This document shows, piece after piece, positions 1 through 64,000 of a stretch of DNA of 64,000 nucleotides. Where the stretch lies: the NCBI RefSeq assembly GCF_004010195.1, contig NC_057746.1, positions 9,109,412 to 9,173,411 of the forward strand, given 5' to 3'. The stretch is from Chiloscyllium plagiosum. Its lineage: Eukaryota. The notes beneath the pieces were generated by a model. It saw only the letters and a list, made by a program, of their open reading frames with translations, was not told the DNA's origin and did no database searches. The first letter of the stretch is position 1. Each line of letters begins with the position of its first letter. A program made the position numbers and the translations under genes.

Positions 1-555
1 CCTATCACTGTCTGATTCAGATGTCTCTCTTATAGGATTCACATCAGTCACCCAAGGGAGCAGACCAAACCGGGACACGAGACCGCTCCTCAATGGGGAA
101 CGGGACGCGTCTTCCCAGTGTCCAAGGCCAGCCACTCCCCCCGGTGATGGAAGAAAATCCCAGACACGAGCCCCCAATTGTGAGAAACAAAAGCTCACTC
201 ACTTTAATAATTTCAGTCCGAGACGAATATCTGAATAACCGCTTTTTTTATCTATACACCTATAGGCGGGTGTCTTGTCTAATTACCAGGTAAGGTAATT
301 ACAGAATGCACACTATATCCAAAAAACCCTCGCAATTTATACCATATGTTTTCCTTATTCCATTGTCTGTTCCCTGCTTCGCTTATGTCACTCATTTCCT
401 TAAGACTTATCCCACAGCTTCTGTTTATCCTGTTTTGTCTGTGACAAACTCTTATCTCTGACTCCCATAAGGGTGTTTGACGTGTATTTTCTCATTTCTG
501 TTCTGTATCAGAATTTATACTTGCAGAAATAACATTAATTCATTTATATCCCACA
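1..555 (-). mobile_element. Endogenous retrovirus 5' LTR (555-179) with PBS (176-157) and leader running off the window start
   Basis: LTR TGTGGG...CTCACA with TATA-like and ATTAAA signals, followed by TGGGGGCTCGTGTCTGGGAT, close to the tRNA-Pro PBS TGGGGGCTCGTCCGGGAT. Confidence 0.75.
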
Positions 556-747
556 ACCTTAACCTCCTTCCACCTATCGCATTCCCAACGCCCCTCCCCC
601 AAGTCCCTCCTCCCCACCTTTTATCTTAGCCTGCTTGGCACACCCTCCTCATTCCTGAAGAAGGGCTTATGCCCGAAACGTCGATTCTCCTGCTCCTTGG
701 ATGTTGCCTGACCTGCTGCGCTTTTCCAGCAACACATTTTTCAGCTC
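556..747 (+). mobile_element. Penelope-like 3' tail fragment
   Basis: Same tail family as 19330-19720 and 54530-55170; contains a hammerhead motif. Confidence 0.65.
655..682 (+). ncRNA. Minimal hammerhead ribozyme motif, family A
   Basis: CTGAAGA-A-GGGC TTAT GCCC-GAAA-CGTC. Confidence 0.6.
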
Positions 748-1169
748 CTTTCTGAGCTACAGGAGAAAGACAAAATTAAGCAAAGCCTCATGTTTCAGGA
801 AACAAACACATGGAACTAAGCTGAGGGCAAGGTGCCCCCACAGTAGAATGGTACTCCCTTCTGAGGTCAAACTGTGGCCTGTTTATACACACCTTATCTG
901 ACCTGGAAGCAGTAAATTTACATCTTCAGCTGGGAAGGAAACAAATGCATTTGCAACATTTTAAAAAAGTACTCGTCGTGCCCTCTTGTGGTCAATCACT
1001 CCCGCATTGGATCAAGGTTGAAATCACATGCTTGTCATAACAGGTCAAATGCATCATATTACACTGGTTTGCCAGTGTACATGACGTGTGTATTCCATCT
1101 ATAACCTATTTTTTAAAAAAATGTTGGCATCCCACTTCCCATCCTGTTCAATTTTGGTGGGACTGTTTA

Positions 1170-1467
1170 GATTAGATTACTTACAGTGTGGAAACAGGCC
1201 CTCGGCCCAACAAGTCCACGCCGCCCCGCCAAAACGCAACCCACCCATTCCTCTACATTTACCCCTTACCTAACACTAGGGGCAATTCAGCATGGCCAAT
1301 TCACCCGACCTGCACATCTTTGTGACTGTGGGAGGAAACCGGAGGAAACCCACACAGACACGGGGAGAACGTGCAAACTCCACACAGTCAGTCGCCTGAG
1401 GCGGGAACTGAACCCGGGTCTCTGGGGCTGTGAGGCAGCAGTGCTAACCACTGTGCCACTGTGCCAT
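1170..1467 (-). mobile_element. HE1-type tRNA-derived SINE
   Basis: On -: GGCACAGTGGTTAGCACTGCTGCCTCACAG head, GGAGTTTGCAC-like core, (AATCT)n tail. Confidence 0.85.
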
Positions 1468-1847
1468 CCAGTGCATTCATTGATCACCAAACCATAAAAT
1501 GATAGAGTGGTTATGTTGCAGGAGACTAGCTCTCTACAACTGTTCATCTCACTCCCCTGCACCCCAGTTCCCCCTACAGATGTTTGCTCTTCAAATGCTT
1601 AACCTTTTAGAATATTCCGAGATTGAATATTCCCCCATCACAGTTTGAGGCAGTGTATTCCAGATCCTCACTGCTCGTGCTGTCATTAGTGTGTCTGGCA
1701 ATTACCTTGAAACAGTGTCCCCTCATTCCCAGGTCAGCAGGTTTTTGTTATATTACTCTGTCTAAGTCCCTCTTGATTCTGAACTCTATGATTATATGGC
1801 CTCTCAGGACAGCAGCCTTGCCTTCTCTATTCTGTCGACATAACTGA

Positions 1848-3410
1848 ATCCTGGATGTAAGTTTGTTCGCTGAGCTGGAAGGTTTGTTTTCAGATGTTTT
1901 GTTACCACGATGAGGTAACATCATCACTGAGAGCCTCTGGTGAAGCGCTGGTGCTATGTCCCACCTCTTTATTTATAGGTCTTGGTGTCTTCAGGTCAGC
2001 GATATCATTTCTGGTTCTTTTTATCAGAGGATGGTAAATGGGGTCCAAATCAATGTGTTTATCGATGGAGTTCTGATTAGAATGCTAGGTTTCTAGGAAT
2101 TCTCAGACATGGCTTTGTATCGCCTGTGCTAGGATGTGTGTATTGTCCCAGTCAAAGTCATGTCCTTCTTTGTCTGTATGTATAGAAACTAGTGATAGTG
2201 GATCATGTTTTTCGGTGGTGAGCTGGTTTCATGTATCCTGGTGGCCTGTTTGTCCAATATAGTGTTTGTTGCAGTTCTTGCATGGTATTTTGTAAATGAT
2301 GTTCGTTTTGCTGGTAGATTTATTGAACCCTTGAGGTTTGTCTAAGTGTGTTAAGGGGTTTGTGGGCTACCATGATGCAAGGGGTCTGAGTATTCTGGGA
2401 GTCATTTCTGATATGTCCTTGATGTAAGGCAACAGGGCTATAGTTTTTGGTTGTATTCTGTCTGCTTGTTTGAGTTTGTTTCTGAGGAACAGGCGGTTCT
2501 GAGGAACATACGAGAATTCCTAGAAACCTGGCATTCTATACAGAACTCCATCGATATACACATTGATTTGGACCCCATTTACCATCCTCTGATAAAAAGA
2601 ACCTGAAATGATATCACTGACCTTAAGGGGGGGGGGGGCACTGTGGCTCAGTGGTTAGCTACTGCTGCCTCACAACACCCAGGTTCGATTCCAGCCTCTG
2701 GTGACTGTCTGTGTGGAGTTTGCACATTCTCCCCGGGTTTGCTCCAGTTCCCTCCCACAGTCCAAAGATGTGCGGGTCAGGTTAATTGGCCGTGCTAGAT
2801 TGCCCATAGTGTGAGGCGCGTTAGTCGGAGGGAAATGGGTCTGGGTGGGTTACTCTTCGGAGGGTCAGGGTGGACTGGTTGGGCTGAAGGGCCTGTTTCC
2901 ACACGGTAGGGAATCTGAATCTAATCGGTGGGCTGTGTTTATTGGGTACGCATTCTTCTTGAAAACATTGTATAGATATTTATCTTCCGTTTTTTGTAGA
3001 TGTTGGGTGCTGCAGTGTGGCGTGGTTTGTTGAAATAATATGCTGATGCAGCTCCATTCGTGGGTGTTGGGGTGGTTGCCTGGGATGAGGAGTTTTTGGT
3101 CTGGGTTTGTTGTTTTCCTGTTGAACACAATCACCCCATCAAACCCAGACCAAATACTCGACTTCAGACGCAATCACCCCAACACCCACAAACAGAGCTG
3201 CATCAGGACTGTATTTCAACGGGGATACATGAGCACCAACTACCAGGAAATGACATCACCCACCTTAAGAAACCACGACCTATAAATAGAGAGGCGGGCC
3301 ATACCACCAGGGCTTCACCGGAGGCTCAGTGATGATGTTACTTAGTCATGGTGACAAAATGTCTGAAAACTCACCTCAGCGAGCAAACCTACATCCTGAG
3401 CTACAAATCT
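1848..3410 (-). mobile_element. Decayed Penelope-like retroelement (GIY-YIG endonuclease and RT remnants), rearranged and interrupted by a SINE
   Basis: The - strand near 2240-2310 reads KTNIIYKIPCKNCNKHYIGQTG; NHPNTHK-SCIR motif; inverted copies of the terminal segment at about 1850-1990 and 3260-3400. Confidence 0.8.
2627..2925 (+). mobile_element. HE1-type SINE
   Basis: A-box GTGGCTCAGTGG, B-box GGTTCGATTCC, same core and tail. Confidence 0.85.
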
Positions 3411-6409
3411 TTTCAAAAATCACTATTTACTGAATCCCTCAGCCCCAAACACTATCCTGTTGAAAACTTTGCTGTATCTTCCTTCCCGTCTTTACCTCTG
3501 CCTGGAGTGTGATATTCAGAATTGTACCTGTGCTACTTCAGGTCAAACCACATTACTGCTATGTAAAGCACACTGGTTAGCTCAGTTGGCTGTATGGCTG
3601 GTCTGTGATGCAGATCATGGGTTGATTTCCTGCGCTGGCTGAGCTGACCATAAAGGATTCTCCTTCTTAATCTCTCTCCTCACACAAGGCATGGTGACCC
3701 TTAGGTTAAACCACTACCCGTCATTGCTGTCTGATCAGAGAGAGCGGCCCTCCAGTCTGGTGAGACTATGGTGATTTTACCTTTATTATAACTTCTCTGT
3801 TTTTCCATACTAATCCTCCATTTAAAAGTCCAGGGGCCCAGATGTCATTTCAAAATTCCCCACCACCTTCAGCAATTTGTGCGTACATTGCATACACCAG
3901 TTGGCGTTTAGACAAACAGGAAGTGATATCATCAAACCTCCAAGATTTGGAGGGGGCTGGTTTTGGTAATTACTGAAGCAATGTTTGCCCACATCCATCT
4001 GGTTTGCTAATATTTTTAGGACAGAGGTAGAGAGGTGTCTTGTTAGATGAAGGAATGAAAGGTGATTGAGGATAGATGGGGGCAAGGAATCTGTAACGCA
4101 GACATATCAGCCATGATCTTTTTCAATAGCACAGCAAGACTCAAGCAGCCAAATAGTTTACTACTGCACATATAAGGTGTGGGACAGGAAGTAGCCATTT
4201 CTGGGAATGGTGTCTTCATAGTCGGCATCAAGATGAAGCAATCTGGGAAGGGTGTCCTCTCCCACCCCTTCACACCCCCCCATCTCATTCCCACATCCGA
4301 TCTTCCTCCCTCGCCCTCCCCTCCCCCTCTACACTCCCTTTATCCCATACCCCTACCTAAACACCTTCCCCCTTGTTCCCTATCATGTCCTCTACTATAT
4401 CCTTCCCACCTGCATCAAAATGGGATCAGAATGGAAAAGTTGACGGATTTCCCATTCCAGACAGAGATGGTGTTCCCAAGGGATAACACAGGACCTGTCT
4501 GTTGAAGTCGAAGATGAGAATTTAGTGTCAGACACACCAGGTTTTTAAATTCTTTATTGTTTTCACAAAACAAGTAAAAATAAAACAGAATAGCAAAGAG
4601 GAATAATTGAAAATTATAATTTTAATGCATTATAATTCCCATCTTCAAGCAATTATGCCCTCAGATCAATAATCAAATTGAGGCCTGAGATGAAAAAGAA
4701 TTTCTTCACTCAGAGAGTTGTGAAGCTGTGGAATTCTCCTCCAAAGGTTACTGGGGCCACTTCATTCTGCATATCACAGGGGGAACTGGATGCAGCCCTT
4801 GCAGCTGAAGGGATCAAGGGATATGGGGAGAGGGCAGCAATGGGACACTGAGATTGTATGATCAGCCATGATCGTACTGAATGGTGGTGAATGGTCTACC
4901 CGCACCTACTGTCTATGTTTCGATGTCAAACAAGAAACCTCTAACACCCCACCTCTATCCTCCTTACATGAGCCTTAACTCTTGCCTCGACACATTAATT
5001 CCCCTCCAAGGAGTAATCCAAGCACAGCATTAACCCTCCTACTAGTGCATTAATCTCCTTCCAAGAATTAACCCATTCAGAACATTACTTCTCCCATCGA
5101 ATTCAGCCACCATTCAAGAATCAAGTGCCCCTTTGATTATTCAGGTTTTAAGCCCTGACTCAAAGCATTCATCGCGATTAGAGTGGTGCTGAGAAAGCAC
5201 AGCAAGTCCCGGCAGCATCCGAAGAGTAGGAAAATTGACTTTTCGGGCAAAAGCCCTTCATCAGGCATTAATCCACTTCCGACCACTTTAAAGACCCTCC
5301 CATAAACATTAAAATTCACCAAGTATTAACCCTAACTCTTGTGTATGAATACACTTCATGCAACAACCACGTTGAGCATTGATGAACTCTTGGCTTGGGA
5401 GGCTCTCCCGGAGTATTAACTCCCCAGTCTGAACTCCATCCCTTCCGAGGATTAATACGCTCGGAGCATTATTCCCACCCCCACCCCACTGAGGATTACT
5501 TTGTTCTGAACATTAAATTACCCCACCTCCCCTCAGATTAAAACTCCCTAAGCACTAACCCATTCTACTATCAAATAAATGATGTTAGTTCACTCCCGAG
5601 CGCTAAGCTGCCCTTGAATGTATTATAGATTATAACACAATGTCTGGTTACAAAAATATATTATGCCAAGAATCTTGACAATCTTGATCCCAATTCTCTG
5701 TTATAAGGGTATTCGGTGCCAGTTTTCCAGTGTGTTTGATATGAAGTGTGAGACTGGACCTGTATTCAATGGAGTGGTTCTAACCCTTGGTCAGATGCAG
5801 CTGAGAGAGCAGTGACAACTCACTCTTTCCTTTCTGTGCTCTCTTGATCTTTATTGCTTATTCTCCCAGGTCTGAGAGAGAGCCAGGCACCCTCTGCAAT
5901 TAATGGGGCAGGTAAACGGAGGGCAGGGAGAGTGTGGAGAGGATTCTTCCTGGATCAGGAAGGGCTCAGAGGGCACCTTCAGCACTGCCTGATCCGATGC
6001 CTCTGGCCCTTGGAAAGGACACTGAGTGGATCAGCTGAGTTACGGATCTGGAATGTCACATACAGGGGAAAGGATGACTGAATTCCTTGCTTACTTGGCG
6101 TTCGTCCACCAACCCGGTTCCCAAGAACAATTCACAGTGGTTTTTAGACTATTATTAAACACACCTTTTACCATTTGTCATGGTGGGATTTGAACTCTGG
6201 TCCCCAGACCATCAGCTTGGTGATTAACAGTGCTGTGATTTTACCACTGTATCACGGTTACCAAGGTAACTGAACATAAAGCAAGTTTAAAATGGCAGAT
6301 TGTGACAGCAGCAGAGTGTGAATGTTCATATTTATAAACTATTACTGTCTAATTCAAATCACATCAAGAGAGTGAGAAAGTGTCACAGAGAAGCAAGAGC
6401 TGCAAAACG

Positions 6410-6612
6410 CTATTTTTCAATTTCCACCATCATGTGATCAGGGGCAGCCCCAGTATCGGGCAGAGAAGGGTCTGGCTTCGTAACCAGTGGTTCTTGCACA
6501 CTGTGCATATTGCCTCTTGTACTGGTATCGCTGGAAGGAGGTGTGACAAGAGGCTTTTCACTTTCACTGGTGTCTGAATTGTTGCCGTGCAGTGTTTGGC
6601 TGCCTTCACAAC
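6410..6612 (-). CDS. Class I gene 1 last coding exon (SCEGSQTLHGNNSDTSESEKPLVTPP...MMVEIEK*)
   Basis: Acceptor tttctctttccattag; open in phase 1 to TAG at 6412-6410; AATAAA candidates on - at 5850-5855 and 4553-4558. Confidence 0.72.
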
Positions 6613-9600
6613 CTAATGGAAAGAGAAACGGCGAGAGGTCAGTGAGTCCAGCTGCGCTCAGGGCACAGTCTCTGCCAGGTCACTGCGGCCCAGGGGACCC
6701 CACTGTGGCCCACGACAGTGACTGACCGGCTCGGGGTTGGGTGGGGGAGCTGGATCCCTGCAGGAGGCCGTCCCTTTCTCCAGTCACTTACCCACGCCCA
6801 GTCTCCAGGCAACAGGACGACAGGGGATGGGAAATAGGGAGGCCCACTCCCGGATCATTCGCAAAAAAACACCAGCAGCTTGGGAATCTCTGGGATATCT
6901 GTCCAGCATGGGGAGCTGTGCAGACCATACCAGTGCATTGATCTCGCAACCTGGAATACATATCTGTTCAGGACTGGAAGTACTGTAGACCACAGCAGTG
7001 CATGGATCTATGCAACTGGACTCGACAACTGTGCAGCATGTGCTGACCACAGCAGTGCATGGAACCAGAAACAGATGATGAAAGATTGGATCGACTGAGC
7101 TTGTGTTTTCTTTAAAGAAATAACTCGCCCAGACCCCACTACACATTTCCTCTGACTAACGCACCTAACCTACCCATCCCTGAACATGGCCAGTTCCCCT
7201 GACCGACACACCTTTGGACTGTGGGAGGAAACCAGAGCAAACCCACACAGACACGGCGAGAACATGCAAACTGCACACAGACAGACGCCTGAGGCTGGAA
7301 TCGAACCTGGGACCCTGGGCCTATGAGGCAACAGTGCTAACCACTGAGCCACCGTGCCACCCTTCAACTGGGCTTCTATTTGCTGGACTTTAGAAGATTG
7401 GGGGCGCGGGGAGGGATCTCATAGATACATATAAAATCCTGATGGGACTGGACAGGCGAGTTGCAGGAAGATTGTTCCTGATGTTGGCCAAGTCCAGAAC
7501 TGGGAGTCAATAAAAAATAAGGGGTAAGCCATTCAGGACTGAGATGAGGAAGAATTGTTTTCACCCAGAGAGTTGTGAACCTGTGGAATTCTCTCCCACA
7601 GGAAGCTGTTGGGGCCAGTTTGTTAGATATAGTCACGAGGGAGCTTGATATGAGCCTTGAGCCCGAAGGGATCAGGGGTATGGAGAAAGAGAGAGTGGGA
7701 ATGGGATACCGAGATGGCTTGGTCAGCCATGATCGGATTGAATGGTGGTGCAGGCTGAAGGGCCGAATGGCCCACTCCTTCAGCTATTTTCGATATTTCC
7801 CTGTTTCCAATCTATCTGTGCAACCTGGGGAACTGGGTAGATCTTGCCAGTTCATTGATCTAGGAACCAAAACAAGATATTTGTCACCATGGGAGTGCTG
7901 TGCAGACCAGTATTCTGCCATCGCAGTGAGAAAGCTGACCCATTCAGGGGAGAAGTGGGAAGCTTGCTGAGCAATTCTATATTCACTGGCAGCGCACACA
8001 TTCAGTCAGCAATGAGCGCATGGGAAGATCTCCACGTTCCTCTCCTCTGACTGTCCCCTTCTCCGTCCCCCTCTTCCAGCAGCACCATACCCCCTCTCCA
8101 GCAATTTCCCCCTGCTCCCTCAGGTATGAGGCTGTCATCATTCCCTAGAACAGGCCATCCCTTGACAAATAATTGCACTTCAATCCATTTCGAATGTACT
8201 CACTGGTTGATGTGCCGCTGAACTCTGACCCTGAAATAAAAAACACATACACACAACTTCAGTCAAGGGGAGATCAGTGTGAAGACAGTGCAACCTTTGA
8301 CAAACTTCGGGAGCAAATGGTTTGATCATGTGGTGAGTCAGAGTCATGACAGGGAGGAGCAGTAATTTACTGCAGATGTCAAAATCTGTACTGGAAACAA
8401 AACATGCTGGTGGTCCCAGCGAGTCAGGCAGCAGCTGCGCAGAGACAGCAAGCTAACATTTCCAGTCTAAATGACTTCATCAGAATCACCGAGAATCGAA
8501 CCATTAGCTTGCTCTCCATCCACGCATACAGCCTGACTCGCTGGGATTTACAGCAATCTTCGCTTTCAAACGCTTGGGTGAAATTGTTGAGGGGTTGCTT
8601 CCATCAGAGTTGCTAAGACAGGCAATGGAAGTGACTGAAGCAAACAGGGATATGGAGGTTACTTACCGCTGAGGGAGTGATCCACTGTCAGAGGGTCAGT
8701 GCTGAGGGAGTGCCACACTGTCAGAGGGTCAGTCCTGAGGGAGTGCCACACTGTCAGAGGGTCAGTACTGAGGGAGTGCCGCACTGTCAGAGGGTCAGTT
8801 CTGAGGGAGTGCCGCACTGTCAGAGGATCAGTTCTGAGGGATGCTGCACTGTCAGAGTGTCAGTACCAAGGGAGTGCTGCACTGTCAGAGGGTCAGTGCT
8901 GAGGGAGTGCCACACTGTCAGAGGGTCAGTACTGAGAGAGTGCCACACTGTCAGAGGGTCAGTTCTGAGGGAGTGCAGTACCATCAGAGGGTCAGTACTG
9001 AGGGAGTACCGCACTGTCAGAGGTCAGTACTGAGGGAGTGCTGCACTGTCAGAGGGTCAGTACTGAGGGAGTGCCACACTGTCAGAGGGTCAGTTCTGAG
9101 GGACTGCAGTTCCATCAGAGGGTCAGTACTGAGGGAGTGCTGCAATGTCTGAGGATAGGTACTGAGGGAGTGCTGCACTGTCAGGGTCAGGCCTGAGGGA
9201 GTGCCACACTGTCAGAGGGTCAGTACTGAGGGAGTGGCACACTGTCAGAGTGTCAGTACTGGGGGAGTGCCACACTGTCAGAGGGTCTGTACTGAGGGAG
9301 TGCCACACTGTCAGAGGGTCTGTACTGAGGGAGTGCCGCAATGTGAGAGGGTCAGTACTGAGGGAGTACCGCACTGTCAGTGGGTCAGTACTGAGAGAGT
9401 GCTGCACTGTCAGAGGGTCTGTACTGAGGGAGTGCCACACTGTCAGTGGGTCAGTTCTGAGGGAGTGCAGTACCATCAGAGGGTTAGTACTGAGGGAGTG
9501 CTGCAATGTCAGAGGGTCAGTTCTGAGGGACTGCAGTACCATCAGAGGGTCAGTACTGAGGGAGTGCTGCAATGTCTGAGGATAGGTACTGAGGGAGTGC

Positions 9601-12600
9601 TGCACTGTCAGGGTCAGGCCTGAGGGAGTGGCACACTGTCAGAGGGTCAGTACTGAGGGAGTGGCACACTGTCAGAGGGTCAGTACTGGGGGAGTGCCAC
9701 ACTGTCAGAGGGTCTGTACTGAGGGAGTGCCACACTATCAGAGGGTCAGTACTGACGGAGTGCCGCAATGTGAGAGGGTCAGTACTGAGGGAGTACCGCA
9801 CTGTCAGTGGGTCAGTACTGAGGGAGTGCAGCACTGTCAGAGAGTCAGTACTGAGGGAGTGCTGCACGGTCAGAGGGTCAGTACTGAGGGAGTGCAGCAC
9901 TGTCGCAGGGTCAGTAGTGAGGGAATACCGCACTGTCAGAGGGTCAGTTCTGAGGGACTGCAGTACCATCAGAGGGTCAGTACTGAGGGAGTGCTGCAAT
10001 GTCTGAGGATCAGTACTGAGGGAGTGCTGCACTGTCAGAGGGTCAGGCCTGAGGGGGTGCCACACTGTCAGAGGGTCAGTACTGAGGGAGTGGCACACTG
10101 TCAGAGTGTCAGTACTGGGGGAGTGCCACACTGTCAGAGGGTCAGTAGTGAGGGAGTGCCACACTGTCAGAGGGTCAGTACTGAGGGAGTGCCGCACTGT
10201 CAGAGGGTCAGTAGTGAGGGAGTACCGCACTGTCAGAGGGTCAGTACTGAGGGAGTACCGACCTGTCAGACGGTCAGTACTGAGGGAGTGTTGCACTGTC
10301 AGAGGGTCAATAGTGAGGGAGTACTGCATTGTCAGAGGGTCAGTAGTGAGGGAGTACTGCACTGTCAGAGGGTCAGTAGTGAGTGAGTTCAGCACTGTCA
10401 GAGGGTCAGTAGTGAGGGAGTGCCGCACTGTCACAGGATCAGTACTGAGGGAGTGCCGCACTGTCACAGGATCAGTACTGAGGGAGTGCCGTACTGTCAA
10501 TGGGTGCATTGTGAAGGTACGCGTCTTTGCTTGAGGAGCTGAACTGTGCCAGTGGTGGTGCACTTGAACGGCTGCAGTGAGTTCCAGGTACATTATCTGA
10601 AGATGGCATTTTTGGATGGTTGAGGTCCCTTCCATCCATTTTTTCGGAAATGTAAAACCTCTCACAATGCTCTGCAAGGGAGCGTGGGCAAGTGTCACTA
10701 TGCATTGTGGGTATTATTGGTTCCTCAAACACATACATGGCAATTGATTATTTGGTCATTCTATCTCTACGTGTACTAACTCACTGTTCTGATTTCGAGA
10801 TGACCACGTTACCCACAGGATTGGTCTTTAAAAGTGCCCTGTAACAGTGAGGCTTCCTTTTAAGTCCTGTCCCAATACACCTGGTTTAAAATGCAGGGTG
10901 ATGACTGTGAGGTATGGATGGAGCTGAATAAATTATCACTCTCACCATGTGTGAAACAGCTGGAGAACCTTTTCTTCACTTCAGCTTTGTGCTTCCTGTA
11001 GTAAATGCCAGCTGCGATGCAGAAAATGAGCAGCACAAGCGCAAAGATAGCGCCAATCATCCCTGGTACCACACTGCCACCTTTCTCTGAAAGAACAAAG
11101 AACACATCGAGTCTTGGCCCCTCATCCCAGCCTGAAATATCTCGATCCAATGGAATGGGTAAACTTTCTTCGACTCCGGCCTGCGCAGTTCTGGTCACAG
11201 TCCCAGTTGTTCAGGAGAGAGGCAATGGGCCTTGAGCCACCGAGCACTCAAAATCAAATCGGTTTGCAATTTGGACAGTGACCAGGGTGATCTTTGCTGA
11301 GAAAGTTCAGACCCCCCCCCCCCCACCCAGCAATCAGACAACTGCTGGAAAAGGCAGCGATGAAGCTTGGTTTCTCTCCTCCCTGAGCACGCAAGGACCC
11401 CTTCCACACAAACAGAATGTGACTCAGGAATACCACTCCTACTCTCCTCTTGCGCAAAACCTTTCCATCCAGGTCAGTCCAATTGCCTCCTTATTCCCAT
11501 TGCTTCCTGGCATTCCTCATCCCTGGTTATTCCCATTCCTTCTCCTCCTGGGCAATTCCCATTGCTTCTTAGAGTCCTACAGCGTGGAAACAGACCCTTC
11601 GGTAGAACCATTCCATGCCGAACATAATTCCGATCTAAGCTAGTCCCACCTGGCCCAAATCCCTCCAAACCATTCCTACTAATTCAATTGTTTTTCAAAA
11701 TGGAAATTGTGCCCACCTCTGGCACTTCCTCAGGAAGGTCCTTCCATACGTGAACCAAACTCTGTGTAAAACATTTGCCCCTCGTGTCGTTCTTAGATCT
11801 CTCTCCCATGACCTTAAAAATATGCCCCCCCCCCCCCGAGGTTTGAAATCTCCCACTTCTGGTGTTCAGTCTCCCAAAGGGTTTTCCCCCTGAGAACACT
11901 GCCAACTCTGCCATGGATATAGGGCATGGAGGTAGTGGGGCTGGGACAAAGGTCAAACGCCATGCTGTTGGCACCAAGGTGTCCCCCACAAACACTGTGC
12001 ACTGAGGCATGAGGGAAGGCAATAGCCTTTGGTATTGTCGCTGGACTATCAATTCAGGACACTCAACTAATGTCCCTGGACCCCGGGTTCAAACCCCGCC
12101 ATAACAGATGGTGGACTTTGAGTTCAATATGAATTCTGGCATTAAGAGTCTAATGATGGCTGTGAAATTGTAGTCATGGGAGAGCCACCCGGTTCGTGAA
12201 TGCCCCGTCGGGGAGGGAAACTGTCACCTTTACCCAGTCTTGTCCGCACGTGACTCCAGACCCACAGCAAGGACTCAACTACCCTTTCGATAATCAGGGA
12301 TGGACAACAAATGCTGGCTACGCCCACATCCTGGGAACGAATGAACAGTGTCTTGGAAGTGAACATCTCCCCGGGCTGCCACCTCCCAGACTGAGAATAC
12401 AACCCCCGAGTTTCTGGATCACCATTCCACTCTCATCTTGATGATTCATGTACCCAGTCTATTACATTCCCCTTCCTTTCCCCACATTCCGACCATTCCT
12501 CGCCCAGAAGCATGACTCATCCTGGTTTTCTCTCACTCTTCTGGATCACCATTCCACTCTCATCTTGATGATTCATGTTCCCAGTCTATTACATTCCCCT

Positions 12601-15600
12601 TCCTTTCCCCACATTCCGACCATTCCTCACCCAGAAGCATGACTCATCCTGGTTTTCTCTCACTCTTTACGCTCTTGTGCCGATTTCGGAATCCAGATTT
12701 CACTCCCGTTTCCGGTGCTGGGTAATCAGTTATCCCTCCTCCCATCCTCCCCCTCCCCAGTGTATTCCCATTCGGAGTCTGTGGGTCAGTCCCATCTCTT
12801 ACCCCATATTCTCTTCAGTGGTGCCGGCAGGCTGCTGTGTTCAATATGGCACACGTGATTCCGGTCATCCCCGGGCTCGATCTGGAAAGTTACTCGAATT
12901 TGGTAGGTGCCATCGTGATTGGGTAGAATGCCTGTGCTGTGGGTTCCGGAGACTGGCACTCCGTCTGCAAGCCAGGTCACATTAATCGACCGTGGGTAAA
13001 AGCCAGTGACTAGGCAGTGGAGGTTGCCATTATGCCCATTTGTGTAGTAGACATTTGCCTCAGGGACAACTGTGTGAGAGAGAGAGAGACACACACAGAG
13101 GGAGAGAGAGTCACTTTAACTGCAATGGCTCCCTTGGACTGGTTTTACTTTTCCATATTCCCAGTAATTTTGGTGAAATAAGGAGTACAGACTCAGGGAT
13201 CAGTCTGTGTGGGAATCTCAACCAAGTCCCGCCCTCTTGGCAAATCAGTCCGTTGAGCACCGGAGCGTCCAGCCGCCCTCAGTACTGCCCTCACCTTGCT
13301 GCGGTTCAGCAGATTAACTGTGGCCCACTCACTAACAGCTCTGGGAAATTCATTCTCCTCATCGACACAGAAGGACAGCAGCATTCGATGAGGAAGATGA
13401 TAAAAAAATGGAGATGGCCTTGAGAGAAACCGGAGTCAATCCTGGTGAAGAGTGCTATGGGCTGTGCACTGCACACTGACCCGTTTATTGTGTTCTGTGC
13501 CCTGCGTACTGTGCTGTGTACAGTGCCCTGTCCCTTGTGTACTGTGTTGTGTACAGTCCCCGTGCCCTGCATGTTGTGCTGTGTACAGTGCCCCATGCCC
13601 TGCTTATGTGCAGTGTACAGTGCCCTGTGCCCTGCATGCTGTGCTGTGCTCAGTGCCCCGCGCCCTGCGTGCTGTGCTGTGCTCAGTGCCCCGCACCCTG
13701 CGTACTGTGCGGTGTGCAATGCCCTGTGCCCAGGATACTGTGCTGTGTACAGTGCCCCGTGCCCTGCGTGCTGTGCTGTATGCAGTGCCCCGCGCGCTGC
13801 GTACTGTGAAGTGTCCAGTGCACCGTGCCCTGCGTGTTATGCTGTGTACAGTGCCCCGTGCCCTGCGTGCTGTGCTGTGTACACTGCCCCGTGCCCTGCG
13901 TACTGTGCTGTGTACACTGCCCCGTGCCCTGCGTACTGTGCTGTGTACAGTGTCCTGTGCCCTGCGTACTGTGATGTGTACAATGTCCTGTGCCCTGCGT
14001 ACTGTGCTGTGTACACTGCCCCATGCCCTGCGTGCTGTGCTGTGTACAGTGTCCTGTGCCCTGCGTACTGTGCTGTGTACAATGTCCTGTGCCCTGCGTA
14101 CTGTGCTGTGTACAGTGCTCCGTGCCCTGCGTACTGTGCTGTGTACAGTGCTCCGTGCTCTGCGTACTGTGCTGTGTACAGTGCTCTGCACCCTGTGTAC
14201 CGTGATGTATACAGTGCCTGTGCCCTGCATGCTGTGCTGTGTACAATGCTCCACGCCCTGCATACTATGCTGTGTACGGTGCCCCATGCCCTGCGTACTG
14301 TGCTGTGTAAGGTGCCCCATGCCCTGCATACTGTGCTGTGTACCGTGTCCCGTACCCTGCGTACTGTGCTGTGTACAGTGCCACGCGCCTTGTGTACTGT
14401 GCTGTGTACAGGGCCCCGTGCCCTGCGTACTGTGCTGTGTACAGGGCCCAGTACCCTGCGTACTGTGCTGTGTACAGTGCCCCATGCCCTGTGTACTGTG
14501 CTGTGTACAGTGCCAAGCGCCCTGCGTACTGTGCTGTGTACAGTGCCCCGTGCCCTGCATACTGTGCTGTGTACAGTGCCACGTGCCCTGCGTACTGTGC
14601 TGTGTACAGTGCCACGTGCCACTGTGCTGTGTACAGTGCCACGTGCCCTGCGTACTGTGCTGTGTACAGTGCCACGTGCCCTGCATACTGTGCTGTGTAC
14701 AGTGCCCCATGCCCTGCATGCTGTGCTGTGTACAGTGCCCCATGCCCTGCATGCTGTGCTGTGTACAGTGCCCTGTGCCCTGCATACTGTGCTGTGTACA
14801 GTGCCCTGTGCCATGTGTACCGTACTGTGTACAGTGCCTGTGCCTGCATACTGTGCTGTGTACAGTGCCCCATGCCTTGTGTACTGTGCTGTGTACAGTG
14901 CCCCTTGCCCTGCGTACTGTGATGTGTACAGTGCCCCGTGCCCTGCGTGCTGTGCTGTGTACAGTGCCCCGTGCCTTGTGTACTGTGCTGTGTATAGTGC
15001 CCCGTGCCCTGCGTACTGTGCTGTGTACAGTGCCCCGTGCCTTGTGTACTGTGCTGTGTACAGTGCCCCGTGCCCTGCGTACTGTGCTGTGTACAGTGCC
15101 CCGTGCCTTGTGTACTGTGCTGTGTACAGTGCCCCGTGCCCTGCGTACTATGCTGTGTACAGTGCCCCGTGCCTTGTGTACTGTGCTGTGTACAGTGCCC
15201 CGTGCCCTGTGTACTGTGCTGTGTACAGTGTCCCGTGCCCTGTGTACTGTGCTGTGTACAGTGCCCCGTGCCCTGCGTATTGTGCTGTGTACAGTGCCCC
15301 GTGCCTTGTGTACTATGCTGTGAGCTGTGTCCACACTTCCTGTGCTCTGTGTCGACTGATTTGTGGCGTGCTTTGTATTCAATTGTACGTGCCCTGTATG
15401 TTTGCTGTGGGTTGCCTGTGTTCCCTGCACTCTCTGCCTTGTGGATGTTGTATTGATCCAATGCCTGGGTCTGCTCCGCAGCAAGTGTGCCACACAGGAC
15501 AGCCATTTCAGTGCATTTTCCGTTGGGCTTGTGACAGCAACGTTTGGATCTGACCTACCTTTGCGATTCAGGAATGCCTGACCATAACCACGGTACGTGT

Positions 15601-18600
15601 TTAACCAATCAACGCAAATTCTCTTTGTGTATTGTTTCTTGTACTCGTTGTCATCCTTGTTGCTGTTCCACTTGTCCTGGGTCGACACCGCGTACGGGGA
15701 GACAGCAACCCAGAGGCTGTGATCCAGGTCGAAGCTGATCAGCTCTTGCCCGTTGAAGGCGTACTGTCGTTTTCCAGTGACAGTCCCATCCTCCAGTACC
15801 TCACAGCCTGAGGTATACTGCAGGTAGTTCAAACCTAAATACAACCAGAACCCAACAGACGTGAGCTTAAACCCAGCTTCTGCATTACGCATGATCACAC
15901 CTTAAACTCTAAATCGATATTCAAACGCAGGAATGTCATTGAATCACAGAATCCCGACAGTGTGGAAACAGGCCCTTCGGCCTGACAAGTCCATCCCGAC
16001 CCTCCAAACAGGATTCTACCCAACCCATTCCCCATTCCTCCACATTTACCTCTGACAAATGCATCTAATTGACACATCCCTGAACACTATGGGCAATTTA
16101 GCGTATCCAATTCACCCTAACCTGCACATCTTTGTCTGTGGGAAGAAATCAGAGCATCCAGACAGAGCCCACGCAGATGTGGGGAGAATGTCTGTGTGGA
16201 GTTTGCACAGTCACCTGAGGCTGGAATCGAACCCGGGTCCCTGTTGGGGCTGTGAGGCAGTAGTGCTAACCACTGAGCCACCGTGCCACCCTGCATTCAC
16301 ATGACAGTGAGAATGTAAAACAGTACAACGCAGGAACAAGTCCTTCCTCCCACCATGTCTGTACAGACTGTGAGGGCCAGCAATTGAATATGTTAACCAC
16401 TGTGCCCCATGAGCGCCAACAGGGCAGTATGGTGGCACTGTGTTTAGCACTGGTGCCTCACAGCGCCAGTGACCCAGGTTTGATTCCAGCCTTGGGTGAC
16501 TGTCTGTGTGGGTTTCCACTGGCCTCTCCGGTTTCTCCCCATAGCCCAAAGACCTGCACGTTAGATAGATTGGCCATACTGAATTGTCTTGTCGTATCCA
16601 TGGTTCCACATACTGGGTGGATTAGCATGGTAAATGCAGGGTTATGGAGATGGGAAGGGTCTGGGGAAAGATGCCCTTCAGAGGACTGGTACCAATCTAA
16701 ACTAACCCCACACACACGTGCACATTCCATATCCCTCGATTCCCTACCTGTTTGTGTGTCTGTCTAAATGCCTCTTAAATATTGCTGTTGTATCTGCTTC
16801 TACGACCACCCCTGGCAGTGTGTTCCAGGCACGTACAACCCTCTGCATGAAAAGACTAGCCTCATACATCATTTTTAAACTTACCACCTCTCACCTTAAA
16901 CCTGTGCCCCTTACTACTTAACATTTTCACCATGTCAAAGAGACCGCAATTGCCCACCCTATCCGCGCCTCTCATGATGTTACACACATCTATCAGATGA
17001 CCCCTCCGACTCTAATGCTCTAACAAAGACAATCCAAGTTTGTCCAACCTCTCCTGACAGCAAATACACTGCAATCCAGGCAACACCTTGATAAACCTCT
17101 TTTGTACCCGCTCCAAAGCCTCCATATCTTTCCTGTTGTGTGGTCACCACAATTGTATGCAATACTCCAAGTGTGGCCAGACCAAAGACTTAAACAGCTG
17201 CAACGTGACTTGCCCAACTTTTATACTCAATGCCCTGACAGATGAGAACAAGCATGCCATACACCTTCTTTACCATGTTATCCACTTGTGTTGCCATCTT
17301 CAGGGAGCTAAGGACTTGCACCCCAAGATCCCCACAATGCTCCTACGTTTGTATTGTACACTTTCCTCTTGCATTTGATCTCCTAAGATGCATCACCTCA
17401 CACTTGTCTGGACTAAACTCCATCTGCCAATTCTCTGTCCAACTTTCCTAATGATTTATATCCTACTGTAACTTTTGACAATCTTCCTCAATATCCACAC
17501 TTCCATTTTGAGTCATCTGCAAACTTACTAAATCAGACCACCTACCTTTCATCCAATATTACCAAACAGAGGTCCCAACACCCATCCTTGCAGAGCACCA
17601 CTGGTCACAGACCTACAGTCAGAACAATGCTCCATAGCTACTCTGTCTACTATGGCCAAACCAATTTTGCATCTGACTTGCCAACACACTATGGATCCCA
17701 AGAGACATAATCTTCTGGACCATCATTCTGGAACATGTCTGATCTTGTCAAATACCTGAGTGAAGTCCATGCAGACAGTATGCACTACCCGAGCCTCAAT
17801 ACTCATCTTTGTCACTTCCTTGAAACTTCACTTGAATTTGTGAGATAAAGACAATTGTGCCCAGAGCCATGCTAACTATCTCTAACAATATCCATTCCTT
17901 TCCAAACGTGAGGATATCCTAATGTTTGGAATCTTCTCCAACAATTTCCCTATCACTCGAGCAGCCTCGAGTTTCCCTTTGCCTTCCTTAAACAAAAGAA
18001 CAACACTGACTCTTCCCCATCTTCCGGGACCTCGCCTGTGGCTAAAGAGCATTCAGAGATCTCTGTCAAGGCCCCGGCAATCTCCTCCCTTGCCTCCTTC
18101 AGTATCCTGGGATAGATCCCATCAGGCCCTGGGAACCTATCCAAGTTGATGTCTTTCAACACCACCTCCTTCTTAATATTGACATGACCCAGAATTTCAA
18201 CCACCTCATATAGCCCTCCTTAATCTTCCCATCATGCATATCCTTCTCCTGGGTGAATACTGATGAATAGTACTCACTAAGGACCTCGCCCATTTACTCC
18301 TTGCATAAATTCCCCCTTTGTCTCTGAATGAACTTGCCCTTTCTCTGGTTAACCACGTGCTGCTCATGTATCTATAAAATATCTTGGCATTCTCTTTATT
18401 CCTACTTACGGCCCCTTCTAACCCTCCAAATCTCTTGTTGAAGTTCTTTCCTGCTTCCTTTATATTCCTAAACCTTAGATTCCTAGATTCCCTACAGTGT
18501 GGAAACAGTCCCTTCAGCCCAGCAAGTCCACACCGAGCCTCTGAACAGTAACCCACCCAGTCCCATTTCCCTCTGACTCATGTACCTAACATTATGGGCA

Positions 18601-21600
18601 ATTTAACATGGCCAATTGACCTAACCTGCACATCTTTAGACTGTGGGAGGAAACTGGAGCACCCGGAGGAAACCCACACAGACACGGGGAGAATGTGCAA
18701 ACTCCACACAGACAGTCACCCCCGAGGCTGGGATTGAACCTGGGACCCTGGTGCTGTGAGGTAGCAGTGCTAATCACTGAGCCACCATGCTGCCCCAAAA
18801 CCTTAATATGCTTCTTTTTCTTTTTTGACTATACTCTGAATATCTCTTGTCATCCAGGGTTCCTGAATCTTGCTGTCCTTGTCTTCCATTGTCACAGGGA
18901 CAAGCTGGTCCTGGCCTTCAAAAGGCTCCCTCATTTCAAATAGGAATTTACCCTCTAAACAGCCACACCCAATCTCATTTCTCCAGTCCCTGCTTAATAC
19001 TGTTGCAATCAGCCTCCCCCAATATATTTCGTCTGATGACCAGTTTTACCCTTAACTATCGTCAAACTTATGGAATTACAATTACTGTTCCCGAAACGTG
19101 CCACCACTGAAAATGGGATCACTTGCGCAGGCTCATTCCCCGATAAGTAATCGAGTGCAGCCCTTCCCTAGTTGGGACTATCTACATTTCATCTACATTT
19201 CAGGAAACCTTCCTAGGTGTATGGAAACAATGTGCATGAGCCAAAGAGAACTCCTGCAGCATGCCCCAATGACTGCTGCCCTGAAGCTCTTCAACCATGT
19301 TCTGAAACAGACTCGCTATCACAGCCCTCCAACCTTCCAGCTCAGCACTGTCTCCATGATGTGTCCTACCTGCCTATCTTCCTTCCCACCTATCCACTCC
19401 ACCCTCCTCTCTGATCTATCACCTTCATCCCCACCCCCATTCACCCACTGTACTCTTTGCTACCTCCCCCCACCCAATTCTACTCTTTGCTACCTTCTCC
19501 CACCCTCCTCTCTGACCTATCACCTTCATCCCCACCCTCATTCACCTATTGTACTCTATGCTACTTTCTCCCCACCCCCAATCCCCTCTCACTTATCTCT
19601 GCACTCTGCAGGCACCCTGCCTCTATTCCTGATGAAGGGCTTTTGCCCGAAACGTCAATTTTCCCGCTCCTCGGATGCTGCCTGACTTGCTGTGCTTTTC
19701 CAGCACCACTCTAATCTAGACTGCTACCTGATGGACTCTGACCTCCAGTATTATGAAGTGCTTCGAGAGGTTAGTCATGCTTCACATCAACTCCAGCCTA
19801 CCCAACTGCTTGGATGATTTGTAATTCACTGACCAGTGCAATCGGTCCACAGCAGATGCCAATTCCTTGGTGCTACACTCATCCCAGGAATATTGGAAAA
19901 CAAGGATACCTATATCTGGCTCCGACCTATTGACTACAGTTCCGCCTTCATCACAACAATTCCAAACAAACTCATCTCTGAACTCAGTGACTTAGGTCTT
20001 GGCTCCCTACTCTGTAACTGGATCCTCCACTTCCTGACCCATAGACCACAATCAGTAAGAGTAGGCCAGAACACCTCTTCCAGCATAATCCTCAACGCTG
20101 ATGCCCCACAAGGCTGCATACTTATCCCCCTTCAAAACTCCTTATACACTCACGACTGTGCAGACAAATTCTGACCCAAATCAATTCACAAATTTGGTGA
20201 TGACACCATCGCCGTGGGTCGGATTTGAAACAATGGCGAGACAGAATGCTGGAAAGTGGGTGAGTGCTTACGGCATGGTGTAAAGACAATAATGTCTTCA
20301 TCAACATCAGCAAAATGAAGGGGCTGAATGTGGTCATTGACTCCAGGAAGCAGAGTCAAAGCACTCCCCCTGTCTGCATCAATGGTGCTGAGGTGGAGGT
20401 GGTCGACAGCATCATGTTCCCTGGACGCGATGGTCACCAACGACCTGTCCTAGTCCACCCATGTTGATGCAATGGTCAAGAAAGCACAACAATGTCTCTA
20501 CTTCCTGAGGAGGCTAAGGATATTTGGCATGTCCACAAGGATTCTAACCGATTTTTATAGACGTACCATAGAAAGCATCCTATCTAGATGCATCATCTAG
20601 ATGCTCTGCCCAAAAAACTACAGTCATGAACACAGCCCAGTCCATCACACAAAGCAGCCTCCCATCCACTGACTCCATCTACACTTCCTGCTGCCTAGGG
20701 AAAGCAATCAACCACAAAGACCCGTTCCACCCTCTTCCATCACGCAGAAGATATAAAGATTTGGATACCTATACGAAGATATTCAAGAACAGCTTCATCC
20801 CCGCTGTTATCACACTTTTGAACAGACCTCTCAAATATTAACTCTGATCCCGCTCTCTCTCTCTCTCTGCAGCTGTAACACTATATCGTGCATTCTACTC
20901 TGCGACCTTGGGGGACTTCGTATGGTACGATCTGCCAGTACAGAATGCAACACAACACTTTTCACTATATCTCAATAAACCAATCAATCAAATTTGTCCC
21001 ATCCAGTCCCTAAGTCACCATGGATCCCAAACAACTTAATCTTCTGGACCAGTCTACCACATCTGACCTTATCAAATACGTATTCTATGCAGACAACGTC
21101 CATTACCCTAACCTGAACAATCATCTTTGTCTCTTCCTCAAAAGACACAATTGAATTTATGAGGTAAGACCGCTGTCAAAGATAAAATCACTCACCTTAG
21201 CAACCATGCTGTTTTCTTTTAAAACATCTTTCCATGACCTGCTTACACAGCTGTTCCTGTATCACCCATTGGCTATTGGGAGGCCTACAGTATAACCCCA
21301 GAGTGACTGGAGCTTTCAGCTTCCTGAGTTCTACCCTCCCATCCTCACTGGATGAAGTCTCCAAGATGTCCTCTCTCAGTACAGCTGCACTTTCTCCTTA
21401 ATCAGTAATGCAACATTGAAACTCTGGAACGCTGAGCTGTCAGTCCTGCCCTTCTCTGAACCAAGCTTCTGTTTTGACTGTAACATCACAGCACCATGTA
21501 CTAACCCAGGCTCTAAGCTCAGAACCTTACCTGCTATACTCAGGTTTGTGCTAGAACTATATATTCCCCATTACAGATCACCCTGAGGACCTGGGTCACA

Positions 21601-24600
21601 CATCTACAGGAGTACATATTCCCCATTACAGACAACCCTGAGTACCTGGGTCACACACTAACAGGAGTACATATTCCCCATTACAGACCACCCTGAGGAC
21701 CTGGGTCACACACTAACAGGAGTACATATTCCTCATTACAGATCTCCCTCAGTAACTGGGTCACAGATTAACAGGGGTACATATTGCCCATTACAGATCT
21801 CCCTGAGGACCTGGGTCACACAATAACAGGGGTACATATTGCCCATTACAGACCACCCGGAGGACCTGGGTCACACACTGACAGGGGTACATATTCCCCG
21901 TTACAGATCTCCCTCAGGACCTGGGTCACACACTGACAGGGGTACATATTCCCCATTACAGATCTCCCTGAGGGCCTGGGTCACACACTAACAGGGGTAC
22001 ATATTCCCCATTACAGATCTCCCAGAGGGCCTGGGTGACACACTAACAGGAGTACGTATTCCCCGTTACAGATCACTCTGATGGTCTGGGTCACACACTA
22101 ACAGGAGTACATATTCCCCATTACAGACCACCCGGAGGACCAGGGTCACACACTAACAGGGGTACATATTCCCCATTGCAGACCACCCTGAGGACCTGGG
22201 TCACACACTAACAGGGGTATATATTTCCCATTGCAGACCACCCTGAGGACCTGGGCCACTCACTGACAGGGGTACATATTCCCCGTTACAGACCACCCTG
22301 AGGACCTGGGTCGCACACTAACAGGGGTACATATTCCCCATTACAGACCACCCTGAGGACCTGGGTCACACACTAACAGGGGTACATATTCCCCATTACA
22401 GATATCCCTGAGGACCAGGGTCAGACACTAACAGGGGTACATATTCCCCATTGCAGACCACCCTGAGGACCTGGGTCAGACACTAACAGGAGTGCATATT
22501 CCCCATTACAGACCACCCTGAGGACCTGGGTCACACACTAACAGGAGTACATAGTCCCCATTACAGACCACCCTGAGGACCTGGGTCACACACTAACAGG
22601 AGTACATATTCCTCATTACAGACCTCCCTGAGTAACTGGGTCACAGATTAACAGGGGTACATATTGCCCATTACAGATCTCCCTGAGGACCTGGGTCACA
22701 CAATAACAGGGGTACATATTGCCCATTACAGACCACCCGGAGGACCTGGGTCACACACTGACAGGGGTACGTATTCCCCGTTACAGATCTCCCTCAGGAC
22801 CTGGGTAACACACTAACAGGAGTACGTATTCCCCGTTACAGATCTCCCTGAGGGCCTGGGTAACACACTGACAGGGGTACCTATTCCCCGTTACAGATCT
22901 CCCTCAGGACCTGGGTCACACACTAACAGGAATACATATTCCCCATTACAGATCTCCCTGAGGGCCTGGGTCACGCACTAACATGGGTACATATTCCCCA
23001 TTACAGATCTCCCAGAGGGTCTGGGTGACACACTAACAGGAGTACGTATTCCCCGTTACAGATCACTCTGATGGTCTGGGTCACACACTAACAGGAGGAC
23101 ATATTCCCCATTACAGATCTCCCTGAGGATCGCTCTGGGTCACACACTAACAGGAGTACATATTCCCCATTACAGACCACCCGGAGGACCAGGGTCAGAC
23201 AATAACAGGGGTACATATTCCCCTTTACAGATCACCATGAGGACCTGGGCCACACACCGGCAGGGGTATATATTCCCCATTATAGATCACCCTGAGGGTC
23301 TGGGTCACACACTGACAGGAGTTCATATTCCCCATTACAGATCACCTGGGTCACGCACTAAGAAGAGTATACGTTTTCACCGTTAAGGATTTCTTGTGGC
23401 CTAGGTTTCTCACTAACATGAAAGTGTGTTCAGCGTTACAAATTATCCTGCAGCCTGGGTGACACCTTAACGCAAGAGTACGTCTGTCCATTCCAGCCGT
23501 CCTGTGAACCTGGTCCACTCTCTAACACAAGTATACTTTCACTGTTGCAGCCTTCCTAGGAACCTGGGTCAAACTCTTACATGAGAGTTTGTTCACCATT
23601 GTACTCTGTGAAGCCAGGTCACTCTGTAACCCATGTGAGCACTAACCTTGTTTACTGCTGTTTGTTCTCCGTTGTGCTATCTCCACATTGGTGAGGGACA
23701 GACGCTGTCGGTCAATCAGCCGCTGTGTCTCCTGTTCCCAATATTGATCCGTCAGTGATGTCCGCATCCACGGCTGCCGAGGGATATTCTTCTGGATCAC
23801 ACTGTCAAAGTAGGTTATCTGGACATCATCCAAAACTCCAACATGAATGAATTTAGGAAAGTCATTGCTGTTCAGCATTGAGGTGTAGTAATACCTCAGG
23901 GAGTGTGATTCTGTCAAAGATAAAAGCCAAATCTGTCTCAGGGAAGACAATAAAACCATAAGACCTTGGAGCCGAGGTAGTCTACTCAGCCCATCGCATC
24001 GGTTTCAATGAGATCATGGCTGATCTGCGAGTCTCCAAATCCTCTTCCCTACCGTTTGTCCCATAACACTTGATTCCTGACTGATTTGAAATCTCAGCCT
24101 TACAAAATCCATAACAAACCCGCCTCTACATTTATTTGTGAGAAAGAATTTCACCGATTCACCACCCTCAGAGGAAAAGGACTTCTTCAATTCTGTCTTA
24201 ATCATGCAACCCCTTATTGTGAGATTATTCCCTCCGGCCCTGGATCTTCCCACAAGGGGAGCAACCCTTTCGGACCTCAGGTTGAGGTTCTGGACGTTCC
24301 AAACCCAGTATGGTGACCATACGAACATTGCAGCTCAGCGAGCAAACTTACACCCGGGGAACAACCTTTCCGCATCTCCCCTGCCAAATGCCGGAAAAAT
24401 CTTTGATGTTTCAATAAGATCGGCTATCATCCTCCTACAGTGCAATGAGGCCCAAATTATTCAACCACTCCTCATAACTCACTCCCTTCATTCCTGGCAC
24501 CAGCCTAGTGAACATTCTCCGGTCTGCCTCCAATGCTCGCACATCTATCCTTACAAAAGAGGCGCAAAACTTTTCACAGTATTCCAGCTGTGACCTGACC

Positions 24601-27600
24601 AATGCCTTATATAGTTTCATCAAAACCTCCCTAATTTTATATGCCATTGCCTTTGACATAGACGGAGAAAGTGAGGTCGCCAGATGCTCGAGATCAGAGA
24701 TGGAAATGTGTTGCTGGAAGAAGGGCTAATGCCCAAAACGTCGATTCTCCTGTTCCCTAGATGCTGCCTGACCTGCTGCGCTTTTCCAGCAACACATTTC
24801 CACCTTTGACATAGACACCAACATTCCATTTGCTTTCTCTAATAACTGCTGAACTTACATGCCAGTTTTTTTTTTGTGATTTGCACAGAGACGCTCATAT
24901 TCCTCTGTGCTGTAGTTTTCTGCAGTCTTTCTCCATTTAAATAATATTCAGCTCCCCAGTTCTCCTGCCAAAGTGAATTACTTCATATTTTCCCACAATA
25001 TGTTCCATTGGCCATGTTTTGCCCGCTCACTTGTTTATACCTCTTACTGACTTTTTGTATCAGCATTAGCACTTGTCTTCCCACTTATTTTTGTGTAATC
25101 CATCAACTTGGCTACAGTAACTCCTTCACGTTATTGACATATATCATAAATATTTGTGGCCCCAGCACAATCCCTGGTGCACTCCACCCTGGCTGCCATT
25201 TTGATAATACCCTCTCTTAGCCCAACTCTCTATCTTCTATTAGTTAACTAATCCTATATGCATACAAAGGTATTGCCTCCAACAACAGGAATACTTCACT
25301 TATTACATAGCTTATCAAGTATTACTTAATCAAGGGACTTCTGAAAATCTAAGTATATTACATCTACTGTTTCCCTTTTATCTATCCTGCTTGTTACTTC
25401 CTCAAAGAATTTGTATAAATTTGTCAGGCATGTTTTCCCCTTCATGAAGCTTTACTGACTCTGTTCATTTATATTATGTGTTTCTAAATTCCCTGCTGTT
25501 ACATCCTTTTAAAGAAACTCTAATGTTTCCCCCATAACAGATATTAAGCTAACTGGCCTATAAATACCTGTCTTTTTCCTATCTTTCCTTCTTAAATAGA
25601 GGTAGGAGAAAGTGGGGACTGTAAATACTGGAGAGTCAGAGTCGAAAAGTGTGGTGCTGGAAAAGCGCAGCAGGTCAGGCAGCATCCGAGGAGCAAAAGA
25701 GTCGACATTTCGGGCATAAGCCCTTCATTAGAACATTCCTGATGAAGGGCATATAGCCAAAAGGTCGACTCTCCCGCTCCTCGGATTCTGCCTGACCTGC
25801 TGCGCTTTTCCAGCACCATGCTTTTCAACTTCTTAAATAGACATGTTTGACAGTCTTCCAATCTGCTGGGGCTTTTCCAGAATCGAACTAGTCCTGGAAG
25901 GTTCCAGCCAGTGCATCTACTATCTCTACAGCTACTTCCTTTAGTATCCTCAGATGCATCCCATCAGGTCCATGGGACTTAATGGTTTTTAAACCCCATT
26001 AGTTTCCTCTGTTGAAAAGTATTTACGTCCATTCCTCCTTTTGTCACTTAATTATGTTGCAATTTTGGAATGTTATTAGCATCATGTACTGTTGAGATCA
26101 TTGGAAAGTATTTATTCAGCTCCTCTGCCGTTTCCTGGTTCTCCAGTGTTAGTTCCCCAGCGTTTTCCTAGGGACCTGCGTTTCCTCTCTCTGCCTTTTC
26201 AGATATTTAAATAAGCTCTTGCTGACTGTTTTCTTATTACTTTCAAGTTTCCCTCAAGTTTTAACTTTTCCCTCTTCATTAATTTCTTGGTCTTTTCTCG
26301 TTGGTTTTGAAGGTGTTCCCAATCCCCTGGCTTGCTACTAATTTTTGCCACATTTAATTTAAACTTATCTTTAATTGGACGATCTCCTTAACCTCCCTAA
26401 TTAACCATTGTTGGCTCATGCTCTTTCTAAAGTCCCCTTCTACTCAATGGGGTGTACCATATATACTCGAGTAAAAGTCAATTCTTTTTAAGGTTAAATT
26501 TATGGGGTCAACTATTATCTGGATACCACTTTTGAGGGGCTGAAATTCATGCCTGTCAAAATCTATACCATATCATTCGCAGAAGCCCAACTGATCCCTA
26601 AACAAATAAAGACACAAAAACTACGATTACGGTAATTCTGAACACCCAGAGTGGAGCAAGCCAAGTGGCACACTGATTCATAAATGTTGATTAGATTATT
26701 TACAACGTGGAAACAGGCCCTTCGGCCCAACAAGTCCACACCGACCCGTCGAAGGGCACCCATCCAGACCCATTCCCCTACATTTACCCCTGCACCTAAC
26801 ACTACGGGCAATTTAGCATGGCCAATTCACCTAACCTGCACATTTCTGGACTGTGGGAGGAAACCAGAGCACCTAGAGGAAACCCAAGCAGAATGTGCAA
26901 ACTCCACACAAACAGTCACCTGAGACGGGTCTCTGGCCCTGTGAGACAGCAGTGCTAACCACTGTGCCACCGTGCCGCCCATGACCTGTTACCTGTGAAG
27001 AACTAGGGTTGACTTTTTCATGTCATATATGGAACATTCTCGATTTTTTTGGCCGAAAATAAGGGGTTGACTTTAACAGGAGATCGACTATTACTCGAGT
27101 ATATATGATATCTCTGCTGTGAGGTTGTAAATGTCTTTAAATATCGGCCATTGTTCCCCAGTCTCCAAACTTCTTTCCCAGTTCATTCCTGCCAACTCTA
27201 CACTTATTCCTTTGTTTGAGTGTAGCACAATTGTTTCTGACCCAGGTTCCTCCCTCTCAAACTGAACGCTAAGTTCTACCAGGTGATGGTCACTTATTTT
27301 GACTCTAACACCATTTATTAAACCTGTCTCACGAGACAGTACCAGATCCAAAAGAGCCGAACCCTTGGTTGGGTCCATAACATATTGTTCAGGAAACTGT
27401 CCTGAATTCTTCCTCATGGTTACCTCTGTCAATCAGGCTACCCCAATGTCTATGAAGATTAAAGTTACCCATTATTAATGTACTACCTTTGTTGTATACC
27501 CTCATTATCTCCTGGTTCATTCTCTGTCCCGTTAGGGGTCCATAAATAATCGCTGGAAATGTGTTGCTGGAAAAGCGCAGCAGGTCAGGCAGCATCCAGG

Positions 27601-30600
27601 GAACAGGAGAATCGACGTTTCGGGCATAAGCCCTTCTTCAGGCTTATGCCCGAAACGTCGATTCTCCTGTTCCCTGGATGCTGCCTGACCTGCTGCGCTT
27701 TTCCAGCAACACATTTCCAGCTCTGATCTCCAGCATCTGCAGACCTCCCTTTCTCCCCGTCCATAAATAATCCCCTTGGGTTTCCTTCCCTTGACATTTC
27801 TTACGTCCACCTGTATGACTTCTACACCTTCTGATCCAGAATCATTTATTGCTGTTGTACTTACCCCAGCAGTGTACAAACACTACCTCACCAGTCTTCC
27901 CGTCTTGTTGAAAGGTCCCATGCATCTGAATATTTCATTCCCAGCTTCGATCTCCTTGGAATTATATCAATGTAATGACTATAAAATCTTACTCTGTACC
28001 CGTCGTCTGTGTTTGTGCCATAAGTTTCATTTATTTTGTTGCAAAAACTGCAAGCATTCAAGCAAAAATCCATTAACTTTACCTTTTCCAAAACCATTTT
28101 CCTCCCATGTTACCCTTTTTGCCACTGTTTTTCCATGTCCTTTCCACTCCAGCTATGGTATTCCAAGTAGTTTATTAGGGCCATATTTCGCTTTGTAAGT
28201 TTACATTCCCCCCCTCTCCCCCCCACCATCCGTTGAAAACCCTCTTTACAGCCCTTATTATTTGAGTCACCGGGGCCACAGGTCTCTGGTTAGTTCAGGC
28301 TAAGCCCATCCCATTGAAACAGTTTCCTTATACCCCAGTGTTATGCCACTGCCCCATAAAGTGAAACCCGCTGTACCCTCACCAATCTCTGAGCAACACA
28401 TTTAGCACCTTGACCTTTTTAAACCTACGGTGAAAAGTGCGGGGCTGGAAAAGCACCACAGGTCAGGCAGCATCCGGGCAGCAGGAGAGTTGACATTTTG
28501 GGTATAAGCCCTTCATCAGGAATGTGGTTGGGAAGGGAGGGGGGAAGAAAGGGGGCTCAAAAATAAATAGGAAGGAGAGGGTGGTGGGAAGGTAGCTGGG
28601 AAGGCGATAGGCAGGTGCAGTTGGTGGGGGGAGGGTGATAGTAATATACCCTATGCCAGTTTGCCTGTAAGGGTAGTAGTTCAGAGACTCTTACCTCAGA
28701 GGTTCTGCTTTTCTATTTAACCCCTAACTATTCAAGACCTTTCAGCAGAACTTCCTTTCTGGTCCAACAAATGTCATTGGTACCAATGTGGATGATAATA
28801 CTTGGATCCCTGCCTTAACTCTGCAGTCTGAAGAGATGTGCTGACATTGAGCACAGTCGTTTCGACTCAAGTTCCTCCCTCGCAAACTGAATGCCAAATT
28901 TCACCATGTGATACACCGCTCACCACCCCCAAGCCCAGGCTGGGCAAGTCAGCTTTTGGAACACCTGCTCACCACTGCTTGGAACTTTCCCTATCCCCCT
29001 ACTTATCCCGTCCATTCTCACAACTACAACCCTACTCCTTTCCCCATTTGAATGGCTCCATGTCATAAGGTTGACTCATCCCCACTTACATCGAACAATC
29101 CTGGAGGGATTGGGACCGGCGCTGGCCGGGATTGTGTTGGAATGCTCGAGTCAGGATGCAATGAGGGACTGAATGAGGGATGTGAAATGTGGTTTGTAGG
29201 GAACACTGATAGTGCGTCTGATCAGAAGCACTATGTATCCATGATAATAAAACCTGCTCATACACTGCTGGAGGTGAGAATGGAGGAGGCTGAGATGAGA
29301 GGTTCAGGAATGTAACAGACAAATAAAGACAAAGTCATAGAGGTGTAAAGCATGGACACACATCCTTCAGTCCAACTCATTTGTGCTGACCAGATATCCA
29401 ACATTAATCTAGTCCCAGTTCACAGCATTTGGTCCGTATCCCTCTGAACCTATTCATATACCCATCCAGATGCCTATTAACTGTTGCAATTGTACCAGCC
29501 TCCACCACTTCCTCTGGCAGCTCATTCCATACATGCACCACCCTCTGTCCTTAGGCTCTCTTTAAATCTTTCCTCTCTCACCTTACACCTATACCCTCTA
29601 GTTTTGGACTCCCCTACCTTGAGAAAAAGACCTTGCCTATTTACCCTATCCATGTCCCTCATAGAGTCATAGAGATGTACAGCATGGAAACAGACCCTTC
29701 AGTCCAACCTGTCCATGCCGACCAGATATGCCAACCCAATCTAGTCCCACCTGGCCCATATCCCTCCAAACCGTTCCTGTTCATATACCCATCCAGATGC
29801 CTATCAAATGTTGCAATTGTACCAGCCTCCACCACTTACTGTGGCAGCTCATTCCATACACGTACCACCCTCTGCATGAAAAAGTTGCCCCTTAGGTCAC
29901 CCCTCAGCTTCCGACCCTTCAGGGAAAACAGCCCCAGCCTATTCAGCCTCTCCCTATAGCTCAAATCCCCCAACCCTGGCAAATCCCTTGTGAATGTTTC
30001 TGAAACTTTTCAAATTTCACAACATCCTTCCTATAACAGGGAGGCCAGAATTGTACAGTAGTCCCCCTCGTACCTGTGGGGCGTACATTCCAAGACCCAC
30101 CGTGAACGTCTGAAACCGCGGATAGGTGTGAACCCATTCATTTCAATGGGAAACTTAGTTTCCTGGCAGCCCCCTGGTCCGTGGTTCTGGAATGTTCCCT
30201 GTAAAATGTTCAGGCCGCTGTAAACCGCGGGTAACTAAAACAGTGGAAACTTTCAATTTCAGTTTGACACTTCCAGAGAACAAACCATGTTTACAAACCA
30301 AGTTGGGAATATAAGAAAGGAAATACTCAGGAAGACCAGTACTGAGTAAGTGCTACACCTTTCAAGGGTCACTAGCAACTAGCATGGGAATACTGCACTC
30401 TCAGAGGTACAGTACAGCCGGAACACTGCGTTGTTAGAGAATCAGTACTGTGGGAATGTTAAACAAAACAAAAACCCTGCAGATTCTGGAAATCAGAAAC
30501 AAAAACAGAAATTACTTGAAAAACTCAGCAGATCTGGAAGCATCCTGTGGAGAGGAAGCAGAATTAACGTTTCGGGTCCAGTGATCCTTCTGCAGAACTT

Positions 30601-32519
30601 CCAATGCTGTCAGACCTGCTAGAGTGTCAAAGGGACAACATTGATAAAGTGCGATGCTATCTGAGGCTCAGCACTGAGGGAACACTGCATTGTTGGTGGA
30701 ACAGTATTGTGGGAATGCTACAGTGGCAGAGGGACAGTACTGAGGGAACACTGCATTGTTGGTGGGTCAGTATTGTGGGAGTGCTATAGTGGCAGAGGGA
30801 CAGTACTGAGGGAATAGTGCATTATCAGAGGGCCCATACAGAGTAAGTAACAACACTGTCGGAGGACCAGTACAGTGGGAATTCTGTAGTGGCAGACAGA
30901 CAGTACTGAGAGAAAGTGCACTATCAGAGGGTCAATACTGAGTAATTAGCCACACTGTAGGAGGACCAGGATTGGAGGAATTCTACAGTGGCAGTGGGCC
31001 AGTACTGAGGGAACAGTGCACTATCAGATGGTCAGTTCTGAGGAAATAGCTATACTGTACAAGGGTCAGGACTGTAAGAATGCTGTAATGTTAAGAGGAA
31101 CAGTACTGAATAAGTGCTACACCGTCAAAGCGTCCATACTGCAGGAATGTCAGAGGGACAGTATTAAGTGCGATACTTGAAGGGAGCATGGCACTATTGG
31201 AAGTGTGGCCTTTCACATTAGATGTTAAACCAAGGTCCCTTCTGCCACTCTTGTGGTTTTCAAAGGACTCTGGCGTTCCATTTCAAAGAAGAGCAACATC
31301 TTTGGGAATGATATTGATCTCTGAAGTCGCACCAGCAACGTGGATTATCTGATTAATGTAAAACAGCAGGATCTTGTTTGTAAACTGATTAGGTAAAAAC
31401 AATGACTGCAGATGCTGGAAACCAGATTCTGGATCAGTGGTGCTGGAAGTTGCCTGTCACGCTCATTTTGCACCAGGAACTGTATTTCAAAAGCCACTTG
31501 CTGGACTGCAAAGCGCAGTGGATCAGGTGTGTTAAAATACACCCATCCTCAGCATTTTCCACAGGCCTATCACAGCCTCACTCACACACTCTCAAACATC
31601 TATCTGCACTCAGCTTTCTGATGGCCTTTATAGTACCTGAACTCTCCTTTCTCAGTAGAATCTTTCTGCTCCCTTACTGTTTCATTGATTGCTCTCATTG
31701 TCTCAGGCACTTTTCACTGCCACTTGCTTCAACTTTAGACTGGGCCTCGCCCCAAGGGTAGACTTTGCTCTCCAAGTGGAATTCTCGTCCTTTAATAGAA
31801 TTACTTCAATCTTATACTCCTCAAGACTTCTCCCCATGCTAAATTGCCCATAATGGTCAGGGATGTGTAGGTTAGATGCATTAGTCAGGGGAAATGTAGA
31901 GTATATGGGGTAGGGGAATGGGTTTGGGTGGGCTACTCTTCGGAGGGTCGGTGTGGACTTGTTGGACTGAATGGCCTATTTCCGACCCTGTTGTCATATT
32001 CAAAACAAATTGAAAGATGGGTCAGGAAAGATTGCAAACGTTCAGAAATTCTCCCACAGCGATCCAATCGATGAGAAAACTAACATTCTGGATTCGTGGT
32101 GCTGGAAGAGGAAAGCAGTTCAGACAGCATCCGAGATTTTACTGCTCCTCGGATGCTGACTGAACTGCTATGCTCTTCCAGCACCATTAATCCAGAATCT
32201 GGTTTCCAGCATCTGAAGTCATTGTTTATACATACATCTCCTGGTATCTCTGACCTTCTCCACCCTGCTGTCAGGAGACCTGGACACAAATCCCATCAGA
32301 GTCTCCCAGACTGTGCTGCCTTCAATGTGTAAAAGATCAGGCTGGCTGTATAACAGGCGGCTGGTCAAACATCCCCCATTTCAAACTCTCCCCAAGAGAT
32401 TCACATTCACCCCAGACACAGAGAGAGAGAGAGAGAGAGAGAATGGAAAGCTGAATTCTGTACTTACCGGGAGAGACCCAGGAAAAACACAAAGAGATGG
32501 AGAGAAGGATCAGCAACAT
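6410..32519 (-). CDS. MHC class I heavy chain gene 1, probably shark nonclassical UDA-like. Join of 32519-32468, 23910-23647, 15834-15559, 13069-12803, 11086-10946, 8230-8204, 6612-6410; ~409 aa
   Basis: Leader/alpha1/alpha2/alpha3/TM/tail exons, all with GT-AG phase-1 junctions; summed length 1230 nt is in frame and ends in TAG. Motifs SHSLRYYYT, YWEQET, C101-C164, C1-set CLVTGFYP...CHIEHSSL. Confidence 0.93.
7130..7363 (-). mobile_element. HE1-type SINE
   Basis: Same consensus. Confidence 0.8.
8204..8230 (-). CDS. Class I gene 1 cytoplasmic mini-exon (GSEFSGTST)
   Basis: 27 nt; strong acceptor ttttttatttcag and donor gtgagt; phase 1-1. Confidence 0.75.
8668..10500. repeat. 33-bp minisatellite CACTGTCAGAGGGTCAGTACTGAGGGAGTGCCG, about 55 copies
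   Basis: Direct tandem periodicity; 11-aa repeats in the ORF track. Confidence 0.97.
10946..11086 (-). CDS. Class I gene 1 exon 5, transmembrane segment and proximal tail
   Basis: tctttcag|AGAAAG ... CATG|gtgaga; GMIGAIFALVLLIFCIAAGIYY followed by basic RKHK. Confidence 0.88.
12412..12668. repeat. 127-bp tandem duplication
   Basis: Near-identical copies start at 12412 and 12539. Confidence 0.9.
12803..13069 (-). CDS. Class I gene 1 exon 4, alpha3 Ig C1-set domain
   Basis: 267 nt; cacacag|TTGTC ... TGGG|gtaaga; LHCLVTGFYPRSINVTW...PNHDGTYQ...CHIEHSSL. Confidence 0.96.
13490..15320. repeat. 33-bp minisatellite TGCCCTGCGTACTGTGCTGTGTACAGTGCCCCG, about 55 copies
   Basis: Direct tandem periodicity. 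Confidence 0.97.
15559..15834 (-). CDS. Class I gene 1 exon 3, alpha2 domain
   Basis: 276 nt; tatttag|GTTTG ... AAAG|gtaggt; LQYTSGCE...STQDKWN...QYTKRICVDWLNTY. Confidence 0.96.
15950..16290 (-). mobile_element. HE1-type SINE; an opposite-strand partial copy lies at about 16420-16600
   Basis: Same consensus. Confidence 0.8.
16690..18470 (-). mobile_element. CR1 (HER1-like) LINE fragment
   Basis: PGPDGIYPRILKEAREEIA and KIFYRY motifs; decayed. Confidence 0.8.
18480..18796 (-). mobile_element. HE1-type SINE
   Basis: Same consensus. Confidence 0.85.
19629..19656 (+). ncRNA. Minimal hammerhead ribozyme motif, family A
   Basis: CTGATGA-A-GGGC TTTT GCCC-GAAA-CGTC. Confidence 0.62.
19725..20990 (+). 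mobile_element. Rex1/Babar-type LINE reverse transcriptase fragment
   Basis: DYSSAF, LCNWILHFLTHRPQSVRVG, APQG, LYTHDC motifs, with frameshifts and stops. Confidence 0.8.
21555..23640. repeat. 55-bp minisatellite, about 33 good copies, decaying toward the alpha1 donor
   Basis: Unit ACATATTCCCCATTACAGACCACCCTGAGGACCTGGGTCACACACTAACAGGGGT. Confidence 0.95.
23647..23910 (-). CDS. Class I gene 1 exon 2, alpha1 domain
   Basis: 264 nt; tttgacag|AATCACAC ... CAAG|gttagt; ESHSLRYYYT...DQYWEQETQ...AQRRTNSS with the N86 glycan site. Confidence 0.96.
24664..24802. mobile_element. Mini-insertion from a Penelope-like tail, 14-bp TSD CCTTTGACATAGAC
   Basis: TSD at 24650-24663 and 24803-24816; partial inverted arms. 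Confidence 0.8.
25601..25828. mobile_element. Palindromic mini-insertion from a Penelope-like tail, 13-bp TSD CTTCTTAAATAGA
   Basis: TSD at 25588-25600 and 25829-25841; two diverged inverted arms. Confidence 0.8.
26457..27108. mobile_element. Non-autonomous Tc1/mariner (pogo/Tigger-like) DNA transposon with a nested SINE
   Basis: TIRs CCATATATACTCGAGTAA / TTACTCGAGTATATATGA flanked by TA. Confidence 0.7.
26690..26980 (-). mobile_element. HE1-type SINE
   Basis: Same consensus. Confidence 0.8.
27552..27758. mobile_element. Palindromic mini-insertion from a Penelope-like tail, 14-bp TSD GTCCATAAATAATC
   Basis: 81-bp perfect inverted arms (27552-27632 / 27641-27721); TSD at 27538-27551 and 27759-27772. 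Confidence 0.85.
27614..27641 (-). ncRNA. Minimal hammerhead ribozyme motif, family A
   Basis: On -: CTGAAGA-A-GGGC TTAT GCCC-GAAA-CGTC. Confidence 0.6.
30330..31170. repeat. Degenerate array of the same 33-bp family
   Basis: Recurring CAGTACTGAGGGAA / GCACTATCAGAGGG. Confidence 0.7.
32468..32519 (-). CDS. Class I gene 1 exon 1, signal peptide MLLILLSISLCFSWVSP
   Basis: ATG at 32519, hydrophobic leader, donor CCG|GTAAGT in phase 1, SXY module and TATA upstream. Confidence 0.88.
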
Positions 32520-32594
32520 TCTGGGAATCCACTCTCCCAATTCCCATCAGGGACTGGGGATAAAACACTCCGAGAGCGAACAAATCAATTGTTG

Positions 32595-32600
32595 TTTATA
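32595..32600 (-). promoter_or_regulatory. TATA box of class I gene 1
   Basis: TATAAA on -, between the Y box and the ATG. Confidence 0.5.
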
Positions 32601-32700
32601 AACTGGAAAACAAAAACCAAGTTTGCCGAAACACCCTTTTCGGTTGAACTTCGACCATTTCCTGGTTGCAATCAGGAACTGGTTAGACTCCGAAAACCAT

Positions 32701-32764
32701 CCAATTACAGGGAGGAGCAGTGACTCGTCACCAGTTACCGGGAAGATAGATCTCAGGCAGGTTA
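32701..32764 (-). promoter_or_regulatory. SXY module (S/W, X1, X2, Y boxes) of class I gene 1
   Basis: On -: TAACCT-N16-CCCGGTAACTGG-TGACG-N20-ATTGG, about 180 bp upstream of the ATG; order and spacing match MHC SXY promoters. Confidence 0.82.
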
Positions 32765-33334
32765 CAATTCAGACTCTGAAACTCTAACAGCATTTGGAAA
32801 GCCTCCTTCAGGCGGTGATAAACGCATCAAGTCTCTTGAAGTGAATTTGACAAAGTACCAAGCCACATTTTTTCTCATTGTCCACCCTCCGTGTTGCTGA
32901 GGGGTAGCCACAGGATGAACAGGGTCCCTGGTTACTCCCGGGGAAAAGGCTGCAGTGCTCTGACATTGCCTTCTGCAGGATGTCCTCACTGTGAAGGGTT
33001 CCCCTCTCTCACAGACTGCCATCAGGCGGATTGGGAAGGTTGATGGGCTGAGAAACAACCAGTTTGGGCAGGTTACGAGAGTGGGATCAACAAAAGGTGA
33101 AATTGCTGGAGAAACTCGGCAGGTCTGGCAGAGAAATCAGAATCCAGTGACCCTTTTTCAGAACTTGGTGAAAACGAACTGATTAAAGATTGATGGGAAG
33201 GTGTGAGCAGGGAGTGGGTCCGCGCCCAGTGAACTGAAGGTACAGCCCTCAGTGTACAGTGGGCTGATGGTAATGTGGGATCATTGAGATGCCAGAATGA
33301 AATGGGGGGCAGGTACCTCAGAGGGGCCCAGAGG

Positions 33335-33577
33335 AGATTAGATTAGATTACTTTACAGTGTGGAAACAGGCCCTTCGGCCCAACAAGTCCACACCGACGA
33401 GCAACCCACCCAGACCCATTCCCCTACATTTACCCCTTCACCTAACACTACAGGCAATTTAGCATGGCCAATTCACCTAACCTGCACATCTTTGGACTGT
33501 GGGAGGAAACCGGAGCACCCGGAGGAAACCCACGCCGACACGGGGAGAACGTGCAAAATCCACACAGAGAGTCGCCA
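33335..33577 (-). mobile_element. HE1-type SINE, 5'-truncated
   Basis: Same core with (AATCT)n tail. Confidence 0.8.
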
Positions 33578-33724
33578 GAAACTACCAAAAGTAAAGGCAT
33601 GGAAAGATTTGAACACCGGGTGAGAAGGTTACAATCCAGATTTTGTTTCCTGGGAACGAATGGGGGGGAGGGAGGAGCCGAATTTAGCAACCTGGGTTGA
33701 ATTCAGAGAATCCTGGACAGACGG

Positions 33725-34188
33725 GCTAATGGAGTGGGTCATGTACAGGGAGCCCAGTGTGGGGGTTAATGGGGTGGGTCATGTACAGAGAGTCCAGAGT
33801 GGGGGTTAATGGAGTGGATCATGTACAGGGAGCCCAGTGTGGGGGTTAATGGGGTGGGTCATGTACAGAGAGTCCAGAGTGGGGGTTAATGGAGTGGATC
33901 ATGTACAGGGAGCCCAGTGTGGGGGTTAATGGGGTGGGTCATGTACAGAGAGTCCAGAGTGGGGGTTAATGGAGTGGATCATGTACAGGGAGCCCAGTGT
34001 GGGGGTTAATGGGGTGGGTCATGTACAGAGAGTCCAGAGTGGGGGTTAATGGAGTGGATCATGTACAGGGAGCCCAGTGTGGGGGTTAATGGGGTGGGTC
34101 ATGTACAGAGAGTCCAGAGTGGGGGTTAATGGAGTGGATCATGTACAGGGAGCCCAGTGTGGGGGTTAATGGGGTGGGTCATGTACAG
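33725..34188. repeat. 40-bp G-rich minisatellite with 80-bp dimer structure, running into the gap
   Basis: Two alternating 40-mers. Confidence 0.95.
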
Positions 34189-35129
34189 NNNNNNNNNNNN
34201 NNNNNNNNNNNNNNNNNNNNNNNNNNNNNNNNNNNNNNNNNNNNNNNNNNNNNNNNNNNNNNNNNNNNNNNNNNNNNNNNNNNNNNNNNNNNNNNNNNNN
34301 NNNNNNNNNNNNNNNNNNNNNNNNNNNNNNNNNNNNNNNNNNNNNNNNNNNNNNNNNNNNNNNNNNNNNNNNNNNNNNNNNNNNNNNNNNNNNNNNNNNN
34401 NNNNNNNNNNNNNNNNNNNNNNNNNNNNNNNNNNNNNNNNNNNNNNNNNNNNNNNNNNNNNNNNNNNNNNNNNNNNNNNNNNNNNNNNNNNNNNNNNNNN
34501 NNNNNNNNNNNNNNNNNNNNNNNNNNNNNNNNNNNNNNNNNNNNNNNNNNNNNNNNNNNNNNNNNNNNNNNNNNNNNNNNNNNNNNNNNNNNNNNNNNNN
34601 NNNNNNNNNNNNNNNNNNNNNNNNNNNNNNNNNNNNNNNNNNNNNNNNNNNNNNNNNNNNNNNNNNNNNNNNNNNNNNNNNNNNNNNNNNNNNNNNNNNN
34701 NNNNNNNNNNNNNNNNNNNNNNNNNNNNNNNNNNNNNNNNNNNNNNNNNNNNNNNNNNNNNNNNNNNNNNNNNNNNNNNNNNNNNNNNNNNNNNNNNNNN
34801 NNNNNNNNNNNNNNNNNNNNNNNNNNNNNNNNNNNNNNNNNNNNNNNNNNNNNNNNNNNNNNNNNNNNNNNNNNNNNNNNNNNNNNNNNNNNNNNNNNNN
34901 NNNNNNNNNNNNNNNNNNNNNNNNNNNNNNNNNNNNNNNNNNNNNNNNNNNNNNNNNNNNNNNNNNNNNNNNNNNNNNNNNNNNNNNNNNNNNNNNNNNN
35001 NNNNNNNNNNNNNNNNNNNNNNNNNNNNNNNNNNNNNNNNNNNNNNNNNNNNNNNNNNNNNNNNNNNNNNNNNNNNNNNNNNNNNNNNNNNNNNNNNNNN
35101 NNNNNNNNNNNNNNNNNNNNNNNNNNNNN
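34189..35129. other. Assembly gap
   Basis: Run of N. Confidence 1.
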
Positions 35130-35245
35130 TCAGTGTGACTCCCTCCCCTCACTCTCCCCCTGTCAGTGTGACTCCCTCCCCTCACCCTCCCCCTGTCAGT
35201 GTGATTTCCTCCCCTCACTCTCCCCCTGTCAGTGTGACTTCCTCC
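35130..35245. repeat. 33-bp C-rich minisatellite emerging from the gap
   Basis: CAGTGTGACTCCCTCCCCTCACTCTCCCCCTGT, about 3.5 copies. Confidence 0.85.
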
Positions 35246-35803
35246 TGTGGGAAATAAGAAATGTAGTTTTCTGCACGCGATATAGAAAGGTAGTTGTAAG
35301 TGTTCGTGGAGTGTAATTTCTGTAGATGGGGGAGGGGTGAGACATTATACAAACGGTCATGGAATTCTTGTAGCGTGTAATATACTTATGGCTAACACTT
35401 TAATGAATATAGGGGTTCTTTTAAAGAAGGAGTTTTAAAGAAAATAGTTTGAAGCTTGGAAATAACTATGGAGTGTTGTAGCCGACCACAAAAGAAGAAC
35501 TAAGGGCATTTTCACAATAAAGCTTATAGTAACAAGACAAAGAATGCAGACATCCAGAAACAGCTTGGTACAGAGATAAGGGAATTGAAAAACAAGTGAG
35601 GTAACCGACTTGTGATGGGACCAATGAGCAAAGGGAGGCGTCAGCCTGCAACACACAAACTGTATAAAAATGATTGTATAACTGATATCTTGGCACTCGT
35701 CGCCAGGCTAGCGGGGTGCCCGGACTTGCAAGTTTGTAATAAATTGTCCTTGTTTCCATGGCTTTGTCTCCGGCTGATTTATAAGTGAGTTTTGTTTCTA
35801 ACA
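35246..35803 (+). mobile_element. Solo LTR, related to the 179-555 LTR
   Basis: TGTGGG...GTTTCTAACA; CCAAT, TATAAAA and AATAAA in order; no matching TSD. Confidence 0.65.
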
Positions 35804-35804
35804 C

Positions 35805-36275
35805 CTAGAAGGCTACAGTTATACTGCAGAACACCGGGTGTGGGACAGCTAGCAGGCTATAGTTATACTGCAGAACACCGGGTGTGGGACAGCTAGCAGG
35901 CGCAGGCTATAGTTATACTGCAGAACACCGGGTGTGGGACAGCTAGCAGGCTGTAGTTATACTGCGGAACACCGAGTATGAGACAGCTAGCAGGCTGTAG
36001 TTATACTGCAGAACACCGAGTGTGAGACAGCTAGCAGGCCATAGTTATACTGCAGAACACCGAGTGTGAGACCGCTAGCAGACCCATAGTTATACTGCAG
36101 AACACCGAGTGTGAGACAGCTAGCAGGCCCATAGTTATACTGCAGAACACCGAGTGTGAGACAGCTAGCAGGCTATAGTTATACTTCAGAACACCAAGTG
36201 TGAGACCGCTAGCAGGCCACAGCTATACCGCTGAATACCGAGTGTGGGACAGCTAGCAGGCCATAGTTATACTAT
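35805..36275. repeat. 44-bp minisatellite, about 10 copies
   Basis: GGCTATAGTTATACTGCAGAACACCGGGTGTGGGACAGCTAGCA. Confidence 0.95.
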
Positions 36276-36374
36276 GGCCTGCTAGCTGATGCCCTCCACC
36301 GCATCTCTTCCACTTCCCGATCCTCCGCCCTTGAACCCCGCCCCTCCAACCGCCACCAGGACAGAACCCCACTG

Positions 36375-37470
36375 CTGACACTGTCCCACCCTCCCAGACA
36401 CTGTTAAACCCTGTCAGACTAATTCCCCTCCCCTCCTGACCCTGTCCCACCCTCCCAGTCACTGTTAAACTCTGTCAGAATAATACCCCTCCCCTCCTGA
36501 CACTGTCCCACCCTCCCAGACACTGTTAAACCCTGTCAGACTAATTCCCCTCCCCTCCTGACCCTGTCCCACCCTCCCAGTCACTGTTAAACTCTGTCAG
36601 AATAATACCCCTCCCCTCCTGACACTGTCCCACCCTCCCAGACACTGTTAAACCCTGTCAGACTAATTCCCCTCCCCTCCTGACCCTGTCCCACCCTCCC
36701 AGTCACTGTTAAACTCTGTCAGAATAATACCCCTCCCCTCCTGACACTGTCCCACCCTCCCAGACACTGTTAAACCCTGTCAGACTAATTCCCCTCCCCT
36801 CCTGACCCTGTCCCACCCTCCCAGTCACTGTTAAACTCTGTCAGAATAATACCCCTCCCCTCCTGACACTGTCCCACCCTCCCAGACACTGTTGAACCCT
36901 GTCAGACTAATTCCCCTCCCCTCCTGACCCTGTCCCACCCTCCCAGTCACTGTTAAACTCTGTCAGAATAATACCCCTCCCCTCCTGACACTGTCCCACC
37001 CTCCCAGACACTGTTGAACCCTGTCAGACTAATTCCCCTCCCCTCCTGACCCTGTCCCACCCTCCCAGTCACTGTTAAACTCTGTCAGAATAATACCCCT
37101 CCCCTCCTGACACTGTCCCACCCTCCCAGACACTGTTGAACCCTGTCAGACTAATTCCCCTCCCCTCCTGACCCTGTCCCACCCTCCCAGTCACTGTTAA
37201 ACTCTGTCAGAATAATACCCCTCCCCTCCTGACACTGTCCCACCCTCCCAGACATTGTTAAACCCTGTCAGACTAATTCCCCTCCCTTCCTCTCCCTGTC
37301 CCACCCTCCCAAACACTGTTAAACCGTGTCAGACTAATTCCCCTCTGCTCCTGACCCTGTCCCACCCTCCCAGACACTGTTAAACCCTGTCAGACTCATT
37401 CCCCTCCCCTCCTGACCCTGTCCCACCCTCCCAGTCACTGTTAAACCCTGTCAGATTAATTCCCCTCCGC
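36375..37470. repeat. ~61-bp minisatellite with a 122-bp higher-order dimer
   Basis: Alternating near-identical units. Confidence 0.95.
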
Positions 37471-37843
37471 ACCCTGAAGAGATTGCCTTGTGTCTGTCAT
37501 TTCTGACCTTGTGGGTGTCCTGGGCTCCACTGCAGGATATTCCAGGAGCCTGATTGCGGAATAATGGGATTGTCCTGTTCCAGTGTAAACATGGGCACCA
37601 TCGTCCATCCTTCCATATCACAGCAGACACACAGTTCATACCCAGTTCTTTCAGATTGAGATCAATTTTTTCCTGGAATTCTGTTTCCACAGATTGGACA
37701 GTGGATCTCGGATCTGCAGGTTTGGATCCTGATCCTTTAAGTTTAACAAACAATCAAGGACTTTTTCAATATATAATTTCAGTTAAATCACATTGTAAGC
37801 TTTTTCTATAAATTCCGCATCTTGCAATCTTATTCTCCACAAC

Positions 37844-37878
37844 CACCTGATGAAGGAGCAGCGCTCCGAAAGCTAGTG
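37844..37878 (+). ncRNA. Minimal hammerhead ribozyme motif, family B
   Basis: CAC-CTGATGA-A-GGAGC AGC GCTCC-GAAA-GCTA-GTG; stem I CAC/GTG. Confidence 0.68.
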
Positions 37879-38052
37879 CTTCCAAATAAACCTGTTGGAC
37901 TATAACCTGGTGTTGTGTGATTTTTAACTTTAAGTGAGACCTTCTCAAGTCATGTTTCCATCCCGTCTCAGAAATGTGAGCAGTGTCACCGTCAGAGGGA
38001 TCTTCATGGATGGTTCCCCCCTCACACTTTCTCATCCTCACTGTCTTCAGTG

Positions 38053-38799
38053 TGTGAGAAACAAAGCCCACACACATCAATAATTGCAGTCCGAGACAAA
38101 ATCTGAATCAGTAGTGTCCTTTATTTTTACACTTGCAAGTGGGTGTGATGTCCAGTGCCAAGCAAGGCAGAGGACATACATACCAAATTCAACAAACTCT
38201 CGACATTTATATAATTTGGTTCTTACATTTTTTTTCTTATTTCATTGTTTCTCCCCTGTTTACACCCTCCACTTCCCTAAGACTGGTCCCACCACTCCTG
38301 CTTATCTCTTGCCTTATCCGGCCTTGTCTGTGACAAAATGCTTTTTTCTGGCCTCACAAGGCCGTTTGACCTCATCCCACTGCAGGTCATTGTTAGGCAT
38401 ATTCTTTCTTCATCAGTATCTACTCTTTCCATCTAGGTTTCTCCCGAAGCCACTCTGATCCCTATGACCTCTTTAATTAGGGTTTGTTCCTGTGTCTCTG
38501 TAAAAGTGGGAAACAGATGTTTGTACAGGCGTATCTGGCCTAACTTCATCCTCTCACAACATCTTATCTATTTGCCCATAATATCTACCATTGTTTTGCA
38601 ATCACGTTTCACGCTGGCATACAATTTTAGCTAATACAAAAACAATTATATATTTCCTCCACATAGTTTCCATTCTTGTTGACTCAGCTCCCGGCAGAAA
38701 CAACCACACACTGGTGTGAGTTCATTTACTTTGTATCAGAAATTATAATTGCAGAATTACAGAACTGCAGAAGAAACATTAATTTACCTATATCCCACA
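38053..38799 (-). mobile_element. Solo LTR with 4-bp TSD AGTG
   Basis: TGTGGGATAT...GTTTCTCACA termini shared with the 179-555 LTR; shared block CAGTCCGAGAC; AGTG on both sides. Confidence 0.75.
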
Positions 38800-41179
38800 A
38801 GTGGGTCAGTGATTTACCTGAAATGAAGCAACATCCTGAACCACCTCCGAGACAAGTTTTATATTGTAGGAAGTAGATCAATTCTGCACTTTGTGTCAAC
38901 AATTTTTCATGATGATGTACATATCTGTATAAACTTTTCAGCTGTCTTTTCATGTGGACAAAGAATCTCACCATTTACCTCTTGCTTTTCAGTTTTTATT
39001 CTAATCAATATTAAAATGAACTGATCTGTTTTGCACTTTAACCAGTCTGAGCAAACTTGATCTCTTCTATATTGTCACATTATTTTCTTACCACAATAAC
39101 GTATTTATGGTTATAAATATTATTGATAAATAGGAACAGATGTTTAGCTGCAAATACTGATAATTGTGGTGTGTAATGAATAAATCATTGTTTCTGGTCG
39201 ATTTGTCCACATACTTCAGGAATGATTTCACAAGAAAAGTTTAGTTCATTCACTCAGCAGCTTGTGGCTCTTGGAATCAGCAGGTGTTGAGCTTCAGTTC
39301 AATGTGAACTGGGGGAGTGAAGACCATCCAACTCCCCAACAAGCCTTCCCCAAACTAACCAGGAAGCTCAAAGTGAGGTTTATTTAATATGGGTGTTTCA
39401 GAGTTGGATGGTTGATAATGTCTGGGAGTGTTCATTCCCGGGGTGTGTGGGGGGGTGTCCTTTCAGAAGGATCTGAATGAGTGTGAAGAGAGGGCCAGGC
39501 AGCTGCTGGGAGTCAGGAATACTTCACTGACTGGTGACTCAGCAGCTATTGGAGGGAGGAAAGGACAGGCTCACCAACTGAATGTTTCACCCAGGGCTCA
39601 GCACACAAGCTTCTGGGCTGGGACAGATGGAGAGGAACCTTCATTGTCAATGTTTCCTTCTGACAGGTGCTGCCTTTGGACACACTGCCTGGAGGAGGGG
39701 GGAGACGAGGGGGGAGTCAGTGTCAGCAGCTGAGGGGGGTGAAAGGGGACCTGAAGAAGGCAATGAGCCCTGGGACACAGAGGGAAGTGAGACAGTAACT
39801 GAGCTGGAGGGGGAAGGGGAGTGACATCCAGATGAACAGGAGGGGAAGCACCCTGGGGTGGGAGGGCAGGTGAAGTGGCACTCTCACTCCTGTCCCCATG
39901 TTGCACCTTCGGGTGTTAATGTGGGGACTGTCCCGAGTCTGGGATGGTAAGCCGCTGCCCAGCTCTCCATGTTTCATTTTGAGGAAATATTTTCTTTAAG
40001 GAGTGTTCTATTTCTAAATTGTTTCTGTTCTATTGGAGTCCATTATTTTATTTATAGATTTGCCTGGAGTCATTTCAAATTGTACAAAACAATTTTTATT
40101 GACATGTAATATTCGACATCACAAACATTTATAAAGTAGAAAAGCTACTCATTAATACACATGATCTGAAAGGTTTTGATCTGAGCAGATGAAGTTGACG
40201 TTGTTCAGCAATATCTCCCACAAACATCCTGCAAGGTCTATTTGCTGCTGAACTAAAATGTCCCTTGTTTCCCTCTCCATCTCCACTGCTCTTCTCTCTG
40301 ATTTCCTGGGGGAGGGAGAGGGATTTTCTCCTTCTCAATGTCCACATCCATCAGCCCCCAGCTGCTCTCGAGCTGCCCTGGCAGCTGCAGGCCGGGTTTC
40401 CTCAGCTGCTCCATGAGGCCTGGCTCCAGTCACATCCATGTTGGGTGCCTCCATTTCATTGGTTTCTGGCCCCATCTGGTCTGTGGGCTGAAGGCTCAGT
40501 GCTTCCTGCAGGGGAACCTTGTACAATGTGCACCAGACCCACACAATCCTCGAGACATTCACAGGAGAGAATTGTAAGGTGACCTTTGATCATACCCTTT
40601 ACCATGTGACACGTCAATACCCTGATCGCTCGCTCCACCATGTGACACGTTGAAGAGTCTTTCACCTTAAAAGATTACAAGCCAGATAACTTGGTGTGAA
40701 ATCCAATTTACTTTTAAAACTCTTATCCAGTTCAAACTGGTTAAAATTCCTTTTAATTTACATCAGAAAAAGCTTGATAAAAAGTCATGTTTATTTCTGA
40801 ATATTGGAAACACCAGTTCAATTTTGTTAAGAACAGCAATTACATAAAATCAATTTAAAAAGGCAGATATTCAGATCAACACTTCAGAACCAATTGTGAA
40901 ATCAGATCCATTTCAAAATTGAAATGGACAAACTCTCCGTTCTGGAAGCTCCTTTCTGCTGGGGGTTGAATCTCCCTGGAAAGATGAGACTGGGTTCTGT
41001 TCCTGGATAAAGCAGCCTGAAGGTTTCTCAGTGAAAAACCAGCATCAGTTCAGGGAAATGTGCCCAAATTCTTGAGACACATCCCACAGTTAGAGCAGCA
41101 GATCAGCAAAAGCTAATTTAAAGCCTGTTCACAGCCAAGCAGTCTGTGATGGAAATCAGAATCACATACCTTGATCATA

Positions 41180-41217
41180 TTATGATCTGGAATCACTTTC
41201 CACTGAGCTACCTGACA
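41180..41217 (-). CDS. Class I gene 2 last coding exon (MSGSSVESDSRS*); alternative acceptor at 41211
   Basis: Ser-rich like class I exon 7; TAA at 41182-41180; donor AAG|gtatgt at 41170; candidate 3'UTR exon from 40975 (tctttccag) to AATAAA at 40095-40100. Confidence 0.6.
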
Positions 41218-44200
41218 CTGCCAATGGGGATCAGGTGGTTAAACAAGATCCTGACTCTAAAGTCCATCGAAAAGCAGAACTACCAGCTATCGATGCTCTG
41301 ACCATGAATCACAGTGACAATGTTCAGCTCATGTGATTCCAGTGTCTGAGGATCCAATCCTGAAGATAGTCTTTTCTGGGTAATTTCAGAGTGAACAGCA
41401 AGATTATAATGTCTGTTTAAAAGTGACTCAGACACAGAGCAAGATGGACTTCTGTCTTTGGGAACAAGTTGTTGTAGTTGAGAATGTGTGAGGGGAAGCT
41501 ATCCCTGAAGATCCCTTCGACTGTGAGAGCCATCACCTTGCTGACACAATCAGGATCCCACGAGCTAGGGAATGGACAGACACAAGGCACTCTCATTAAG
41601 CCAGCCCTGAAAAATGAGAAAGAGTTAAACATTTTAGACAAAGCTGTTCCTCTTGGGTTGGTCAGAGTATACACTGCTCGGTGTCTGTGTAACTGTGATT
41701 GTCAATAAGAATACAGCTAAAGTGGTGAAGGTTACTGTATTTAAGGTGGCAACAATTAATGTCAGACTTCAGGGGGTTGTTGTGATCTGCTTTCTGTCTT
41801 TCGGGTAGGGCCTGGATAATAACTGAACTTCATCCAACACAAAGTGCAAGACAGACTCAGAATGGGAATGAGAATGATCTGAGAGTGAAACACTTACCAC
41901 TTGTAATATGGATCGACGAAATTAATGGGTAAATACTTGGTTAAATGAGGTAAATGTGAAACTGCCCATTTCCTCAGGAAGAATAAAAAAGGAACATGTT
42001 GTCTAAATGGTGAGAGTGTGCAGAGCTCTAAGATCCAGAGTTTGTGAGTCCCCTGGTACATGGATCACCAGGTTGGTTGTCAGATACAGCAGCTCATACG
42101 GAAACCTCAGAGAATGTGATTGTTCATTGTGAGGGGAACGGAACATAAAAGTAGGGAGGTTCTGCTTTAGCCATACAGGGTATTGACGGCCAATGGAGGA
42201 CTGTCTACAGGTTTGCTCTCCTTGCTGAAGGAAGGAAACAAGTGAATTGGAAACAGTACAGAACACATTTACCAGATTATTACTTAGATTGAGGTGTGGT
42301 GTCTTATGAGGAAAGGATTGATTGACTCGGTTTGTATCTGCTCGAGTTCAGAACAGTAAGGGGGGCTTGACTGAAACGTGTGAGATCCTGAGGGGTCTTG
42401 ACAGGTTTAGATTTGAAGATGATGCTCAACCATTTGTGAGAAAATGTGTTTCCTCATCTCTGTTTTAAACGGATGACCCCTTATTTCCAAACATTGAGCC
42501 CTAGTTGCAGATATTCCCATTAGGGGATACATCTTCTCCTCAAAATATGTTAGAACCCAAATCTTCGACTATTTTTAAGGCAGAGGCTGATAGATTCTTG
42601 ATAAACAAGAGGGTGACGTTATCGGGGGGATTTGGGAATGTGCAGTAATCAGAGCAGCTCCCCCCATGATTTCATTGACAGTTAGAGCTGATTTAAAGGG
42701 CCGAATGGCCTACTCCTGCCCCGATTTCCTTTGTCCATCTGAACGTAATTATAGCCATGGGGCAAACACTGAGAGTTACAACTGGATCCACAGAGAAAAA
42801 CCAAAATGTCACTCACTGAGTCATGAAGGAGCTGAGACAGAGACCTCAGAAGCTGAGAAAATAAAAACAGATTGTGAGGAACGTAATAAAATATAAAAAT
42901 AGAGAGTGTGAGATACTAGCTATCACTCATTTGACCCAGGATTCAATAAAGCCCCCCCCCACCTTCACGAAACAGACTCACACAGCACAGCACTGAGGGA
43001 GTGGAGTGTGAGATTCCATGTGAACATATGGAATTATTCCCAGGAGAATGTAACACTACATCTTCCAATCCCTTCTCCATCATTCCCAACACTCTGTCCC
43101 CTCAATCACTTACTGGGAGCTGTTGTGTAGGTCCCACTTGGGGAACCTGCAGAAACAAAATAAATGTCCATTAGGATGGGGAATAATCCATTCTCAGAGA
43201 ATGAGAACACAACAAGTGTGAGGGAATGGAGATTGTGTCAGAAATCCTCATTCCCACACTCCCCTCCATCCTTACACCTTATGGAGATTCTGGAGATCTC
43301 TCCCATTCCATTGATATTCAGTCAGTGAGGATGTGAGTGTGTGCAGTGGGTTTAATGATCAATATTAGACCTCGTCTGGGCTGATCTCACAAAGGAAGAT
43401 CAGACAGGGAACAAGACATGATTATACGTGTGTATCTGTGTGTGGGAATTCAATCAGTTCCATTCCCCACAGTGCCCTGTACTCCCAGTACTGGAGACTC
43501 CCCCACACTCACTCTGTCCCCTCAGTTCGACATTCCCCTCTCTTTGATTCTTACCTCTCCATGGCCTTTTCCGGATGATTATTCCCATTATCCCAACAAT
43601 AACAGCTAGGAGAATGATCATTGATGCAATGACACTTCCAAGATGGGAACGTCCCCAATTATTTTCCAGGATTTCTGAAACAGAATGGAATAAAATCAGG
43701 ATTGTCTCTGTTCCCCAATCCATTCCAAGTTCTGTGTTGATTGGGAACAATTTTAACTGATCCCACCCATTGGGAATTGATGGGATAGGTTGAAATACTG
43801 TCTGAGCCTCATCGGATTGCCCTCTGCAGTGAAGTCACTAAAGATCCCATTGATGGGGATATAAACATCACGTTGTCCCAAACCTAGGGGTTACCTTCCT
43901 GGAGAGTTCAGTTTCCACTCTCCCTGATGTCTCTGTGTCCTGTCCTTGTTCAATCCCCAGGGTTATACTGGACAGCCCAGGAGGCAGCATTACTGATGGT
44001 TTTCACATCAAACTTCAAAGGGAGGAGGAATCAACTGACTGCAGGAAACAGGGCTCACTTTGTTCCATTTTGTATACTGATAAAGTGCCAATTAAGTGCT
44101 CTATGGTGTAGTGGTAGTGTCCCTACCTCTGGGCCAGAGGAGAAAATGTGACACTCAGCAATTCTTGCAGAATCTGTGGCAAGGGAAATGTCGAAAGGTT

Positions 44201-47200
44201 GAAGAAGGGTTATTCTGAAATTGAACATTAATTTTGTTTTTTCTCTCTCCACAAACCCTGCCAGAACAGCTGAATATCTGTAGTATTCTCTGTGTTTGTT
44301 CAGATTTCCAGCAGCTCCCCCGGATGTCTGTCTGAACAGGCTGATATAAGTTATCTGTCACATGCTGGTTAGCAATGCAGCAATGTAAATTCGGATAGCA
44401 AAACGTGACTTTTAGCTTTGCTCCTAACATATTACTGTCTTTTGAGTTTACTCTGTGTAACTCGGGCTTGTGTGTATTTTGTGCTGTCATGAAATCCTGT
44501 TAATAATGCTACAATCAAATTCACCCAGTACAGCATTTAATTCTGGGCTGCCTTTTAATTGTGTTTACAGCAACAACATTTTACATTTATATTGTGACTT
44601 TTAAATTTGGAACACATCCTGAAATGCTGCACAGGAACATAACAGAAAAATCCATGAATAGGAAAAAGTTACAAATCACACAACACCAGGTTTATTTGGA
44701 AGCACTAGCTTTTGGAGCACTGCTCATCCGTCAGGTAGCTGTTGAGCAGATGAAGGAGCAGCGCTCTGAAAACTTGTACTTCCAAATAAACCTGTTGGAC
44801 TGCAACTTGGTGTTGTGCGATTTTTAACTTTGTCCAACACCCGCACTTCCACATCATGAATAGGAAAGGTTTGGAGGGATAGGGACCAGGAGCAGACAGG
44901 TGAGACTAGTTGAGTTTGGGATCACGTTTGGCGTGGGCGGTTGGACCGAAGGGTCTGTTTCTGTGCTGGATGACTCTGTGGCTGTATGCCAAGCCTTGAA
45001 GAAATGCTGGAAAAACACCTTTTTTCTCTCTTAAATACGGAAAAGCAAGGATTCTTTTTTCCCCCAGCTGCGGCCTTTCTGAAAGATCAATGATCGAGAA
45101 TGAGAAGTGACGTGATGCTACACAGGGAAGACATTAAGCTAAGATTGCTGTATCAGCTGAAGGTGTGAAATCTGAGACTCTTACAGAAGGTGCAGGACCC
45201 AAAAGTACCCGATCAGAGGGTCCTGAGGAACATGCAATCGTCCTGAAAGCTTATGGACATTTTAATGAGAGAATTGTGAAACTAAAATTGGGTTTTACCA
45301 AATTTAGCACAAGTCCAGAGAGGAAAGGGGTACAAAGAGAACTTGCGGGACCCTGCTTTGTGCACGTGAAGAGAGAGAGAGCAAGACCAAAAGTTTACCC
45401 AGAGACAGTGAGAGACAGCGCGACAGTCAATTGGAATATTTTGGACCGAGCTTTAATTGAACTGAATTCTAACTTTAACAAAACTGAATATTTTGTAAAT
45501 CAACCAGTCCAGGAATGGTAACGACACACCTCTGGAGCAGGTGGGACTTGAACCCAGGCCTTCTGGCTCAGAGGTTGGCACACTGTGTTACAAGAGCCCT
45601 GACTGCCCTTTTTAATGCTTTGTACAGATCCTGAAGTACATTAATAAATGCTTTGGGATTGTTTAAACTCATCTGCACTGTCCAGGGGTGGTCCATGCTT
45701 GGTCACAAACACGTTTTTGGTCCAGATTTAAGGGAATCATACAATTCCTTTCTACTGACCTGATGATGAGGCAAATGACAATTAAGGCACTGTTACAAAA
45801 GAGGCACAAAGGTACAATCCACCAAGGACTTAGTCTGAAGCTCCTGCAACTGGCCGACATGGTCAAGGCATGAAATAAGTGAGAGAATCCAGCTTAAAGA
45901 AAGTGCCCAGAGATTGAGGGACAGGCACCTAGACAAGTCTCAGCAGATCAAAGAGTGTGTGGATGGACTTGTGTCAGGAAAAACTGAAGTGTTAAGCTGG
46001 CAGTGACATTTCCCTTGAATTGAGTATTTCTAAAAAGATTGCCTTGGGAAGCAAGATGCAACTTTGTTTTAATATAAAACAAAGAACTGTGGATGCTGGA
46101 GATCTGAAACAGAAACAGAAATTGACTCTACTTTCTCTCCACTAATGCTGTCAGATCTGTTGAGTTTCTCCAGCAATTTCTGTCTCTGTGGAAACCTGAT
46201 TTTGCTGTTTGTCTGAATATCTTTCTGTCACAGACATCTAGTTTTGTTCATTTTTCTTGTGCGCAATAAGCCTGTGCTGTGCTTTTAAAGACCGTCTGCA
46301 GGATGGAGTGAATATGCTTCAGTGTCTATCCAGCAGCAACAATAATAAAAATAATCAGCAAGTGATCCATCAAGTCAGACTTCCTTTCAGAACATAGAAC
46401 ATAGAACATAGAAGAATACAGCGCAGTACAGGCCCTTTGGCCCTCGATCCAAGCCCACCTAACCTATACTAACCCACTATCCTCCATATACCTATCCAAT
46501 GCCCGCTTAAATGCCCATAAAGAGGGAGAGTCCACCACTGCTACTGGCAGGGCATTCCATGAACTTACGACTCGCTGAGTGAAGAACCTACCCCTAACTT
46601 GAGTCCACACACACACCAGTCCCTTACCCCACTGATAGAGCTGGGCCTCTGTCAGGCTGCTGTGGTCAATGTGACAGGAGTATTGATCCTCATCCCCAGC
46701 ATTGATCTCAATCTCTTTCTGGATCTGATGGGTCCCATTGTGGTTTGGTCGTATCCCCGAGGATTGGGTCTCAGACATGACCTCTCCATTCCTTAGCCAG
46801 GTCACCTCGATGTCTACAGGATAAAACCCAGTGACCAGGCAGGAGAGAGTGAGCGGCTTGTCCTGACCATTGGGCTCCCTCCTGGAGATGAACACTTCAG
46901 GCTGAACTGTGATGGGAAAGGGTGAAAACACAAACAATAGACAGACACTGAATGGAATGGGAGAACGGTTTCATAGATCAGTGAGGTTAGATCAGAACGT
47001 GGGATCAGAACCGTGTCAGGACTATGTTGCTTATATCTTTGTATCTTTAAAAACTGTGGACTACGAGGAAGGACTGCTTTTGTAAACAGGGACTTGCCAG
47101 GATGGCTGCATAATTTCACAGCAAGGAAATTGATACCTATTTTGAACTCTGTTTTTGATAGTTGTGTGTTCCTGAAATTTGCAGGAGTTGAGTAGCTATT

Positions 47201-50200
47201 TCTAAATTAAGCTGATTCATTCTTAGTTAACTGAGCAGGCTGGAACTGGAACCAAGTTACACAGACACATTTACACACACACACACACACACAGACACAC
47301 GTACACACACACACATACACACACACCTGTGCTGAAGTTCTTCGTAGTAGAAGCTACCTGTTCTCTGCAGTAAAAAGAACCTGATTTTTAAACTTGAAGT
47401 AAACCAGTTCCCTTTCCTGCAGCATTTGCTGTGGGCTGTGAGTTTTGAAGTGAGAAAGACAACTGAACAGTAAGTGGCATAGGATGATTTCAACATTGAA
47501 GTCAGAAAACAGAGACCATTAGACTGACTTTCCTCTTTCAATGATCCATTTTCCCCATTTGTTTATTTTTGTATGTTTAAGGGAGACTTTATAAAGGGAA
47601 AAGAGTTTTAGTTAGTAGTGTTATATACCAAGGGTATGTTTCCGTTTACTTGTAACAATAGTCTAATTACTTATGGTAAGTAATAATTCTTGGTTAGTAC
47701 AGAAACCTGGTCTGTGTTTTGTATAAAACTTGGACTGAATATCAAGCAGGTTGAGGTACTATGTGAACCTTAAAAAGAAACTTTACCATTTGGTATGTCT
47801 CCAGGGACAGAACAATTTACAGCAGACTGTCCCAGTGGGTGGTAACAACTGAAATAAATACCTTTCCTTTTGAAGTATTTTTTTCCAGCTTGCAAATATC
47901 TCATTAAATACTGAACGCATACTTCTTCCAGATGTTCTTTCCATAATTTGTTCCAGGATTCATCAGAATCCCATTTTTCCTTTATCTTCACTGCCTTGTC
48001 ATTGGAAGCAACCCATCTCATTCTGTCTGGCTCAAGGCTGATATAGTCCCTTCCATCAAATCCAAAACGCATCGATCTCTTTGTGGAACCTTTCCTGACT
48101 TTATCATCTTCATTCATCTCCACACTCCTAATCCATTGAAATATGTGAATTCCTGCCAGTGACCAAAAAAAAGGATCAACAATCAATTCTGATGGAACAT
48201 GTTCCACTTGTCTGGATAGTTTCAGCTCCAGCAACACACATGAGGCTAAACAGAATCCAGACAAACCAACTGCCCATCTATCATCTTAAGCATTCCCCCC
48301 CCCCCCCCCACCCCCACCAGCACCAACGCACAGTGACAGCAGTGTGTGTTACCTGCCAGGTATACACTCCAATAACTCACCAAGGCTCCTCACTGCAGCT
48401 ACTCCCAAATCTATGAGCTCTACCTAAAAGGGGAAGGTGTGAAGATATTTGAGAACACCACAAACCTGCCAGTTCCTCTCCAATCCCACTGGAACGTGAA
48501 CTATAACACCATTCTTTCACAATCACAGGATCAAAATGCAGGGACATCCTTCCGTACAGCACTGGGGCTGAAGAGTGGGTTACAGCCACAGGGTTGAATT
48601 CTGCTTTTATTTTGTGAAGGGTCAATTTCATCAAGTTTCAAGGATGGTTTCTATCCATGAGGCCTAATGGGTCTCCACCTTCTATCATCCTAAACCCGCC
48701 TCAATAACCGCCTGCCCTCCCAGTGACAATACTGAGAACCCACCACTGTCTGAGTATCCCAGAATGGACTGGCATCTCTGAAGCTGCTGCCAACTTCCAA
48801 AGAATTGAACAGGTTGCTCACTGGGCAGGCACTGTCTGTCTGGATCTGTCCTGCACACTTTAGGATATTTGGGACAGCAGAGGAATTTTGCGTCATGCTT
48901 TGTGGACGGGCAGTGGGAGGTGCTGATGGACCGGGTTGTGTAGAGGAGGAGTGTCCTCTTCTCTCAGGACCAGCAGAGGGAGCCACATACTACACCCTGA
49001 CATCCTGCTGGGAGGTTGCCCTCTGGTTCAGTGCAATGTCAGCTGCCCGGAGGAAGGCTCAGCAAATGGAGGAAGAAGCTCATTGACCTTCTCTGCTCTG
49101 ACAGGGTAAGGGCCACCATCTGTTCTCTGCTGCCTCACATACACTATCGCTGTCACTGCACCCACTTCCCACCAAGGCTCACTTTAACTATCGCATTCAG
49201 CATCTTCCCTCTCTCTCTCATACTGTCAGGGAGCTATAAACCTGCACTCCGAGGTCTCTTTGTTCAGCAACACTCCCTAGGACCTTACCATTAAGTGAAT
49301 AAGTCCTGCTAAGATTTGCCTTTCCAATGTGCCGCACCTCACATTTATCTAAATTAAACTAAAAAAAATGACACGGGTAAACCCACCTGCTTATTTTAAC
49401 CCAGCAACACAGAAAAGATTTATCCTGTGCAGCAATGTGTGAAAGTTGATAGGCCAAGAACTAGTTAAAGTGAAAGTAACAACTTTATTTCTTAAAGTAT
49501 AACAGAGAAGAATTAACTAACAACTATTTACAACTCTTTCCTCTAACCTACCGTTTACTTTCTCTTTCTACGATACTTATCAGATAAAACTCCTGATTAA
49601 GTTTACAAAACAAAATTTCTTATCTCCAAACCAAACAGCTTTCGGTTTTCCTCTGTATTCCTGTCTTCTTTTCTTCTTCTCAGGACTTCTGCTTCCTAGG
49701 TTACTGAGTGATAACGGTACCTTTAAGACGGTTCTTTTTTGGGCAGCCTTTTTACATGCTAGTGCTTTGGCTGCTCTCCTCCCAACTGTTCCACTTTCCC
49801 CGGATTTATACCCCCAAAGCATTGGATTGTGTCATTGGTTTTTAAAGTTGTCAATATACTAAATTCTAACTGGATTGGAGTTTTTTTTTGGGGGGGGGAT
49901 ATAATTTAAACTGATTGGCCTAATTTGAATCTGTTTTTGTCTCCAGACAACCAGCTAATCAAGCTATTCGACCAAATGTTACATTATATGTTTTTTCAGA
50001 ATACTTGGTTCTGTCAGGTAGGTCTGTTGCTTTTAACTCTCTTAAAGTTACAATACACCCACATCTTCATAACAACTTCATTAACCACTCCTCAGCCCAT
50101 TGGTCCATCTGCTCAAGATCTCATTGTACTCTGAGGTAATGTTTTTCGCTGTCCACTACATCTCCAATTTTGGTGCGATCTGCAAACTTACTAACAATAG

Positions 50201-51757
50201 CTCCTATGTTCACATCTAAATCACTTATATAAATGATGAAAAGCAGTGGACCCAGTGCTGATCCTAGTGGCACACTCCACTGGTCACAGGCTTTTAGTCT
50301 GAAAACCAACCCTCCATCACCACCCTCTGTCTTCGACCTTCAAGCCAGTTCTGAATCCAAATGGCTGGTTCTCCTTGTATTTCATGAGATCTACCCTTGC
50401 GAACCAGACTCCCATGGGGAACCTAGTTGAAAACCTTACTGAAGTCCATATAGATCACATCCACCACCCTACCTTCATCAATCCTTCATGTTGTAAGAAT
50501 AAAATGTGTTTTGCTTAAAGCTAAGAAGATGACCAATCAAACCAAAACTGAAGCATAGGGCCTTACACTTGCCTTAACAAAAAAGTTAGGGTCCAGGCCA
50601 TTTTCTTCATATGTTTTGAGGGGGCTGGGGAGTTGGTCTGCTCCATCACACACTGAACTTACCAGTTGTCTGGTTTGTACTTTTCATCATTGTATCCAGA
50701 ACCTGCTTTGCAATGTCTGATCGTGTCTTCACGAGACTTGTGATATATTTCCAGTATTCAACACCAAAAGAGTCTGCCATGAACTGCAATTTAGGGATGG
50801 TCTGATTGAGTTTGGTGTCAAAATAATCAATCTGGATTCCATTGACCATTGCAATACCAATAACCTCAGGCATATCATCAATGCCAGAGACTGCTGTGAA
50901 GATCACTGAAAATGTGTTAGCATCTGTAAAAAAACAAGAGACAGGTTACTAGTTATTTACATGGACTACAATCCGTGTAAGGACCCATCTACACAGTGAC
51001 TATCTCCCGTAGTCCACCACTTCATCACACTGTCAGAGTCCTGTCTGATGTCATAAACCGAATCAGATTCAACTGGGTCAGAATTAGCTGCTGCAGCCTC
51101 TAAGACCAGGGAGTAAACACAGAATCAGAGTCACTCAGATACTTGGGGTGGCACGGTGCCTCAGTGGTTACACAGTGCCAGGGACCGGGTTCAATTCCCG
51201 CCTCAGGTGACTGTGCGGAGTTTGCACATTCTCCCTGTGTCTGTGTGGATTTCCTCCGGGTGCTCTGGTTTCCTCCCACAGTCCAAATATGTGCAGGTGA
51301 GGTGAATTGACCATGCTAAATTGCCCGTAGTGTCAGATGTAGGGGAATGGGACTGGGTGGGTTGCTCTTCGGAGGGTCGGTGTGGACTTGTTGGGCCGAA
51401 GGGCCGGTTTCCATACTTTATGGAATCTAATCTAATCTAATCTAATCTTAATGGAGTCAGTTTGGACACAGGGAAGAGGCTGGGACAGAAATGTTAAACA
51501 GATTAATCACTAATTTGCAACAGTAACCTGGTACACAGTCTATCACTAACCTGGAGCAGTAACCTGGGACAAACCCGGTCTATCGCTAACCTGGAGCAAT
51601 GTCCCAGGATAAACTGGAAAAGGACATTGAGAAGACTATCCTGACCATGGTCCGTCTGGACTGAGGAATTCAGGATAATCCGAGGGCAGGTTTATCCATA
51701 ACCAGGGAAGATGTGGAGTGAGTGAATCCAGATTGAAATGAAGAGAAACAGGAATAT
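41180..51757 (-). CDS. MHC class I heavy chain gene 2, divergent nonclassical (UEA/UBA/UCA-type unresolved), possibly start-codon-defective. Join of 51757-51703, 50923-50663, 48152-47862, 46906-46628, 43674-43555, 43146-43114, 41217-41180; ~358 aa
   Basis: All exons GT-AG, phase 1, no internal stops; class I fold motifs (YFD, EYW, FDGRDYISL, KEKWD, CLVTGFYP, YSCHIDHSSL). Confidence 0.88.
43114..43146 (-). CDS. Class I gene 2 cytoplasmic exon (GSPSGTYTTAP)
   Basis: 33 nt; tttctgcag / gtaagt; YxxA motif as in class I exon 6. Confidence 0.85.
43555..43674 (-). CDS. Class I gene 2 transmembrane exon
   Basis: 120 nt; tgtttcag|AAATC ... AGAG|gtaaga; LGSVIASMIILLAVIVGIMGIII-RKRPWR. Confidence 0.88.
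44666..44854. mobile_element. Palindromic mini-insertion of family B, 13-bp TSD CATGAATAGGAAA
   Basis: TSD at 44653-44665 and 44855-44867; inverted arms with decayed hammerhead cores. Confidence 0.7.
46628..46906 (-). CDS. Class I gene 2 alpha3 exon
   Basis: 279 nt; catcacag|TTCAG ... TGGG|gtaagg; LSCLVTGFYPVDIEVTW...YSCHIDHSSL. Confidence 0.96.
47862..48152 (-). CDS. Class I gene 2 alpha2 exon (lacks Cys101)
   Basis: 291 nt; ctggcag|GAATT ... AAAG|gtattt; GIHIFQWIRSVE...FGFDGRDYISL...KIKEKWD...EEVCVQYLMRY. Confidence 0.94.
49369..50074 (-). mobile_element. Probable solo LTR of another family, inserted in a CR1 fragment
   Basis: TGTTATGA...CCGTGTCA termini, AATAAA near the 3' end, interrupts LINE sequence. 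Confidence 0.45.
50663..50923 (-). CDS. Class I gene 2 alpha1 exon
   Basis: 261 nt; tttttacag|ATGCT ... ACTG|gtaagt; DANTFSVIFTAVSG...VEYWKY...STNQTT. Confidence 0.93.
51145..51448 (+). mobile_element. HE1-type SINE
   Basis: Full head to AATCTAATCTAATC tail. Confidence 0.85.
51703..51757 (-). CDS. Class I gene 2 putative leader exon, (I)FLFLFISIWIHSLHIFP, starting at ATA
   Basis: TTCCCAAAATATTCCTG aligns with the gene 1 start region TTCCCAGAATGTTGCTG; hydrophobic; phase-1 donor CCTG|gttatg; TATAAA at 51884-51889. Confidence 0.6.
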
Positions 51758-52087
51758 TTTGGGAAGATGAAGTGTGAGACCGTGGGGGACAGTCACTGTG
51801 TGAACAGTCTTTCTGTCAAACAGGGGGATGGACAATCCCGAGCTGGATCCTCACTGTCCTTCACTGAGCTTTTTAATCAGCCCTTTATACACGGTCAGTA
51901 GGATGTTGGTGTCTGAGAGAAGCCGGCCTATTCAACCATGAGGGCATCACAGCTGAGCCTGGGCTGGGTTAAACATGGAGTATCCTTCTCCTTCCCGCAG
52001 TGTTTACAAGACTTTAGACCAGGAATGATGAAGCTGTTTGGCTTCTCCCAATCGATGTAAAAAGTAAAATTCTCCATTGGAACCATT

Positions 52088-52587
52088 NNNNNNNNNNNNN
52101 NNNNNNNNNNNNNNNNNNNNNNNNNNNNNNNNNNNNNNNNNNNNNNNNNNNNNNNNNNNNNNNNNNNNNNNNNNNNNNNNNNNNNNNNNNNNNNNNNNNN
52201 NNNNNNNNNNNNNNNNNNNNNNNNNNNNNNNNNNNNNNNNNNNNNNNNNNNNNNNNNNNNNNNNNNNNNNNNNNNNNNNNNNNNNNNNNNNNNNNNNNNN
52301 NNNNNNNNNNNNNNNNNNNNNNNNNNNNNNNNNNNNNNNNNNNNNNNNNNNNNNNNNNNNNNNNNNNNNNNNNNNNNNNNNNNNNNNNNNNNNNNNNNNN
52401 NNNNNNNNNNNNNNNNNNNNNNNNNNNNNNNNNNNNNNNNNNNNNNNNNNNNNNNNNNNNNNNNNNNNNNNNNNNNNNNNNNNNNNNNNNNNNNNNNNNN
52501 NNNNNNNNNNNNNNNNNNNNNNNNNNNNNNNNNNNNNNNNNNNNNNNNNNNNNNNNNNNNNNNNNNNNNNNNNNNNNNNNNNNNNNN
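52088..52587. other. Assembly gap
   Basis: Run of N. Confidence 1.
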
Positions 52588-53105
52588 CACTGATATCACA
52601 GGGACTGTCACTGTGTGAATATCGGAAATACAGCGCTGATATCACAGGGACAGTCACTGTGAATATCAGAAATACAGCGCTGATATCAGAGGGACAGACG
52701 CTGTGTGAATATCAGAAATACAGCGCTGATATCACAGGGACAGTCACTGTGTGAATATCAGACATACAGCGCTGATATCACAGGGACAGTCACTGTGTGA
52801 ATATCAGACATATAGCACTGATATCACAGGGACAGTCACTGTGAATATCAGAAATACAGCGCTGATATCACAGGGACAGACACTGTGTGAATATCGGAAA
52901 TACAGCGCTGATATCACAGGGACAGACGCTGTGAATATCAGAAATACAGAGCTGATATCACAGGGACTGTCATACTCTGTATATCAAAAATACAGCGCTG
53001 ATATCACAGGGACAGTCATACTCTGTACATCAGAATGACAGCACAGATAATCACAGTGACAGTCACTGTCTGAATCTCAGAATATAGATCTGATATCACA
53101 GGGAG
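52588..53105 (-). repeat. 46-bp minisatellite, reverse orientation
   Basis: Reverse complement of the 57020-60100 unit; abuts the gap. Confidence 0.95.
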
Positions 53106-53439
53106 GATTAGCGTGTGAATATCTGCAGCATCCATCCATCAGGTTTTTACTGTTTCACTTAACCTGTCTATGTCCTACTGTAGACTCCTTGTGTCATCCT
53201 CACTACCTGCCTTCCCATGTATTTTTGTGTCATCATGATAACAGTGTACTTGATTTCCTCATCCACATCTATATTACAAATAATTGTGGACCTAACCACT
53301 GATTCCTGTGGATTCCACTAGTTGCAGGTTGCTATCCCGAAAATACCACCTTTATCCAACTCTCTATTAGTAATCCAATCCTCCATCTGTGCTAATATAC
53401 TACCACTATATCCATGAACCCTTATCTTATGAAGTAACC

Positions 53440-56400
53440 TTATGTGCAGCACCTTATTGAATGTGTTTGAAAATTGAAATATGTTACATCCACTAGTTCA
53501 CAATCATCAATCATGTTTGTTACCTTTTCGAAAATGTTAATTGTACGAGACAAGAAGTTTCAAAAATTGATTGGAGTAGACCATTTGCTGGTAAAAGGAC
53601 TTGATAAAGCATGGGTTTTCAGAACTGTGATAACAGGAGTTCAGAGTCATTATGTGTTAGAGTGAAAAGTAAGGATGGAAGGATGAGGGAACAGTGGATG
53701 AAGAAGATATTGAGGTTCCAGTCAAGAATAAAACAAAATCATACATTAGATCTAGACAACTAGGTTCAAATGAATCTCTTGTACAGTTAAAAGATTATAG
53801 GGACATCAGGGAGATCAGGAAGGCAAGTGACCATATGAGATAGCTAGCCTTAGCAATTAAGGTTAAAGATATTCCAAAGAGATTTTATAAATACATTAAG
53901 AGTGAGAGAGCAACTATAGAGAGCGTAGGTCCCCTAAAAGATGAAAGAAGTTGTCTTTCTGTTGAACCTTAGGGGATGGCAGAGATAATAAATGAATATT
54001 TCACGTCAGTTTTACTGTAGAGAAAGAAATGGAGACTAGGGAACTCAGGGAAATAAATATCGATGTTTTGAAAACAGGTCGCATCACAGCAGAGGAAGTG
54101 CTGATGATCTTAGAAAATATAAAGATGGATAAATCTCCAGGACGTTGTGGGAAGTTAGGGAGGAAATTGTGAGGCTCCTTACAGGAATATTTGTATTATA
54201 TATAAATACAGTGAGGTACCGAATGACAGATTGGTTAATGTTGTACCTTTGTATAAGAAAGGGTGTAAGGAGAAGCCTGGGAACCATAGCCCTGTGAGCC
54301 TGACTTCAGTGGTGGATAGGTTTTTGGAAGTGATTCAGAAAGATAGGATTTATATATATTTGGAGAGACAAGGAATGACTAGGGATAGTCAGCATGGCTT
54401 TGGGCAAGGGAAATTGTGTCTCACAAATTGGGTTGACTTTTGAGGAAGTAAACAAAAAGATTGATGAGAGCAGAGTGATAGACGTTGTTTATTTGACTGT
54501 AGTCAATCTTTTGACAAAATTTCGCCTGGTAGACTACTGCATCTGTTGCTCCCGATGTGGTCTCCTCTGCATTGGGTAGACAGGACGGCAACCTGCTAAA
54601 CAGCTCAGGGAACATCTCCAGGACACACGCACCCAACAACCCCACCGCCCTTTGGCTGACCACTTCAACTCCCCCTCCCACTCCGCTAGGGACATGCAAA
54701 TGTTGGGCCTCCTGTAGCGTCAAATCCAAGCGACTGACACCTGGAGGAAGAACACATAATCTTCCGCCTTGGGACCCTCCAACCACACGGCATCAATGTC
54801 GATTTCACCAGTTTCCTCATCTCCCCTCCTCCCACCTTATCCCAGATCCAACCCTCCAACCCGACCCTGCCCTCTTAAACCATCCTACCTCTCCATCTTC
54901 CTTCCCACTATCTGCTTCACATTCCCTTCCGACCTATCACAACTGCTGCCCACTTTCATCTACCTATCACATTCCTGGCTACCTTTCCAACCCCACCAGC
55001 CCCATGCCCCTCCCATTTATCTCTCATGCCCCTTAGGCACACCCCCAACACATTCCTGATGAAATGTCGATTTTCCTGCTCCTCAGATGCTGCCTGACCT
55101 GCTGTGCTTTTCCAGTGCCACTCTTGTTGACTCTGACCTCCAGCATCTGCAGACACGCTTTCTCCTAGTTGGTAAAGTTAGATCACATGGGATTCAGGGT
55201 AAGCTTGTCAAATGGATACAAAATTGGCCTGGCAGTGTAGCAGTGTCAGTCTCTGAGGCAAGAAGACTCTGAGAGCATCAAGAATGCATCAGGAACCAGC
55301 AGTTTATTTGAGCAGCAATCAATCACAGCAAGGAGAGGAACTCAGGATTGTCACACTACGCAACACTATTTTTATACTTCCTTACATTGAAATTACATAA
55401 GTCTACAAGCTAACTGTTACTCATGCAGTTGATTATATCAAGCCTGTAAGTCATTTACCTAAGCGATAGTTACATTACGTCTGTTAATCAATTGACTGGC
55501 AGTTAATTACATCAAGTCTGTAAATTAATTACATCGAGTTTATAATTCAATTAACTAGGTATTTCAATGACATCATATTGCTGTGCATTACATATCTACT
55601 AATCAGATTCAAGCACACGGTGCTCATTTGCTTATGTCATCATCCCTCTCTGTTCCCGAACATTTTGTGGTCTGCTAATGTTGTGCCCTGCTTACTCATT
55701 TCAGTTGGCAACTAACTCTGCTCCTGTGGTTTGGGTGGTCTGTCCTTAGCAACGCAGTGAATCAATCACTGCAAACATCTCATTCCATGGCCCTGACACC
55801 CAAAGCAACACCACACATGCACCTCTGCCGAGCCAGGAGCCCCAAAAGAACATCCCCCTCCCTGTCCTCCCTCTTCACTCCACTGTCTCTCCTACCACTG
55901 CTCCATTGGAGAAACTTGGTCCGACACCTGAGATAATTCCGAGCAACCACTGAGTACCCTATTTCCCCTCCCACAGTGGCAGGAGACAGGTGGAGATATG
56001 TTTATTGGTTTGGAGGCCTGTGACCAGCAGTGTTCCACAGGGATTGGTGCTGGGTTCATTTTTGCTTGTCATTTAAATAATTGCTTTCAGTGAGAATATA
56101 GAAAGCAGGTTAGGAAGTTTGCAGATGAAACCAAAAATTGGTTCAATTGTGGACATTGAAGAAAGTTATCTAAGATTACCAAGAGATCTTGATCGATTGG
56201 GTCAATGGGCTGCAGAGTGGCAGTTGGAGTTTAATTTGGATAAATGTGTTGTATTGCATCTTGGTAAAAATAAACAAGGGCAGGACTAAAGAATTAAAAG
56301 TGGGAACTTCGGTAGTGTTGTGGAACAGAGAGATCTACGGGTTCAGATACATGCTCTTTTATGGTTTACATCACGCATAGATAGAGGGGTTAAGAAGACA

Positions 56401-56850
56401 TTTAGCATGCTTGTCTTCAATGCTCAGATGTTTGAGTATAAGATTTGGGACCTTATGTTGAGATTTTATTTCACTGGACCTTAAGCAGGTTGAAGGGTGA
56501 CCTTATAGAGGTTTATAAAATCATGAAGGGTATAGATGAGTTGAATGACAGGTGTCCTTTCACGAGGGGGAGAAAATTGAAGAAGAGGTGGTTTATTTTT
56601 TAGGGGAAAGGAGAAAGATTTTAAAAAGACATGAGGGGTAATTTTTTTAAACAGAGTGGTGTGTGTGTGGAATGAACTTCCTGAGAAAGTGGTGGATGTG
56701 GGTACAGTTACATTTGAAAGACATTTTAGGTAAGTGTATAAATAAAAAATGTTTGGAGGGATTATGAGCCAAGTGTGGGCAGGTAGGACTAGTTTAATTT
56801 GGGATTGTGGTTGGCATGGACTGAAGGGTCTGTTTCTGACTCTGTGACTC
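53440..56850 (+). mobile_element. Fragmented CR1 LINE with nested insertions
   Basis: NVVPLYKKGCKEKPGNHSPVSLTSVV and SQHGF motifs; CR1 3' tail. Confidence 0.8.
54530..55170 (+). mobile_element. Penelope-like element 3' fragment nested in CR1
   Basis: YCICCSRCGLLCIG GIY-YIG remnant, pyrimidine-rich tract, and the tail GATGCTGCCTGACCTGCTG seen at 556-747 and 19330-19720. Confidence 0.7.
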
Positions 56851-57019
56851 AATAACTGTAACACATTTGTCATGATTTCCCAGTCAAGAAGCCATGCTGA
56901 CTCAGATTTAATATATTATGAATTTGTAAATGCTGTGCTATTACAACCTTTGTATAGACTAACATCTCCTGAATATATCAAGCTAACTGGTCTTTGTTTA
57001 CTGTTTTATTGTCTTCTTA

Positions 57020-60000
57020 ATGATATCAGCATTGTATTTCCAATATTCATACAGCGTCAGTCCCTGTGATATCAGCATTGTATTTCCAATATTCATACAG
57101 TGTCAGTCCCTGTGATATCAGCGCTGTATTTCTGATATTCACACAGTGTCTGTCCCTATGATATCAGTGCTGTATTTCTGATATTCACACAGAGACTGTC
57201 CCTCTGATATCAGCGCTGTATTTCTGATATTCACACAGTGTCTGTCCATGTGATATCAGCACTGTATTTCTGATATTCACACAGTGACTGTCCCTGTGAC
57301 ATCAGTGCTGTATTTCTGATATTCACACAGTGTCTGTCCCTGTGATATCAGCGCTGTATTTCTGATATTCACACAGTGACTGTCCCTGTGATATCAGCAC
57401 TGTATTTCTGATATTCACACAGTGACTGTCCCTGTGATATCAACGCTGTGTTTCTGATATTCACTCAGTGTCTGTCCCTGTGATATCAGCGCTGTGTTTC
57501 CGATATTCACACAGTGACTGTCCCTGTGATATCAGCGCTGTATTTTTGATATTCACACAGTGACTGCCCCTGTGATATCAGCGCTGTATTTCCGATATTC
57601 ACACAGTGTCAGTCCCTGCGATATCAGTGCTGTATTTCTGATATTCACACAGTGACTGTCCCTGTGATATCAGCGCTGTAGGTGTGGTAATCACACAGTG
57701 TCTGTCCCTGTGATATCAGCGCTGTATTTCCGATATTCACACAGTGTCAGTCCCTGTGATATCAGTGCTGTATTTCTGATATTCACACAGTGACTGTTCC
57801 TGTGATATCAGCGCTGTATTTCTGATATTCACACAGTGTCTGTCCCTCTGATATCAGCGCTGTATTTCTGATATTCACACAGTGTCTGTCCCTGTGATAT
57901 CAGCGCTGTATTTCTGATATTCACACAGTGACTGTTCCTGTGATATCAGCACTGTATTTCTGATATTCACACAGTGACTGTCCCGGTGATATCAGCGCTG
58001 TATTTCCGATATTCACTCAGTGTCTGTCCCTGTGACATCAGCGCTGTATTTCTGATATTCACACAGTGTCTGTCCCTGTGATATCAGCGCTGTATTTGTG
58101 ATATTCACACAGTACCGGTCCCTGTGATATCAGTGCCGTATTTCTGATATTCACACAATGACTGCCCCTGTGATATCAGCGCTGTATTTCCGATATTCAC
58201 ACAGTGTCTGTCCCTGTGATATCAGCGCTGTATTTCTGATATTCACTCAGTGTCTGTCCCTGTGATATCAGCGCTGTATTTCCGATATTCACACAGTGAC
58301 TGTCCCTGTGATATCAGCGCTGTATTTCTGAAATTCACACAGTGACTGCCCCTGTGTATTAGCGCTGTATTTCCGATATTCACACAGTGACTGTCCCTGT
58401 GATATCAGCGCTGTATTTCCGATATTCACTCAGTGTTTGTCCCTGTGATAGCAGCACTGTGTTACTGATATTCGCACATGACTGTCCCTGTGATATCAGT
58501 GCTGTATTTCCGATATTCACTCAGTGTTTGTCCCTGTGATATCAGCGCTGTATTTCTGATATTCACACAGAGTCTGTCCCTCTGACATCTGCGCTGTATT
58601 TCCGATATTCACACAGTGACTGTCCCTGTGATATCAGCGCTGTGTTCTGATATTCACACAGTGTCTGTCCCTGTGATATCAACGCTGTATTTCCGATATT
58701 CACACAGTGACTGTCCCTGTGATATCAGCGCTGTATTTCTGATATTCACATAGTGACTGCCCTGTGATATCAGCAGTGTATTTCCGATATTCACACAGTG
58801 TTTGTCCCTGTGATATCAGCACTGTGTTACTGATATTCACACAGTGACTGTCCCTGTGATATCAGTGCTGTATTTCTGATATTCACACAGTGTCTGTCCA
58901 TGTGATATCAGTGCTGTATTTCTGATATTCACGCAGTGTCTGTCCCTGTGATATCAGTGCTGTATTTCCGATATTCGCTCTGTGTTTGTCCCTGTGTTAT
59001 CAGCGCTGTATTTCTGATATTCACACAGTGTCTGTCCCTCTGACATCAGCGCTGTTTTCCTGATATTCACACAGTGTCTGTCCCTGTGACATCAGTGCTG
59101 TATTTCCGATATTCACACAGTGACTGTCCCTGTGATATCAACACTGTATTTCCGATTTTCACACAGTGACTGTCCCTGTGATATCAGCGCTGTATTTCTG
59201 ATATTCACACAGTGACTGTCCCTGTGATATCAGCGCTGTATTTCTGATATTCACACAGTGTCTGTCCCAGTGATATCAGCGCTCTCATTCTGATATTCAC
59301 ACAGTGACTGTCCCTGTGATATCAGCGCTGTAGTTGTGATAATCACACAGTGTCTGTCCCTGTGATATCAGCGGTGTGTTTCTGATATTCACACAATGAC
59401 TGTCCCTGTGATATTAGCGCTTTATTTCTGATATTCACACAGTGTCTATCCCTGTGATATCAGCGCTGTATTTCCGATATTCACACAGTGTCTGCTCCTG
59501 TGATATCAGCGCTGTATTTCCGATATTCACACAGTGAATGTCCCTCTGATATCCGCGCTGTATTTCCGATATTCACACAGAGTCTGTCCATGTGATATCA
59601 GCGCTGTAGGTGTGGTAATCACACAGTGAATGTCCCTGTGATATCAGCGCTGTATTTCCGATATTCACACAGTGTCTGTCCATGTGATATCAGCGCTGTA
59701 TTTCTGATATTCACACAGTGTCTGTCCCTGTGATATCAGCGCTGTATTTCTGATATTCACACAGTGACTGTCCCTGTGATATCAGCGTTGTATTTCAGAT
59801 ATTCACACAGCGACTGTCCCTGTGATATCAGCGCTGTATTTCTGATATTCACACAGTGACTGTCCCTGTGATATCAACGCTGTATTTCTGATATTCACAC
59901 AGTGACTGTCCCTGTGATATCAGCGCTGTAGTTGTGATATTCACACAGTGTCGGTCCCTGTGATATCAGCGCTGTGTTTCTGATATTCACACAGTGACTG

Positions 60001-60100
60001 TCCCTGTGATATCAGTGCTGTGTTTCTGATATTCACACAGTGACTGTCCTTGTGATATCAGCGCTGTATTTCTGATATTCACACAGTGACAGCCCCTGTG
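57020..60100 (+). repeat. 46-bp minisatellite TCCCTGTGATATCAGCGCTGTATTTCTGATATTCACACAGTGACTG, about 67 copies
   Basis: Direct tandem periodicity. Confidence 0.97.
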
Positions 60101-60879
60101 GTATTTAGTTAGTGCTGCTGTTAATCTCATATTTGTATTTCAATAAATTCCCCCAGATTCATTTTACTATCTCAATGAATTTTAGCCGCAGCTCTGTATT
60201 GTGCTGGTGTTCTTTTTTTTAAAGAAATATGGTTTCTGTGGAGAGGGGTGAATTGGATGTAATTAGGGGCCAGCTATTTTCTAATCGGCCTTACGATTCT
60301 GCCCCTGCAGTCAATCACTTTTCGTTGCTCTGCCTGTGATCTCTGCATCTCACTTTTCTTGACTCCCTTCTTTATGAATATCCGATCTCTGCTCCGTTTT
60401 CGAGGGGCATACAATTCTGGACCTTGTGTGTGAGAGAGAAATTGTAAACTGGACACGAACCTGACATTAAACCTCATCCCTCATATTTAAATCTAATCTT
60501 TGTGCTGTGTTTCTGAGTATGTGAGGAAATTTCTCATCCCTGCCCAAACCTGGGGGGGGGGGGGGCTTTTCTGACCGACCAACAGTTCGGTCTGCATCTT
60601 TTTCTGAGAAATGCAATTCCTATCGCCACGAGGATTGTTTGTGTCTCCAAGTGTGAAAATATTACTCAGCTCGGTCTATAGAGGGAGGTGTGCCTCTGTG
60701 CTCTGGTAGTTAACTCCCACAAAAGAGGAAATACCCAGCCATCAGTGCTTCATGCTATCAGCTCCCTTCCTGTATCCACGAAAGGGGAGGGAATTGTGAG
60801 AGTCCACGGGGACATTGTGGACACCCCACCCTGATGGCCGTGTAGTGGGAGGATCGAGACTGAAGGTGCAACCACAGAG

Positions 60880-61296
60880 ATGGCCCTCAGCAAACCCGTC
60901 TTCAGCCTGATGGAGGATCTGACCTGCTCCATCTGCCTGTCCCTGTTTGTGGAGCCGGTGCGGCTGGACTGCGAGCACAACTTCTGCAAGTCCTGCATCC
61001 AGAGGTGCTGGGGGAAGCAGCGCAAAGGGGTGTCCTGCCCGGAGTGTCGCGCTGTTTGCCCCAGCAGAGGCTACGCCAGCAACAGGGTGTTGGCCAATCT
61101 CTGTGAGAAAGCCCGGCAGCTGGAGCTGAACCCGGGGCTGCAGCAGGAAGGGGGTTCCCGCTGTCTGGAACACGATGAGAAGCTGAAGCTGTTCTGTCAG
61201 GACGACCAGGCTCTGATCTGTGTCATTTGTCGAGATTCACCGGCACACTCAGGCCACAGCTTCCTGCCTGTCACTGATGCAGTGAGAAAGTACAAG
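60880..61296 (+). CDS. TRIM (RBCC) E3 ligase, first coding exon: RING + B-box2 (TRIM39/TRIM69/NF7-like); the gene continues beyond the identifiable exons
   Basis: C3HC4 RING (CSIC...CEHNFCKSC...CPEC), B-box CLEHDEKLKLFCQDDQALICVICRDSPAHSGH; phase-0 donor AAG|gtaaga. Confidence 0.95.
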
Positions 61297-61424
61297 GTAA
61301 GAGGGCCTTTGTTGTTGCTGCAAAAATATGCGTTAGTTATGACTTCTGTATGAGTACATTGCAAAACAAGAAGCATTTCAAAATATATGGCGTTCCTCAT
61401 TTGAACCTTTGCACTGCCAGATAC

Positions 61425-62695
61425 CTCAACCCCAATGTAAACAATATAATTGTTATACTGGGATTGAGGCAAAATACAATACAAACAATACAACTGTTCT
61501 CTCAATGTCTCAAGGAACTATAGTATTTACATTCCCAAACTCTAACTTAGACCCTCAGTATATCAGTATATAATGTGGAGGTGCTGGTGTTGTACTGGGG
61601 TGGACAAAGTTTTTTAAAAAAAATCACACAACACCAGGCTACAGTCATAGAGATGTACAACACAGATATCCGAACATAAACTCATCCCATTTGCCAGCAT
61701 TAGGCCCATATCTCTCTCAACTCTTCCTATTCATATACCCATCCAGGTGCCGTTTAAATGTTGTCATTGTACCACTTCCTCTGGCAGCTCATTCCATACA
61801 CGCACTCACCCTAAACCTATGCCCATTAGTTCTGGACTCCCCCACCCCAGGGAAAGGACTTTGTCTATTTACCCTATCCAGGCCACTCATAATTTTATAA
61901 ACATCTATAAAGTTTAAACACCGCAGCATCTGATGCTTCAGGAAAAAAAAGCCCCACCCTATTCTGCTGCTCCATGTAGCTCAAATCCTCCAACCCAGGG
62001 AACATCTTTGTTAATCTTTCCTGAACCCTTTCAAGTTTCACAACGTCCTTCTGACAGGGGGAGACCAGAACTGGAGGATTGAAGCTACAGGGAGAGGCTG
62101 AATAGGCTGGGGCAATTTTCCCTGGAGCATCAGAGGCTGCGGGGTGACCTTATAAAGGTTTATAAAATGATGACGGGCATGGATAGGATAAATAGACAAA
62201 GTCCTTTCCCTGGGGTAGGGGAGTCCCAGAACTAGATGGCATAGGTTTAGGGTAAGAGGGGAAATATTTAAAAGAGACCTAAGGGGCATTATTTTCACGC
62301 AGAGGGTGATGCATGTATGGAATGAGCAGCCAGAGGAAATGGTGGAGGCTGGTACAGTTACAGTTTGGAGGGATATGGGCCAAGTACTAGCAAAAGGAGC
62401 TAGGTTAGTTTAGGATATCTGGTTGGCATGGACGAGATAGATCGAAGGGTTTGATCCACGCTGTACATCTCTATGACTATAACCTAGAGTTGTGTGATTT
62501 TTAACTTTGTCCACCCCAGTCCAACACTAGCACATCCACATCATTGATATACCAAGGGTCTAAGTTAGAGTTTGGGAATGTAAATACTGTAGTTTCTTGA
62601 GATACTTAGTGAACAGTTATATTGTTTGTATTGTATTTTCACTGCAAGGTGCCTCAATCCCAGTATAACAATTGTATTGTTTACATTGAGATTGG
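61425..62695. repeat. Long imperfect inverted duplication in TRIM intron 1
   Basis: 61425-61660 is the reverse complement of 62460-62695; the inner CR1 tails are also inverted. Confidence 0.85.
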
Positions 62696-63602
62696 TGAAT
62701 AAACCTGTTAGACCATGCAACACCAGGTTATAGTCCATTAGCTTTACCTCGTGGATTTTCCCCTCTGCACCTTGGCAGCAGCTGCTCCAAGTTTAAGTGT
62801 GTCACTGAGCACATAGCCCTGGACTTTGGAATGTGCCAGTCTGCAACACTCGTTCGAGGTCAATCCCTTCCTGTGCAAGACTAACAAATTTCAGGCAAAC
62901 CAAAGAGTTAACGGTCCTCCAGGCACAGTTGATGTTTGTCTCCGTGTTCAGGGAGCAGAGCACAGAATTGAACACATGCTGTATTCAATGTCCAATGTCC
63001 TCTACAGCCACAACATGACCTCTTAACTCCTATACTCAATACACTGACCAATGCAGTGTTCATCTGAGGATCACTGTGTTTCTGTTCAAAGTTGGCTTGA
63101 GTTTTAGTCAAGGTGCAGATTGCTGGCTCCAGGATTATACTATTTAGTTGTATTGGAGTCAGTTTCATTACAATGGGCCACTGCTTGATGACCACAACGG
63201 TGAAGCATGATTCTCTCATTAAAGAGCGATGACCTTATTAGAGAGGTTTGACCTGAAGGTTATCATGCCTCAGGCAAGGGGTGAGGTTGAGAAGGCTCGA
63301 TCTTCAAGGTGACCTCAACCAGTACAAGAATTGAACCCATGTTATTGGTGTCACTCTGATTGGCGAACCAGCTGTCCAACCAACTGAGCTAAATATTCAT
63401 CAATAAGCAATAGAGAACAACTTTATTACCAAAACGTTAACTCTGATTTCTCTCCATAGATGCTGCCAGACCTGCTGAACTTTTCCAGCAGTTTCTGTTT
63501 TCGTTTCTGATTTACAGCATCAGTTTTTTTAGGTTTTTATTTTATTACAATATTACCTCGTTTACGTGAAATAAATATATAGTATCATTCTAATTGCTAT
63601 TA

Positions 63603-63835
63603 GGGGTGGCAAGGTGGCTCAGTGGTTAGCACTGCTGCCTCACAATTCCAGCCTCGGGCAATGCTCTATGTGGGGTTTGCACATTCTCCCTGTGTCTGCA
63701 TGGATTTACCTCGGGTGCTCTGGTTTCCTCCCACAGTCCAAAGATGTGCAGGTTAAGTGAATTGGCCATGCTAAATTGCTCATAGTGTCCCAGGGTGTGC
63801 AGGTTAGGTGGATTGGCCATGGGAAAGGCAGGATT
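63603..63835 (+). mobile_element. HE1-type SINE
   Basis: Same consensus. Confidence 0.8.
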
Positions 63836-63882
63836 GCACGGACTATAACACCAGGGTATAGTCCAACAGGTTTATTTGGAAA

Positions 63883-63917
63883 CACTAGCTTTCGGAGCGC
63901 CGCTCCTTCATCAGGTG
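63883..63917 (-). ncRNA. Minimal hammerhead ribozyme motif, family B
   Basis: On -: CAC-CTGATGA-A-GGAGC GGC GCTCC-GAAA-GCTA-GTG. Confidence 0.68.
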
Positions 63918-64000
63918 GTTATGGAGGACATAATTGTAAGACACAGAAAATATAGCAAAAGTTTTCAGTGCGATGTAACTGAAATTATACACAGATGCTC

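What the first reader, a model, noticed from the sequence alone, without database searches (positions are those of the whole stretch)
47862..50923. Gene 2 groove lacks the alpha2 disulfide and four anchors and has a basic loop insertion
Seen: C101 is V (QWIRSVE), leaving C164 unpaired; Y7V, R84S, T143I, Y159H and W167Y; the alpha1 floor is hydrophobic (FSVIFTAV, VIGIAMV); the first alpha2 loop is 5 aa longer than in gene 1 and basic (DDKVRKGSTKRS); there is an extra N-glycan site (LNQT). Known: C101-C164 is almost invariant in class I, and hydrophobic-groove shark lineages (UEA/UCA) have been proposed to bind non-peptide ligands. Inference: a lipid/metabolite-binding or disulfide-dimerising class I variant, possibly an undescribed sublineage.
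Basis: partly seen in the sequence, partly recalled or inferred. Interest (0 to 1): 0.72.

Follow-up and report, generated by a model that had tools for sequence, protein, structure and literature searches.

The report
Shark disulfide-free MHC class I gene
This bamboo-shark immune gene really lacks a nearly universal disulfide bond and has a greasy binding groove, but so does its whole large shark gene family (likely the described UEA lineage), so it is an ordinary member that likely binds something other than a standard peptide.

Summary
Gene 2's exons are intact, in phase and match a public gene model; its leader likely lies in an assembly gap. C101 is absent from 23 of 23 readable paralogues in this genome and from 64 of 64 family domains in 12 shark species; most lack C164 too. 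Two published shark 'UCA'-labelled sequences also lack both cysteines. The family is one clade (100/100), is multicopy, gave only shark hits, and gene 2 sits beside UDA and UFA: it is most likely UEA, whose defining paper I could not read. Private to the bamboo-shark orthologues are a 5-residue loop and one glycan site; lone C164 is a scattered relic, so dimerisation is unlikely. Alpha2 is under purifying selection; spliced transcripts appear in two probable RNA runs. The better lead is family-wide: four invariant groove tryptophans plus M114, with W97/W152/W156 together in 0 of 126 disulfide-keeping class I. Ligand untested. The scan's index showed no earlier finding on like sequence.

The parts
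50663..50923 (-). gene 2 alpha1 exon (261 nt); V7, S84, conserved N86 sequon
   Evidence: AG/GT ends; joined to alpha2 in contigs
50799..50807 (-). extra N-glycan sequon NQT (near HLA 43), private to the orthologue group
47862..48152 (-). gene 2 alpha2 exon (291 nt); W97, M114, W133, W147, W152, W156; I143, H159, Y167
48121..48123 (-). V101 codon (Cys in most class I)
48091..48105 (-). 15-nt in-frame insertion DKVRK in the first alpha2 hairpin (exact edges depend on the alignment)
47917..47919 (-). C164 codon, the only Cys of alpha1-alpha2
46628..46906 (-). gene 2 alpha3 exon (279 nt), Ig C1 with both Cys; N-G-T sequon at 46739-46731
43555..43674 (-). transmembrane exon (120 nt)
43114..43146 (-). 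first cytoplasmic exon (33 nt)
42821..42852 (-). last cytoplasmic exon with stop codon
52088..52587 (.). assembly gap that likely holds the leader exon (inferred)
   Evidence: window 51451-52087 matches intron 1 of paralogues up to the gap edge; in L057 and L068 the leader lies about 250 bases further; no leader found elsewhere upstream in the window or the next 10 kb
10945..32519 (-). neighbour gene 1 = UDA (leader 32519-32469, alpha1 about 23910-23646, alpha2 about 15834-15559); keeps C101 and C164
   Evidence: its exons closely match Gici_UDA (compared by eye)

Best explanation
Gene 2 is an open-frame member of a large shark family of nonclassical MHC class I genes (likely UEA) in which every readable member lacks C101, and it likely pairs with beta2-microglobulin and likely holds a hydrophobic, non-peptide ligand. 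Shown: exon structure, family-wide loss of C101, clade membership, position beside UDA and UFA, purifying selection on alpha2. Predicted: the normal class I fold without the disulfide. Inferred: (1) the disulfide was lost once, in an early shark ancestor of the family, and C164 is a buried relic that most branches later replaced; (2) the invariant W133/W147/W152/W156 with M114 and mostly W97 pack the alpha2 helix on the sheet and line the F end of the groove; (3) the A end, where the disulfide and the N-terminal anchors were lost, varies between paralogues and would tune specificity; (4) the DKVRK loop and extra glycan site are local surface changes of one orthologue group. Odds: family membership about 0.9, functional gene about 0.9, non-peptide hydrophobic ligand about 0.5.
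For: C101 in 0 of 23 readable paralogues of 24 found in this genome, C164 in 1 of 21. C101 in 0 of 64 family alpha2 domains with a letter there, from 12 named shark species. Outside the family 158 of 172 alpha2 domains keep both Cys, as do 23 of 26 published reference domains; two of the three exceptions are the shark 'UCA'-labelled ones. The nurse shark one is 64 of 92 identical to gene 2 alpha2 (counted by eye). Family clade of 55 rows at 100/100. Order family gene, UDA, UFA here fits the published UDA+UEA(+UFA) cluster; the white shark model that fuses a family gene to UDA lies in that cluster near BRD2 and B2M. dN/dS to paralogues 0.16-0.45 (alpha2, 12 pairs) and 0.36-0.66 (alpha1, 15 pairs); own branch 0.22 for alpha2. 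Spliced alpha1-alpha2 contigs in 2 of 4 runs laid. Q96, G117, D119, G120, D122 at recalled beta2m contacts are 51 of 51. M114, W133, W147, W152, W156 are 51 of 51 and W97 44 of 51; W97+W152+W156 together in 0 of 126 C101-keeping class I. Model of the orthologue: canonical eight-strand, two-helix platform, pLDDT 83-94 in alpha1-alpha2 except 67 at the loop; best Foldseek match shark class I 6LUP.
Against: No sequence labelled UEA was available: the matching published sequence is labelled 'Gcirratum_UCA' and 'UEA' has 0 hits in that supplement, so the name rests on copy number, synteny and distribution. The alpha1 branch ratio is about 0.95 on about 56 synonymous sites: relaxed, diversifying or noise. 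The Hemiscyllium orthologue models skip the alpha2 helix and the membrane anchor. The raw single-cell run gave no depth on the alpha1 or alpha2 exon (2% of a poly-A run read); the two spliced contigs come from other coded organisms in runs only guessed to be RNA, and one has a one-base gap near its end. Family groove hydrophobicity is wide (KD -0.52 to 0.81, mean 0.08), so a lipid ligand need not hold for all. The structural matches tie MR1, classical and other class I (Z 23.1-23.7) and say nothing on ligand. In HLA, C101S is reported to cost stability and function (PMC2900293, passage).
Confidence: 0.55

Rival explanations
1. The groove is closed by the tryptophan cluster and holds no ligand; the protein works as a receptor ligand or regulator, as MICA, HFE or FcRn do (recalled).
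For: 14 of 36 groove positions are aromatic and four Trp are invariant; a filled groove would also explain stability without the disulfide.
Against: Mean side-chain volume of groove positions (163) equals that of classical alleles (161); the A end varies between paralogues, as expected of a binding site.
Confidence: 0.2
2. It binds hydrophobic peptides in an unconventional way, held at the C-terminal end by K146/W147 and free at the N-terminal end, as suggested for Xenopus XNC4 (PMC12562908, passage).
For: K146 is 48 of 51 and W147 51 of 51 in the family; Y59, Y123 and Y171 are kept in gene 2.
Against: Y7, R84, T143, Y159 and W167 are replaced; W147 and W133 are also common structural residues in other class I (107 and 109 of 126).
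Confidence: 0.15
3. The lone C164 links two heavy chains into a disulfide dimer.
For: C164 is unpaired, is kept in the Chiloscyllium punctatum orthologue, and is shared with the sister gene P0006 (99/96).
Against: Position 164 is F, L, Y, G or S in most members and Cys in 4 of 55 tree rows at three separate places; it normally faces residue 101 inside the fold (recalled), here a valine; the Hemiscyllium orthologue models lack this part altogether.
Confidence: 0.05
4. Gene 2 is a recently silenced copy in a birth-and-death family.
For: 8 of 24 alpha2 paralogues here carry stops, frameshifts or a broken 5' end; alpha1 branch ratio about 0.95; leader not seen; low RNA signal; neutral drift of 0.02 per site would leave both exons open 63% of the time.
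Against: All six exons seen are open, in phase and with AG/GT ends; alpha2 branch ratio 0.22; neutral drift of 0.2 per site would leave both exons open only 2% of the time; orthologues are 96-98% identical in alpha1; spliced contigs exist.
Confidence: 0.05

Closest known systems
Shark UEA nonclassical class I lineage (Almeida et al. 2021, PMC8454915: not held, title seen in reference lists only; described as multicopy and clustered with UDA in PMC10751288 section 9 and as an expanded family in PMC12562908)
   Same: Multicopy, on the MHC contig, beside UDA and near UFA; only shark hits; lost anchors and hydrophobic groove (the last two recalled from the abstract).
   Different: Gene 2 and its bamboo-shark orthologues alone have the 5-residue loop and the LNQT site, and keep C164, which most members lack. 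Whether the paper remarks on the missing disulfide or the Trp cluster I could not check.
'Gcirratum_UCA_NODE_26056' and Squalus acanthias UCA AF515705 (supplemental file 10 of PMC10751288, read)
   Same: Both have V at 101, no C164, and W97, W133, W152, W156. The nurse shark sequence is 70% identical to gene 2 alpha2 and closely matches family member P0085/L049 in alpha1 (by eye).
   Different: Squalus UCA is far more divergent (F at 147, different alpha1 and alpha3) and was not placed on my tree.
Shark UFA and UGA, CD1-like, reported to bind lipids (PMC12562908, passage citing a personal communication; PDB 9CH4 matches the Gcirratum_UGA sequence)
   Same: Nonclassical, same cluster, hydrophobic groove (KD 0.46 for the UGA-like P0132).
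   Different: Single or low copy; both keep C101 and C164; outside the family clade.
Mammalian MR1
   Same: Aromatic-rich groove with basic residues (here R70, R99, H159); ties for best structural match.
   Different: MR1 keeps the disulfide and is single copy; its Schiff-base lysine K43 aligns with T or I here; its aromatic cradle is at the A end (recalled), the invariant Trp here are at the F end.
Teleost L lineage (PMC4364491, passages)
   Same: No peptide anchors, highest hydrophobicity, proposed lipid binding.
   Different: A separate bony-fish lineage; cysteine state not checked here.

Membership tests
MHC class I heavy chain | alpha1-alpha2 platform, Ig C1 alpha3, membrane anchor, phase-1 exons | tested here: met
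Shark UEA | multicopy family | tested here: met
   24 further alpha2 and 22 further alpha1 family matches in the genome, lower bounds
Shark UEA | in the class Ib cluster with UDA and UFA, near BRD2/B2M | tested here: met
   UDA next door, UFA about 50 kb before the window start; other members at 0.44-0.61 Mb beside a BET gene at 0.79 Mb of the same contig; gene 2 itself is 8.4 Mb from that BET gene in this assembly
Shark UEA | sharks only, not rays or chimaeras (recalled) | tested here: met
   all named hits (48 and 64 proteins) are sharks, one is unnamed; word-based search, so absence elsewhere is weak
Shark UEA | peptide anchors replaced, hydrophobic groove (recalled) | tested here: met
Shark UEA | clusters with sequences named UEA, and with one of its three sublineages (recalled) | not testable with these tools
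   defining paper not held; no sequence labelled UEA found; the published family member is labelled UCA
Squalus UCA | orthology to AF515705 | tested here: inconclusive
   shares V101, lost C164 and four Trp by eye; not put on the tree
Classical UAA | nine conserved anchors and C101-C164 | tested here: not met
   4 of 9 lost, no C101; outside the UAA/UBA clade
UDA | low copy, anchors kept | tested here: not met
   gene 1 is the UDA; gene 2 alpha2 is 27% identical to UDA
UFA / UGA (CD1-like) | low copy, orthology to nurse shark UFA or UGA | tested here: not met
   separate loci L078 and L058 hold these; both keep the disulfide
Lipid- or metabolite-presenting class I (works-like claim) | bound non-peptide ligand | not testable with these tools
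   sequence hydrophobicity only

The most novel reading that the evidence does not exclude
UEA and UCA are a shark-wide class I branch that swapped the alpha2 disulfide for a tryptophan cage (W97/W133/W147/W152/W156 with M114) that grips a conserved microbial lipid or metabolite at the F end, while dozens of paralogues vary the freed A end: a multigene shark counterpart of MR1/CD1, with gene 2 among its most hydrophobic members (3rd of 51).
Probability: 0.2. Interest if true: 0.7.

Novelty: new member of a known kind. Interest (0 to 1): 0.3.

Why it matters
For this copy, little: it is one annotated member of a described family. For the family: C101-C164 is kept even in CD1, FcRn, UFA and UGA, and its loss destabilises HLA. 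A lineage that has done without it across five shark orders is a natural test of how a class I platform folds without it, and the invariant tryptophans give a precise place to look for a ligand. Gene 2 is a handy test case because it still has C164, so one laboratory substitution at 101 asks what the disulfide would change.

Tried and rejected
Copy-specific loss of C101: rejected. Undescribed sublineage defined by the lost disulfide: rejected; gene 2 forms only a two-row branch with P0006. Long-term pseudogene decay: rejected. Loop as a rarity: the same length occurs in 13 of 126 other class I; by eye the insert is not a clean tandem duplication. PDB 9CH4 as a solved family member: it is the UGA type; no solved structure of the family was found (best Foldseek rows 27-33% identical). 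The UEA and UDA papers were not held. Eight paper searches gave no text on a missing alpha2 disulfide in shark class I; 'UEA shark MHC cysteine' gave 0 papers; the library lacks most subscription journals, so this is no proof of novelty. No listed holder run was on record as RNA. dN/dS between orthologues could not be computed: only their proteins were held and one search did not list the exon differences. The model's coordinates are not returned, so burial of C164 and groove shape were not measured. The look-up of earlier findings by sequence was empty.
Full report
Observation. The finding's limits are exactly the alpha1 exon start (50923) and alpha2 exon end (47862) of a minus-strand class I gene. 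Downstream lie alpha3 (46906-46628), a transmembrane exon (43674-43555) and two tail exons (43146-43114, 42852-42821); all have AG/GT ends and keep phase. A public gene model, P0052, matches these exons from the MPEV of alpha1 onward, and a Chiloscyllium punctatum model, P0003, is 97% identical in alpha1 and alpha2, so this is a bamboo shark. No leader is visible; the upstream DNA matches intron 1 of paralogues right up to a 500-base gap, and their leaders lie about 250 bases further on, so the leader likely sits in the gap. The lists of anchor, groove and beta2m-contact positions are recalled, not from a call.

The trait belongs to the family. The alpha2 exon found 39 matches in the genome; 24 besides itself are close relatives at 58-73%. 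C101 is absent in all 23 where the position can be read (one is masked); C164 is present in 1 of 21. The more distant matches keep both cysteines. Two database searches (48 and 64 proteins) returned 12 named shark species and one unnamed protein. Among 66 family alpha2 domains, position 101 is V 60, L 2, I 1, A 1, gap 2; C164 occurs in 7, two of them isoforms of the orthologue (an eighth count is a misaligned truncated model). As a control, 172 alpha2 domains from 134 of 146 broad class I representatives kept both cysteines in 158 cases; three of the rest are family members and several others look truncated.

What is private. The five-residue insert and the LNQT sequon occur only in gene 2 and its C. 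punctatum and Hemiscyllium ocellatum orthologues. The model places the insert in a low-confidence stretch (pLDDT 67) on an otherwise confident platform (folded from P0003 with 47 relatives). A hairpin of this length occurs in 13 of 126 other class I.

Identity. A maximum-likelihood tree of 74 alpha1-alpha2 regions puts 55 family rows in one clade (100/100, stem 0.8), apart from UAA/UBA, UDA and UGA-like rows; the gene 2 orthologue pairs with P0006 (99/96), and C164 appears in 4 rows at 3 places (truncated models and extra isoforms were left out). PMC10751288 (section 9 read whole; other passages; supplement parts 4, 97, 98) says that single-copy UDA, multicopy UEA and UFA share one class Ib cluster near brd2 and beta2m. 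PMC12562908 (passages) names UBA and UEA as the two expanded shark families. Gene 1 matches Gici_UDA, a UFA gene lies about 50 kb before the window, and a white shark model fusing a family gene to UDA is listed in that cluster. There, a nurse shark sequence labelled UCA is a clear family member and lacks both cysteines, as does Squalus UCA AF515705; 23 of the 26 reference alpha2 domains keep both. I infer that the label is an older name for UEA; the UEA paper itself was not held, and what I say of its content is recalled.

Selection and expression. Pairwise dN/dS of gene 2 to intact paralogues is 0.16-0.45 for alpha2 (12 of 24 loci; broken, masked or cut ones dropped) and 0.36-0.66 for alpha1 (15 of 22). 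On its own branch the ratio is 0.22 for alpha2 but about 0.95 for alpha1, and the nearest paralogue differs between the two exons. Neutral simulation leaves both exons open in 2% of runs at 0.2 changes per site but 63% at 0.02, so only recent silencing stays possible. Of four runs laid on 42300-51150, two probable RNA runs from other coded organisms hold contigs that join alpha1 to alpha2 at the right intron (one with 7 differing letters over 523; one running on into intron 2, with a one-base gap near its end); a third holds an exact 167-base alpha2 piece; the raw single-cell run shows no depth on these exons. Against this, the Hemiscyllium models skip the alpha2 helix and membrane anchor.

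Mechanism. Beta2m-contact residues Q96, G117, D119, G120 and D122 are invariant in 51 family proteins, so normal assembly is likely. Alpha2 is more conserved than alpha1 across the family (70% against 51%). M114, W133, W147, W152 and W156 are 51 of 51, W97 44 of 51, whereas 159, 163 and 167 at the A end vary freely. W133 and W147 are common to most class I, but W97+W152+W156 occur together in 0 of 126 C101-keeping proteins and are present in Squalus UCA. The simplest reading is that an aromatic cluster at the F end stabilises the helix and lines a pocket, while the A end lost both its disulfide and its anchors. Gene 2's groove is 3rd of 51 in hydrophobicity and carries R70, R99 and H159, which would suit an amphipathic ligand. 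This is inference; a closed groove or an unconventional peptide remain open, and fold searches do not separate them. PMC2900293 (passages) reports that C101S costs HLA stability and function; PMC4364491 (passages) makes the same hydrophobicity argument for teleost L lineage. PMC6523485 and PMC9586880 (passages) added nothing.

Verdict. Real observation, known kind of gene. The copy-level novelty is small. The family-level pairing of a lost disulfide with a fixed tryptophan set was not found in eight searches of the held library, but the key paper and its supplements were out of reach and may well describe it.

Noticed in passing
window 32519-32469 (-): The leader exon of gene 1 (UDA) is nearly the same as the leaders of gene 2's family (many genomic copies at 87-95% DNA identity), although their alpha1-alpha2 are about 25% alike. 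UDA-like proteins P0004, P0114 and P0117 carry it too; P0171 does not. Shared promoter/leader by conversion or exon shuffling is a guess.
   Followed up: partly
window 46906-46628 (-): Alpha3 is 90-97% identical among seven C. punctatum family members whose alpha1 is only 29-56% identical: exon-limited homogenisation or strong constraint.
   Followed up: partly
window 46739-46731 (-): An N-G-T sequon in alpha3, at the recalled beta2m-facing strand; the orthologue and the laid reads have D there, so it may be an allele or copy-specific change.
   Followed up: partly
family proteins, HLA position 45 (P0003 residue 59) and residue 86: 19 of 51 family members carry Cys at position 45, the site that aligns with MR1 K43, and 7 carry Cys in the alpha1 helix; gene 2 has neither.
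   Followed up: no
P0046, P0053 (Hemiscyllium ocellatum orthologue): Both models jump from mid-alpha2 to alpha3 and skip the membrane anchor; broken allele, odd splicing or annotation error.
   Followed up: no
window 60835-61350 (+): RING and B-box exon of a TRIM-type gene upstream of gene 2.
   Followed up: partly
G000:C37 0.44-0.61, 9.16, 12.96 and 13.36 Mb, and many small contigs: Family members are spread over the MHC contig and unplaced pieces, whereas the white shark table shows a tight cluster; may reflect scaffolding.
   Followed up: no
window about 8600-10500 and 13400-15500: Long tandem repeats give long open frames in the gene 1 region; not coding as far as seen.
   Followed up: no
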